A stretch of DNA of 64,000 nucleotides from Microthyrium microscopicum (Eukaryota): positions 4,400,689 to 4,464,688 of the forward strand of contig MU004231.1 of the NCBI GenBank assembly GCA_010405405.1, given 5' to 3'. Below are positions 1 to 64,000 of this stretch, in pieces. The notes beneath the pieces are model-generated. The model was not told the DNA's origin. It did no database searches and saw only the letters and a program-made list of their open reading frames with translations. Every line of letters begins with the position of its first letter. Within the stretch, counting starts at the first letter, position 1. The position numbers and the translations under genes are program-made.

Positions 1-1000
1 AATAAATAAAGTATATTAAAACTATAAAAGATATAACTACTAAAGAGCTAGTAGAACTTATAGAAAGAAGAGTTTTCTTAAAAAAAGGCCTACTAATAAG
101 TATTATATTAGATAAAGAATCTATCTTTATAAATAAATTTTAGACTAAACTATACTAAGCAAAAAAGGTAAAACGTAGGCTATCTATAATCTAGTATCTA
201 TAAACTAATAGCTAGACTAAGTAATAAAACTTAGTACTAAGATATTACCTATAAGCCTTTACTACTAAAAACTAAATAAACTAGTTAAGCCTCCTATCTA
301 TAGCATAATAAGTAATAAATATATTTTATAATAAAATACTTAACTATATCCTAAATATAGCTAAAATAAGATATAAACTAACTCTTTTAGTAGACCTTCT
401 TATAGATTCTAAGGATAAGCTTAAAGAAGAAGAAAATAAGGTAGTAATAGTAAAGTAAAGAGTAATAAGAATAGAATAAAACTAAGAAAAGATAGTAAAA
501 CGCTAAGGAAAAGCAATAGAATACTAAGCTAAGTTTTATAATAAGAAGTATACTCTAATGTTATTCTATATAGAAGATAAAGTCCTATTATTAATAAAGA
601 ATATTAAACTTAAACTACTAAGTAAGAAGCTAGCCCCTTACTATATAGGACTATTTAATATCTAAGACATAATTAAAGAATAAGCTTACTAACTAAACCT
701 CTTAATAGGCTACTAAATTTATAACGTCTTTTATATATCTAAACTTAAGCTATATTATTAAAGAGAAGGTTAAAAAGAACTAGAGCTCTTTATAGCTATT
801 AAGCTAGAAGACAAAGAAAAATAGGAGGTAAGAGCTATCTTAGATAAAAGAAAATAAAAAAGAAAAGTTAAATACTTTATCTATTAGTAAGGATATCCTC
901 TAATTTATAATTCTTAGAAATAAGAAGAAGATTATAAGAACGTATAAGACTTAATTAAGGTTTTTAAAGAAGCTAATAGACTTAAGCTTATTATTATAAA
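1..1000 (+). mobile_element. RIP-degraded Ty3/Gypsy (chromovirus) pol 3' end: integrase core, GPF/Y region and chromodomain
   Basis: Extremely AT/TpA-rich with many TAA/TAG stops. Reversing C>T/G>A changes gives motifs like 'RRLST..HPQTDGQTE.QN', 'GDKVLL..KNIK...SKKLAP.Y.GPF', 'IHNVFHVSKL.PY' and 'WEV.AILDKR....V.Y.I.W.GYP..YNSWE'. Confidence 0.85.
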
Positions 1001-4000
1001 GAAAAAAAAAAAGAAGAATAAAACTATAAAAAAAGACATTATAAGAAAGAGGAGATTTTTATACGCTTTTTATTTATTATAGAAAAGTAACTAATTAGTA
1101 AAATAAAAAATAGAAAACTAAAAATAGAAATAGTAAAAATTATAGCTAGGTAAACTACTAGTAAGACGTAAATAAAACCTAAATAAAATTAAAGAGTTTT
1201 ATAAGAGACTAATAAGCTAGTACTATAAAAAAAGAACCCTCTTCTATAAAGATAAAAGGAGCAAACTATTAGTAAATATAATAAAAAATAAGAATTTTTC
1301 CTAAACGCTATAACTATAAATAGCAAGTTAATAAAAAGGCTAGTTCTAAAAAATATTAAGACTAGTAACTTATACCTAAAGAAATAAATAAATATAGTAT
1401 TTACGTAACTAAAATATAACCTAATTACTAAACCTTAATTCTATATATTAAGACGCTATAACTTTAAAAGTAGGTATTAGATATTATTAGTTACTTTAAG
1501 ACTACTAAGAAAAGAGTACGTAATAGATATAGCTAAAGTAATTAGTATACTATTAGTAAATAAGTAAGTAGGTAAAGAAATATTATAAGTTATAAGTACT
1601 ATAAGTATAAGAAGAAGATAAAAATAGCTAGGATTAATACTAATAAAATTAATACTACTATCTAGGTTATAATAAATAGTTACTCTACTAGTAGCATAAC
1701 ACTACTAGAATTAGTAAAGAGAGTAAGCTATTTTATTAGTATATTAAGCCTAAGCCTAAGTAGCTAAAGAGGAGCTATAAAAGAGTAATATAGTCTCTTT
1801 ATTAAACTACTTAGTCTATATACTACTTACCTCCTTATTCTTAATCTTCTTTATAGTAAGCAAATATACTATAAAGCGTAAGGTACTAATATTTAAAATA
1901 AATTTAAGAGGCATATAGACTCTAAATATAGTAATATCTTTTCCATTTTAGACTAAAGGAGATAAGAAGCAAATATAAAGATGATTACCTTATATAGACA
2001 AACCGCTAGTAAGTAAAAATAATAAAGGGTTATTAATAGTAAAACTTAGCTCTTAGTAAGAATTAAGTAGTTTAAAGCCTTCTAAGTAGATTCTTATAAG
2101 CTAGATAAGTGCTTAAACCTATAATTAAGTATAGGACATAGGTAGAAGATAATTCTAAGAATAATAGTTAGTAAAAGTATAACTTATAGATAAAATACAA
2201 AAGAACCTATACTAAAATACTAAATATTATTAACTTACTCTAGTATATTTTTAATATAACTAAGTATAGTATAAATATAGAATACTATATTTAAGGCTAT
2301 AGAATAGCTATAGCTTTCTAAGTAACCCTCTATATAATACTAAGCTATAATAAAAGTATTATAAGCTTATTAATAATACGTTAACTTCTTATTATAAATA
2401 TAGTATATATTACTACGCTAATAAAACTTAATAAAGGAACCTAAAGGCATAATAACTATAATAGAACTTATAGAGTTAAGAAATATAAAGTAAATATATA
2501 AGTAGATTAAGTTATTTATAATTTTATTAAAAACTATAAGTACCTAAATAAAGGTTAGTACGTAAGCTATATTTAAGTTACTAATAAGATACTTATAATA
2601 TTATAATAGTACTTTTAGTAAGTATAGTAATAGTACTTAATAAAGTTATTCTTATAACTATATATAGTACTCTATAAGATATAGCTACTATTAAGATAAT
2701 AATAGACTATATTATTAATAATATTCTACGAATATTAGAAGTAATATAAGAAGAGAAGTAAAGTAAGTATAGCTTAAGAGTAAGATATAATTTAAGCAAC
2801 ATTCTATAAAGGTATAAATTAGTAAAAGAATTAGGCACGTTACTTATAATATACTTACTATAAAGGCTTACTACTAAGTAGTCTAAGCTATAAAACCTAG
2901 GTCTACATTTCCTAGCTTACTAAGTAAGTTATCTAACTTAGACTTCTTACTATTTAGAAATAATATATAAAGTAGCATAAAAGTACTCTAGTAAGTAGTC
3001 TACTTTTTAATTATAAAATAAGTAGTAAGTAGCTATAAAGGCTCTAGTAATAGAGTATCCTTATAATAACGTTTTCTATTAGCTTAAGAGACGTATAGAG
3101 TATAGGTTAGCTATAAAGTAGAGTTAGTAATTAAGTTAATTATAGTAGTACTAAGAAGTACTTAGAGTAGATAATAAAAGCTATTAATACTATATTAGGC
3201 TAAATAAGAAATAAATAGCAAATTAGCACTAGTAATAATATAGCCTAAGGACAATAAGACGTAAAGAGTTAATAAGCCTCCCTAAGGCTCTAAGAAAGCT
3301 ACCTAGTTAGTAAGTTAGACTAAGTTATAATTACGTAACTTAAGTTCCTTAAAGGCGCACTAAAGACTTTATAGAGTATAAGGAGTAGTAAAACGCTAGT
3401 AAGTTATATGCTTAAAAAGTTAGCTACTACGTTACTAAGATTATTAAAACTTCTAAAAAGCATAATATATTCTTAAAGAATAATTATCTAGGTTAAGGTT
3501 AATTAACTACTTACTCTTCTATAAATCGCTATTATTAATAAAGTCGTTATTATTAAAAGAATTAATATTAATAGAGTCCTAATAAGATAAACTACTACTA
3601 TATAAACTACTAAAATAATAATAAGAAAACATTATAAAAGAATAATTAAAACGCTATTAGAATATACGTTAAAAAGTTAAAATTATTAGAAATAAGTAAA
3701 GAGAGTATAAATAAAGTATAAAAAGAGTATAAGTTAAATTAAGGACTCTAGAAAGACATAGTTTTAAAAACTTTTAAAATTTTAGATAAGTAATATACTT
3801 ATAAATTACTTATAAAAAGAAAAAGTTATAGTATTAAGAAAATAGAGTATTATAGTTTTAAAATATTTTAGTATTATATATACGCGTAATACTATTATAA
3901 TAAATAGAGTTATTATTACCTATATAGTAAGTACTATAGTAACTTTAGAAATAGAAATACTATAAGTTAAGACTATACCTACTAAAAGAAGAAAGCATAA

Positions 4001-4043
4001 TAGCTAAGTTGTTAAGAGTAATTTCCTTTAAGAGAGAAGACTT

Positions 4044-4374
4044 TATTATAAACTTCTATAGACTTACTATAGAGATATAGGTATTCTACTACCTTCTTAC
4101 TTACTCTACTCTTATAGTACGCTATAAGAAGACTCTTTATTAATAAACTACTAGGTTAATATAAATAGTACCTATTCTCTACTATAACGAGATAAAGCTA
4201 AAATAGAGCTAAAGATAAGTAGAAGAAGTAGCCTTACTAAAGAAGAGACAAAGAGGAGTATAAGTAAAGAAGTAGACTTAATTTCTTAGAAGATTAAGTA
4301 TTAGTCTTATCTTAATACTAGTTCTTAGAATCTATTTTCTTTGCTTTAAACTATCTTTTATAAGATCTATAATA
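4044..4374 (+). repeat. Putative RIPed 3' LTR of the Gypsy element
   Basis: Purine tract agagagaaga (4031-4040) lies just before TATTATA (4044). Its reverse complement TATAATA lies at 4368-4374, consistent with RIPed TG...CA termini. Copia RT coding starts immediately after. Confidence 0.55.
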
Positions 4375-5730
4375 CTAAAATCTAAAACTAGAGATTTATG
4401 CTACTATTAGAGCTTACTATATATTACGTATAATTCTTATACTAATAGCTACGTTTAATCTAAATCTTTACTAATTTAACGTTATAAATACCTTCCTAAA
4501 TGCTATTCTAGATAAAATAGTTCTAATTTAATACCTTAAAAGCTTTAATATTTCTAGAAAGGTCTTACTACTTTGCTATACCCTCTATAAACTACTAAGA
4601 TCTCTATTATTATAGTATTAAGATATAAGAGCTACTCTCTATATAATAAAGTTTAAGCCTATTCTAAAAGACCCCTATCTTTTTAAATATATTTAGTATC
4701 TTATCTTTCTTTTTTATTATATTAATAACTTCCTCTTTCTCTTACTAAAAGCATATTAAGTAGAAGTAGATAAAATAAAATATAAACTTAATACGTACTA
4801 CGCTATAAGGAATTTAGGCACCCTAAAAAGCTTCTTTAATATTTAAATACTTTAAGATTAAGCTAATTAAAAGCTCTAGATTTTATAAGATTAGTATATT
4901 AATAAAATTAGTGCTAAATTCTAGCTTAATGTTATAAAGAAGACTAAATACGTTATTCCTATCTTAAATTTTATTAAACTTATTCTAAATAAAGAATAAA
5001 TATCTAAAGATTAAATCTATACTTTCTAAATGCGTTATAGCTCTATAATCTACCTTATAATAGTATATAAGCTAGATATCTATTATATAGCCTCTTATTT
5101 AAGCTATTTTAATTAGAATCCTTCTAAGCTTTACTACTATAAAATTAAGAGAACTATTCTATATCTTTAAGTAATAAAATACCTTACGCTTAAGTATTAT
5201 AAAACTACTAAAGTACTTACTACTAGCAAAGAAGTATTTTTTATAGCCTATAATACTATATTTATAAATAATTAAGAGACTTAAAGATTAACCTAAGGCT
5301 TTTTATTTAACCTATTTAGAGAACCTATTAACTAGTAATCTTTATACTAAAAGATAGTCTTAACATCTATAATAGAAGTAGAACTTCTATTCTTCTTAAA
5401 TACCTTAAAAGAGCTAATCTTAATCTAACGCCTCTTCTTATAGCTTAAGTTTAATCCTAATATTAAAATACTAATATTAAATAATAATACTTAAATAGTA
5501 GGTATTATAATAAAGTAGGCTTAGCTTTTATCTTCTAGATTAAAGTATGTTAATATATATTAGTTTTAGCTTTATTAAGAGGTTATAAAGGGCTATATCT
5601 CTATTAAATAAGTTCCTATAGGAGAGATACTAGTAGATAGTTTAATAAAAGCTTTCTCTCTATAAGAATATAAGAAGTTTAGGAAGATACTAAATTTAGT
5701 AGATATAAAGTACTTAGTACTAGCTTAAGA
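4375..5730 (+). mobile_element. RIP-degraded Ty1/Copia reverse transcriptase + RNase H (5'-truncated in this window)
   Basis: De-RIPed reading gives 'EIYA..GAY..LR','QFDV.NAFLNA.LD','LLL..ALYGL.RSPLLW','EDPCLF','FYYVDDFL','RSTQGFLF.LFGGPI.W.S..QKTVSTSTTEAEL','K.V.I...WL.QEV','P.GEM.AD.LTKAL'. Confidence 0.85.
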
Positions 5731-5967
5731 AGATTCTTTCTAGAACGCTATAAATACTTCTACTACTACTATAAATTGCTAAATCTCCTATATTTTTATA
5801 TAAGCTAGATCTTTTACGCTAAGGCTATCTAATAGTACTCTTTATTTCCTATTTTAACTAATTTTAATATTTTAGTAGCTTAGTTTTAAAAAACCTAAAA
5901 ATTAATATTCCTTTATACTTAATACTAAGTATATCTTAAAATCTATAGATTAGAAACTTAGGAAGTA

Positions 5968-6159
5968 TAATAAAAGGTTTATTCTAAACCCTAAATCTAC
6001 GCTAGTTCTAATTTAGGATTAAAAAGTAAAAATACTAAAATTTAGCCTTTATTAGCTATTATATCTTTTTGCCTTTTCTACCCCTTTCTATATATTACTT
6101 TTACCTTTATTATAGCCTAAATTCTAGGCTCTAAGAAGACACGTTTTATGTTTTTAATA
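5968..6159 (+). repeat. Putative RIPed 3' LTR of the Copia element
   Basis: aggaagta|taataaaagg resembles a RIPed PPT|TG start. ...ttttaata (6159) resembles a RIPed CAACA end. It coincides with the edge of the AT-rich block. Confidence 0.4.
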
Positions 6160-7243
6160 GGGTATAAATACTATAGTTATTGCAGTAGTTACTTAATTAG
6201 ATTCTTTAATGTTCCCTTTACTAATTCTGCATTCCCTAAGCTGCACGGACCGTATTCCGTCAGTTAGGTTGTCGGAAGTACATGATAGTGAGATATTAAT
6301 ATCCGAATTATCTATTCCGTACCTGACAGCCTGTCGAATCACCCTAGGCTTACCATTTGCTGCCAGCTCACTACTCACCTACATCTTCTTCTATTATTCT
6401 CTACCACTCGTCGCTTTGTTTGGATCTGGCAGCGTTGATAACAACAATCTCAAGATCAGCTCGACTTTTTGAGGCTCAAAGGCCCCGCGCTCCCGATAGT
6501 CTAGGCCAGGAACAAGGCAATCTCGCGACTTAGCGATCCACTTAGACTTCAACGCGTCTTGACCACCACCGGCCGACCTAAACTCAACACCAACTACTGC
6601 GCATCCATCACCCTTTCTCCTACCTACACGCTACATTTCTACCCATTACTGCAAAACGTATACCTTCGACATATCCTGGAACCTTTTTCTTCTTCCCGCT
6701 GCTCCGCGAGCTCGATTATGCGCTATCCCCTCTCGATTCAGCATACGCGCTATCAAAATAAAACATCTCTCGGTTCCAACAGTCGCCCCTAATTGCTGCT
6801 GTCCTCTACAGTAAGTCTACTTTGATGTTTTATATGCACTCACATACCTGAATCGCGCATCCCATATCATGCTTCTCGATTATTCTGCGCCATCCTTGAA
6901 ACTCTTGGACCCCCTGGACAAGCTTGATGATAATCAGTCGATCAATAAGACTGTCATTCTATATGTGCCTGTCTTATTGCGCCTCAAACTCTCATCATTC
7001 AGCATTGACACGAAACAATCTTCTCATTCAACATACTAAATTATCCTAGATTCGAGCCTTGTTCCTTCACACGCTGAACTCGCTTTATTGTTTAAATTCT
7101 TCCACGATCACCTTCATAATTACTACCGCGTTCCCGCACTTGGGTGCGCGGATACGTCCAACTCAAGGGATATTACGCTCCTCGGTCTGCTGCTGCGCAA
7201 CCTATTTGCCCTTCATCTCGGTTCATCCTAGTACTGATTAATC

Positions 7244-9125
7244 ATGGATAACTTTTGGAAACGAATTCCACGCGGAAACAAATCTCGGGATAGTCAGCAA
7301 ATTGGAAGTCCAGTTTTGGTCAACAGTTCAGTGGACAGTGAGAGGCTGCAAAACATGCCATCGGTGCACGACGCACGCCCATCTCATACTGGAAGCTATC
7401 AGCCAGCTCCAACGTAGGTCGCATGTTTTTATCTGATGTTCTAACATACTGATCCGTTCAAGGCCAACATCCTACGGCAATGCTCGAAACCAAATCAACT
7501 CTATGGCGCCAAGCGTATCGTCCGTCTACTCCCAGCCATATGATCACGTTGGAACCAATAACAGACAAGCTCGGGCTCCAGTAGCTTCATCCTACTATGG
7601 TGATGGCGATGTATCTCCTCCCGAATCGCCTCATTCCTATCCAGTCCAGCAACCACATAATGATGGCGACGTTTCTCCAATTGACAATACCCTCGAATCC
7701 GATATTCATCCAGCATTTCGAACGAAAAATAAACTAGGGGGAAGTAATATTCCTGTTCCTCGAAAAAACCCTCCAGTGGCACGCAAGGTCACCCCCCGCG
7801 CGTACAATCGAGACCCAAATCAGCCGCTCAAGTGGGACAAATATACGGGTGAACCTACCAGTCCCGATAAAGGTGTTGATTCAGGAGTAAAGCCAGAGAG
7901 CGTAGTGGCTGTACTTGAGCGTACCCGCGCTGCGCTACAAAGTGCTCGGCTCAGATCAGCTCCAGACGCGGCAGCCAATTCTGCGACCAAGAAGGTTGAA
8001 ACTCGACCTCCTTGGAAGGGTGCTAGTGGAAGAGAGGCAGTTGTCCCACCCGTTCAAGATAAACCTGGTCAAAAATTGCCTATTCCTCAACGAGAAGTTC
8101 GAAGACCAGTCGCAATGCCGACTCCACCCATGAGCTCAAGCCCTGTAATCGCGCGAACGAATGAGGCTGAACATGAAACCGAGCATGCGTCTACTTCTCC
8201 TAGACAGCCACAAGCTATAGAAACAATTAGGCCTGTAGGCACGCCCGACCGTTCCAATGCCGGCGAAACTTCATCTTATGCTGTACACCCGGTTACCAAT
8301 ACCCATCACCCCTCTTCAACACATAATGCGGCTCCTATTCCCGCTGATGCCTACAATCCACGCACACCTACCGAAGATACTCCCCGCCGTAGCGACGATA
8401 CCATTCGCAACAACGAACAGCGCAAGAGAAGTAATTCGCGACCGGATGATCAGTTCGACAGCCGCTTCAGCTGGACAACGCAAGCAACAAACACAACTTA
8501 CCAAGGACACTCTCCACCACCCAGCCCACCACCTCCTCTCCCAACAAACTTCCCGCATTACTCCTCCTTCACGAACCCACCAGCCGATTCCATCATGAAC
8601 CGCCGCCGTCCCGTTCCCGCGCGCACCTACTCTCCTCCCTCCCCCGTCAGCTCACCCATAATATCAAACAACGCCCCGCGTCGCAAACCAATCGGTCTCG
8701 GTCTCGGCGTCTCCACCCTCCATCCAACCCGCACATCCTCGCGCGCGCCCTCCATCCACAGCACCACAACAACAACCACATCCGGCGGGGACAAAGCTCT
8801 CCCACCCACACCCCAGCAACTGGCATCATCGGATCACGTCGGGCAGCTTAATGCGCAGCTCGACGATCTGCGAAACCAGCGGCGCAATCTAGACCGCATA
8901 CTGCGAGACCTTGAAGGACCGGAAGCGAAGAACCCTCTCAACACAACTTTCCGTGAAGAACGCGAACGGGAGAAAAATATTGTGGCGATTAAGAGCGAAC
9001 TTAATGAGATTAATATGCTGGAGCATGATATTGGGCTTAAACTGCATCGGGCGAATAAGAAGAGGGAGAGGGAGGAGGGGTATGAGGGATTTACGACGTT
9101 GTGGGTTAGACGGGTCACTAGTTGA
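7244..9125 (+). CDS. Uncharacterised Pro/Ser-rich protein with C-terminal coiled coil (2 exons: 7244-7413, 7463-9125)
   Basis: The 540-aa ORF extends in frame upstream via a GTAGGT..CTAAC..AAG intron (7414-7462). The C-terminus 'GLKLHRANKKRERE...LWVRRVTS' looks like a conserved fungal motif. Confidence 0.75.
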
Positions 9126-10183
9126 AGAGGGAAGGAAGGAAGGAAGGTGAGATGCCTTTGGCTGTATGTGTTTGGTGTTGAAAAGAAGGAGAGATGGGAA
9201 GACGAAGCAGATCAAGTCTACTGCTGCCAGGCTTCGGGCTCCAGATGCTGCGAGCTTGTTGTCTATGAAGCGTGTGTTTTTCAATGTCTGGATATCCACT
9301 GTCTGTTTGTATTTGATATATCCCCTGATGCTTCAATGTTAATGAACTCTCTATGTTTGAACAGCCTGTACATCTTTTGTAGTGTAGTTATGAACTTACA
9401 ATGATCAACTAATGAATCTGTATATATACGTTCAAGCTACATGAGATGCTTAAAAGAATCCCATTCAGTCATAGCCCGCTCTTTGCTCTTGATTTTCGAT
9501 TTGCCATCGTAAGCGCTCCATGAGTGGTCACACTGCGTTCTTTGAAGAGATAGTATGAGTTTGACCTGCAAAGCAATGGATCAAAAATGATGACGAGAAG
9601 ACTCGACAAGGCTTGCGATAAGGCTGAGATCTGACATCATTTGAACCAAAATCGCGAATCTGAGTGGTCAATTTCGAGTATCAAAATGTGCGTATTGTTT
9701 ACAGTCTCTTGCACCATCCAACGCAGGAGGAGTACAAACACAGCGAAAGAGGCAATGGTTTCCAGGCGAATAAGAGGCGTCAATTCGACGGAAGTAGTAG
9801 TAGTATGAATAATGTATGATGAGTGATACTCGTAGTCCTTATTCCCAATGATCCTGTGGTGGTATTCCCCCGGGAATCGGTAACAACCACTCCAATCTCC
9901 ATCGCCATTATTAATTGCGGGCCAGTTAACCCCGGAGGGCACTTGCCTCCATATTTGTTTGAAGAGTTACTGGTAGCCTTCCAAAGGGAAGCTTTTCCCA
10001 ATGTAGATAACCTGTACCTTCCCCCACATTCTACGTCGCATAGCTCACTGCGTGTTTCTCATGCTTCTTCGTCCTTCTGCTCTAGCACAACATCTACCAA
10101 AACTACTAAATAACACTCAAGCTGCTGCTTGTTTTCGCTTCACACACTCAATCCATCCCAATTTACACAGATATCTATCCACA

Positions 10184-11382
10184 ATGGCAGTACGCAGTGC
10201 TTTCGATCCCAAAGACATGGTCTTTCGCCACCTTGGACCGACTGGTCTAAAGGTGTCGGTTCTCTCATATGGCGGCTGGGTGAGTTTCAATCACAATGTG
10301 AGCTAGAGCTTCAATTAACTCTCAAAAGCTCACAGTCGGCGGTACTCAAAAAGGTGCTATCGTCAAGGAGTTGATGCAGACCGCATGGAGCTATGGTACG
10401 TTCCGTTGTTGGACTCGAGAGTTTTCGAGTCACTGACGTCAATACAGGTATCAACTTTTTCGACAATGCCGAGACATATTCAAATGGTCAGTCTGAAATT
10501 GAGATGGGACAGGCCTTTAAAGAACTCAATTGGCCTCGCGATGAATACGTGCTGTCTACCAAAGTCTTCTTTGGCACTGGTCGCAAGGAGCCAAACACCA
10601 GAGGTCTATCACGAAAGCACGTCATTGAAGGTCTAAAGAGCTCCCTTGAGCGACTACAGACTCCATATGTCGACATTGTTTTCGCTCATCGCCCTGATAT
10701 TGGGTGAGTAGTCTTCATAAATCGATACAAGAATGTTGTTAAATTTTGTAGAACGCCCATGAAAGAGATTGTGGAGGGCTTCACTCAAGCCATCCGCAAC
10801 CTGAATCTCGCCTACTACTGGGGAACTTCAGAGTGGTCAGCATCTCAGATCACCGAAGCTACTCTCATCGCCGAAAAGTACAACCTGATCGCTCCAGTTG
10901 CTGAGCAGCCACAATATAACGCCTTCCACCGTGAGCGATTCGAGGTTGAGTATGCGCCACTCTACGAGCAATTCCAGTACGGAACCACCATCTGGTCTCC
11001 TCTAGCCTCAGGTATCCTCACTGGCAAGTACAACGACGGTATTCCCGATGACTCTCGATTCGCCACCAACCCATCCTTCTTCTCTGGCACAGTCAAGTCC
11101 CTCCAAACAGACGAAGGAAAGGACAAGATCGAGAAAGTTCGCGCCCTCACCAAGATCGCCGAAAAACTTGGTGGTTCACCTTCTCAGCTCGCCATTGCTT
11201 GGGCAGCTGCAAACCCGAACGTCAGCACTGTCATTCTTGGTGCTACAAAGGTTGAGCAGTTGAAGGATAACTGCGAGGCACTCAAATTGCTTCCAAAGCT
11301 CACTGATGAAGTCATGGAGGAGATTGATGGCATCTTGAAGAACAAGCCTGCTCAGATGCCAGACTTTGGTCGCAGAAGGTAA
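10184..11382 (+). CDS. Aldo-keto reductase, voltage-gated K+ channel beta-subunit-like (4 exons)
   Basis: Motifs '[19 protein letters not shown]', '[11 protein letters not shown]', '[10 protein letters not shown]', 'EQPQYN', '[13 protein letters not shown]'. GT-AG introns at ~10280-10328, 10397-10447 and 10704-10751. Confidence 0.93.
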
Positions 11383-11670
11383 GGGTTCTACATACCCTGA
11401 GAGCTGGAGGGAGACACGGTCCATGTATACATGGCTAGATGTGGTCGGCTCGTGTTCGTTACCTCCTGTCTGTTTTATGGCATAGGTTACTGATACTTGA
11501 GTTCTCTTAGGACACCGAAACCAAAGAAGTCAAAAGCCAATTTGTAGGAGCAAAGAGATAAAAGCTAGATAAACTACGTAGGAAAACGAAACACTTTTAC
11601 AGTCCTCTTACTCCAGAATCCTAGAAAGTCAAGTAAACCAAGCATGCATAACTTTTCCACCTCCAGTAAA

Positions 11671-14600
11671 TCAATCCAACTCTAAAGCACCAACTCCTAT
11701 ATCAAAAACGAAATGCTTTTCCGCCTCTTTCAAATCCATCGTTTGCTGAGGACAAAACAGTCCCACGTCTAGTCCGCCGTCTCTAACAGCAAATTCAATA
11801 TCAATACCAGGCTGTTTAACCATTAGCGCACGCTCATCGTGTTCTTCATCATCACATACCTGATAAACTCCATCATTTCCATCATTTTTTAACTCATCCG
11901 GCTCCGTAAACCCACTAACATCTCTCTCCACAATCTTCGCCCGCGCTGCCAACACCTCATCCATCTCCGCGCGCACCGTCACTGGCCTCTCCTCCCCTTC
12001 GCCTTCTTCAGCACCAAGGAAGTTTACTGTTGTTTCAATACATATACCCGTCCATTCGTATATCTGCCACATTGAAACAGTGCTGTTAGCTAGTTCACGA
12101 ATCTGCGCCAGGTCCCCTTGGATCTGGCGCGCTGTATCGACAATGCTGTTCGAGGGTGTGATTTTCAGGGGCAGGATGTTAAGTGTGGGCACGGTGCTGG
12201 GTGTGTCGGGACGGTTGGCCATGTAGATTCCTAGTACTACTGCTTCTCCGGGCTGAGTGGTGGTTTGTTGGTGGTGGTGGGCGTAGAGTGCTAGGAGGAG
12301 GGCTTGCAGGGAGATGCTGTGTTTTCTGGCGAGGGTTTGGAGAGGGGATATGTCTGGTATGTGGTTTGGTTTGAAGATTTCGATGGTTTGGCCGTTGAAT
12401 GGGGGCTGAAGTTTTGCTGGTATGGGTGGGTGGTTGGAGAGGTAGGCTGTCCAGAATGTTTTGGCGGATCCGATGTTGGGGCTTTGCGTTGAGTTGATGG
12501 CTGCTGAGTGGGCGTTGAGGTTGAACGGCGGCGGAATGGTGCTGGCGTTGAGTATATCTTCGAAACGGGTCATGAGGGTGGCCAGGCTGTAGAGATCGTA
12601 GAGGGCGTGGTGGATTTTGAGATGAAGGGTGAACTTCTTGTTCTCTGTTTCGTGGATATTGACTTGGTGTAGGCATGGCCAATTACTGCTCTTTGAGAGT
12701 TTGGAATCTCTTGGATGTTTTGTTGTACCTTGTGGTTTGCGTATGATTTGTAAGTACCCACGGCCTGAGGAGACGAAACTAGTCCTCAGAATTGGTTCGA
12801 GATTGGCCAATGTTGCCCAGGCTTGCTCGATTCTATCCATATCGACCGATCCTTGAACTTGATATTGGAACTCTGGGTAGAACAGAGCGCCTTTGGAGGC
12901 TTTCCAGATTTCTAAGAAGTATGCCTGTCCAGCACTGGCTTGATAGATTGCTTCGATATCATCTTCAGAAAGACTTGAATGACTGAGCGCTGCCTTCTTG
13001 ATATCGTCCGACAGCAAGTTTTCTTGTTGTGCTGCAATAGGTCCATTGTCAGCAGTTGTAGATTTTATGGCTTCCACGATGCCTAGAACTGTTGGATTTC
13101 GTAACAGATCACTCAGTCGCAGGTTGATATTCGACTTCTTCAGCTGAGCGCATACTTTGATGGCACTGATAGAATCTAGACCCAACGAGAATATTGACGA
13201 TGCCGATGAGATTTCTTGCTTGTCAACACCAGCCACTGCAGCCAAGGCCTCGCGAACGACATTTGCTAGAGGTGAGTTTTCTTGTTTGAGCCCGGCGACT
13301 GGTGTATCAGAGCTCATGTCTTGTAAAATCGAATCATTCAGTTCGAACTCGGGCAAGGCCGCGACAGATACCTTGTTTCCATCACCCCTGAATTGTAAAC
13401 AATCATTTTCGGGCGATTTAACCATAGCTTGTAGCACAATTTCAAGGCAGGATATGATTGACATCTCATCCTCAGCAAGCACTCCCTCTTGGCATGCTGT
13501 TCGCCATACCAAGCCGTCGGTAGTGATCTCAGCCTCGACACAGACAGCATACTCAACACTAGAGTGACTGTCCACAGACGTATAAAGATCGTCAAACTCG
13601 CTACTGCCAGCGTCCGGTCGAGCCTGGAACAAGAACAATGTATCAAATAGCGTCTTGCCCGAAAGATCCGCCAGTTTCTGTGCCTTACGTAGCGGGTATT
13701 GCTGATGTTGACGGATAGAGATGAGATCGTTCTGCACTTCACGGAGGATCTCAGCAAAAGTTCCAACAATGAACGATCTGAAAGCGATCGTGTTCATGGT
13801 GGGAAACATGACCCGTTGAGCTTCCTCGCTATCTCGGCAAGATAGGACGACCCCGTATATGACTTCGAGTACTTCGGCTTTAGATGCTAGAACGAGCGTC
13901 CAGCATGTTTGCGTCAGTGTATGCATCGTGATGCCTTGCTTTTTGCAGAAGGTGCGGAGAACTGGAACCGAGATTGCAGAAATTACCTCCTGGCGGTGGA
14001 CTCGACTTTGCTGTGCACCCAAGGCGGAGAGAAACCATGAGGGACTATCTAGCAAATAGCTACTCCAAAACGACGCGGCTTCAGACTCGGATTGTTGGTT
14101 GATATGTTCCAACACTGAGTCGTATGGGATAACTTCTACCTCCTGGTCGTAATATAATGCTTTGATGTATTCGTGCAACAGCAAGATTGACCATCCATCA
14201 TACAGAGTATGCGGAAGCGAGAGAACTAATAAATTCTGTTGACACTGAGTCACAGTTGTGAGTCGGAGGAGGGAATCGAAAGTTGTTGTGTCTTCAGCGC
14301 GATGCTTTATCTCGTCTAAGACCTTGGAAACGTCCTCGTCGTGTGAGAGCGAAAGTTCCCTCCATGCTATTGAGAAAGCAGGCAAAACAACTTGAGCATA
14401 GGTGCTGTCGATGCCTGGATCTAAAATGGCCAGGAACACAGTTCGCAGGATGTCATTATTGTCAATGGTAGATTGCCAGGCCGTTTTGAGTTTATCGAGG
14501 TCAATCCCAGGATTGATCTTTAGAATATCATGATTGTAGTACTGCGTAAAATTGGAGTTGATCATGGTTGAATACATTCCTTCCTGGAGAGGTGTCGCAG

Positions 14601-17600
14601 GAAAGCACTTGTACGAGCTACTTGCTTCCAGAACTCCAGAGGCTATGAGATACTTTTCTAAGTTGCCGCTCACTTGAGTGAGCGATGGCTTTTTTGATAT
14701 TCCATTCGATGGAAGTATAGCGTGCAATTGTTCCGTGAGTGCTTTTAATGTAGCGTATTGCATTATCATGCTCACTGGTGCATTGATGCCATGTTTCAAG
14801 AGGTTTGCTGACAGTTTAATGACATCGATGCTGTCCAAACCGAGTTCAAATATGGTCTGAGTTGAAGATATGCTGTCAACTTGAACCAACGCTACAGCTG
14901 CAATTTCAGATCGTAGCCGGCGTGCTACTTCGGTCCATTCGAAAGACTCAAGCAATGGTGCTTGATCCTCTGTAGCTCTCTTTGTCTGAGGGATTTCTTT
15001 GGTGTCTCCAGAAGGGATATCGAGCTTCTCGTTGATCGGGCGAGTAGCATCGCTGATCAATAGGCTTAAAGCTATTTCAAATCTGTCCAGTAGTCCTTCG
15101 ATCGTCCCAGTCGTAAAATACTGGCTTTGACCAGTGATACACACTGCGAGAGTCTCATCTCTTAGTTCGGCTTCGAAGTTCAAAGGGTACAATGCTCCAG
15201 GATTCTCATCTTCGAGAGTCCAAAAAGAGTTGTTGTCGTAGTTTTCAACCTCCTCATCTCTGGCCTGGAATGTGAAGAGGTTGTTGAGAGTAGTACTTGG
15301 ATTGGACCGTATAGATTTCAAGACATCTCGTAGAGGAGTTTGTTGGTAGGGGAGTGCTGAGACATTGAATTCATGGCAAGTTTTGAGGAAAGATTCCCAA
15401 GTATTGGTCCTCTGCATTCTTGGTCTGAACAAAATGGTGTTGAACATTGGTCCGATAACCTCAGAAGCTTCTTCAATGTTACCGGTTCGCCCAGAAACTA
15501 CCATTCCGATCACTGGATGGTATTTGTGATGTTCTGTCAGTACCACACTCCAGACAGCTTGTACAATGGCCTGGTAGGTTATGCCTAGTTGTCTCCTGAG
15601 TGTGTCTAGACCTTGGAGGTTTCCAAATACTTTTGATCGACACACTGGCTCATCGTTAGTTGGAGGCTCACTCAATCTTTCCAGAGAGACCGGAACTGGG
15701 CCATTCAGAACTTCTTTCCAAAATCTGTCACTGTCTGGTAGCAGAGTGAAAGCACCTTGGTGGAACAGATCATGATATCTAGGTCCGTATGAGATTTGAG
15801 GTTTCCCATCATATAGCTTTCGGACAAGTGTCAGTAGAAGACCAAGCGCTATCCCGTCGTAGATGGCGTGATAAATATGCAGGACCAGGTAAAGACAGTC
15901 CGAGCCTTCCAGTAGGACTAAAGATAATGGCTCATGCATCGTGTGTTGAAGGATGCTTGATTCAATCCATTGAGACCGAGACTTGGCAATGGCATCTTTC
16001 AATTCAGAATAGTCGCTTATGCAGATTTCTTGCCAAGGTAGAGCTTTAGACTTTAGAATAGCCTGAATCAACACCTCGGATTGAAGGAAGCATGTCCTCA
16101 AGATGTCCAGGTTTTGGTATGCATCATTCCAAGCTGTTCGCAATCTAGTCTTATCGATGTTTTCTGCCAGTTTCATCTTGAAGGTAACAAAGTAATGATC
16201 AGTTTTGCCACGTAATGTTTCGGAGACGATTCCTTCTTGTAAGGCAGTGCACGGAGTGACAACTTTCAGATCGGAAATCTTGATACCCAAAGCTCTCGAT
16301 GTCGTGGATACGTATTTGTGATGGAATACCGTGGCTCGATGCTTCTCTCTTAGAGAGTTATTACGGTCTGCTGAACTTTGGTCATGGCTTCGAAGCGCCT
16401 GGGAAAGACTTGAGACTACAGGATGCTGCAGCATCAATGAGGGTGATGCTAAATCGTATCCTGATTGCTTCAGTAAGCGTGATAGTCGAATGGCTGATAT
16501 AGAGTCTAGTCCCAGCTCAAGTATGTTTGAGGATGGAGTGATGTTTACTATTGGAATTGAGAAATTTTCTGACAGCACACTAGCAATGCGACTCTCTTCA
16601 CTGTTCAACCTCGTCCTTATATCAACCCCAAAGCTTTGGATTTGCTCTAAACTGGTCAGCTCAAATAGTGCAGTCAGTTTCTTCTTGTCCACTTTGTTAT
16701 TTGGAGTTAATGGTATGGTAGATACGGGCAAGATGTGAGTCGGTACCATGTAAGGTGGGAGCTTACTTCTGCAAGCTTCGAGGATATCAGATACTACAGC
16801 TCGACCTTGCTCATCGAATGCTAGCGATTGAGGATGCTTCCAAGTCGTTTTTACTGTTGCAATGACGAAGGACACTAATTGTTGTCGCTGCTGCTTGGGG
16901 TGGCGCAGGACAAAGGTTGCAACATCGTGAACTCGTGAAAAACTTTTGATAACATTGTCGATCTCGCCTATCTCCAGTCTTTGGCCTCGAAGTTTGATCT
17001 GGTCATCTTTGCGACCCAGAAACTCGTATGTGCCATCATGAAAAAGTCGAACCAGGTCTCCTGTCCGGTATACTCTTTCTCCAAAGCGTCCCAGAAAGGG
17101 AAACTTGACGTCAGTCAGTCTCTCGTTATTAAGATAGCCTTTACCAACGAGCTTCCCAGAGCAACACAGCTCACCAACGCCACCTCGAATAACGGGAATG
17201 TCTGTACCAGGCTTAAGGACAAAACAGCCGACGTTGTCAAATTGATGTCCTATATTCGAAGGCTTGCCATTCTCAGGCACACGACGAAACATTGTACAAC
17301 CAATGGTGAGCTCTGTAGGACCATATCCATTGAATATGGCACTTTTGGCTCCCCAAATATCCAGTATATCCTGGCGAAGAGCTTCTCCTCCAGTGATAAA
17401 TACACCACCGCAGAGCGAAGGGATCTCGTCGGGGCTAGTCAATGTTGCAGCAAGACTCGGAGTCAGGTCAAGGTGCGTAATTTCTACCTTCTTGATAAAC
17501 CCTTCAATATCTTCAAGAATAAGATCTCGTGGAGCGGAAACAACACGAATGCCTTCTGACCAACTCCAAAACTGCTCCATGACAGACACATCAAAGTGGA

Positions 17601-20600
17601 ACGAGGCAAATTGGAGCCATTTTGATCTTTTGTTCCAACGGCCGGCGAATTGGATTGAGAATGCTCGCATGGCTTGCACGGCATTTTGGTGTGTCAACTC
17701 GCAGCCTTTCGGAAGACCTGTTGAGCCGCTCGTGTAGAGGCAATAACATAGATCGTTTGGAGATATAAATACTGCTTTGGGCTTGGGATCAATATTATGT
17801 GCCGGCAAGCTGTCTGCTAGGATGACTTTGACCGAGTTCAAGTCTAAAAAGTCGAACTTGTGCTCCATAGATTTGGTGGTAAGTACGATAGTTGCTCCAG
17901 AATCACGAATGATATGCTTTTTTCGTTCGTCTGGCGCGTTTGGGTCAATAGCGACATAGCCATATCCTGCTTTAAGTATACCCAGAATTGAAAAGGAAGC
18001 TTCGGGGCATTTCTCAAAGCATATTGCCACCATGGCACTTTTCCCAGTAACTGTTTTCTGGACGTGACTTGCGATGCGATTGCCTTCAAAGTCCAGTTGG
18101 GCATAAGTCCAAGTCTGGCTCTCAATATCAGGACCATGGATACTGGTGATAAACTCCAAGGCTATATTCCGGGGGTTTAACTCTGCTTGCCGTTCCACGA
18201 ATTGATGCAGTAAGGATACTGGGCTTGAAAGTGCCTTGACCTTTGGAGGAAGAACAGAAATAAGACTCTGGTGGAAATTCACTTCTCTAGAATCATTTTG
18301 GTCGAGAAGCTGATAAAATAGTTGGTCAAACTGCCGCAACATGATTTTGGCTTGCTTTACTGGTAATTTTGCTTCATCGAACGTGGCTCTTATCAAGAGC
18401 TCACCAGAGCGACGTGGTTCCAACTCAATAGAAACAGTGTACTCATCAGTGGCAACTTCCTCCACAAGCTTCCAAGATACACTCTCAATATCTAGTGGCA
18501 ATTGCTGAATTACAACTATAGTATCAAAGAGGGGTTCATTTGGAAGTCCAGCCCAGTAAGATATGTCCTTGCTCTGGCAAAACTGATGTCGACGTATCCC
18601 AGAATTGAAATTCATGATGCTTTTCAAAAGCTGTTCATTGTCATTCGTAACTCGACATGAAAAAGGTACTGTCGTGAGACAGGGAAAAACAGCGTTCTCG
18701 GCTTCGGGAATCACATCTCTTCCAGAGAGAACAACACCGAACATGACTACTGGTTCATTTGTATATGCAGAGAGTATATGAGCCCAGGTAGCCTGAGCAG
18801 CGGCCTGCAACGAAATCCCAGCAGCTCTCAGTGAACCGTTCAGCTGATCCATTGTCTTAACTGATGTTATTTCCTCCATTTTTGTGTTGGATGGATAGCG
18901 AAGTGGTGATAAATCCGGAAATCTGGTTGGGCCTGCCTCTCCGATGGAGCCTTCGCCTAGATGCTCTCCCCAAAATGTAGCATGAGAGCTAGACTTGCTC
19001 AAAGTGTCTTCTGCTAGACTACCTGCTATGATTGAAGAAATGATGAGATCACTGGAATCTGGAGCAGGCAGAGGCAAGTTTTTCTTCGTGAATAGCTCTG
19101 CTAGGTCTCTCAAGAGCATTTGCAGACATTGAGCATCAAACAAAGCATGCAACAGACCCATGTGTAAATGCAAGCGTTGCTTTGACTTAGTGATCATATA
19201 CCTCCAAGGGGGACGGGTAATGTCCTGATGACACCTTGCAATCGTGTCTTTTCGCCATTGAAGAATCTGTTCTCTGGTAAGCAGTAGAGCTGTATGATTC
19301 TCTGGAAAATGGTCAATCTGTTGGTAAATAACCATGGAAAATTCAGATATCTTGCTTTGGTTGGGAACAAATCCAGTTCGCAAGATAGCGTGCCTGGCAA
19401 CCAATTGTGTAAATGCTGTCACCACATATGACACAGTTGTCCCGTGTGGTATTTCGAATGTCATACAGTTGAAATAACGATTCCCAGTTCTAATGAATTG
19501 TGCCAGAAGTCCTGATTGTGCTGGAGTGCAAGGCCTGATGCTTTCTATACGTTTGTCGAATTGAAGTGGACTCAACGCTAGCGTTTTGGTGACATTGGCT
19601 TTAGACGCCTCCTCGTACTCTGCCAGGTTGAATGGTAATGGGGAAGGCTCTGGCTGATTATCGAGTCCTTCATCCATGAGCTTTGCCAGATCTCTAAGAA
19701 CCGGTCTTTCAAGAATATCTGAGCTTGCTACTCTTCTGCCAGTAGCCTTACTAATCTCCACCGCAAGCTGTATGGCACCGATACTGTCCACTCCTAGGTG
19801 ATAAATGGATGTCGAAGGACGTATATTACTATAAGAAACTCCGGTGAATGCTTGTAATATGCTGAAAAGACTTGTCTCCGCCGTAGACAAGGAAATAAAC
19901 GGGGTATCTTGGGTATTTGTTGAATTTGTTGATGGCTTAGAGTATAAAATAGAGGCAAGTGCCGGGTATCTCAAGGGGGTATCTTTTTTGGCGTTCATCA
20001 TTGAAGAAGATGGGAATCTTAAGAAGTTATTAAAAATGGAAACAAATGACTGGCACATTTCGGTGGCACAATGGGGAGAGATAATTTGCCTAAAGAGTCA
20101 GTTTAGGGATATATACTCATATGCGTTCTTTTTAACTTACGAATCATAATGCAAGTTCAGGGATAAAGAGTTGCTCGAGGCTTGGGGAACGACTTCAAAC
20201 ACTAGAGGGTACTAGAATTTTGTCAATAGTTGTCTTCTCGGATTGAAGAGGAAACTGACTGCCATGTTTCCCACATCGGACTGAAGAGTCCAAACCGTTT
20301 CATCGAGTATGTAAGATTCATGCTGTACGAGTAATAAAATGTTGAAAAGGCCAGCCTGGGAAAACCCCAAGTGAGACTGTATAGCGCGAAGTGGAGTCAA
20401 TTGATATTCCTGTGATTCAATTGAAAGATTCTGCAGATCTTGGATCAAACTCAGTGCTTCGGAATATTCAGAGATATCGACTCTGACGGGGATAGTGTTG
20501 AAAGTAGGAAACACTAGGCGCTCGAGGCCATCCAAAGGGTATATACGACCACTAACAATAGTGCCAAAACAAATGTCGTCTTTTCCGAATACAGATCCAA

Positions 20601-23600
20601 CAACATTGGCCAAGGTTGCTTGGCTTGCCGACAGCAGTGAAGCAGAGATATCATAGCTCTTTCGGTTGAACAGGCTTAGGTCAATAATATTAGCTGTAGT
20701 AGACTTGTATGGTTTTCTGGTTTCTGCTCTGAAAAGTGTTGGAGAAAATGAATCCAGTTTTTTAGCCCAGTATTGAAGATTCTTTTGCGAACGCTGAGCT
20801 TGAATACGATTCAAGAATGGCTCAACCGGAATAGCCTTTGGTAAAGGCGTCCCTCGATAGACCATTTCTACCTCATTGATGACTTGTTGTATTGCTGTGG
20901 CATCATAAACAGCATGATGGCATGCAAACTGGAGATGGTCGTGAGAGCCTATTTTGGCGAATCGTAGATACACTGGAGGCAAGTGGTGCTCTAAATTTCT
21001 GAGGACCAGTATCGGCAAATTCCTTCCGAGTTCGCTATTCATCACTTCACTGTTGGTGTTTTCATCCCCATCAGCCCAGTGATCCGACCAGCCGTCCAAA
21101 ACTACCTGGACAAAAGGATAATCTAGATTGCTGGACTGAACAAACGCCGTGCGAAATATTTCATGCCTCTGGAGAACCACAGTCCACGCTGCCTTAAACC
21201 TCTCGACTGAGCCAGTCAAATGAAACTGCATAACGTTGCAATAAGCATCGGATGATGAATCGGTAGCTGACAGCATGGCTTCTTGAAGTGGTGTACATGG
21301 CAACATCTTGACAACACGCAAATCGTTCTCGCTGAAGAAGGATAGGACTTGTTGTTTGTGATCGTCAGAAAGAAATGGATCGACGAATGCCGGTTTGCTG
21401 TCCTGTAGGCCATCTACCGAGCTTTGAAGAGCCTTTGCCAGCTTTCTGATAGTTGGATTTTCGAGGATGAGAGCAATAGACGCGTTTTCATATCCCAAGT
21501 CGCGCAGGCTTTTTGCAAGGGAGATGGCTTGTATCGAGTCAATTCCGTATCTTGACATAGGAGCGGCACTGTTAAACTTCGATATTGGCGTTTTCGTGAT
21601 CTGTTGAATCAATCGCCATATCTGATCCTCTTCTAGGGTGCTTTGATACTCGATATCTTCCAATGCGGTGTGTTCTATTACTGTTGAGTCCATATTGATG
21701 TTACCATCGCGAGACATGATGCTCGCCCAGTCATCCGATACCAACTCTGGTGGGAGATCTAGAACCATGGTATTTGGGGTCTTTACGAATAGCGCAGCCA
21801 GCTTGTCAACATGCTGAAGAAACCAGGAAGCTGAGTTTTGATCGAAAACAGAGGTATCATAGACAAGTTTTCCAGCTAATTCTGATTCTTGCGGCTCGAT
21901 CTCAAGTGTAAGCTTAAATTCCAAATGGTCATTAGAGCTCTCAACAATAGCCACATCTGATTCTTCGATATCATTGCTGACTAGTGATTCCTGCCAGATG
22001 AACAAGGCCTCTGTAATAGGCTTGCCCAGTGGAATTTCGGCGGCTTTTTTAAGATCACTCATTGACGCTAGGGAGTTCTCAACTAGCCTTCGATTCAAGA
22101 GATGTAACCTGGCTAGGAGATCAATGACCTCTCTTGCATGATTTATGTTGATTCTTAGTGGCAGTGTTGTCATACAAGGTCCAACCACGGATTCCAGTCC
22201 CGATATTGGCAGTGTTCGACCAGACGTGACAGCACCTAGGATAACCTCGGCCTGTTCGACTTTGGCAGCAATAAGGCAGATAAATGCAGCTTGAAATACG
22301 CATTGCGGGGTGACACCCATACGTGCTGTGTAAGAGCGCAGCTTGTCTAGGGGAAGGGAGAAGGATGTTGTTGCCACTCCCGGTTCTGATGATTTTGTGG
22401 GAGATGAGCTTGATATCAGCGTTGGTGAGCACTGCGAAAGATGCCGCTGCCAGTAATCCAACGAAGGGCCTTTATCTGCTGTGTGATAATACTCCTGGAC
22501 AACGCCATAAGGGACTCGGGGTGCTAATGGCAGGCCGGAGCATAGATCTTGTAGGTCCTTGAGAATGAGATCCATTGACCAGCCATCAAAGCAAGCATGA
22601 TGTATTGTAAGGTGGACACGAGTAGAACCTTGTCTTCGTTGGACCCAAAATTGAACGGGCAAATCCAGTGATAGTGTTGTATCATTTCCTTCATCAAATA
22701 AGATCGGCACTGAGGTTGCCTGGCGAACCAATTGCACAAATGGAAAGCCATCCACTGGTGTCTCGGTAAATCCAGAACGTAGTATTTCATTCTTCTGAAC
22801 CAAATCTTCAATGATTGATTGTATTTCTGGATTTGATAGTGTACTCGGAAACTTGATTGTGAACCAATTCCAGTAGGCGTCGGGATTTTTGAGAGATTCG
22901 ATGAGCATTCCTAGTTGTATTGGCGAGCATTTCCGGACACTTTCAGCGTCAGTCCAGGTGGTCCGGAGGTGCTTCTGGTATTCCGGCCACTCTTCCAGCC
23001 TTTCGAGACTTGGGCTGGGCTTCTCCTGTGTGAGAGTGGGTCTGATGTCAGACTGAACCATTTTGGCAATATCTCTGACATATCTACACTTCATCAGCTC
23101 AACAGGAAATACCTCGATTCCTGCATCTCTAAGTTTGGATGCCACTACGATTGTTAACAGAGAATCGATACCAGCTCCAATCAATGATGAATGGACATCA
23201 AATTCTCTCCCAATGCATTCTTGAACGATGCGGTGAATCTTGCGACTATTCTCATCAACATTCTCGTCACTGCTTCCTGATTGTCCAGTATGTTGTCTAT
23301 ACTGGGTTTCAAGTGCTGTTTTATCCACTTTACCAGAAGACAAATGCGGAAAATTTGGCAGAAGGACTACATCTCCAGGAATCATGAAAGATGGTAGCCA
23401 TTTCTGACAAGCTGCTGTTATATCCTCTTCACTTACATCCTTTTCAGCGCAACAGAAAAGTACAAGATTGTTAGAAATGATACTTGCGGCAGCGACTTTA
23501 CAGCCAGGAGCGAGCAAGGCGGTTTGTTCAATTTCACCCAATTCTACTCGCTGCCCTCTCAATTTGACTTGACCGGTTGAAATCCGACCCAAACACTCAA

Positions 23601-25341
23601 TTGAGCCATTTGGCAAGATGCGAGCTTTGTCACCAGTTCGATAAAGTCGCCCCAATTTAGGATCATCAATAAAGGCTGCACTTGTTTGATCCGGTCGATT
23701 GATGTATTTGTCTGCGAGTTGAGGACCACCAACGGCAAGTTCACCCACAAACCCAACTGGAAGAACTACCAACTCATCGTACAACTCCGAGCTTGCAGGG
23801 GCAACAACGCAAGACAATACGGAGTCCAGGGGAAAGCCAATGTTGCCAACTCTATATGAAGACTTGAATGCTGGTTGTAGGGTACAGTGGATGGCTGCTT
23901 CAGTAGGACCATACATGGCCCAAAGTATCGGTTCTTGAACATCACTACCACCAAACTCTTCAATCACAGGCTTGGTAAGCATCTCGCCAATCGTCAGCAG
24001 TAGCTTGAGTTTTGGCACTGCCGATCTGCGCTGTAGTAAAGAGCTAGCAACGGTTGGTGTCAATTCCGCCGCATCGACATCAAGTGCGTTCATGAACCCA
24101 GGCAAGTCATTGAGAAGAGTTCGCCTATCACAGCATATCAGAGTAGCTTGTCGATAGAAAGTGAAGAATATCTCAAAAAGTGAAACGTCGAACGTGGGAG
24201 CTGCGAATTGGAGAAACCGATAAAATTTGGGAATGTGTCGATCGTGGGCTAGTAAACTTTGTGTGGCTGCTCGATGAGAAATTGGCACGCCTTTGGGTTT
24301 GCCAGTGCTTCCACTGGTGTACATGATATATGCAGTTGATTCGGTGGTAATCTGATAGACAGGTTCATGACTTTTGCTCGCTGAATTGTTTTCATGTTTG
24401 TCGACTATCAAACAGGGGCAACCAAGGGACTTTAGACGATCGGAACTTGCTTGGGTAGTCAGCACCAAAGGCGCAGAGATATCGGCTACTATAAATTGTA
24501 GTCTCTCATCTGGCGCGTCCGAGTTGATAGGACAGAATGCACATCCACTCTTCATGATGGCTAGCTGGGCAATGTAAAGATCGACGGATTGCGGCAATAA
24601 TATGGCAATCGATGGCTGAGAAGAAAAAGATGCATGCTGTAATGAGGCCTGTATGCGCGCTGCAAGCTGGTCACTGCGATTTTGTAGTTCATGATATGAT
24701 ACCACCATCCTTACACCATCAGCATCTTGATACTCTATTGCACAGTCTGCTCCGTCGTGATCGACCAAATCATGGAGCAACTCCGGGCCTAGTAGAACTT
24801 GTGGTCTGGAATTGAGAATGGCTGAGCCTAGACTCTTGAGATGAGATATTGGTATATCTTGTGACCCATGTTGTTGAATCCATTGCAAAGCGAGACGTAA
24901 GTGCTCTGATATCTGTTGAAGATGATCGAGAGGAACTATTCCATTACATTGAATCTTGATTTTCTGAGCCTTCACGTCGCAGAGTATTGCTAGAGAGACT
25001 TCTTGCTGGGCTTGAGGCTGGAAGAAGATACCTGTCAACCTGCTTTGGTAGCTTTTCGTATTTGATGGGTTCGATTCCAGTTTCTCCAGGGTCCATGGAT
25101 TTGTTGTGATCTTTACGATTCCAGCGTCCGTGAGAAATATCAGCTCTTCGTTTCCTGTGTATGACTTTAGGACAGAAGCCCAAGCATAGAGAAGTCGCTC
25201 CTCATCATCGGACTCGAATCTCATGTAGACCTCTTCGCGTCTCAAGGCTCCATGATCTTCCGGTTCTTCAAGAAAAAGACTTGGAAAGCGCGTAGGACCC
25301 GTAACGCGTCCCATTACATGATGGTTCGGCTGAGAACCCAT
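11671..25341 (-). CDS. sidC: Ferrichrome/ferricrocin-family siderophore nonribosomal peptide synthetase (SidC/NPS2-like), ~4,500 aa, A-T-C-T-C-T-C-A-T-C-T-C-T-C
   Basis: Two A domains (YTSGSTGxPKG, YGPTE, YRTGD, KLRGQR), six T motifs (G[IVL]DS) and six C motifs (HxxxD). The two ORF-track pieces join in frame through introns 20212-20259 and 20090-20140. There is a probable in-frame intron at 11812-11859. The terminal A-T-C-T-C-T-C is typical of this family. Confidence 0.92.
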
Positions 25342-25862
25342 GACGCACAAGTCGCGAGCGAATTTGAAGTCAACATATATCTCTCATAAAAAAATGAAAC
25401 ACTGCAAAAGGTTCTTGCAAAGCTTTCAGTTGTCTAGGTCCATAATAAAGTGCCGACGTCGGCATGCTTAAATTCAAGGCGAAGCAATAATCATGCTTCT
25501 GGCCAACAATGGCAGGCAGGAGGCTTCGTTTTCCAGCAAATAAGTGGGGGCGTGACGACAAGGACAAGCCTTGACTAACAAAAGTCATCACGTCATAAAA
25601 AGCAAACAAGAAATTGGATTCATGGCATAAATCTAGTCAATTTCGTCTATCTGTAGGAACTTGTATGCTTTATCAAATTCAGGTGCTACTAGATATCTGT
25701 AGTTGTTTTGACTGCTAGCATTAATAGCTAGGGCGCCCTCTACGCTGTCAGTCCCGCCCAAGAGAGGGCGGCTCACAACATTCTAACTCCTTTGTTATAT
25801 CTCGTCAAATGCTGTGAAGTTATATATTGGATTCTTCAATTCTGCGCAGAGTAGTTAAAATA

Positions 25863-25894
25863 CCAATGATAACACTAAGATAAACCGACTATCT
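25863..25894. promoter_or_regulatory. Cluster of three HGATAR sites plus CCAAT: candidate SreA-type iron-repression element
   Basis: CCAAT at 25863, TGATAA at 25867, AGATAA at 25878 and CTATCT at 25889, ~520 bp upstream of the NRPS ATG. Confidence 0.45.
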
Positions 25895-26489
25895 TTTTCG
25901 CATTGCTTTATGGTTGAACAGAACCTTGGTTAGTGAAGACCATTATAGCTCTTGCCCTTCATTGTGATTGGCTGTGCTGGCTAGAAGACAGCCTTGCGCC
26001 CAGCCTAATGGTCTAATTTAGGCCATCGGTCCCAATTTCTATAATCATGTTAACGATTTGAACCAAATTGATGGCACCAAATGAGCGACAAACCGGAGTC
26101 ATAGATGAAGGTGCCCACGTACCAAATATAAAACTTGACCTCGACTGCACCTTAAATAGCTGGCTCGATGGTACTGACTGTTTGGGCCAGTCGCTCTTCA
26201 CCTTTTATGCCAGTCACTGCCATATTGTGCATCCATCTTTCACTTCTACACCCAAGCATACTGCTATCTTAGACTTTTGCTTTGCGCATAACCTTCTTTA
26301 TTATTAAACTACATACCAACATAGTGCATCATCAACAACCCGCATCGCATTTCTTAATCAAGCGATCTATCTGCAGCAATAGCTTGCTACCGTCTTCTCC
26401 AAACAAGTCTTGTCGCAAAGCGCAGTAGCCCGCGATAGCATCGCCAAAACTAAGTCCAGCAGAGCAACACCAGCAAGACACCAGAGACC

Positions 26490-27491
26490 ATGCCTCCAAT
26501 TCGGCTGTCTCCGTTTCACGATGCAGCGGGTGCTGAACAGTCGCCTAGACGAGCAGGCTCTTCACAGCGACGGTGAGTCTTTCCTCCTTTCGTAGTCTTG
26601 ACTTCCATGCTCGTGATGGATGCTCATCCTCACCCTCCTACTACACCATTTCCACTACCCTCAAGAGCAACAGCTAACCCATCATCCAGTCCCACCCGCC
26701 GTCGCTCCCCAACACCAGAACCACTAAGTAGGGAAATCCCCTACGAATCAGATTCTGAAGACGGCTATGTCTTCTCCCGTGTGCGCGCCCGCCCAGATCG
26801 CCGCGGTCGCGAGCGCTCCGAGGATATAAACGTCGACTTCTGTGACGATTCGGACTCCGATGAGTCTTTCGTCGATATCGGCACCTCCCGGCCAACCGCC
26901 CAGGTCCGCAGTGACGCCTTGCACGCTGTCGCGACGCTACCACTTACGCGCCGTCAACATTTGCGCGCGGTAGTCACGACCGTGCTAAATAATCTGGAGT
27001 TGCCGTTCTTGGTCGAGTACGCTACCGCGGTATTCGACCACTACCATAATCGCCACGGCCTCCCCTTTCCCAGTAGTGTGCCCTTTACGCTCCGCTTGGA
27101 TGCTGTGCGTGCTTGGTTATCGAGCCAGGATGAGGAGGAGGTGTATCCAGAGGGCGAAGAGCCAAGTGAGTGGTTTGAGGAACTCGCGCGGCGGCGCTCG
27201 GAAAGCTGGTTGGGCACAGTGGATCGCGTGGTCTATAATGCACATCTTGCTGCCGGTGCCGCATCCGGGTATGCACGGCGGGGCGCATCTGTGGCAGGGC
27301 AGGTGGCATCGCTAGGTGCGGATATCACGATGATCGTGGGTAGACGGGCGGTGACTGTGGCAGGAGAAGCGGCTGCTACTGGTGGGCAGGCTGCTTTGGA
27401 TGCGGCTAGTCAGGCAGCGACGGCTGCGACAGGAGCTGCATCGAATGTTGCGCAGGAGGGAATTAGACGTTGGCGCGGTGACTCGTTATAG
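26490..27491 (+). CDS. Hypothetical protein divergent from the NRPS (exons 26490-26572, 26690-27491)
   Basis: A GTGAGT..GCTAAC..CAG intron joins an ATG exon in frame to the 297-aa ORF. It has an acidic patch and an Ala-rich C-terminus. No family recognised. Confidence 0.6.
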
Positions 27492-28077
27492 AAGCGTGAG
27501 GAGCTGTGTGCGCAGATGAACCAGGAGATTGACGACGTGTTCGATTTATATGGCCCCGTTGGGTCGCGGGAAGACTGGCGACGATCAAAAGGAGGCTGGT
27601 CGGCTTTATCTTGTTATGCCAGCGACGACTCGCTTGAACATAGTGAATATGTGAAGGGATTAGCGGTCATCATGTATTGAGATGCCTAATATAATACAAC
27701 CAATATGATGAACGAAAACGACATCCCTCGTGTATAAATCAAGCATGAATGAATAATGGTTGAAGATTTGGAGCCTACGACCAGTCTCCCCGATGTTTCT
27801 GTTGATATCGTTGACCAGATTTGCCGGACAACGCAAACTGCATATTCTGGCACTTTCGAGATATTCGCAATAGCTCGGTACATATTTTTTGCGATAGTAC
27901 TACCAAAAGAGCTGCAGGTTTGCTGAGAATCTAGCGCAATCAAGGTAGTAAATTCTACTTCAAGAAATTCCTAGAGCTAACCTGACATCCTGGGTATTGT
28001 TACCGAACGCCCTTGCTCTTATGAATGCCAACGGAACGAGAGAAGCCGAACTAGTTTTGCCAACGATAAACATTATA

Positions 28078-29293
28078 TTATTCTTCAGCACTGTATGCTT
28101 CCATACTGCTCTCAACGCTTGTACTACGGGGTCTATCATTAGATCCCAGCAGATCAGGTGAGGGTATTCCCGCTCCAGATACTGCTTCGCTTGGATTTCT
28201 CGAATGATGCTTGGTCGCGTCCTTGACCAATTTTGCAGCATCAAACTCTTCACCATTCCATCCTGAACATGAGCTACATCGCCATTTCCCCAGTTGCTCT
28301 GGTGTCTTCACTCCAGGAGGTGCCAAGCCATTTACCACTTTACAGTGCTTGCAGACCAAGGCGAGTCGGTTTCGTGCTTGCGTCTCGTCCTCTCCCAGAA
28401 GAGCATCAAGTATTCGATCGTACCAATGTGACTCTGGCATGACTTGCGAAAAGTCGGGAACGGTGGGCGACCCATCGAAAGCATTCGGCGCAAACTCCTC
28501 CTGAGGCTGAGACCTCTTTAGGAGAGCTTGACCAGGCCCAGATGAATTTGACATTGATGATGGTTGTAGTGGGGAGGACGGTGGTAGAGCTGGCAGAGCA
28601 CCTAACTCGGGAATGCGCTGGGCGCTTTGTGCTCGGGGGATGTTCGCGGTTGGTGGAGGAGGAAGGCCAGTGCGACCACCAACTGAATGTCTGGAAGTAT
28701 GGTTCCGTGCAGGTTGTGATTTGCCATCTGGAGTTTTCTCTGGAGCTTTTGCAGAGCCATACTTCTCGAGAAGTTTCTGTGTCGAGTTGTATTTCGTCGC
28801 TTGCTTCAACTTTTCTATTGTCTCATCGCGTTCTTTTTGTAGGCTGTCGAGATATGCCTGTGAGTTGGATGTGCGGTAATTGTACCATGAGTTCAATAAG
28901 AATCTCACTCCGTATAGTCTGCAAACATGTTAGAATCCTAGACAAATCACTGTTGGGCCCAGAGTCCACATACAGCACGGGACCACCCGCGATTGTGGTG
29001 TATTCCGTTGTTCCCCAATTCTGCCAGCCGGTAACCAATGTTAGGATCAGGAAGGCTAGAATGTATGTGACACCGCCGTATAGAATCCATCCAACTTTGA
29101 GCTTACGAGCTCGTTGTCTCAAGCTATCATTTTGTGCGGTAGCTTTGGATATCTTGGTGGCGATGACGGAGAGGGTCTTTTCGAATGATTCGGCGGAGGT
29201 GGTATCTTTCTGTTTTCGGAAGTGTAGTGTTAGCAGTTTGCGCCGCGTAGTCTGTAGCGCGAGACATACCTTCCAAGGCCAAAAGGACACCAT
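28078..29293 (-). CDS. lnp1: Lunapark ER junction protein (3 exons)
   Basis: N-terminal 'SFEKTLS', two TM segments, coiled coil 'IEKLKQATKYNSTQKLLEKYG', 'WYDRILDALLGEDET' and a C4 zinc finger (CKHC...CSSC). Introns at 29210-29269 and 28919-28973. Confidence 0.92.
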
Positions 29294-29662
29294 ATTGGTG
29301 GTATTTGTAGGTTAAAGGCCGATCATATGAGGAGAAGGGTTGTATGAGTTGAAGAGAGGAGGATAGAATAATAGGCGGCGTAGGATCATTCAAGGCAAGC
29401 AAGCAGGCTCCTCCAAGTTCCGCAGTTGGTAAGAGCAGCCAAGCGGTATTCATTGGTGGTGACAGTCCAGACAAAGCGCTTGGACCATCTGATGTCGTTT
29501 GGAAACTGCAAGTCTGGTACGTTGACAGCTTGCATCAATACACCTGCTATTATTCATACAATTCCTCAATTATCCTTTACTATCATGATCTTCGCCATCT
29601 GAACAATTATCTACCTTTTGCTCAACTATCAGGCATGAGAATATCTTTCTAATCCCTCCACC

Positions 29663-32600
29663 ATGTGGCAAGTACGTCAATACCTCCTATTCAGCCTCAT
29701 AAACTGCAACTCATACTTTCTCTAGGGTTTCCAGAAGTTGAAGGATAATATCGATGCTCGCATCCAAGAAGAAACTACGCGCCAAAAGACTACACAGCAG
29801 CGTCCATCTTCCTCTTCATCCTCCCCTCGAGTCCGTCCACGTGCTGGATCTCGTCCCATTTCCCCATCGCGCCGCTCTAGAAGAACCGATGCCGATGGAT
29901 CAGCTGTCAACTCTTCAGAATCAGACAGAACTGCTATACCCGCTCGCCTGAAACCTGCGTCGGAATTCGAGCCCGAGTTTGTTATTGGAGATGCTAGCGA
30001 AGCAAGTACAAGAGTAGGCACCCCTGTGCCAGGAGCCAAGAAGCCACGCGATGCCGGCACAGACGACAAGATGAACAACGATTCCACAGAAAGGACACAA
30101 GATGGCCAAAATGAATCGGAAAAAACTTCTGAGCAAAATGAGGATGAGAACAATAGAAAGAACACGGCGGAGCTGTCTCCTGAGATCAAACTTCGGTTAA
30201 AGAAGATGGATCGCCTCGAGCCAAAGTACTCTGAACTTTTGAGGTCATATCGCATAGCGCATGCACGAATATCTTCAATAGAACCTTTTGAAGCTACCCT
30301 ACGAGAACATACACCTTTGACATCCATTAATGATCCTGGCGCATTGGTGGAGTTTCTACAGCAAAACAACTTCAAATCTACAATTTTGACAGATGAGCTC
30401 AGAAAGGCGGTCGAAGAGAAGGACGCTTTCAAGAAGAAGCTCGACCAAGCTGAACTCAAGGCCAAAGAGCTAGAAGAGGAACTAGAAAAAGTTAAAAGTG
30501 GTCAGAAAGCAAATGATTCCCAAGATGAGGACAAGGGTCCAAAGAAGCCACCAAAGAAAGACGACTCGGAAGACTTTTTCTCTTATGAGGACGAAATTCA
30601 GAACGAAGTCAAAGAGCTTGAAGAACAGGTGTCCACTTTGAAATCGGAGAACACTACGCTGAAGAGTGATTTGGCTGCCGCAAAAGAATCCACTGAACAA
30701 TTATCTCGAGACCTCGAATCTTCCAAGGCTAGCCTTTCTTCGATAAAAGAGGATAAAGCAATGGTCGAGTCGCAGTTGAAGGACCAGGGCCAAAAGCATG
30801 CAGGCATAGTCTCTGAACTAGAGATGAAGCTGAAAATTGCAGACAAATCTCTTGCCGATCAATCTGAAGTATCCAAGAAGCATCGAGAAACCCTCAAGGG
30901 TCTAGAGAGTCAATTAGCGAAGGCGCAATCCGGGGATTCCAAACAGTCAAAGGACCTCGAATCCAAGATACAACGTCTAGAAAAGGACATTTTAGAAGCA
31001 AAAGAGGTTACTGCGCAACAAGAAAAGAGAAATGAGACTCTCAATGGACTCGTCCAGACTCTAAGGAGTCAACTGCAGCAATTCCAACAATCATCAAATG
31101 ACTTGGAGTCAAATCAGAATGGCACAAATCCAGATGCGGCAAAACCAGTAGAAGCACCAAAAGCTGAGGCGACTAGCACTGCAGCGAAAAAGAAGAAGAA
31201 CAAGAAGAAGAAGGGAGGCAAAGCAAACAATGAAGCTTCCGCAGAACCTCAAGCTGCCGAAGAAGAAAATGCAACTGTGTCTACCTCATCAAATCCCCCA
31301 GAAGTACCCGCTGGTCAGATAGACCTTCTTCAGAAGGAACTTGAGTCTTTACACGCACTTTGTGAAGACAAGGACGCAACTATTACACGGTTGCAATCCA
31401 AACTCAGAGATCAGGACGGCTTGATTGAAGAGATTGAAACTCTTCGCGATGATATGGTTCACGTAGGCCAAGAGCATGTTGAAGGCAAAGACAAGATCAA
31501 GGAATTACAGGCAGAAAAATCTGCTTTGGAGGAGACCATCTCAAAGCTAGAAAAGGAGGTCACCGAACTCAAAACTCATCATGATACACACTCATCAACT
31601 ACAGAAGCCTATGAATCCCTCACTTCTGACTTTCAAAGGCTCAAGAAAAAAGCAGATGCGCTGGAAACAGATCTCGCGGCTGCTCAAAAGCTTGCAGCTT
31701 CTCGATTCAAGGATCTTACTGATCTGAGGGAAGTGCTTCAGAAAGCACAACCAGAGCTACAATCTCTTCGTTCCGAAGTATCAGAACTACGCAAGTCCAA
31801 AGAAGAATTCCTCTCCAAATCCACTGAAGTGCGCAAACTCGAAGGCCGCGAAAAGGACCTACGCAATGAAATCACGCGCTATAAGAAGCAACTGACGGAA
31901 CGCGACACCGATATGCGCACTCTTAATGACAAACTCTCCACAGCCAACAACAGCCGACGCGAAACAGAAGACATCCTTCGCAAGGCACAACGCGATCTCA
32001 AAACCGCCACCAACGAGCGCAAAGACGCTCTCGACACCAAAGACCAACTTACCAAAGATCTTTCCAAATCCCAAGAAGATCTCACATCTACCCGCACTCA
32101 ACTTTCCAAGTTGGAATCCCAGCTTGCCAAACTCACCACAGACTCGTCCGCCCTCCGCGATGATCTTACACTCAAAGCTGCCCAGTATGCTAGTGCCCAA
32201 AGCCTCATGACCAGCATGCAGGATCAAACCCAAGAACTCTCAGCGCAAATGAAAGAAACGAGAGAACGTGCTGAATCACTCGAAGAAGAGCTTGCCGACG
32301 CGCACCGACTACTCGGAGAACGTGGCCGCGAGGCCGAAACCATGCGCCGTCTACTCGCTGATGTTGATGGACGTGCTGAGCTGCGTGTCAAGGATATGCA
32401 GGCGCGTCTTGATGCGGCTGTGGATGAGCGGGATCGTGCTGAAGAACTAGCTAATAGTATGGGCCGCAAACGCGCTAAAGAGCTCGAGGAGCTGCGCGCT
32501 CGTGTGCGTACCGCTGAGACCGCCCTCAAGACTGCTGAAGCACAGAATGAAGAACTCGAGAGCCAGCGTGCTGAACTTGGACGACAGAAGGCGGAGATTG

Positions 32601-33138
32601 AAGAGCGATCTAAGCGTGTAGATGGCGAGGTGGCGGAGGTGCGTGAAGCGATGGGGCAATTGCGCGACGCGCTTGATGAGACTGAGCGGACGGCGCGAGC
32701 ACTCGAGAAGGAGAAAGCAGACTTGCGCACAACTCTAGACGAGACGACGGGCAAGCTAGAGAAGCTACAGCGCAGTAGCAAGACGCTCAGTGAGGAATTG
32801 AAAGCCTTGCAAGCTCAACATGGCGTGGTGGGAAATACATCACGCAGTTCTCTCGAATCTACACAGTCAATCAATCGATTGACATCACCACCACCGCGCA
32901 ATACAGGATCGCCAGCCGCATCGAGTAAGGTTGATTATGTCTATTTGAAGAATGTGCTGTTGCAATTCATGGAGCAAAGGGATAAAAAGCATCAGGTAGC
33001 GCTGGTTCCTGTCCTGGGGATGTTGTTGCATTTTGACAAGTAAGTTCCCTTGAGTCATTATCTAGAGAAAGCCGAAAGCTAACGATATATGCTAGAGCGG
33101 ATGAGCAAAAGTGGATGGCAGCTATCAAGTCTACTTAG
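29663..33138 (+). CDS. imh1: GRIP-domain golgin (Imh1-like) long coiled-coil protein (3 exons)
   Basis: ~1,100 aa of heptad-rich sequence ending in GRIP 'DYVYLKNVLLQFMEQ...LVPVLGMLLHFD..DEQKW'. Introns at 29672-29725 and ~33040-33095. Confidence 0.88.
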
Positions 33139-34485
33139 CGGGCATTTTATTGGCATTTATGGTGTCTTTGGGTTCCCAGTATCGCGATTTTCTCATTGAT
33201 ATCAATATTAGACAGTACAAATCGCCCTTATTGTTGACCTCTGGCTCAACGCGCCAGCTGGGTAATCACTACATGAGAAGAATTTTTGAAGAAGCGCTAT
33301 GCTGAGCAATGCTTGCCTCGTTGTGCTCCCCGCCTTGGTTATAAAGATGCATTATGGCATTATTCTTGTGCCAATATTCAACGAGCAACTGCTGTACCTC
33401 TTCTCTCGTAACCATTCTCGTATGGCTAGCCATGATTGTATAATGACCAACAAGCTCTAATTAAGAAAAAAGATTTGGAGGAGCTACGTTTTTGGGGAAT
33501 AGCGATTTGCTGTAGGGGCGATTCGGCAGGTGAAATACATGAAGAGGAGAGCAAGAGGTTCCGCCCCATAATGATTAATCGAGCAGGCGCGATGTCCGAT
33601 ATGCTCCTGGAGTCCTGGTCGTGGAAGGTGCAAAGTACTGCCCATCGAATGCGGTGGGATTTAGAGCAGCTTTTCTTTAAGAAGTGCGATGGGAGACATG
33701 ATACTTGATGGGAGCGCGCTATTTATCTCAGCGCCCGGTTGAAGGTCCACCTCAAAATGCCTAGATGAGAAGGCGCCATGTCCGATATGCTCCTGCCTCC
33801 TGGTGGTGCACTGGTGGAAGATGCTCCTTCTTGGTGTCTTGTTTCATACTATTACACTTTTCCTAGGTAGATAATGTCTCATCTATCAAACGAATATGCG
33901 CTGAATCTTGTACCTCTATATTGTACATCTAAGATACTAAGGACTTGTCTCCTGGAAATACCGACAAGACAAAGCTAACATCAATTTCATGCTTACATCC
34001 CTCCAACAAATCCCACCACGCGGTCCACGCCCCACTGTTGGTTGCGCTCTCTCTGATCTTCCAGACACCAACACACCCCACCATCGGCTCCTGTCTCCTT
34101 CTTTCTTTCTCTTCTTTTCTTTAGTTTCTGTTTCTCTGTGACTTTTCCTGTCTCTTTGCAGTTTCGCTGCCTTCTTCAGATGGTCTTTCTGTTAAATCCT
34201 ATGTTCAGCCTCCTCCGGCCTCCAAAGTAGAGCCCGTGCCGAACCCAACGCTTTCCGGGTAGCCAACCAGTTACCAGCCCAAGCATTGTCTCCAGAGCTC
34301 CTGAGTCGACCACCAGCCGCCCATCTCATCGCCTCACCCAGAGCAACCATCCACGACCCAGAGCCGGCACGCCAACCTCTACTTACTGTAACAGCCTGCG
34401 CTTTCTTTCTTTCGCCTTCTGCTAGACACTGTCTTGCTCTTTTCAACATATACCATACTGCAGTCTCACCTGCTAAATACCTACA

Positions 34486-36764
<2,279 letters not shown>

Positions 36765-37484
36765 TTGCGACGATGTCATTCCTTGACGAGGAAGAGATAG
36801 ATGATGACGATGATGATGATGGCAAGACACGTTATAATAGTTGATGAGTAAGGAGGAAGCATATCGTCCTTTCACCACGATTTCAGATGCCGCCAAGCGA
36901 AGCAAGCGAAGCTGAAAAAGGATATGAGAGAAAAAAGAGTTGTCAAATGTCTTTTGTGTACTACCTTCTTCCGCTTCTTGTTCTGGATCTGTTTTTTTGA
37001 TAGACCACATTACTCATGAATGATGCTGTGCATGAACTTCAATCACTTTCTGAACAAACATAAAGATTCTTTTGAGATTAGCACTGATTCAAATGCAATG
37101 TTAAATATTTTGTGTCATTGGTTGCATGTTCTCTAGAGCAATGTTATTATTTCTTGATAACAAATAGTTTCTGATCAGGGATCGTGGACACAGGAGTTAC
37201 ATTTTGCAATTTATGAAAATCGATTGCGAAGTACGATATGATACATTATACTGAAATGAATAATTGACAAGCCTGGAAAGTAGCTTTCCTTTTCTCTATG
37301 CCTGAGATGATACCCCTTTCCGCGCGCCAGAACCAAAAACTCCGCCATGCAAATAAAAGCTATTCGTTTATATACTCGTCCAACAAAATCCCAAACGCCA
37401 CATCAACATGACCGCCTCAACCACCATCCCAAGTCTGCGTGCTCTCGTTCATTCTCCAAGACACTCATCGCCTTCGTAGTCTCA

Positions 37485-40400
37485 TCATCCTCTAAACCCC
37501 AACAACCGCCGTCCCCCAACTCGTCTCGCACCATTCCCATCTCCAAGATCAATACTCTGCATCTCCGCACTAATCCGATCAACATCACCGCCCATCCGCG
37601 CTCCATACCTAACCACACTGCCCCCATCATCCAACGGGATCTTCGCTGGTAACGGAGGCGCGCTTCCTGCTCCATTACTGCCCCATGGCGAGAACTCGTT
37701 CTGCGGCGCATACTCGTTCTGTGGCACATATCCATTCTGAGGCGAGTATTCATTTGTGGGACTAGCGCCCCATGACCCTCTGCTGCGCTCATCAACAGCC
37801 ATACTTTGAGGACGCGCAGGTTTCCGTAAACGATTTCGCGTCGAGCGGGGCTCTTCGTAGGGTTCTGGCGCACTACCGTAGACACTATGTCGGGTAGGAC
37901 GGACATTGGACGCGTTGCAGGAGACGTTGACTGCGATACTGCTGCTACTTGCGCCTGGGTCTCTTACACCTGGATCTCGACCGCCTAGAGCGCGGGGTCG
38001 AATGGTCGCTAGAATACGACGGGGTTGTTGATCGGAGCGGGAGACTGGCTCGGGTGCCCAGGCGGATGGCGGAAGCGTATCGGATGGGTCTTTGGTTGGT
38101 GAGGATTTGGGGACTGGTTCTGGAGCCCAGGAAGTTTCGGGCAGACGGTCCGAGGGGTCGATAACGTTGCCGTGGAAATCTACTATGGGTCCCTGGGGCG
38201 CTGAGGCCTTGGCAGAGGGAGTTGCGGGGTTGAGGACGGCGAAGGAGTCGGGAGAGTAGGCGGAGAATGCGGGACGGCCGTCTGAGGAGATTGGGCGAGG
38301 GGACACGGATTTGCGTGTTGTGGGTGTTCGCGCGGATGGCCGTGGGAGGCGGTCTGTTGAGCTGGGAGTTGTGGGTTTTCGGGGTGAGATGGCGAGGGGC
38401 TTGATGAGTGGTATTGGGTCGTATGATGAGGCATGCATTGAGTGAGGGTGGGATCGCTGCTGCTGGTAGTTATGGTGGCCATTGGGCGAGCTAGAGAGGT
38501 TGTGTTCTTGCGAGAGTGGATGGGGTTTCGTCGGCGAGCTGTTGAGATTGGTGGTAGAGTTGTTCATAGAGTGCGGCGAATAGGGCGGCGAGCAGCCATA
38601 TGGTGAGCGCTGGACTGGAGGATATGTGGGCGTGTGATGTGGCTGATGGCGCGAGTTTCGAGAGTTGGAGCCAGTGGATGATACCGAGTGGTAAGAATCT
38701 CGACGATCAGGCGACTGTCCATAACGGTCGAGGCCATCACTCATCGGGGTTCTGGGAACTTCCTTCCGAGCTGGAGTTGAAAAGGACTGTTCCTGGGGAT
38801 ATCCATAGGATCTGTCTTCAGAGAAACCACGATGCCGCTGCAACGCCATGTGATCTGGCTGCGGGTCATGAGATCTGGTACTCTCCGACTGTCGCTGGAA
38901 AGATTGATCATCCCGAAAACTCATTCTATCATCTTCGGGTTGATGATATCTCGACAACGACAACTCGGATCTAGATGTGAGATGCCCACGGACTTGTTTT
39001 CTGTTATCGACTGGGGAATTGGAGAATGAACCCCCCCTTTGCTGGTCTTGAGCTTGCCAGTCGCTATGGTTCTGTCCGTAAACAGGGGACGAGTTCCAAT
39101 CGTGGTTTCCTGCCGCAGACAAGGTGTTCCGGTGAGCAGGTGGGGGTGGTGGTGGTGGCTCTTCATGAGGCATATCCTGAAAGTCATCCTGACCGTCATT
39201 ATGGTAGTTTGACTCGTTGCGGTACTCCTGACTAATCTCTTCATAGGATCTCAAGCCCACGGGCTGATCAAGTGGTGGCTCATGGTTTGGGATGTACTGG
39301 TCGTGCTGGTCTTCATACTGTGGTTCCCAGTCATTGTGCGATTGATGAATATAAGGATCAGTTTCAGCGTGGTGGAGCGGAGGGTGGCCAGACTCCAGAG
39401 AGGAATGGCGACCTAAAGCTGCGGACGCTGACTGGGAGTGATCCATCGGGGGCGGTCGATGAGGCTCTGGATAATCATTCCTGGCTTGACTACGTCTTCC
39501 TGGGGTACCATCTCGAGATCTAGTCATTGGTGGCAGTTGAGGCAGAAAGTCCGCGGGATCATTGGGTATTTGATGACCCGATGCGGAAGACACATAACTA
39601 GTGTTTTCGTAAGGATCATCATGCTGATGATACTCAGCACCAGGTTCAGCTCCATAGTGTTCAGGGCCTTGATCGTCATTGTAATAATCTGGGTGGTCCT
39701 GTACAACAGGATCTTGTTCCTGGTCGTAAAATTGATTAGGGTCGACTGACGGTTGACGATATCTGTCAGCTGGCTGAGGCATGTTATTATTGTATGCCGT
39801 TGACCTATGACCGCTAGTTGTTTGCTCGATTGCTCGAGGTTGAGGAGGCGCTCCAAGCTCCCGTGGTCCAGATGCAAACACCCGCGGGCGTTCAACGGAT
39901 CCCGGATTTGACGGCAAAGGTCTCCGCCGAACAGGTGGTGTATTATTCCTTAAGCTTCCTGCTGGGCTTTGTTCGTCTGATGGCATTCTACCGGGCGATT
40001 TCTTTGGTATTGGTTTCTCGGTCTTGGGGCGTGAATCGTAATAGGTGAGTTCGAGTCTGACTTCTCCAGCATAGCGCCCCTTGCACTTGAGGCCTTGCCA
40101 GAGTTCATGTTCACCACCACCAGGCACAATGATATCCTTGAGATCAACAAAGGCCTCCCCGATCAGCTCCGTTTTCTTTCCTTCATCGAATACGGAGACT
40201 TTTAGGGCATAGTAGTCGGGCGACTCGCGAACGAGAAATCGAAGTTCTTGGTCCCTATTATGAGGTTAGCTAGGCTGCAGCGACGAATACTCGAAAGGCG
40301 AACTTACCATCTCGGTGTTTGCCCACCCCGTTTATCGGGATTTGTCTTTTGGGCCTCCTTGCCCAAGCGTGCGCTACAGTAGGGATCTTGTTTGCCAATG

Positions 40401-40531
40401 GTGCGTCGATTGGGCAGGTTCTTGCCTTTGTCAACAATGCAGACTAGAGTTCCTATCTGAGGTCCGTCCAAGGCCATATCCGCATAGATGCCGGCGGTAT
40501 GCACCGGAGCGAGTTTCGATATGGGCGCCAT
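37485..40531 (-). CDS. N-terminal C2-domain, Pro-rich cytokinesis protein (Inn1/Fic1-like)
   Basis: C2 domain 'IGTLVCIVDKGKNLPNRRTIGKQDPYC..RLGKEA.KT..DKRGGQTPRW|DQELRF..YYALKVSVFD..TELIGE', then a long PxxP-rich tail. One intron at ~40255-40307. Confidence 0.82.
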
Positions 40532-42195
40532 GGTATAAATATCGAAGATGAGGAATGCGGACGAGATGTCGGAACCGGGAAGGCTTCAACATATACACTC
40601 GTTGGAGGGTGTTTGTGGTATTATTAGGATCGAAAAAGAGTGAATATTCGGCGATTGCACGCAATCATGTCGAATCGAACGCAGAAGGGGGTTTGCGAAA
40701 GAATAACCAGGCAATTGGGCGAAAGTGTCGTTTAGGGATCCAGGCGGTAGGATTGCTGCGAGGGATTGTTTTTGTCGATGGACTCGTGAAGGAACTTGGA
40801 GGTGGTACACAACAATAAGGCTAGAGCTAAAGGTAGCTTAGCCCCTGGCTGCTAGCCTCGTCCTGCGCGTGGCTGGTTTGGACTTTGGAAGGAGCCAACG
40901 GTGGCTGGTCGCGCCTTCCTTCTTACGTCACCAAGTCACGTGCACCAACCGAGATCCAGTCAACATCACATTAATCCGCAGTTTGCAGGCATCTTCCCAT
41001 CAAAGTTATTCTTGTAACTTATGGTTTGGTTGTTTACCACTTCACGTTGGCCCAGCCCGGATAGTGCTGATGAACACGTAGCCGCCATCCTTACTACCCG
41101 CGTTGCGTGCGTCCCAGATCCCCAGTTCTCATGGAAAGCTGGCACCCATGTGGCTAGCCGCTGGATCCCATAGTGTATCCGTCTCTGCAGCTCTTGCGTG
41201 CATAGAACGTGTCGTACAAGATAGGTCCCAAATCCTCATTCTTCTGCAGTATCACCATTGAAGATACTTTGACCGGGAGTTGCCACAGCAAGTCAGCGAA
41301 GCCGTTGGTCGTGCGACAGCCTTTTGGGTCTGTGCCGGTATAGGTGGACATTGTGGAGTACCCGACGGGTACTTATTATGTATCTTCGTCGTCTGGGAGA
41401 AGAGAGGAATACACCAGCCTCCATGTCTGGTCCCCGAGGTCAGTTCGACGTTGTTGTACCTGTGAAGCTGTGATGGAGGTCGGAAACCAGTCCAGTTTGC
41501 AGAGAAGCGGTTGGCTCTCGACTTCATTCTTTAGTATGGTGTTACAAAAAATGATAAGCAAACCTACAACCTCCCAATGCAATCTCCTCAACTTTGGTAC
41601 TCATTGTTGTCCTTCGCAGAGGCAGTAAGTGGAGTTCGAAATATCTGGTCGAAGTGTTACATGTATGCCATTAACTCTTGGATACTCTAGTTGTGTTGGA
41701 ATATCTTTAATTCACCAATCAATCCGTTGACACTGTTGAATAAATTTAAAGTATAACATGTGATTAGATCAAGAGTGCTCTAATGCAACAATTGTTCTAT
41801 TATTGCTGATATAAAATGGGTGGAGGAGACACGGAACAATCCTCATACCGTATCCTGGAATCCACGCAACCTCCAGATTGCCACCATCACCAAACCATCA
41901 CAGCAACAACCTCAACATCATCAACCTCGTCCAAAATATTCCATCTGGGTCGCGCCTACTGTCAGGCAACTTTCCCTCACGTACCAAGAGCCAATATCTT
42001 CAACGCGATCGTCTTCGCCATTATCTCAGACTGACCTTCCCGTGCGAGCATGAATTGTTCGTCGAGTCATCAATTTCAGCCGTCAAGGCTCCACGGCTTG
42101 TGAGGATGCTCCAGAAAAGAGCATGGAGATGATAAGCAAAATCTAACTACGCGAAACCTTGATATCAGCATCTGCATCACTGAATCTGCATCACC

Positions 42196-43333
42196 ATGGC
42201 CCCTCCTGTGGTAAGCAAATAACCTGATATTGCCATGTTTTGTCGGGCTTCCCGTCCACTCAACAATCTGGTGTTTTGTTGTTATATAACGATGCCGTGG
42301 ATACGTTGATTGACTACTAATTTATGCGTTTTTTCAGACGCCGAATCCGCGTCGTTTCTTGCTCAATAACCGTGAAAATGGACGTCCAAAATCTACCCAA
42401 AGGACACCTTTCCAACCATCAGCTCTACGCAATGCAACCCCAGCAACGCCAATTCAGCCAAGGACTGAGGAGTCTATCAGAACACAGGACCAGACTCGAC
42501 TCAAACAATTCGCACAGACGCCCAAGTTCGTTTCTCAAGCCACTAGGACCGCCGAAAAAGCTCAATCGCATACCATCAAACCTCCACCAGCTTTGCAACG
42601 ATTGGAATCTCTTGATAGTGATGGAGATGCCATCCAAGAGCTTTCACAAGACCAAACCAGTGATCCCTTGCTAGAGTCTCATCGAGCGGATGGCCATGAA
42701 GAAGAAATGCTTTTTGACATTTACCAACCAACAAATCACTTACCACCACAAAGCGACTCTCCAGTAGCCAAACGTCGCCGAATTTCTCACGACTCAATCG
42801 AGCCAATGCAAATCGAGGGCAGGACGACTTCTCCCCCGAGTTCTCCTCCACTACTTGGCGGATTGAACTCTGTCAAAAGATTTCTGCCAAGGACGACTAT
42901 CAATTCTACGGTTGATTCCACTCCCATCTCTCACCGACCATCATTTGTTCTACCCGCAACTTCACCTGATACCAAAGATGTAGATCCTCTTCCATCCCAC
43001 TTTTCACCACATCGAAAATCACAGCATCTGATTCAAGGCGGTCTTGCGGATACAATGCGCGCCCATATCATAGACTTGACAGCTGGTAGCGCCCATTCGC
43101 ATTCTCATCGACCCAGTACCTGGAAGTTCCATGTATCGGAAGCGAATGCACTGCCATCCATGGCACTTGTCAAAGGAACTATGGAGAATGGCAGGGAGGA
43201 GCATCTTCTTTTGGCCAGTCAAGGCTACTTGGTCAAATCTGGTGATACGATATCCGTAAAAGGAATCAATTGGGAAGTAGAATTACAAGATAGGAAGTGG
43301 ATCGTGTGTATTGACTGGAAGGTTGAGAGATGA
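42196..43333 (+). CDS. Uncharacterised protein (exons 42196-42210, 42338-43333)
   Basis: ATG GCC CCT CCT GTG|GTAAGC..TTTTCAG joins in frame to the 324-aa ORF. Disordered N-part, 'FSPHRK...GGLA' motif and a beta-rich C-terminus. Confidence 0.7.
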
Positions 43334-44176
43334 AGTCAGACCAGTTGGCATTCCTACAAACGAGGTTGGTAGGCAAAGCCGAACTCTGTCAATCCATCCA
43401 ATTATCTGCTGAACCACAGCTCCATGCTTGTCATCATGGTACCATTTTTGTGAAAGCGTTCCCGGGCTAGGCACGGTGCTCGGTGTTGAGCCTCTGATGT
43501 GCCGAAACCGCTCCGACGAAAATGCAAGGATACGATACAACAAGCAGCGATCATCCTTAGCAGTTCTTCTTCAAGCAATCTTTATTTTGAACAATGAAGA
43601 TAATATATCTCTGGTAGTAATATCAAAATACTTCAGATGGACCTAAAGAAGGACTAGGGGTTGGTAGACAAGCGGTACTATATATCGGAGCAGTAAAGCA
43701 GTAAGAGTAACCGGCGGTGTATCAGGCTGAACCCACATATGCCAACTCCAACATGTCGATCTTTGGGACGAATCCGCATTCAAGAATCTCTAGACCATGC
43801 AGCGGAAACCAATCCATGGCGCTGCCAGGGTGCAGTTCGCGCTGCCTTTTGAGCTAAGTTCAACAAATTGCCACTATTTGCCATGCATACTACTGCAGGT
43901 TGTGGAAACAATGACAGCAATTGGACTACAAAAACATGTTATATGAGCATTTGTCTGTCCAGGTGTGGGATTTACAAAGCCCAAAAATACTCTACATACT
44001 CGTTCTTTCCTAAAGTCAAGGTAACTAACGATATAACACCACTCCCACGTTGTGACACCTCAAGGATCCAACTTTCTACTCCGATTCATAATTGAACCCG
44101 CCAAAACAAATTATACTTCCGGCGGACCTTGTCCACGAGGAATATCAGTACTGGTGTACACCTCACAAATCACACA

Positions 44177-46071
44177 ATGGCTCGCTTTGGCAAACCAAAG
44201 CACCCGCCAGTATCATGGTCCGAACTACCTCACAAAGACCAACTCCTCCTCCTCATCCTCGCCCGGTTCTCGGAGCCACTCACAATGTCATCCATTAGAT
44301 CCTACATGTACTACCAGCTAAAATCATTTGACCAAACCCAGTCCGATGCCGCCATATCAAGTCAAGCTGGCTACATGACATCGATATTCATGTTTGCACA
44401 GTTCTTGACAGCATTCTGGTGGGGAAGAGCGGCAGACTCGGAGTACTTGGGACGAAAACGGGTGCTCTTGATCGGATTGATTGGCACAGGGATTAGTGCG
44501 ATTGGCTTTGGGTTCAGTACTAGCTTCTGGATGGCCATGGGTTTTAGGATGATCGGTGGTATGTTGAATGGGAATGTTGGTGTTATGCGGACTGTAAGTT
44601 GATCCTGAACTGTTGACATGTTCTTGGGCTAATTGATGGTAGATGGTTTCTGAGATGATCAAGGAGAAGAAGTAAGAATCGTCAGCACGTTTATGCTTGG
44701 GAGGATACTAATTCGCGACAGATATCAATCGAGAGCTTTCATGCTTATGCCGATGACAGGAAACATTGGGCAAATTATAGGGCCAATAATAGGAGGATTT
44801 CTGGCTGACCCGGTCTCCAACTATCCAGGATTGTTCGGCAAGAATTCGTTCTTTGGAGGAGATAATGGAGTTCAATGGATGATCCACTATCCATATGCTC
44901 TACCAAACCTACTGAGCGCATGTTTCCTGATAGGATCGGGATTAATTGTGCTCCTGGCTCTCAAAGAGGTAAGAAGCTCTGCAGAATATTCATAAGCACG
45001 TACTGACCGCTTTAGACCCATCCTGTTCTCAAGGAGCGACCAGATTGGGGTATCGAACTTCGCAAACTGATCATGAAAAAAGTCTTCAAACGCCAGGAAC
45101 AGGATATGAAATATATGCCAGTCCCAACCGACGAGTCAGCCTTCAACCCATTCACACCCGAGGTAGAGTTACAAGAGACTCCAGTCTCCTCGCCCACAAG
45201 GATAGCACCACGACCACCAGTAATTCGCAAAAAGACGCCACAGAAGCTTCCCTTCCGCCGTATCTTCACTCGAAATGTTGTGCTCACTCTCTTATCTCGT
45301 GGACTACTGGCCATGCACGTTGGAACATTCAACAACTTGTGGTACATATTCCTTTCTACGCCACGCGATCCTGAATCCAATAGCGGATCTAGTGGCTTCC
45401 GCTTCAACGGCGGTCTCGGACTTCCTCCTAATAGGATCGGAATCGTACTGAGCATCATTGGCGGCCTCGGCATCGCAATGCAGCTGATTATATATCCGTC
45501 TACATCACAACGATTCGGCACTATGATCTGTTATAGAGCGTCTCTGGTATTCTTTCCGGTCGCTTACTTCCTGGCTCCTTTCCTTGTGTTGCTACCAAGC
45601 AGTTCTCTCCCACCACTTCCTGCGTCAGGCTTCATCATCTGGACTGGCATTCTTTCCGTTCTATTTATATGGATTTTCGCCAAAACATTCGCCATGCCGA
45701 GCGCTGTCATCCTCGTCAACAACTGCTGTCCTCATCCGTCCGTTCTCAGTACCATTCACGGTATCTCGCAATCTGTGGCTTCGGGAATGCGTATGTTGGG
45801 TCCGGTGATGGGTGGCTGGGGTTTCGCATTGGCGTTGCAGATCAGACTAGTCATATTCCCATTTTGGACCATCATGGTCTTATCAGCGCTCGCGGTAGTC
45901 TTCAGTCTAGCTCTCACTGAAGGTGACGGACATGAGGTCAAACTAGAAGGCGAAGAGGAGGAATTCGAAGAAGCCGAGAAAGATGCCGCAGAAGCCAATG
46001 ATGTTGAGGTAGCTACCGATGAGGCTTCGAAGCGCGATGGTCTGGGCTTGAAGGATGTACATACACCTTAG
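44177..46071 (+). CDS. Major facilitator superfamily transporter (4 exons)
   Basis: MFS motif A 'WWGRAADSEYLGRKRVLLIG', 'GMLNGNVGVMRT' and multiple TM helices. Introns near 44595-44642, 44672-44720 and 44969-45015. Confidence 0.92.
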
Positions 46072-46191
46072 TGTGTAACCAAAAGGCTTTATAACGCATT
46101 TCACGGCGATGATTATGAGGATGCATTTCGGGTGTTTAGTTTGAACATTTATCTAGGTTCAATCGGCATCAGCTGTGAATAATACTGCAAA

Positions 46192-47772
46192 TTATTGCAT
46201 AATCTCTTGATAGTCTTGGCTTCCTTTGAGACATTTCGATATGTGGATCAAATGTCCTCGTTCTCGTCGGACGTAAGCGGCGAAACATGCTGCTCCTGTT
46301 ATCACTGCGCCTAGGCTGATGAAGACTGGTATCAGGAAATCTTTTGGCTGAGGAAATATCACGGTCGATGTGAAGGCGAGAAGTTCAAAGAAGTTCTGAA
46401 GAGCTTGTTCGGAGGTGGAGAACTCGCCACGCTTGTCTTCCGCTGTAGCCTGTAGATCAGATGATTAGCTGATAGAGCAAGTCAAAGGAACGCTCCAACG
46501 TACCTCTTGGACAATATCTTGCACTGCCAGATCTACAGCCCAAAGTCCCAATCTGCTCAAGATAATTCCGGCCGTCAATGCCGGGCCAGCTCGCCCTGGT
46601 GTGCTCTGCAGCAAGGCGAATGCAAACACCGCTCCCGTCAGAGACAATACTTGAAAGTTTATTGACCACAGACCAGCTCGGACGTCCCCCAAGTGCTTCA
46701 TGAGTGGTGGCGCAAGACAGGTGGCAAGAAGCTCAGAGATGACGGCTGCAAATCGGAAGAGACTGACTGAAACAGCGTCGAATCCATTGGAGAGCATATA
46801 TGCTTGCCATTGGGATGCGGTGGAGAGAACAGTGAGATAGAGCAGTGAAAGTGAGAAGGACGGTAAGAAGGCTGGTGAATGCGTGTAAGTTTTCCAGGCT
46901 GATAAGCAGTTGGATCTGTGGCTGGTGCCCTTTTGATGCTGCTGTTGTGAGCTTCGAGTTGCTCCTTCAGAAGCTTCCTCGAGTTCTACAGTTTGTCCTA
47001 GACTGTCATCTCTTTGTTGCGCTCTCACTGCCAGTTCTGGAACGGCACTGTAGACGCGAGCAATAGCAATGTATTCTGCAAGTACCGAGCATGTTGTTAG
47101 ACCCAACAACACTAGAACCGATATCAGGGTTGAGTATGCCTGGATCAATGAAATAAACACTGGCGCTGCTAGTTTGCAGAATAAGTCGATTCTTCGCATT
47201 GCAGCATTTAGCTGTGCTCTGTCGATGTCCAGGCTTGTAGCTATGACAATTGCCCCTGCCCAAAGTTAGCCATTACATTTTTCTCTAGTACCATGGCACT
47301 TACAGTCTCTTTCAATGGCTACAGTATTTGCAATAGAAGCGAGTTTCTCAACACAGGCCAACAGCACAGTGATTGAAAAGCATACTCCAAAGAGCAACCT
47401 TGGTAACCCATGATCATTGTTAGAATTGGTAATCATCAACAAGCCAAAAATTGCACAAGAAGTAGCGACCGGAATCCTCTGCCATATTATCGATGCTCGA
47501 ATAACAACTAGTCGATTTGAGTGATCAATATAGCTTCCGATTTTGGATGAAAGTACTGTGGCCGCAAATGCGCGTACCAATGCATAAACTGAGGAGTAGA
47601 AAAGTGTGCCTGGAGTAATACTGATGATGAACAAAATTGCGCCAAATTCGAAAGCTCTTGAGTTCCAGACGGATAGGAAATGAGAAACATAGAGTCTTCG
47701 AGTTGTGGTAGAGACTGAATGCTCTCTGTGGGACAAAGCATCGTCATCGAATCGATCTACCATCCCGTCCAT
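46192..47772 (-). CDS. Ferroportin (FPN1/SLC40)-family metal exporter (3 exons)
   Basis: 'RLYVSHFLSVWNSRAFEFGA','NTVAIERD','NAAMRRIDLFCKLAAP','LLYLTVLS','SRLGLWAVDLAVQDIVQE','EQALQNFFEL','RRERGHLIH'. Confidence 0.9.
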
Positions 47773-48204
47773 TTCACTGAAATACAGCTGGGGTTCGTGT
47801 TGATCAAACTGCGTCTTGCTCGGACTAGACCAAGAAGCATTTCGGAGTTAATTTATGTCGATAGTAGAAGGTCTTCGGTTGCAAATACTATGTACATAAT
47901 GTATGTAGAACTTGAAGTAGGGTTTAAGCGAAAGCGGCGGATATAATCGTATGGTCAGCACACCATAACTTCGAGTTTACTCAAACTCTTGGTGGTTGAA
48001 AAAATAAAAGCAAGACTTTCGTTCGAAGAATAATGGGCGAGTTTTAACTTCCAGTAAACGTAGCACGTAAAACTAATTTATTGCATAAAAGAACAAACGC
48101 TGCTTCAATTTCGTGTTTTGCAATCGATGTCAATATTGTTGTCGCTGGTCTAATGAATACATTTAGCTAAGAGCAATGGCTTCCTTCAGAAGTTAAACAT
48201 CCGT

Positions 48205-49850
48205 TTAATTGCTCGGGTTGACTCGTGTGGCTGCCATAGAGTATCGAGGAGTCGCCATTGCATGTCCTATCATCATGGGCTTCGTTGGGGGAAGAACCGA
48301 TGAGCGTTTCGCATCGTCACCTTTGCCAATTTGTTCTCTCAATATTTTCACCTGCTTCTTGAGCGCAACCCAGAGAGGATACTTGTCCAACTCATCTTCG
48401 TCGTCTGGTTTGTCTTCCTCACTGGCGGAGTCATCATCTGACCCTACAACAAGCTCAAGTAATGATGCAAGGAACGCCTCCTGCATGTAGGCAAAGGAGA
48501 AGCTTTCTGTAATTTTTGCAAACGCAGGGCATAGCTCTGACGGAAATTCGATATCCATGTCACCACCTGGAGCTTCAAGACTGGCCGAATCTTCCAGCTC
48601 CTGGTTTTGAAGAACTTTGTGTCTCCAGAATTCGGCGTATTGGATTCTCTGCTCCAAATCTGGATTTGGAAAGAGGTACTTCCGGTCAAAGCGACTGTTA
48701 TTTTATTAGCTTAATCGATCAATCAGGATCTAGAAGACTTACCTGGGCCGTTTGCTGATGCCTGGATCTAGTCTTTCAAGATGATTTGTCGAGCCAACCA
48801 TCAGAATGCCGTCGTTGGCAGCAATACCATCGACCTGGTTCAAAAAGAAAGATCGCACCGAGTCTGTGACTAGAGAGTCAAGATCTTCGAACACTAGATA
48901 GCAAGGCGCCAACGCGCGAGCTTTTGAGAATATGTCGTTCAAGGCTGCTTCAGGGCCGCGAAAGTTGGCCAAAGTTTTCACATAGAGCGTAGGAACTTCA
49001 TCCTTGCGTTTGTACAGCATGTGCATGGTTGCTTTGATAGAGATCGTTTTCCCATTGCCTGGAGGACCATGAAAGATCACTCCGCGTTTCCAGGGAACAC
49101 CTAGGCGTTGGTATGTGGATCGATTGTCGTAGAAACGAGAAATATCATCTATCAGGCTCTTCTTCATTTTCTGGTCTAGGATGACATTTTTCCATTCAGC
49201 CTTCTCGATGGAGCGCCATAGTGCAGCGTCTTTCTGCCAATCTAGTAATCAAGTTAGCCTATTGTCTAGCAGTATTGGTGTGCTTCAGATAACTTACAGC
49301 CTTGATCATAGACCCAAATCTCTTCATGAAGTTGGCTGGTGAATAGACCTGCAGCTAATACGAGTGGGCTAACTTCTTTAGGTGAGTTTCCAATTATGTA
49401 TTGGTTTGTAACCGGAAACGTAGAATTGGCACCATCGCGTCCTTCGATGACAAAGACGATGTACTCCAGGCCTTTCCAGGACACGAGATATTTACCAAAT
49501 AGCGTTTTGGTTGATATATTCCCAAAGCTTCCATCTAGACGAGACGGTGGAGCAACATATTGGTGCCATTCGAGAGGACCCTCAGCTGTGCCATTGGAAT
49601 TCGGATCAGGTGTGACAATAGCTTCTCCTGACTTGCCAAAGCCTACAATGTCACATGTAGCAGGGCTCGGAACAATAGTGACATGCTTTCCAGGATACAA
49701 ATTCTTCAGTCTTTGTATGATGACCAAATCGGTGTTGATTCTGATCTCTTGGGCGTTACGAATGTAATCCGCGGCCAGTGGGTCCTGTTGTGGTTCTCGT
49801 GGAGGACGGTTAGACTCCGCCTTTGTGTCAGTCATTGTCGATTTTGTCAT
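48205..49850 (-). CDS. AAA+ ATPase (single AAA module, fungal uncharacterised type; 3 exons)
   Basis: Walker A GPPGNGKT, Walker B LVFEDLD, SRH 'STNHLERLDPGISKRPSRFDRKY'. Confidence 0.9.
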
Positions 49851-51957
49851 TGTGAGATGAGAACTAAATCAATCAGATGGTAGTCTTATATATCAGAATA
49901 TCGCAGGTTGTGGGAGAGCAGGCTGCTGTGTAGGCAACAGCACATCAGGAGGTTGCGAGGTTAAGTTGGTGACTTCATTCGCCAGCCAAATCCTTCGAGT
50001 GCAGGGTGGTCGTACATTATCATCCTTCGCCACTTCTTCATCAGTAAGTAATGTAGCACAACAATTCTTTGGTGAAACTTTGCTTTTCAGTTCAAATCGC
50101 ACGGAATGGAAAATATTGAAAGTCATATTATTTACTTAGTGAATAATGAAGGTCGAACCAATTCAAATGCCTGTAAAAGGTACATGAACTTTAGGTGTTG
50201 ATCACCTTGAAGCCCTGCTGGAGCCTTTGATTGAGAAGTGGAAGACGCCTAATACGCACCTTTCGTATCTATTTTGATAAAAGGTTCTGAAACGATACAG
50301 GAGCCAAATTCGACGAATTGTCATCACAGATTGTGTCAAGAAAATCAATGAAAGGGACATTTTAAGCAGCATTTTGTGACATTATTTTTTGTCATTGAAT
50401 ATCCGTGGGCACGACCTAATATAACTTATCCCAAGTATTATGCAATATGAGCAGCATGTTCTTCTGGATTCCTTTTCTCGCGCTTTGACAGCTGTTGTTG
50501 TAAGCGATTTATACTCTATCCCTTGGCTGATATTTAAACAGGTTGAGATGGATAAAACCACAAAGCTGCTTGAAGAATATAGCTACTAGTATTTATTTCA
50601 CTATTTCCCAATAACTTACTCAACGGAAATTCAGTTTTGTGAGCTAATACAATGCTCGAAGCAAAAAGAAAGGTTCAGTGATGCATTAAGGTGTCAATTC
50701 ACAAGCAAGCCCTACAGGTTTTTGTTGGTTGATTCATCACGTTTATGGTAACAGGTCGTCTGATGTAACTCATTGCTTTGCTAGATGATCTAGATCGCAG
50801 CCGAGATCCTCTACCGGGAATACTTCCTTTGGCAGGTGGTTATCCAAGTTCACTGACAGCAAGACCTGGCTCAACTTTCGCCAATCAAAATGTCTAATAC
50901 TCTGTACAGGCAAGGAAAAGAATCCAACTCAGTAGCCAGGAGTCGTGTCATTGGCTCTTTATCTTGCTTGTTTGCAGATTACTCCTCATGTACAATGTTC
51001 GCGTAGAGCAGACTCCTATATGCAATTCGCAACTGCACCTCCTTTTCGAGCCAGAAAGCATCTTTGTGTTTGGATCATGTGGACAGTTCCAGCTTTCAGG
51101 ATATGCCATAAAAGATTAACGCCAATCCTGAGGCATATTCTGTTCATCCACGGCCCGTGGCGAAGCCTATTTCACATCATGAGGATTTACTGCGTGCCCA
51201 GATCGCCATGATCCTAACGTCGATCTGGCCCTTGTTCAACAGATTTCACAAGGAACTTCTTTGGTTAGCAAGCTACATAAGTCATGAAGATCAGAGACAT
51301 TAAGGTTACCCAATGATAAGAACTTTTCTAACCGATTCGAAACGCTAAACGACCATTAATTGGACAACACAAATCCTTATCGATCTACGAATCGTAGAAT
51401 CTACGCGACTGCCAAGTGTAACTTTTGTCACCTTCCAGGAGCTTGATGTTTTCCGGGAGGTCGGTTAAATTGATCTAGGAACCTATCTGCATCGCCTTGG
51501 TTCACAGCCACATTTGCGGCCGATAAGATGAATCGCGGACGTCAACTCAAGGTCTTGTAGCGGAGGATGTCGTGGGGCATTCTTATGTGACTTCTAACTA
51601 CAAGACACTGTCAAGGGCGAGGTATAGACAATATTTGTACTGTGGGATTGAAGGAGCACCTATGTGCAATAGTAAAATATGTCACTGAAGCTCAAGAGGT
51701 TGCACGAGTCGGTGACTCGACCCCAACGGCCATGATATCGCAAAACGCTGGACGCCTTCTCGACTTGTGCTAGTCGAAGAATTGTGAATACTACTCACCT
51801 CTTTCCGATCACTTGAAGCACCAGAAGCTACTGCAACATGATGGTCCATCCAAGTGATCGTGAAAAGTCTATATAATCGAGGTTATACCAAGATCAAGTC
51901 TAGGACATCCAAGTCAAAGTTCAATCATTCCACCTTTCAGACCAATCCGTTTTCGAG

Positions 51958-52938
51958 ATGTTTACCAAATTTGCACTTACAGGTCTTTTGGCTTCTGGTG
52001 TTGCAACCGCTGCCACACTACCCAAAGCAGATGTCTGGCAACCAGAGCTCACTCCTAAATGGCAAATTATTCTGTCCAGTACTTTGAACAGCGCCTCTCG
52101 AATTGTCCCTTCCGATGCAAAGGTCTGGGATTTGGATGTGTTCGAAACGAGTGCTAGTACCATTAGCAAGCTTCAAGACGCTGGCTCCAAAGTCATTTGC
52201 TACTACAGCGCAGGAACTTCTGAAGAAGGTCGCAATGACTTGGGTGGTCTAACTAGCAGTGACTACGGAAAAGGTCTACCTGACTGGCCAGGAGAGAAGT
52301 ACATCAACATCAAGAGTGATCGAGTTTGGAGTGTCATGAAAGGCCGCATCGATATGGCCAAGGAGAAGGGCTGTGATGCTGTGGACCCCGACAACATGGG
52401 TAAGTTGCATTCAGTAGCTATAAGTGTCGTCAATATCTAACTTACAGCAGATGGCTACTCCAACGACAATGGCCTAGGTCTTACGCAAGCCGATGCTATT
52501 GCTTTCGTCAAGAAGCAATCGTCTTATGCCCACTCTCTAGGCATGTCAATTGGATTGAAGAACGCTGAGGAGATTCTTGATCAGGTTCAGGACTCCATCG
52601 AGTTCGCTGTGAACGAAGAATGCACCAAGACTGGACGATGTGCCTGGTACAATAACCTTCTCGCTGCTCAAAAGCCAGTCTTCCATATCGAGTATGGCTC
52701 CAAGAGCGACTCCAACACATATTGCCTCAAGTCAATGAGCAATGGTAACCAGTTTGCGACTGTTATCAAGCACCTGTCTCTTGACGGCTGGGTGGTAAGC
52801 ACTATGAATCGTAATCATGAGTTTGATACTGACAGCTCGTTTTAGGTATATTGTGATGGTAGTGAATACACCTCTAGTGTGGCGGACAAGAGTGTTGATA
52901 ATGGAAATGAGATTGACAGCGGGAACGAAGACGCTTAG
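51958..52938 (+). CDS. Secreted glycoside hydrolase family 114 (endo-alpha-1,4-polygalactosaminidase-like; 3 exons)
   Basis: Signal peptide, then 'KWQIIL','WDLDVFE','KVICYYSAGTSE','DWPGEKY','KGCDAVDPDNMDGY','IGLKNA','FAVNEEC','KPVFHIEY'. Confidence 0.9.
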
Positions 52939-53230
52939 ATGGGATGCATTCTCTTCGTGTACATATCTCAGCATAACATTGGAGCGCTATTCAACTAATG
53001 GTAAATGATTTTTTTTCAAACTTTGTTCCAAGTTTTTCATGCAATGCGGTATTTCGGATTAAGCATGAATTCACGTTGGGGATAGGTTGGAATGATAGGA
53101 CGGTGGGGAATTGATGACAAACTATGACAGCCGCAAGCTTCAGCAGAGATTGGCACGTGTGGGTAAAATACCGACTGATTTGATAGACATAATCTCGTTA
53201 CTTGAATGCAATAATGGGCAAGAGGCTAGA

Positions 53231-54182
53231 CTAACTAGACACATTTTGTTGTGCCCCATTACCGTTGCCCCAGATGCTCGCAGAGAAATCTCCATACCGA
53301 AATACTTCTTTCTTTCCACCTAGTCCTGAACTGCCTTGACCTTTCTTGAGCACACGCCGTCCAACGAACTCACGTAATACCTCATCAACCTCTTCCTCGG
53401 TCATTGGCGAGCCAGACTCCGGAAGAGTGGTCAAGAGCGCATCTCGTAGCTCATTCACGTCGATTTGACCGGAGTCGTCATCGTCGAAAGCTCCAAATGC
53501 ACCCATCAGCTCATCTTGTCGGCTTAAATGAGCGAGATCACTAGTGAGAAGTCCAAGGTATGCGCCAAGATTGAGAGCAGGAACGCCGGGTGGGAAGTAG
53601 GTTGAAAGAGTGGAGGATGAGTTGTCAAGGCCAAGTTCAGCGAGGGCTACTGCTACGTCTCCCGGAGCAATTTGTCCACTATTTGAGCGATCCAGTACAG
53701 AGAACGATTCTCTCATGGTATGCAGATGTTGTGGAGGGATAGACGATAATGGATCGGAGTTGTTGCCTTTCAGCGATGTTGATGTGGTACTCCGTACTGG
53801 TGCAGATGGTCGCGTAGTTGCTGCTGGTGGCTGTGGAAGACCTCTAGGCTTCACATCTTCACTTGACGGGAGTCGGAACGGTATCGGGGACTTTGAAGGT
53901 GATGGCGCTGGACTCCCTTGCTTAATCCAGGATCGGTCTGTTGTTGGTGTAGATCGCGTATCGGCAGGCGGAGGATGAGATGGCGTGGCTTGCTTCAGCG
54001 GCGAGCCTTGAGGTGTAGGTGCGCGTACTGTAGAGGGAGATCGTCCCAATGGGGAATCAGGACGTCGGAAAGGCGAGGCGCGTTGTGAGGTAAAGGATAG
54101 CGAATGTTTGGAGGGTGATGATGGATTAGACTAATAATTCTTAGCAGAGTACAAATTGCCTAAGTGGATGTAAACATACCAT
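53231..54182 (-). CDS. EF-hand protein, probable myosin regulatory light chain with Ser/Pro-rich N-terminal extension
   Basis: 'MRESFSVLDRSNSGQI' and 'LMGAFGAFDDDDSGQIDVNELRDAL'. The first exon is the ATG alone (ATG|GTATGT), with an intron at ~54131-54179. Confidence 0.8.
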
Positions 54183-54593
54183 GTCTTCCGAGTTATTCTT
54201 GTCAGGTTAATCGTATCTGGGGTTTTGGGAGAATATGCTGCTAAGAACTTGAGATAGCTGGTTTCGTAGAAGTTTTGGTGTTGTATGGTAAACAATCAAG
54301 ATGAAAGCTCCAAAACACCATGCCTTTCTGGGCTAGCTCGGGTTGATGGGCTGACGCGCGGCTAATCCTTGCGCCCTGACCCCGTAAGTAAGCGCCATCC
54401 ACAAGGCCGAGTTTACATCTTGTTCCAGTAGAAGGAATAAGGGGGATTTGATTCACACCAACCTCCGCCTCTTACATCTTCGCTGTTGAACGGTATACTG
54501 TCGCTGCATAAATACAACCCTCTTCCTTATCCAGAATAAAGAGAGCCTGATCTCGATGTCGTATTGCAAGCGAACGTCGTAACCTCTGCCGCA

Positions 54594-57107
54594 ATGGCTG
54601 CCCCCGTGGCCCCGCAATTATATCGCCAGGCATCTTCAGCCTCCAATGGATCTGGCCTGCGAACGAATGGACAGAGAAACTTTGGAGATCAGGATGGCTC
54701 GCCCCAAGCTCTATCACAAAGAGGTTCCGCCCGGTCATCAATCGTGACTCCCGCGCCCTACGATGGCCCGCACCTTCGATCGCAATACCCTGCCAACTCG
54801 ACAGAGAATCATGTCGAGTATATCCTAGTGGCATCTTTCGATATCGACCGTGGTTCGATCATGGAGCATCAATACCCTGGGCCCATTTCTGGAGATGAGA
54901 ATATGCTAGCAGAGCTCATGTTGCCAGATCAGGCACATGTAAGAAGTATGGACTGGACTATCTTCTTCCTTCACAAGGATACGACCGCTGAGGAGGAAGC
55001 AAGAGAGGAAAGAAAACGCGTTAGAAAGATTAAGAAACGGCGGCGTGAGTTGGAAAAGGCTGGCGAGCCAATACCCGACGACGAAGATCTTGACCTCGAA
55101 GGTCTGGATCTTGGAGACGATGATGATGAAGATATGTACTCGGAGTCTACTGCAGATGATTCCGAAGGGCCTCCATTGATATATGTTCTCAACCTTGTGA
55201 ATACAAAGCAAGATCAAACGGTGAAGAGGCGAGTTCTCATCATCATATCACAATCTTCGCTAACGAGAACAGAGGTGCTATTGTCAAAGCGATGGCAATA
55301 TGTACGAGGCATTCATTCCTCCACATATACAAAGTAAGAATGACTATCAAAATGTGTTTTCTCTCACTAATCAGATCAGCCGTTATTACTTCTTGCGCTT
55401 GAAGAATATTTCAGAGCGCCGGTGGTAGAAACATTAGCATCTCTATACAACGCCGTCAACTCCATGGACTTGTCGCTAATGCCTCGACTTTCAAGCCTTG
55501 AAAGAAACATATTACAGACGAGCGATGTCAAAGACATGTTTGTAGAGAAATTCTCTGTTATGATTCAGCAAAAGATGGCAGATGATGAGCATCGACTCTC
55601 GCAGAACTCTGTGCCCTCGTCCACGGATTCACCAACTCCTAAAGGCAAATATCAACCACCAAGAGATACACACGAATTTGAGTCTCGTGTGCAGTATAAT
55701 GGGGTGCCGGTACCTATCAAAGTGCCAGTCGCTATTACCCCTGAAACTGTTGGCGACTTTTCTCTAGTAAAGCTTATATCGACATTTGCAACACCACACG
55801 CTTCTTCTCCACAACCATTTACTATTCATCCTCACTTGACCACATCAGGGCCATATACTCATCCAATAATTGTTTTGATCAATGCCCTTCTCACCCAGAA
55901 GCGTATCATATTTCTTGGTCACAATCAGCCCTCCGGAAGCGTTGCTGAAGCGGTACTAGCAGCTTGTGCTCTAGCGTCGGGTGGTATATTAAAGGGGTTT
56001 ACACGACATGCGTTCCCTTACACAGATCTCACTAAAATCGATGATCTTCTCAAAGTTCCAGGCTTTATTGCTGGTGTCACAAATCCAGCATTTGCCCACA
56101 AACCCGAATGGTGGGATGTGCTCTGCGATTTGCCGACTGGCCGGATGAAAATCAGTCCCAAAATTGAAGGCGCACCTGTCACAGAAGGATTACTGTTCTT
56201 CCAACAAAATGGACACGGAGCACATATTGCAAAAGAACATTCGGTACTGAACGGAGATAGCAAAAGCCATCCATCGAATGATCCTACTGGTGACACTGTT
56301 TTCATGGATTCAGTAATGAACTCCATTTCAAATCGTCATGGAGAACCGGCTGTGCGAAACAAGTTTAGAGCTTGGGTCCATCGTTTTACACTAATCGCGG
56401 CCGCTTTTGAGGAAGTCGTTTATGGTGCCTCTGCTCTCAATATCGGTGCTGCGGAAACAGATGAAGACATGTACAACTACGGGGTTGGTGGTCACGGCCT
56501 GGTCTGGGCAGACGAACCCACACGGATGCGAGAGATACAGGCGAATGTCGGAAGAGTTGAAGGTTGGCGCCAAACTCGCTCATATTACTCTCTCATTCGC
56601 GATCTGGCTAGAACGTGGGAAAAAGGAGAATGTGTTAGGGGAATCGACGTGGGCTATCAGGTCGACCGCCTCAGAACATTGCGCGTTGGTGATGCCGGCG
56701 CTGCGGATATCTACATGGCTTTAGCCAGAGCCGTGGAACGTGCAGGCGTTGATTTTGACGACCCAGATTATGAAAACCCCCTGGACCCTGACGACCCGGA
56801 TAGTGAAGATTGGCAACTAGACCCGGAAACAGAGGTGAGGCTACTCAAACGGGAGAAGGCTCGTCATGAAGTCATCAATCAATTGCTCTGTGTCATGCCT
56901 GAGAATAACGGTGGCTTGTTCTATATAGGGCTGGGCCTGTTCCACAAAGACGTGGCAGTCAGACAGGCAATTGTTGGCCTCCTTGAGCGGATCAATGCCC
57001 ATGAAGCCGGTAGGCATTTCTGGGCCCAACTTGGAAGATTTGCGAAATTGGCTTTCTTTCGAGTTAAACGCGACGGCGAAAATCCTCAGAATAGAGCATC
57101 TGGTTGA
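54594..57107 (+). CDS. mesA: MesA/Afi1 polarity-axis stabilisation protein (3 exons)
   Basis: '[23 protein letters not shown]','[21 protein letters not shown]','[15 protein letters not shown]','[31 protein letters not shown]','RHAFPYTDL'. Introns at 55229-55272 (GC-AG) and 55334-55378. Confidence 0.9.
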
Positions 57108-57674
57108 AACAAATGGAGCGGCAATTCTATGCAATTATCCGGACACACAATAGCGGCAATCCGTGCTTTGACGGATTTGTCCATAATCTGGCCCTGTAGA
57201 TGAGCCTCAATCTATTCTAGCGTGAGAACAATGCGTAGATCATCTCATTGCAAAGGAGTTTCTCTTCTCTCGGCCTACTACTCTGCAAAATCAGACTTGG
57301 CCAGAAGCAGCTGTCTGGAACAACACCCGAGACGAAATATAGGTTGGCTCAACCAATGTAAGATTACAGTATTACCATACTCTATTTTGTTGCGATGCTA
57401 ATATTTGATTAACTCTGCAGATCACCTATAATACATACTATTCGAAATCAAGTCTCCCAGAATACCTTGATTTGCATAGAACTATCTAAACAACGACTGG
57501 CATGCAATGGCCAAGTCGTCAAATGAATCCAAATTTTGTACAGTTCGCTAAACACTTCCGGTACTTTCTTGCTCATCTTTCAGATGAATGGCAGATGTAC
57601 ACGGTTAATGTAATGCTCTCCTTCAACTCTTGAGCACATCATCTTCTCCCATCGCTTGCCAATGCATTCGTCGT

Positions 57675-59005
57675 TTACTTTGGGCAAGGTCCGTTACCAT
57701 CGTGGTTCACGTTTGTGGGGCAAGCATCTGGGCACGTTAGAATTGGCGCCAGCTTCATCGCTTGAGCAGCGGCTGATGGTCCGCTGATATGCTATTTGAT
57801 AATGCTTCATCACAATAACAATTCAGAAGATAGCAGGCTATGCCAGCGCTGATGACAATCGTGTATAAGATGTCTTACCATGACGTTTTTGGACCATTGC
57901 CTTTGGTGGGGGATGGTCATCGCCATCTGGGCCATGAGCAGCTCTTTTCGCAATCATGACGCAAGGACCATTACCATCGCTGCAGGAGGATTAGTTAGAG
58001 TATGTCCCAACACTGATCGCAATGGAAGTTGTCAAGCTGCCATGCTGCCAAGCTATTCTGTCTCTTTTGCAGAACAACAATGTAGCATGTCGCAAAAACC
58101 AGCGGGATGAGAACTTACTGTCTCTTCATGTTCGTGGGGCAAGCATCATGTCTCTTCATAATCTGGACGCAAGGCCTAGCACGTTGTCAGAATAAGATCA
58201 TGAGAAGGAATGACACAAGTTGACAAGCTTTGGGGAAACAAGGCAAATGTTACCAAATTGACACGCGCTGGGAAGACCAGGCGGCCAACTCGATACCATA
58301 ACTTGCTGAAAAATCATCCCAAAGTGTTTTGGTATGAGGAGACTTACCCATTACCGTCGTGACGCTTCATGTTTGTGGGGCATGCGTCGTGGCGCTTCAT
58401 GACCTGGACGCAAGGCCTAGCACATCGATTAGCAAAGATTCGCCAATGTTCACTGATAAAGTATTGTTGGAAACCAACACGCAAGAAAATGATGTTTTTT
58501 TCCTCCCGGTACGAGATCTCTCACATGTTGCAGTAGCCATAGAAGTTTCATGGGAGCCGCAACATGCTACAACATATATCAAAAGAAGATAAACTTACCC
58601 ATTACCGTCGTGACGCTTCATGTTTGTCGGGCATGCATCGTGACGCCTTGTTAGGGGCACGATATGGGGGCAAGGCCTGGCGGATCCGTTAGCAAAGGTT
58701 TACCAATGTTTACGCAAAGTTCTTCGTTGACAAATGTTCACCGACAAGTGTTGTGTTGCTGCAAGTCAGAATGCAAAGAGAAGACTATTTCTTCCTCTCA
58801 GCAAGACTGTTGCGCTCATAGCGATCACAAAGTGTTGTGAAAGCCGCAAGATGCCATGGTATCGGGACAAGAAGTTCTTGTACGGGGAGACTCACCCATT
58901 GCCATCGTGACGCTTCATGTTTGTTGGGCATGCATCATGAGGAGCGGGAGCGGCGAAGCTGCCAGCAGCGAGAACGAAGAGGACGACTTTTTGGAAGGTG
59001 TACAT
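57675..59005 (-). CDS. Secreted Kex2-processed repeat protein (KEP / peptide precursor), 155 aa, 6 exons: 59005-58896, 58676-58599, 58416-58348, 58175-58119, 57979-57879, 57727-57675
   Basis: All five introns have GT(A/G)AG donors, CTRAY branch sites and YAG acceptors. The spliced CDS is 468 nt with no internal stop: MYTFQKVVLFVLAAGSFAAPAPHDACPTNMKRHDGNGPCPHIVPLTRRHDACPTNMKRHDGNGPCVQVMKRHDACPTNMKRHDGNGPCVQIMKRHDACPTNMKRHDGNGPCVMIAKRAAHGPDGDDHPPPKAMVQKRHDACPTNVNHDGNGPCPK. Repeats differ mostly at synonymous positions. Confidence 0.92.
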
Positions 59006-62000
59006 TTTGGCTGATGTTTGTTGAATAGTTGTATGTTTGGTGAGAGAATGAACGTATGAGTAGGTCTACTAATGAATGAAAACCTTGATTCTTGGTGACT
59101 TGAGCATCGACCATTAGAAGGCGAGGTATGTGGTCTTATAAGTTAGCTCTTCGCGCCTTGGACTTTCCGTCTCGCGCTTTCGATTAATCTACGGACGTAC
59201 CCCGACTATGACACTAGCATGGTTTGATTTCATCGATTTGCCTTAATTCGTTAACATATAACTGGAGATGACGGCACCAAGAATTTAGGATTGATTAAAG
59301 CTTGGAGAAGAGTACGTCGTGGCGTGAGCTTGTTAAGGTATGCGATGGCCATAACGGTCTATGTGACAGGGTTCTTTCTAGGATATCCTAAGAAAAACTT
59401 TCATTTATACGCTCGCTTTGACGACGGGACCGGCTGTCACTGCGCTCGAAAGCTGAACTAGGTATGATAACAGAATCAACCTATGGTATGATTTGCCCCA
59501 ATATGTATCCTGCATAGTGAAAATTGCTCAAAAGCATACGCGTAAGGGAAAAACCTATTTCATCTTTCCACTGGATCTAATCCAAAGTTTATCCTTCATC
59601 TTGCAATACTTAGTAACTGTTTGTTGAAAAGGCTCAACTGATGAAGGGTGAGAGAAGAGTTTTCTCAGTGACTGCTGAATCAATAATATTTCCGTGTAGT
59701 TGATTGGGCTTGAAACATCTTGAAACATTCCAGAGCATACAGCTCGACGCGAAAGCAATATTAGAACCTGGGGTTCATACGCAGTACCCACAAAACCCAA
59801 ACTGGTTGTAGATAACAGGGTTAGCGTTTTAATCAACTTCAATCTTTCGTCTAAGCGTGAAGTTAATATACGATCTTCAAATAATGCTTTGACAATAACT
59901 CAGCAGTTAAGATACAGGGTTTGATTCTCTGACGGCAGTTTGAAAGGCATCAATAACAACCTCCTGGACACCGTACCTGGTTACTATAGCTTTGGTCAGG
60001 TACACGCAACAGGGACCAGAAACCTTTTATTTTGAGGTATTTGTACTTGAGACGGTTTACCTAGAATTAAATGCAGCTCTTCAATGATATTGATCAAGGA
60101 TCGAGTAATTAAGATATTCGTGCCTAAACCTATTCATCAAAACGTATGTTGGAAATACCTGCTTGTTTACGGCCTCAACTCTTGTCGTAAACCCACAGAG
60201 CTAGGTACATTATAGATGTTTATGGGTAGCCACTATGATCTAAAAGGAAATGATAGAAAACCAATGGTCTCTTGCGTCTTTCTGCACCCACAAAACTGCA
60301 GTGTGTCCTTGTGGCAAAGCCGCAATAACGCACGAAGTGGGCATAAATTATTTTGAGATCGCCACTTGAACGGGACACATGTAGATGCAGACTATGTCGC
60401 CAGCAATCCCTTGGAAGGGGGCGAAGTTGTATTCAAATAGCCTGAATAGACATCGTGGCGACAAACGTGGGAGATCTACGTTGCTAGCGAGCAGTCCCAA
60501 AACTCGGAAGACATGTGATATCTATTAAGGACTTGCCATGACCGAGATTCTTTAGATTTATCATTAGGCGCTAGTGTATGGCGCAAAGACCTCGCCACGC
60601 GTAAATGAAAATCTGGGGAACAATATAGGCCGCTTCGCCCTTCAAACTAGCCGAAACCACTGCTTGCAAAAATCTAGGAACCTCATCGTACGTGATGATT
60701 CACTTGGTCCAATAGACGTCAATGCTAGCTATAGCCCCACAATCTAGTCCGTATTGGCCTTGAGACTGGCGATTCCATGGCTTTGGAAACACCAAGTTCA
60801 CAACGTACGAATGATATCCCAGATATTCGGGCTCAAGTTTCCAGCCACGTGCTTATGGCTATCGTATTCGTGACAGATGAACAAAGTATGCGTGCGTATT
60901 ATTCACGCTCGATGAAATCAACAAGATCACGTAGCTGCTGCCTCTTGCATTGTCCTGGCCCCTCGAAGGGCAATATGGGCAAAAGCTTATACTCGACTAG
61001 AACTCAGGGCACGATGTCTAGTGCCACCAGTCAATGAGCATAATTGAACTGTATACTGCATTTGATAAGCGCATATCATGCACAAAGATCTAAACTTAGT
61101 CACGGGCACGAGATTCCAGACCGCCATAACAGGGGTTCATTATGGCCACACAAGGGGTAATTTGACAGCTATATTATGGTCTGTCCTGCCTTCGAATCCC
61201 CGGTATTATTCTTTCGTATCTATCGAAGATGGTGTTGTCAAAATATTCATGATCCTATCAGATCAAAGGGTCGTAAATATGCATTAGTGAATAGGCCATG
61301 GACTTTACCAACCTTGCAATGCGCTGAGTTACAATATAAAGTCCAGACTTTATGCTCATACTTATATGCCTTACAGTCACTGAAGAGTCAGGCGGCTGTG
61401 TTAGTAGGGAAATATACAGCTATCATATAACCAATCAGACTCGGTTGCGTAGGCTCCAATCTATCGCATTTCTCCTGGCATTTCTGGAGCGCAGGAGTAT
61501 GTATTGGTGATGGGTTGGATCATGAAACCACCTCCAAATCTCAAGTTCAGCCTGTCCTGATGGCAAACCTGAATCATTTTCGCTGCTTTGCAAATGAAAT
61601 AATTATAAACTTTCCTGGTTCGCAATAGAAGCAAAAGATCTTGCTTATCTATTCACAGTTTTCGAATGTTCTCTTCAGGTCGTGATTAGTGGCTATCAAT
61701 CAGTGAGCTCGCATTTATTGTTTACGACTCTCCACTTAAGAGATCTAGGTCACGAAAAGAAAGGGTTATGATAGGATAGAGTGTAATATTCATCCTATAA
61801 GGCTATAACTGAAGACAAGAAAAACTATTTCCTCTCTGGTAGAGCCTCCAGTCCTCCTCAGTTCGGCCACGAGCACCTCAAGGTCGGCTAGTGCACCACA
61901 ATATTGACATAATGCACATAGTCGATTGAGGATTTCCTCATCCCGACATCTTGAGGAAAGCATGCGATTGACTTCGATTTCAGCTGCTAGGTGTAGCATG

Positions 62001-63929
62001 CTGAGATCGCCGTGAATGGAAGTCTCGTACTGGTTTTGGCACATCACGAATGCTTAATGCTGTGCAATTGGCTGATTGGTTTGTCGTGGAAACTTCCCCG
62101 GCTTTGCCAATTAGTCAAGGTTCAACATGGATTTGAAAATCTACAGACATGACGATCAGCTTACATACCTCACAAAATAGAGACTTCACCCACTTTGCCA
62201 AGTGACCTTTTCGGGTATCTGTAGATATGTGCTTACAAGAGAGATGATAGCTTTTAGTGACTGAACTCCTAGAGGTAGAAGGTGCTTAAGTCTCTGAGTA
62301 CTACATTTTGTAGGATATACCATTGAAGATTTCAAATACGTGAAATGGTCAGTAAGTGAGAAGGTGTACATAAGTGTATAGTAGTTACTTGTTGTTTACG
62401 ACATGTATGGTTATCGCGACCACTAACATGACTTTGCTGCACTGCCATTCTTTTGTTATGATGAAAAAAATAGACCAGTAGCTGATGTCTGTCTAACAAG
62501 TCATTTTCTGAGCGCGCCTCGGAGAACCATTGGAAAAATATTAAGCATTGACTGTTTTCCAATATTCTCATGATTTGGCACTCGTAAGGCAGGCTAAAAG
62601 TCATCAGTTACTTCTGGATCAAGCTCCCACCTCACACTCTGGAATTACCATTGGCTTGGTGAATTGAGCAACACCACAGAGCCGCTTTATTTACAAAAAT
62701 CCGATGTGCCCGTGAAGAGGGAAGAGGAAGCGTGGTAGTCCACTATACAAGGCTGAGCTAGCATATGATTGGCTGAACTAATCTAGCTCCCTTAGTTCCC
62801 ACATTACTCTAATTCTAAGATTGCAGTAGCCTTTTTTCCGGTATATACTCCGTGATTGTTTTTGATCCGCATAAGATCCTCTATGACCTTTCTAGAAGTC
62901 ATAAAGAGGAAGAGCAGACTGGCTTACTTCTGGGTAACCTTCTGACTCCTGAGAAACGACTTTTGAACTTGTAGCAGCGCTGTCGTGGGCGAACTGGGTC
63001 TGGAACTCCTACAGCCTCGCCGGCACGACCAGCTTCCGTACTAGACTAGTTCGATACGCTACTACAAATACATAATTGGTCCTTTATACCATCATTCCTC
63101 ACGATCGTACATTATTGAATTGTCAAGACATATCTCCGATCACTCAAATTTCTGAGAAAAACTATGTTTACTCGCTGTGTCATAAGTGACGTACGCTCGT
63201 TGGCAAGAGTTAAACATTCCCGATGTTTCAGTGTATCCGAATGAAAAGTGGAGGCCGTGAAACGCGCAGGTCAGATTCGTTCTTATTTTTAGCCGCCACC
63301 ACGCCAGTTCGGGAAGTGGCCTTAACTTTGTTTCCGCATCAGATGGTTGTTGTTTTTCTCACGGAACTTGCCTTCCGTAATTGTTCGTTGTTATCGCAGC
63401 TAGATGTCATAGAACAGTAATATGTTACACATAATTGGCTAATGGATGTTGAATTACAGACAGGTCACGAAACCCTACAACAACACTAGTATTGCAAAAG
63501 TACCTAGGTATTGATTGCCGTTACGCGTAGCGATTGATGTTCTGCAGATGCTGAGGTAAGTTTGTAGAAAACAAGTGGAGTTATGTCAGATTTCTATTTT
63601 ACGAAGCAATGCGATTCGGTAACTTCCGTGCCTGGTCCTTGCATATGGCAGGATGGGGAAGGTTATGACGGGTTTTGGTTGTTGAAATCGCTTCGGGTGT
63701 TGCTCAGGGGCATCTTGGAATGGAAAGGATGTGATACTCAGCCACCTACGATTCATTGGTGAGACAAACATCACCCTATTTTCTGACCGAATCCAGTATT
63801 TGAAAAGAGCTTAAAGCTGCTTGTCTGCTGATATTGTTTCGGCGTTTCTGTTTTCGTATAAAATCTGCTCAAATCATCTCATTATATTCCCTAACTCTAA
63901 ACCTTTAAACTTGAGCTTATATCAACATC

Positions 63930-64000
63930 ATGGTTTCTTCAAAGATCTTTGCCGCTGCCGCGCTTGCGAGTATCGCGTCTGCCATTGACCATCAGGTCAA
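63930..64000 (+). CDS. 5' end of a secreted protein (truncated by window edge)
   Basis: catcATG context and TATAAAA at ~63857. It translates to MVSSKIFAAAALASIASA-IDHQV, a clear signal peptide. Confidence 0.65.
   Translation, partial: MVSSKIFAAAALASIASAIDHQV

Follow-up and report, generated by a model that had tools for sequence, protein, structure and literature searches.

Secreted precursors that Kex2 cuts at dibasic sites include Ece1/candidalysin of Candida albicans and the yeast killer toxin K1; the peptides of Ece1 are non-identical and one of them is an amphipathic helix, and K1 comprises two protein-sized chains joined by disulfides. Kex2-processed repeat proteins (KEPs) have been catalogued across fungal proteomes by Le Marquer et al. 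2019 (PMC6339444) and Umemura 2020 (PMC7329392). A KEP has an N-terminal signal peptide, no further transmembrane segment and, after cleavage at KR/RR, four or more fragments no shorter than 2 amino acids, at least three of them similar, with repeats making up at least 15% of the protein; two motif types occur in 77 of the 1193 KEPs published there (PMC6339444). In the other catalogue, 2560 of 7878 KEPs stand alone and 78% have no DUF3328 neighbour (PMC7329392). The precursors of dikaritin-type RiPPs (UstA of ustiloxin, phomopsin, asperipin) are also of KEP type, with KR-flanked repeated cores, and need nearby DUF3328 (UstYa) proteins as well as Tyr-containing cores (PMC7329392). In the processing route of alpha-factor, signal peptidase acts, Kex2 cleaves after KR, Kex1 trims and Ste13 removes XA/XP dipeptides; KR/RR are the Kex2 sites, XA/XP dipeptides are the Ste13 substrates, and the XA/XP signature is treated as a mark of alpha pheromones, which in some Dothideomycetes carry two conserved cysteines (PMC6339444).

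The locus described here lies in a 64-kb stretch of Microthyrium microscopicum DNA (the window, meaning the whole 64,000 nucleotides analysed) and is probably a real gene for an unannotated, orphan KEP, spliced as modelled in Table 1. On the plus strand the region presents itself as a dispersed repeat, which is real (five copies of a 38-nt family and longer families of two to three copies), and on the minus strand the six-exon gene with canonical splice signals put forward in the original prediction was reproduced: six short exons, 59005..57675, are linked by five GT..AG introns, and their lengths fit the predicted range of 53-110 nt. The joined exons form an in-frame coding sequence of 468 nt, from the ATG at 59005-59003 to the TAA stop at 57677-57675, which specifies 155 amino acids; the ATG stands in a good context, and an in-frame stop upstream, at ~59066-59068, makes an N-terminal extension impossible. 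A 66-aa out-of-frame ORF (58935-59135) overlaps the 5'UTR and start region. Shortly 5' of the acceptor all five coding introns carry a CTRAY branch-like motif, GC content is 0.54 in the coding sequence against 0.40-0.46 in the introns, and a stop codon sits right at the donor if any of introns 1-4 is retained. The module motif was not found elsewhere within the window.

Table 1. Features of the locus on the minus strand (positions within the window, listed 5' to 3' along the transcript).
Feature	Position	Strand	Length (nt)	Description
First 5'UTR exon, visible end	59201..59230	-		transcript start further upstream; TATAAA at ~59409-59404
5'UTR intron	59135..59200	-	66	GTACGT..CTAAC..AG; removed in RNA, joint 59134/59201 in X1 record 4 (skipped ends CT..AC on plus strand)
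Second 5'UTR exon	59006..59134	-		out-of-frame upstream ATGs; X1 record 4 contiguous from 59134 to 58598
Exon 1	58896..59005	-	110	ATG, signal-peptide-like N-terminus, APAP spacer, first HDACPTNM, KR, start of first HDGNG.. core
Intron 1	58677..58895	-	219	GTGAGT..CTAAC..CAG; phase 2; unspliced in X1 RNA contig record 4
Exon 2	58599..58676	-	78	
Intron 2	58417..58598	-	182	GTAAGT..CTAAT..TAG; same repeat position as intron 1; unspliced in X1 record 2
Exon 3	58348..58416	-	69	
Intron 3	58176..58347	-	172	GTAAGT..CTGAC..TAG; same repeat position as introns 1 and 2; unspliced in X1 record 1
Exon 4	58119..58175	-	57	
Intron 4	57980..58118	-	139	GTAAGT..CTAAC..CAG; splits His codon of HDGNGPC module, motif restored by splicing
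Exon 5	57879..57979	-	101	carries the sole non-repeat segment (AAHGPDG...)
Intron 5	57728..57878	-	151	GTAAGA..CTAAC..CAG; splits Asp codon of HDACPTN module, motif restored by splicing
Exon 6	57675..57727	-	53	fused last unit and TAA stop
3'UTR	57538..57674	-	at least 137	X2 RNA contig spans 57538-57728

When the 155-aa protein is cut in silico at its KR/RR pairs, nine sites yield ten segments, exactly those listed beforehand, behind a start that resembles a signal peptide. This N-terminus was judged by hand and not by a trained predictor: Lys6 precedes a hydrophobic run (residues 7-17, seven-residue Kyte-Doolittle means up to 3.5), which gives way to small residues, positions -3 and -1 ahead of A19 being Ser and Ala. 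The mature part (132 residues) holds 1 Leu, 3 Ile, 7 Val, 17 Pro and no Phe, Trp or Tyr, a composition that permits no hydrophobic stretch beyond the signal-like start and thus no further transmembrane segment of the kind that the KEP definition bars. Its dibasic sites hold all 10 Arg and 8 of the 10 Lys, and the dibasic pairs fall exactly at the module borders. Two core types, HDACPTNM and HDGNGPC, alternate: there are four identical copies of the former (32 of 155 aa, 21%) and four HDGNGPC-x fragments, and each type recurs a fifth time in fused form. The cores begin with His, contain a single Cys, often end in Met and lack aromatics; the core units, of 8 and 11-14 residues, are anionic or neutral and have Pro, His, Asp and Cys in abundance. 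Cysteine is found ten times in the protein, twice per repeat unit, and both are kept in the last unit, which is without the internal KR.

The KEP-type architecture proposed for the locus is borne out by these features, in that a signal-peptide-like start precedes short, near-identical cores separated by KR/RR, as in the proteins of Le Marquer et al. 2019 (PMC6339444) and Umemura 2020 (PMC7329392), with ten fragments from nine sites, HDACPTNM copies that alone reach 21% of the length, and two motif types in at least four copies each. The gene differs from published KEPs in that its coding sequence is divided among six micro-exons and an intron interrupts the repeat unit, and also in that each core has a single Cys and every predicted product a His at its head; the word "intron" is absent from the main text of PMC7329392.

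Purifying selection has acted on all six exons in a single frame, the one that the five GT..AG introns connect. At least 13 substitutions are needed to relate the module copies and all 13 are synonymous, compared with an expectation of 19.6% for random single-base changes at these codons (P about 6.5e-10), so that the synonymous variation between repeats on which the original prediction had relied is real. The proposed frame has 0 of 14 variable amino-acid columns in the shared 44-nt block, and the other five frames have 3 to 9. Introns 4 and 5 interrupt their modules at codons other than those of introns 1-3, and the motif is restored at each junction.

As regards expression, a single RNA run (X1), available as contigs and not as raw reads, covered the greater part of the locus (0.87 of sampled words). 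X1 is RNA because two canonical introns, one per strand, are missing from its contigs (minus strand, 59200..59135; plus strand, 57358..57420), and the removal of the 66-nt 5'UTR intron establishes a minus-strand transcript that reaches exon 1. Of the predicted splicing across five junctions, then, the minus-strand transcription stood, together with a spliced intron in the 5'UTR, but the X1 contigs cross both borders of each of the five coding introns in unspliced form, and no spliced coding junction was seen among the X1 and X2 contigs. X1 contigs break only at one 35-nt genomic repeat (58627-58593, identical to 58376-58342), and since junctions 1, 4 and 5 have unique 31-mers, a spliced path, if kept, would have forced contig breaks. 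The depth of the unspliced-specific 35-nt contig is 249, for two copies, and that of the contig with intron 2 and exon 3 is 131, so exon depth there hardly exceeds intron depth; moreover, the 5'UTR intron is fully spliced in the same transcript, so that the intron cover is not accounted for by contaminating genomic DNA. As a contig can conceal variants, X1 demonstrates the presence of unspliced RNA and not the absence of spliced RNA. The second record (X2), a soil metatranscriptome contig that differs at one of 191 letters, extends over the 3'UTR and exon 6 and aligns as far as 57728, the last base of intron 5, with two loose letters beyond. The letter at 57728 is G, which is the same in the spliced form, and an end at the intron-5 acceptor is the pattern expected of a contig of spliced exons 5 and 6, a weak hint of splicing. 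The gaps in X1 cover at 59135-59200 and above 59230, and in X2 cover upstream of 57728, do not count as evidence of absence. Taken as they are, the long coding introns (139-219 nt) appear to be poorly or conditionally spliced; they are 2-3 times longer than both RNA-confirmed nearby introns (63 and 66 nt), and Rfam gave 0 matches at E <= 1 over 57000-59600, so no snoRNA or other known RNA accounts for these long introns.

These RNA data also feed an unlikely alternative, namely that the coding introns are now seldom if ever spliced out, that at most a 37-aa peptide is made from exon 1, with a single HDACPTNM and a short tail behind the signal peptide, and that the downstream exons were recently silenced or are decaying. 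The retention of all five coding introns in RNA contigs from which the 5'UTR intron has gone, the unusual length of those introns, the upstream ATGs in the 5'UTR and the absence of the protein from the public proteome that holds its neighbour all fit such a state; however, the uniformly synonymous divergence extends to exons 4-6 and would mean that the spliced frame was still being translated until very recently, all five introns have kept their splice signals intact, the X2 contig stops at the intron-5 acceptor, and absence of the spliced form is not something that contigs can show. At the other extreme, it is hardly credible that chance gave a non-coding repeat, dispersed or tandem, the open frames and splice-like signals of this locus: such a reading would account for the missing homologues, the short ORFs and the stop codons in unspliced RNA, but not for synonymous-only divergence at the probability given above, a frame kept over five junctions of three different kinds, a signal-peptide-like start after a good ATG context, transcription on the correct strand and the silence of Rfam.

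If the gene is spliced and translated, its product might still leave the cell uncut, as a small, repeat-built, cysteine-rich protein of about 14 kDa with up to five disulfides in which the KR pairs are structural. Small cysteine-rich secreted proteins are common in Dothideomycetes, and the even cysteine count, two per unit, along with a last unit that loses its KR and retains both Cys, agrees with this idea; we nonetheless regard it as rather improbable, given that Arg and most Lys occur only as dibasic pairs exactly at module borders and that a mature part that has 17 Pro among its 132 residues and scarcely any residues for a hydrophobic core does not resemble a folded domain. It would be a long shot, too, to take the KEP for an alpha-factor-like precursor of mating or signalling pheromones sensed by a GPCR, in spite of an architecture that is the same as that of alpha-pheromone precursors. 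Two copies of TGAAACA, which we take to be the Ste12 pheromone-response element, stand at 59711 and 59721, 10 nt apart and ~500 nt upstream of the 5'UTR donor (2 observed, 0.24 expected, P 0.03 uncorrected for the 10 motifs tried), but the pair is one 10-nt tandem duplication and is non-significant after correction. The two-Cys alpha pheromones of some Dothideomycetes (PMC6339444) likewise speak for a pheromone; against it, the Ste13 signature XA/XP follows only one of the nine dibasic sites, and phmmer and word-based searches found no similarity to annotated pheromone precursors.

The comparison with yeast MFalpha1 and with ccg-4/ppg1 of filamentous ascomycetes is instructive in this respect. 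The predicted processing route is shared with these precursors, and the APAP that follows the signal peptide is compatible with Ste13, as in alpha-factor, and so is the AA behind one KR; in contrast to them, His-Asp comes immediately after eight of the nine sites, where an XA/XP spacer is lacking, the remaining one being KR-AA, and the peptides have no Trp and come as two alternating cores. The kinship with dikaritin precursors that had also been suggested did not hold, for the mature part has 0 Tyr, Trp or Phe, unlike UstA-type precursors, and DUF3328 was found by Pfam scan in none of the 73 ORFs of at least 60 aa between 49 and 64 kb, where the upstream side is covered for 5 kb, up to the edge of the window, nor in any of the 29 larger ORFs scanned out of the 122 of at least 90 aa in the window; the same 73 ORFs held no tailoring gene of any kind. 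Unlike the peptides of Ece1, the cores are near-identical and rich in Pro, His, Asp and Cys. On the whole, they are unlike described pheromone, toxin or dikaritin cores.

Searches for relatives agree with the earlier view that the cores resemble nothing recognisable. Phmmer against 1.84 billion protein representatives returned no true relative; two hits at E about 4e-4 were rejected as unrelated long repeat proteins, and cross-species conservation accordingly lends the gene model no support. With the exon-1 stretch as query (41 aa, including 4 upstream codons), the word-based "longer" protein search gave 23 word-sharing candidates, none at E <= 10, the "near" search gave no candidate, and the ESM Atlas look-alike search reached a best score of 0.78 with nothing usable. 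A degenerate DNA pattern for DACPTNMK had one match in JGI metagenome contigs, which is flanked by stop codons and was set aside as chance. The core strings were not found in literature full text, and among the matches listed for Microthyrium microscopicum nothing concerned peptides. Their absence from the supplements of the KEP catalogues carries no weight, as these are files without KEP sequences from which the control string GQPC of known pheromones is also absent, and Microthyrium is not among the species named in the supplements of either catalogue.

The protein of a neighbouring gene, the AFI1/SPA orthologue, is present in public collections at 100% identity, as a protein of the dothideomycete Microthyrium microscopicum, with relatives at 84-86% identity, and the 155-aa protein is absent there; a protein-coding gene is thus missing from the public proteome, and proteome-based KEP catalogues could not have found it. 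Given 2560 stand-alone KEPs among 7878, one further orphan is unsurprising in itself, and in having no homologues the gene resembles those, just as it resembles the 78% of KEPs without a DUF3328 neighbour (PMC7329392). What deserves attention is how it was missed in a genome whose neighbouring genes are annotated: KEP catalogues rest on predicted proteomes, and a KEP split into 53-110-nt exons by long introns can escape them entirely, which means that the number and diversity of fungal secreted peptide precursors are probably underestimated.

Under the favoured reading of the locus as a spliced KEP gene, the mRNA would yield a 155-aa pre-pro-protein that signal peptidase cuts most likely after residue 18 (..SFA/APAP..), whereupon Kex2 in the Golgi would cut after each of the nine KR/RR pairs, Kex1 would strip the basic tails and a Ste13-type dipeptidyl aminopeptidase would take off AP-AP and A-A, leaving all ten products with His first: four HDACPTNM, four HDGNGPC-x(4-7), one 16-18-mer and one fused 18-mer. 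Since the gene stands alone with no tailoring enzymes, the products should be linear or merely disulfide-bonded. Splicing efficiency would set the number of peptides per mRNA, owing to the stop that sits at the donor of each of introns 1-4 on retention, and the locus would then, if splicing is conditional, be a simple model for the control of peptide-precursor dosage by intron retention.

As to function, we would guess first that the peptides bind soft metals (Cu, Zn or Ni) outside the cell and, failing that, that they serve in signalling. A bolder version, to which we give little credence as a whole, is that the precursor yields a new kind of fungal ribosomal metal-binding two-chain peptide, chalkophore-like and with splicing-controlled dosage. 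Each HDACPTNM-KR-HDGNGPCxxxM unit would close a Cys-Cys disulfide in the ER and would then be cut by Kex2 inside the loop, giving a tiny two-chain product in which free N-terminal His, Asp and C-terminal Met would each be present twice. Its His, Cys and Met would suit copper as a set of ligands, and retention of the long in-repeat introns might tune the units delivered per mRNA. K1 offers a precedent for two chains, although the units considered here (8 and 11-14 residues) are far smaller than its protein-sized chains. Among the literature matches listed, in the portions available, no fungal ribosomal chalkophore is described, a literature search for KEX2-processed peptides with disulfide and intron retention gave nothing relevant, and a promoter scan with ten motifs, from which the TGAAACA pair alone emerged, gave no Mac1, Ace1-enriched, SreA, Zap1 or PacC sites above chance.

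The locus is, finally, a clear example from nature of a repeat unit and its intron having been duplicated as one. Introns 1-3 were duplicated along with the unit in which they lie. Compared with one another, the introns are close to random: identity per shorter intron is 0.64-0.78, near the level of 0.61 +/- 0.02 obtained for shuffled intron 2 versus intron 3. What can still be aligned between the repeat units is the exons and ~45 nt before the acceptors.

The six short minus-strand coding pieces at window 59005..57675, which the original prediction had joined by canonical splice signals into a hidden gene for a secreted, Kex2-processed repeat peptide precursor, are reproduced when the exons are joined by script from their coordinates: the join gives a frame of 468 nt that encodes 155 aa, and cutting the protein in silico after KR/RR leaves ten segments from nine sites. 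What looks like a dispersed repeat on the plus strand is these exons in reverse complement, and the repeat motif is absent from the rest of the 64 kb window. The ATG stands in good context (caaaATG) below an in-frame stop at about 59066-59068; CAG or TAG acceptors precede exons 2-6, with CTAAC, CTAAT or CTGAC a few bases 5' of each. Coding introns 1-3 fall at the same position within the repeat (phase 2, inside GNG|PC). Intron 4 instead interrupts the His codon in an HDGNGPC module, and intron 5 the Asp codon in an HDACPTN module, the full motif being restored by the join in both latter cases; the junctions are thus of three independent kinds, and every one keeps the frame.

Coordinates of the peptide gene exons, of the contigs of sequencing run X1 that cover them, and of neighbouring genes
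Feature	Window positions	Strand	Remarks
Exon 1	59005-58896	-	110 nt, followed by donor GTGAGT
Exon 2	58676-58599	-	78 nt, followed by donor GTAAGT
Exon 3	58416-58348	-	69 nt, followed by donor GTAAGT
Exon 4	58175-58119	-	57 nt, followed by donor GTAAGT
Exon 5	57979-57879	-	101 nt, followed by donor GTAAGA
Exon 6	57727-57675	-	53 nt, last coding piece
X1 record 4	59134-58598		contig cover
X1 record 2	58622-58347		contig cover
X1 record 1	58371-57421		contig cover
Afi1/SPA	54540-57107	+	convergent neighbour
EF-hand protein	53231-54130
GH114	51904-52845
AAA ATPase			neighbour
Ferroportin-like (FPN1) metal exporter	46465-47847	-	split into two ORFs, about 10 kb from peptide gene
MFS transporter fragment	44096-44602
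NRPS	11671-25383	-	more than 30 kb from peptide gene; two adjacent long ORFs, 2808 + 1723 aa

The pattern of the repeat exons is beyond chance. Comparison of the five HDACPTN and five HDGNGPC copies, together with the Met-Lys-Arg that follows four of them, gives at least 13 substitutions, and 13 of 13 are synonymous against a share of 19.6% expected for random single-base changes at these codons (P about 6.5e-10), while in a shared 44-nt block the proposed frame has 0 of 14 variable amino-acid columns and the other five frames have 3 to 9 of 14. The introns are near-random to each other (0.64-0.78 identity per shorter intron; 0.61 +/- 0.02 in a shuffled control of intron 2 versus intron 3), the exons and about 45 nt around branch point and acceptor being what can still be aligned between repeat units; GC is 0.54 in the CDS and 0.40-0.46 in the introns. 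Judged from nucleotide comparison, protein-level selection is shown for all exons in the spliced frame, as had been proposed from their synonymous variation.

The RNA data are Logan contigs, not reads, from two runs, X1 and X2, the second a soil metatranscriptome. X1, whose label gives RNA only as a guess, contains 0.87 of the sampled words of the locus, and we conclude that it is RNA, because two canonical introns, one on each strand, are missing from its contigs: a 66-nt 5'UTR intron of the peptide gene (59200..59135, minus strand, GTACGT..CTAAC..AG), and a 63-nt intron (57358..57420, plus strand, GTAAGA..GCTAAT..CAG) in the 3'UTR of the convergent Afi1/SPA gene, about 250 nt 3' of its stop codon. 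Removal of the former proves that a minus-strand transcript begins above 59230 and extends through exon 1, and the locus is thereby shown to be transcribed on the minus strand with a 5'UTR intron. The X1 contig from which 57358-57420 is removed continues into the 3' end of the peptide gene, so the convergent transcripts probably overlap at about 57421-57540. The 5'UTR itself (59006-59134, minus strand) holds out-of-frame upstream ATGs, one of them opening a 66-aa frame (58935-59135) that overlaps the main start codon, which suggests translational control or leaky scanning.

The splicing predicted across the five coding junctions fares less well, for X1 carries all five introns, its contigs running unbroken through them and breaking only at a single 35-nt genomic repeat (58627-58593 = 58376-58342). 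At junctions 1, 4 and 5 the spanning 31-mers are unique, so the contigs would break at these exon borders if a spliced path had been retained; none of them does. By arithmetic on contig depths (249 for the unspliced-specific 35-nt contig, in two copies; 131 for the contig of intron 2 plus exon 3), exon depth there is barely above intron depth. Genomic DNA contamination as the source of this intron cover is ruled out, as X1 covers none of the 5'UTR intron. The sample thus shows abundant unspliced RNA; a spliced form may still exist, since contigs drop variants and X1 is therefore no proof of its absence. X2 offers a hint only: one 193-nt contig on 57538-57728, with one differing letter, aligns as far as the G that closes intron 5, a letter the spliced form would share, and its end, with two unaligned letters, looks like that of a spliced exon-5/exon-6 contig.

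No relative was found by word-based protein searches with the exon-1 stretch, with longer and near lengths, by exhaustive phmmer against 1.84 billion representatives or by an Atlas search, nor were five core strings found in a full-text literature search. Two phmmer matches at E about 4e-4 were rejected as unrelated repeat proteins, and the one match that a degenerate DNA pattern gave among JGI metagenome contigs was put down to chance. Among the protein collections and JGI metagenome contigs searched, the gene thus appears to be without known relatives; the neighbour's NCBI protein is present in the same collections and that of the peptide gene is not, indicating that the latter is unannotated in that proteome. 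The product falls within the computational criteria for Kex2-processed repeat proteins (KEPs) in section 24 of Le Marquer et al. 2019 (PMC6339444), its signal peptide being judged by hand and its mRNA structure predicted. It differs from dikaritin precursors, whose two marks, a nearby DUF3328 gene (none among the ORFs scanned) and an aromatic core residue, are both missing, and from alpha pheromones, whose Ste13-spacer mark occurs at only 1 of 9 sites. The proposal of a KEP-type architecture stands; the parallel with dikaritin precursors does not hold. That of an undescribed family agrees with the searches but is less singular than it seemed: the counts in Umemura 2020 (PMC7329392) include 2560 of 7878 KEPs as stand-alone types and 78% without a DUF3328 neighbour, so that an orphan KEP standing alone is to be expected. 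Unusual features are the micro-exons, the intron inside the repeat unit, the absence from the proteome, the apparent retention of introns and the core chemistry. The original observation is confirmed, and a hidden KEP-type precursor gene is its best reading, held with moderate confidence; the chief doubt about it comes from RNA, since the coding introns are unspliced in the only informative data.

In a hand-judged hydropathy profile of the N-terminus, Lys6 is followed by a hydrophobic run (residues 7-17) and then by small residues; by the -3/-1 rule, signal peptidase would preferably cut after residue 18. In the mature part, 10 of 10 Arg and 8 of 10 Lys lie within the dibasic sites (eight KR, one RR); Phe, Trp, Tyr, Glu and Ser are lacking, and His, Asp, Cys, Met, Pro, Asn and Gly dominate. 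By analogy with the established yeast alpha-factor pathway as summarised in PMC6339444, which also gives XP/XA dipeptides as Ste13 substrates, signal cleavage would leave AP-AP, a Ste13 substrate of this type, before the first core; Kex2 would cleave behind all nine dibasic sites, leaving the basic residues for Kex1 to trim, and Ste13 would take Ala-Ala off the segment beginning Ala-Ala-His. His would then be the first residue of all ten products: four HDACPTNM, four HDGNGPC carrying 4-7 further residues, an Asp-, Pro- and His-rich peptide, and one fused unit without internal KR. With no tailoring genes nearby, they should be linear peptides or simple disulfides. Each repeat unit has exactly two Cys, one per half, and the last is an uncut version without internal KR, so disulfide formation before Kex2 cleavage would, speculatively, yield mini-peptides of two chains. 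As a set of ligands, the N-terminal His, Asp, Cys and C-terminal Met suggest, again as speculation, binding of copper or another soft metal; a scan upstream for copper, iron and zinc regulatory motifs found none. The sole promoter feature is a tandem pair of the Ste12-type response element TGAAACA (59711-59727, plus strand), on a 10-nt tandem duplication some 500 nt 5' of the donor of the 5'UTR intron; two copies are observed against 0.24 expected, an excess that is no longer significant once the ten motifs tested are corrected for.

The neighbours are ordinary genes. The 578 aa of ORF 55371-57104 match an NCBI protein of Microthyrium microscopicum at 100% identity, with metagenome/Logan proteins next at 84-86% and other Dothideomycetes at 75% or below. 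Neither DUF3328, tyrosinase, methyltransferase nor other peptide-tailoring domains occur in the 73 ORFs of at least 60 aa at 49-64 kb, or in 29 larger ORFs scanned elsewhere, of the 122 of at least 90 aa in the window. In the 4.7 kb upstream (59300-64000) no ORF of at least 60 aa has a Pfam match; this stretch (GC 0.39-0.46, no ORF above 114 aa) could be gene-poor or hold further hidden micro-exon genes. Four long ORFs have no Pfam family at E <=0.001: 37485-40265 (-, 926 aa), 42314-43333 (+, 339 aa), 45016-46071 (+, 351 aa) and 7437-9125 (+, 562 aa). The two adjacent ORFs at 11671-25383 together look like one large NRPS, in which 2 AMP-binding stretches stand against 6 condensation and 6 PP-binding ones, a surplus of T-C pairs over A domains reminiscent of ferrichrome-type siderophore synthetases.

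Follow-up and report, generated by a model that had tools for sequence, protein, structure and literature searches.

Positions 59005-57675 of the minus strand of the window, the whole 64,000-nt stretch of Microthyrium microscopicum DNA that was analyzed, carry a gene with six coding exons whose spliced frame is open and encodes a 155-aa precursor. Position 58951 falls on the first residue past the predicted signal peptide, and 57675 is the end of the stop codon. Two short cores recur in the precursor: A (HDACPTN) and B (HDGNGPC followed by a variable tail), each with one Cys. The features of the gene are as follows.

59135..59200, minus strand: probable 5′ UTR intron, upstream of the start codon
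58896..59005, minus strand: coding exon 1 (signal peptide, AP-AP, A1, start of B1)
59005-58952, minus strand: signal peptide, amino acids 1-18, cleavage site inferred by eye
58951-58940, minus strand: AP-AP, within coding exon 1
58677..58895, minus strand: predicted intron 1, 219 nt, phase 2, within the second Gly of B
58599..58676, minus strand: coding exon 2 (end of B1 with an RR site, A2, start of B2)
58417..58598, minus strand: predicted intron 2, 182 nt, phase 2
58348..58416, minus strand: coding exon 3 (end of B2, A3, start of B3)
58176..58347, minus strand: predicted intron 3, 172 nt, phase 2
58119..58175, minus strand: coding exon 4 (end of B3, A4, B4 His codon as far as its second base)
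57980..58118, minus strand: predicted intron 4, 139 nt, phase 2, offset 12 nt toward the start of the unit relative to introns 1-3
57879..57979, minus strand: coding exon 5 (B4, odd Cys-free segment, His of the fused unit)
57942-57883, minus strand: odd Cys-free segment, within coding exon 5
57728..57878, minus strand: predicted intron 5, 151 nt, phase 1
57675..57727, minus strand: coding exon 6 (fused A+B unit, stop codon)

The coding introns have GT..AG ends, and a branch-like site precedes each chosen acceptor; alternative in-frame acceptors are present at each of the five. Retention of intron 1 would end the protein at 37 aa. Introns 1 and 2 are related to each other (alignment score of 102 versus 38 ± 9 for shuffled sequences). 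The positions of introns 4 (57980-58118) and 5 (57728-57878), both on the minus strand, within the repeat unit differ from those of introns 1-3, which suggests intron sliding or gain during unit duplication. The most hydrophobic 9-residue stretch of the signal peptide spans amino acids 7-15 (mean Kyte-Doolittle value of 2.9).

Run X1, judged to be RNA, provided four contigs over the region; such contigs drop minority forms. None of the five coding-intron joints is spliced in them, all five introns being run through. The spliced joints seen are 57358-57420 on the plus strand and 59135-59200 on the minus strand, before the start codon. The latter interval is skipped by one contig whose short side measures 30 letters; it has CT..AC ends, corresponding to GT..AG on the minus strand, with a branch-like site and AG visible. 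A single contig from run X2, which covers a small share of the window only, ends at 57728, where the final acceptor is predicted, and leaves two letters unaligned, which hints weakly at intron 5 splicing. The plus-strand joint is a GT..AG intron past the stop codon of the Afi1/SPA gene, the 3′ neighbor of the window gene. Since the same contig continues unspliced to 58371, the Afi1/SPA 3′ UTR may overlap the window gene in antisense, and read-through from this convergent neighbor may account for part of the unspliced coverage.

Beyond Afi1/SPA lie an EF-hand gene, a GH114 gene, and a ferroportin (FPN1) gene at 46465-47847 (minus strand), ~10 kb from the window gene. The nearest recognized gene on the 5′ side encodes a secreted cupredoxin, 4.9 kb away and divergent (63930-64000, plus strand, continuing at L004:1619-1966), with His, Cys, His, and Met in type-1 copper spacing; the genome holds ~8 loci of its relatives (10 matches). 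Four short frames between the two genes have no Pfam match. Elsewhere in the window, two long frames at 11671-25383 (minus strand) read by eye as the two parts of a single siderophore-type non-ribosomal peptide synthetase interrupted by an intron, and positions 1-6000 form an AT-rich block (GC ~0.22) with short tandem repeats that resembles a RIP-decayed repeat region.

Architecture and conservation of the precursor

Nine KR/RR sites divide the precursor into ten segments. The first eight, A1 B1 A2 B2 A3 B3 A4 B4, make up four A+B units; the ninth, here called the odd segment, has His and Asp but no Cys, and the tenth is the fused A+B unit. The preliminary description stated that every predicted product starts with His, and we find the same: eight of the ten segments do so directly, one after AP-AP, and one after AA. 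Because the segments belong to no more than three types, of which they are copies, the ten starts do not count as ten independent cases. A strict alternation of A and B with one Cys each had also been described; it applies to eight segments and is broken by the Cys-free AA segment, which is Pro-rich, with AA followed by His and a total of two His and three Asp. This segment shares the His start and the His/Asp richness with A and B, while its homology to B is not significant (P = 0.07-0.58). The described fusion of A and B in the last unit was confirmed: Val-Asn replaces Met-Lys-Arg (GTG AAC in place of ATG AAG CGT), and the two Cys are 12 apart. Overall, there are five A-type and five B-type Cys. 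Aromatic residues, Tyr and Trp included, and HH are absent after the signal peptide, and the invariant cores consist of His, Asp, Cys, and turn formers.

Given canonical processing, a free N-terminal His1 is predicted for all ten segments; in the odd segment, it would be His3 if untrimmed. AP following the signal peptide is common among fungal secreted proteins.

Judged by its architecture, the precursor is a Kex2-processed repeat protein (KEP). As in KEPs described in PMC6339444, PMC7329392, and PMC9769878, a signal peptide precedes cores that recur between KR/RR sites, XA/XP dipeptides are present, and the repeats are of more than one type; as in most of them, there is no DUF3328 neighbor. 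What sets it apart are two alternating one-Cys cores that would rebuild a two-Cys ancestor, with all products His-first. Neither core is listed with the conserved KEP motifs in section 10 of PMC6339444, and the literature searched, the PMC6339444 peptide table and PMC7329392 sequences excluded, contained no His-first, two-chain, or pheromone slot-derived KEP.

Across 14 core codons in five copies, we counted at least 11 synonymous and zero replacement changes; for this core, which was chosen after its invariance had been seen, the P value under neutrality is ~3e-8 to 2e-6, according to the transition bias assumed. With the tails counted in, units 2-4 at their full 23 codons yielded a pS of 0.55 and a pN of 0.08 (pN/pS of 0.15), and the four tail codons alone a pN/pS of 1.2, the hydrophobic tails being the varying part. 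Recent duplication is not the source of core identity, since the introns are far diverged. The cores are thus under purifying selection, and the window gene is almost certainly functional, with its coding splicing predicted.

The gene is single-copy: a paralogue search of the genome, the one fungal genome covered, returned none. Homologue searches used single exons of 36-57 aa as queries, which gives low sensitivity. No homologues were found among 23 candidates (proteins of 73-2000 aa, shorter ones left out) or among 6 others (89-2000 aa). HMMER against 1.84 billion representatives returned three matches, all long unrelated repeat proteins. In JGI metagenomes, none of 598 pattern matches was confirmed as a homologue, and none of 47 tandem KRHD-pattern loci had the A or B core in the displayed context; the best ESM Atlas score, 0.78, was under the lead threshold. 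Absence of the window gene from the protein collection is uninformative, as two control frames from the window are likewise absent.

The first slot of the genome's alpha-pheromone precursor

To ask whether the window gene is the mating pheromone gene, we searched the genome with a W-C..G-[QE]-x-C pattern. Two of the 41 matches are 108 bases apart on contig C10, which encodes the following precursor.

L098:874-1395 (G000:C10:204873-205394), plus strand: alpha-type pheromone precursor P0005, 173 aa

P0005 contains two Trp-rich two-Cys repeats preceded by a divergent first slot. It is identical to the deposited protein KAF2665932.1 (Microthyrium microscopicum), bears the UniRef name clock-controlled pheromone ccg-4, and was the only match to itself among 176 candidates. 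Two copies of CTATTGAG, given as the MAT1-1-1 motif of Penicillium (PMC10512297), lie upstream of the pheromone gene (5 of 200 shuffles reach two); the motif is absent within 5 kb upstream of the window gene. Since P0005 is the pheromone gene and lies elsewhere in the genome, the window gene is not, and its candidacy as the genome's ppg1/ccg-4 was rejected. The same holds for its candidacy as an alpha-type precursor, whose repeats have 9-14 aa, an N-terminal Trp, two Cys, and a GQ/PG-type turn: the window gene has one Cys per segment. It further differs from such precursors (ppg1/ccg-4) in the lack of Trp, in Cys that are spaced by 13, or by 12 in the fused unit, instead of 7, in an inner KR-His-Asp insert, in five introns, and in having no MAT1-1-1 motif.

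An origin in the pheromone precursor, which the preliminary description had missed, is nevertheless apparent in the first slot of P0005. Residues 30-42 read HDAC-YQP-NGPC-AK, that is, the first four residues of A and the last four of B, then x-K. HDAC and NGPC are the sole 4-mers common to P0005 and the 155-aa protein and occur in the same order. The fused unit aligned to P0005 with a score of 44, reached by 3 of 20000 P0005 shuffles (P = 1.5e-4) and by 0 of 711 control frames; for the whole 155-aa protein, P was 0.004. The two motifs occur 110 and 149 times genome-wide, an ordered in-frame pair is expected ~1e-8 times per 173-codon frame, and H-D-x-C-x4-G-P-C has a single occurrence in the genome. 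The shared motif was recognized post hoc; P0005, however, had been retrieved for another reason. Within P0005, the slot shares the C-x6-C-x-K register with the pheromone repeats, the spacing from the slot to a following Ile-Leu matches that seen behind the first pheromone repeat, and an N-glycosylation sequon precedes it. No close dibasic site flanks the slot, and its His is therefore not predicted to be N-terminal. Taken together, a common origin of the window gene and the pheromone-precursor slot is very likely, judging from the shared residues and register.

Comparable slots occur in Leotiomycete precursors (PMC10569646, supplementary file 12, with 115 precursors), which was motif-searched whole and of which part 1 of 10 supplied the entries inspected. 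In those entries, the two-Cys slot carries no pheromone-repeat annotation. GGAC was counted 57 times across the 115 entries, and all 11 places listed correspond to a C-N-[LM]-V-G-G-A-C slot; a C-NMIGGP-C slot is found at four places. The A. pellizariae slot, A-C-FLPGGP-C-A-K, is identical by eye to the P0005 slot at 8 of 11 positions. In several of these precursors, KR sites lie on both sides of the slot, which would therefore come out as a peptide. HDAC and NGPC have no occurrences in the 115 entries as printed, in a blocks-of-ten layout that would hide some. The Mycosphaerella graminicola pheromone in the supplement of PMC6265332 is similar in its Trp and Cys, and neither HDAC nor NGPC is found in that supplement; pheromone content was absent from PMC8905617. 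Five motif strings from the window gene and P0005 were absent from the literature searched, which included few subscription papers. Such repeats may have been described, as alpha-like, by Martin et al. in 2011.

Because the slot Cys and the G-[PA]-C end recur in Leotiomycetes and His-Asp does not, the former are old and His-Asp looks lineage-specific. The slot is also more widely spread than the window gene, and we infer descent from precursor to window gene. A and B seem to correspond to complementary halves of a single two-Cys ancestor, both carrying a copy of its His-Asp at the start, which would explain both the single Cys in each and their common start. A lineage-restricted Kex2-processed repeat protein would have arisen from a secondary two-Cys slot of an alpha-pheromone precursor, and its working unit would be A+B rather than A and B apart. 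The earlier proposal that a free N-terminal His is required remains plausible but is weaker than claimed, as His-Asp was probably inherited from the precursor slot and is missing from the Leotiomycete slots.

Predicted processing and disulfide pairing

The P4 residue is Asn at all four A|B sites, which are duplicates and hence not independent, and Leu, Val, or Ile at all five other sites. P4 Leu favors Kex2 cleavage (PMC12141369), and the selectivity of yeast Kex2 resides mostly at P1 and P2 (PMC6223083). The poorer context at A|B than at between-unit sites makes looped or two-chain products possible: a Kex2 cut inside an A-B loop is expected to be slower and probably partial, yielding both forms. 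Units 1-4 all keep the inner KR site, the Arg codon of which varies synonymously, and unit 5 has lost it. The genome has one P_proprotein match of the Kex2 type, in an 891-aa frame, and three DPPIV_N (DPP IV family) loci, one of which looks by eye like a type II membrane protein.

Disulfide formation takes place in the ER and precedes cleavage by Kex2 in the late Golgi. Pairing of each A Cys with the next B Cys is favored, since it uses all ten Cys, while B-to-next-A pairing strands some. An A-B disulfide, suggested in the preliminary description as an alternative to metal chelation, gains support from the five-plus-five Cys parity, the fused unit, and an ancestral slot holding both Cys; on these grounds, we consider it probable. 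Such pairing and thiolate chelation are mutually exclusive, so any metal site would be on His/Asp, not on Cys.

Processing would then run as follows. The signal peptide is removed as the precursor enters the ER, where each A Cys and the following B Cys probably oxidize, forming five loops with all ten Cys used. Kex2 would cut between units at aliphatic-P4 sites and more slowly within the loop at Asn-Met-Lys-Arg; from known specificities, Kex1 would trim the basic ends and a Ste13-type enzyme would strip AP-AP and AA. This would yield two chains held together by a disulfide, both beginning with a free His-Asp, or, wherever Kex2 leaves the inner site intact or the site is missing, as in unit 5, a closed loop. 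The monoisotopic masses calculated for Kex1-trimmed products are 887.33 for A, 1455.69, 1155.48, 1169.50, and 1112.47 for B1-B4, 1838.84 for the odd segment with AA, and 1746.68 for the reduced fused unit (1744.67 when oxidized); two-chain A-B2 would have a mass of 2040.79, and the uncut oxidized loop one of 2306.98.

Insulin and the yeast K1/K28 killer toxins are two-chain disulfide-linked products of dibasic processing, in which a precursor disulfide is followed by Kex2-type chain separation, as proposed here for A-B. The A-B chains differ from them in being 8-14 residues long, in having one disulfide repeated four times per precursor, and in lacking a connecting peptide beyond Lys-Arg.

Metal binding, signaling, and other possible roles

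The tether may pre-organize a bis(His-1) amine/imidazole site for extracellular Cu(II) or a similar ion. A free N-terminal His, which allows amine-plus-imidazole chelation, is common to the predicted product and the His-1/His-2/ATCUN copper peptides (His-Leu, yeast alpha-factor, GHK; PMC11220758), among which yeast alpha-factor is listed as a His-2 binder; the product predicted here would differ in covalently tethering two His-1 ends. At micromolar levels, His-1 peptides bind Cu(II) more weakly than His-2/His-3 peptides, as strong binding takes bis-complexes and few of these form (PMC11220758), a limit that the tether would lift. The tethered pair would bind at concentrations where single His-1 peptides bind poorly, and such a pair would explain why there is a second His-Asp start as well as why there is one disulfide. 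If AA is retained, the odd segment would be an ATCUN-type (Xaa-Xaa-His) site. The suggested resemblance to the Ni-SOD hook, in turn, does not hold. The hook, His1-Cys2-x-x-Pro5-Cys6, needs Cys2 and Cys6 as thiolates. Peptide A shares with it His1, Pro5, and an N-terminus freed by proteolysis; its Cys is at position 4, that of B (His1, Cys7) at position 7, and both are probably oxidized in the secretory pathway, so that the Cys2/Cys6 pair is missing.

The secreted cupredoxin as nearest recognized 5′ gene is a weak, after-the-fact hint at a metal role. Upstream metal-response motifs were not in excess after correction for six tests; CARGGT, one of the six motifs tried, had four sites versus 1.2 expected and is not counted. 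Against a metal role, His-Asp is already present in the P0005 slot, where no dibasic site exposes it, and is absent from the Leotiomycete slots; the His start may therefore have been inherited rather than selected for a free amine. Copper binding alone is no proof of role, as any His-1 peptide binds copper somewhat. On balance, handling of copper or a similar metal by a tethered N-terminal His pair is tentatively the most likely main role. The fuller proposal of a ribosomal two-chain metallophore, in which a cryptic pheromone-precursor peptide came to have its own gene, gained an inner Kex2 site, and now holds a His pair by a disulfide, is more doubtful.

Pheromone-derived signaling is nearly as likely as the metal-clamp role. 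The gene could amplify a non-canonical second peptide, once co-released with alpha-pheromone, whose looped or two-chain product acts on a GPCR, either modulating Ste2 or using another receptor, with His1 as the receptor contact. His1 makes such a contact in secretin/glucagon-family hormones. The origin in a pheromone precursor fits this possibility, as does a division of labor in which the window gene supplies the close dibasic sites that the P0005 slot lacks. Comparable slots are KR-flanked on both sides in several Leotiomycete precursors (PMC10569646), and Ste13-trimmed KEPs have been proposed as hormone candidates (PMC6339444). Against signaling, the peptides, unlike the genome's own pheromone, contain no Trp or other aromatic residue, the oxidized Cys2-Cys9 alpha-pheromone of F. 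oxysporum is inactive (PMC7289986), STE2 has a single locus in the genome, and CTATTGAG occurs nowhere within 5 kb upstream, versus twice at the pheromone gene. A direct repeat of TGAAACA at 59711 and 59721 (59711-59727, plus strand), 10 bases apart and ~700 bases upstream of the start codon, is not in the tail-to-tail geometry preferred by Ste12 (bioRxiv 10.1101/117911). It was rejected as Ste12 evidence: the genome has 9 such pairs versus 24 for the reversed control, and no mating gene was recognized by eye at the other 8. Promoter words shared by the window gene and the pheromone gene were not in excess. Metal and signaling roles are compatible and can coexist.

Extracellular defense, adhesion, or redox activity on a leaf or litter surface, with the products serving as antimicrobials, cross-linkers, or thiol buffers independently of receptors and stoichiometric metal binding, is improbable. 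The release of many copies would fit a bulk role, a cytolytic toxin and amyloid-like surface peptides are among the KEP products (PMC9769878), and Cu complexes of His-1 peptides are redox active (PMC11220758), but the peptides are short, polar, and non-cationic after Kex1 trimming, and their hydrophobic tails are the part that varies (pN/pS of 1.2). We regard as very unlikely a dikaritin-like RiPP precursor with cores cyclized by DUF3328/UstYa oxidases encoded elsewhere. The genome has 22 UstYa matches, and some DUF3328-linked KEP types are His-rich (PMC7329392); however, the sole UstYa matches on the contig are ~3.8 Mb off (the nearest at ~0.67 Mb, the window gene at 4.46 Mb). Dikaritin membership was rejected on both neighbors and core residues, with no tailoring genes recognized among the scanned neighbors and no Tyr, Trp, or HH in the cores for cross-linking. 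There is equally little chance that the gene is decayed or silent, or its exon model wrong, and its pheromone-slot link fortuitous. All five coding introns are unspliced in X1 contigs, no homologue was found in searches, and further in-frame acceptors exist at each intron, but removing five canonical introns restores identical cores, synonymous divergence is ~0.5 with zero residue changes, a minus-strand transcript spliced ahead of the start codon runs into the gene, and minority forms are dropped from the contigs.

Most KEPs are orphans of unknown origin and function, while the source of the window gene is traceable; it would exemplify how the pro-region of a pheromone can give rise to a new gene for a secreted peptide. 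The two-Cys slot recurs across alpha-pheromone precursors of many species, unmarked in the part of the published annotation covered here, and the Leotiomycete slot is a candidate second peptide of these precursors. If the metallophore reading is true, this secondary slot would be a bioactive peptide in its own right. The window gene raises the questions of what role the secondary slot has and whether fungi build disulfide-tethered, His-first metal clamps via Kex2 processing.
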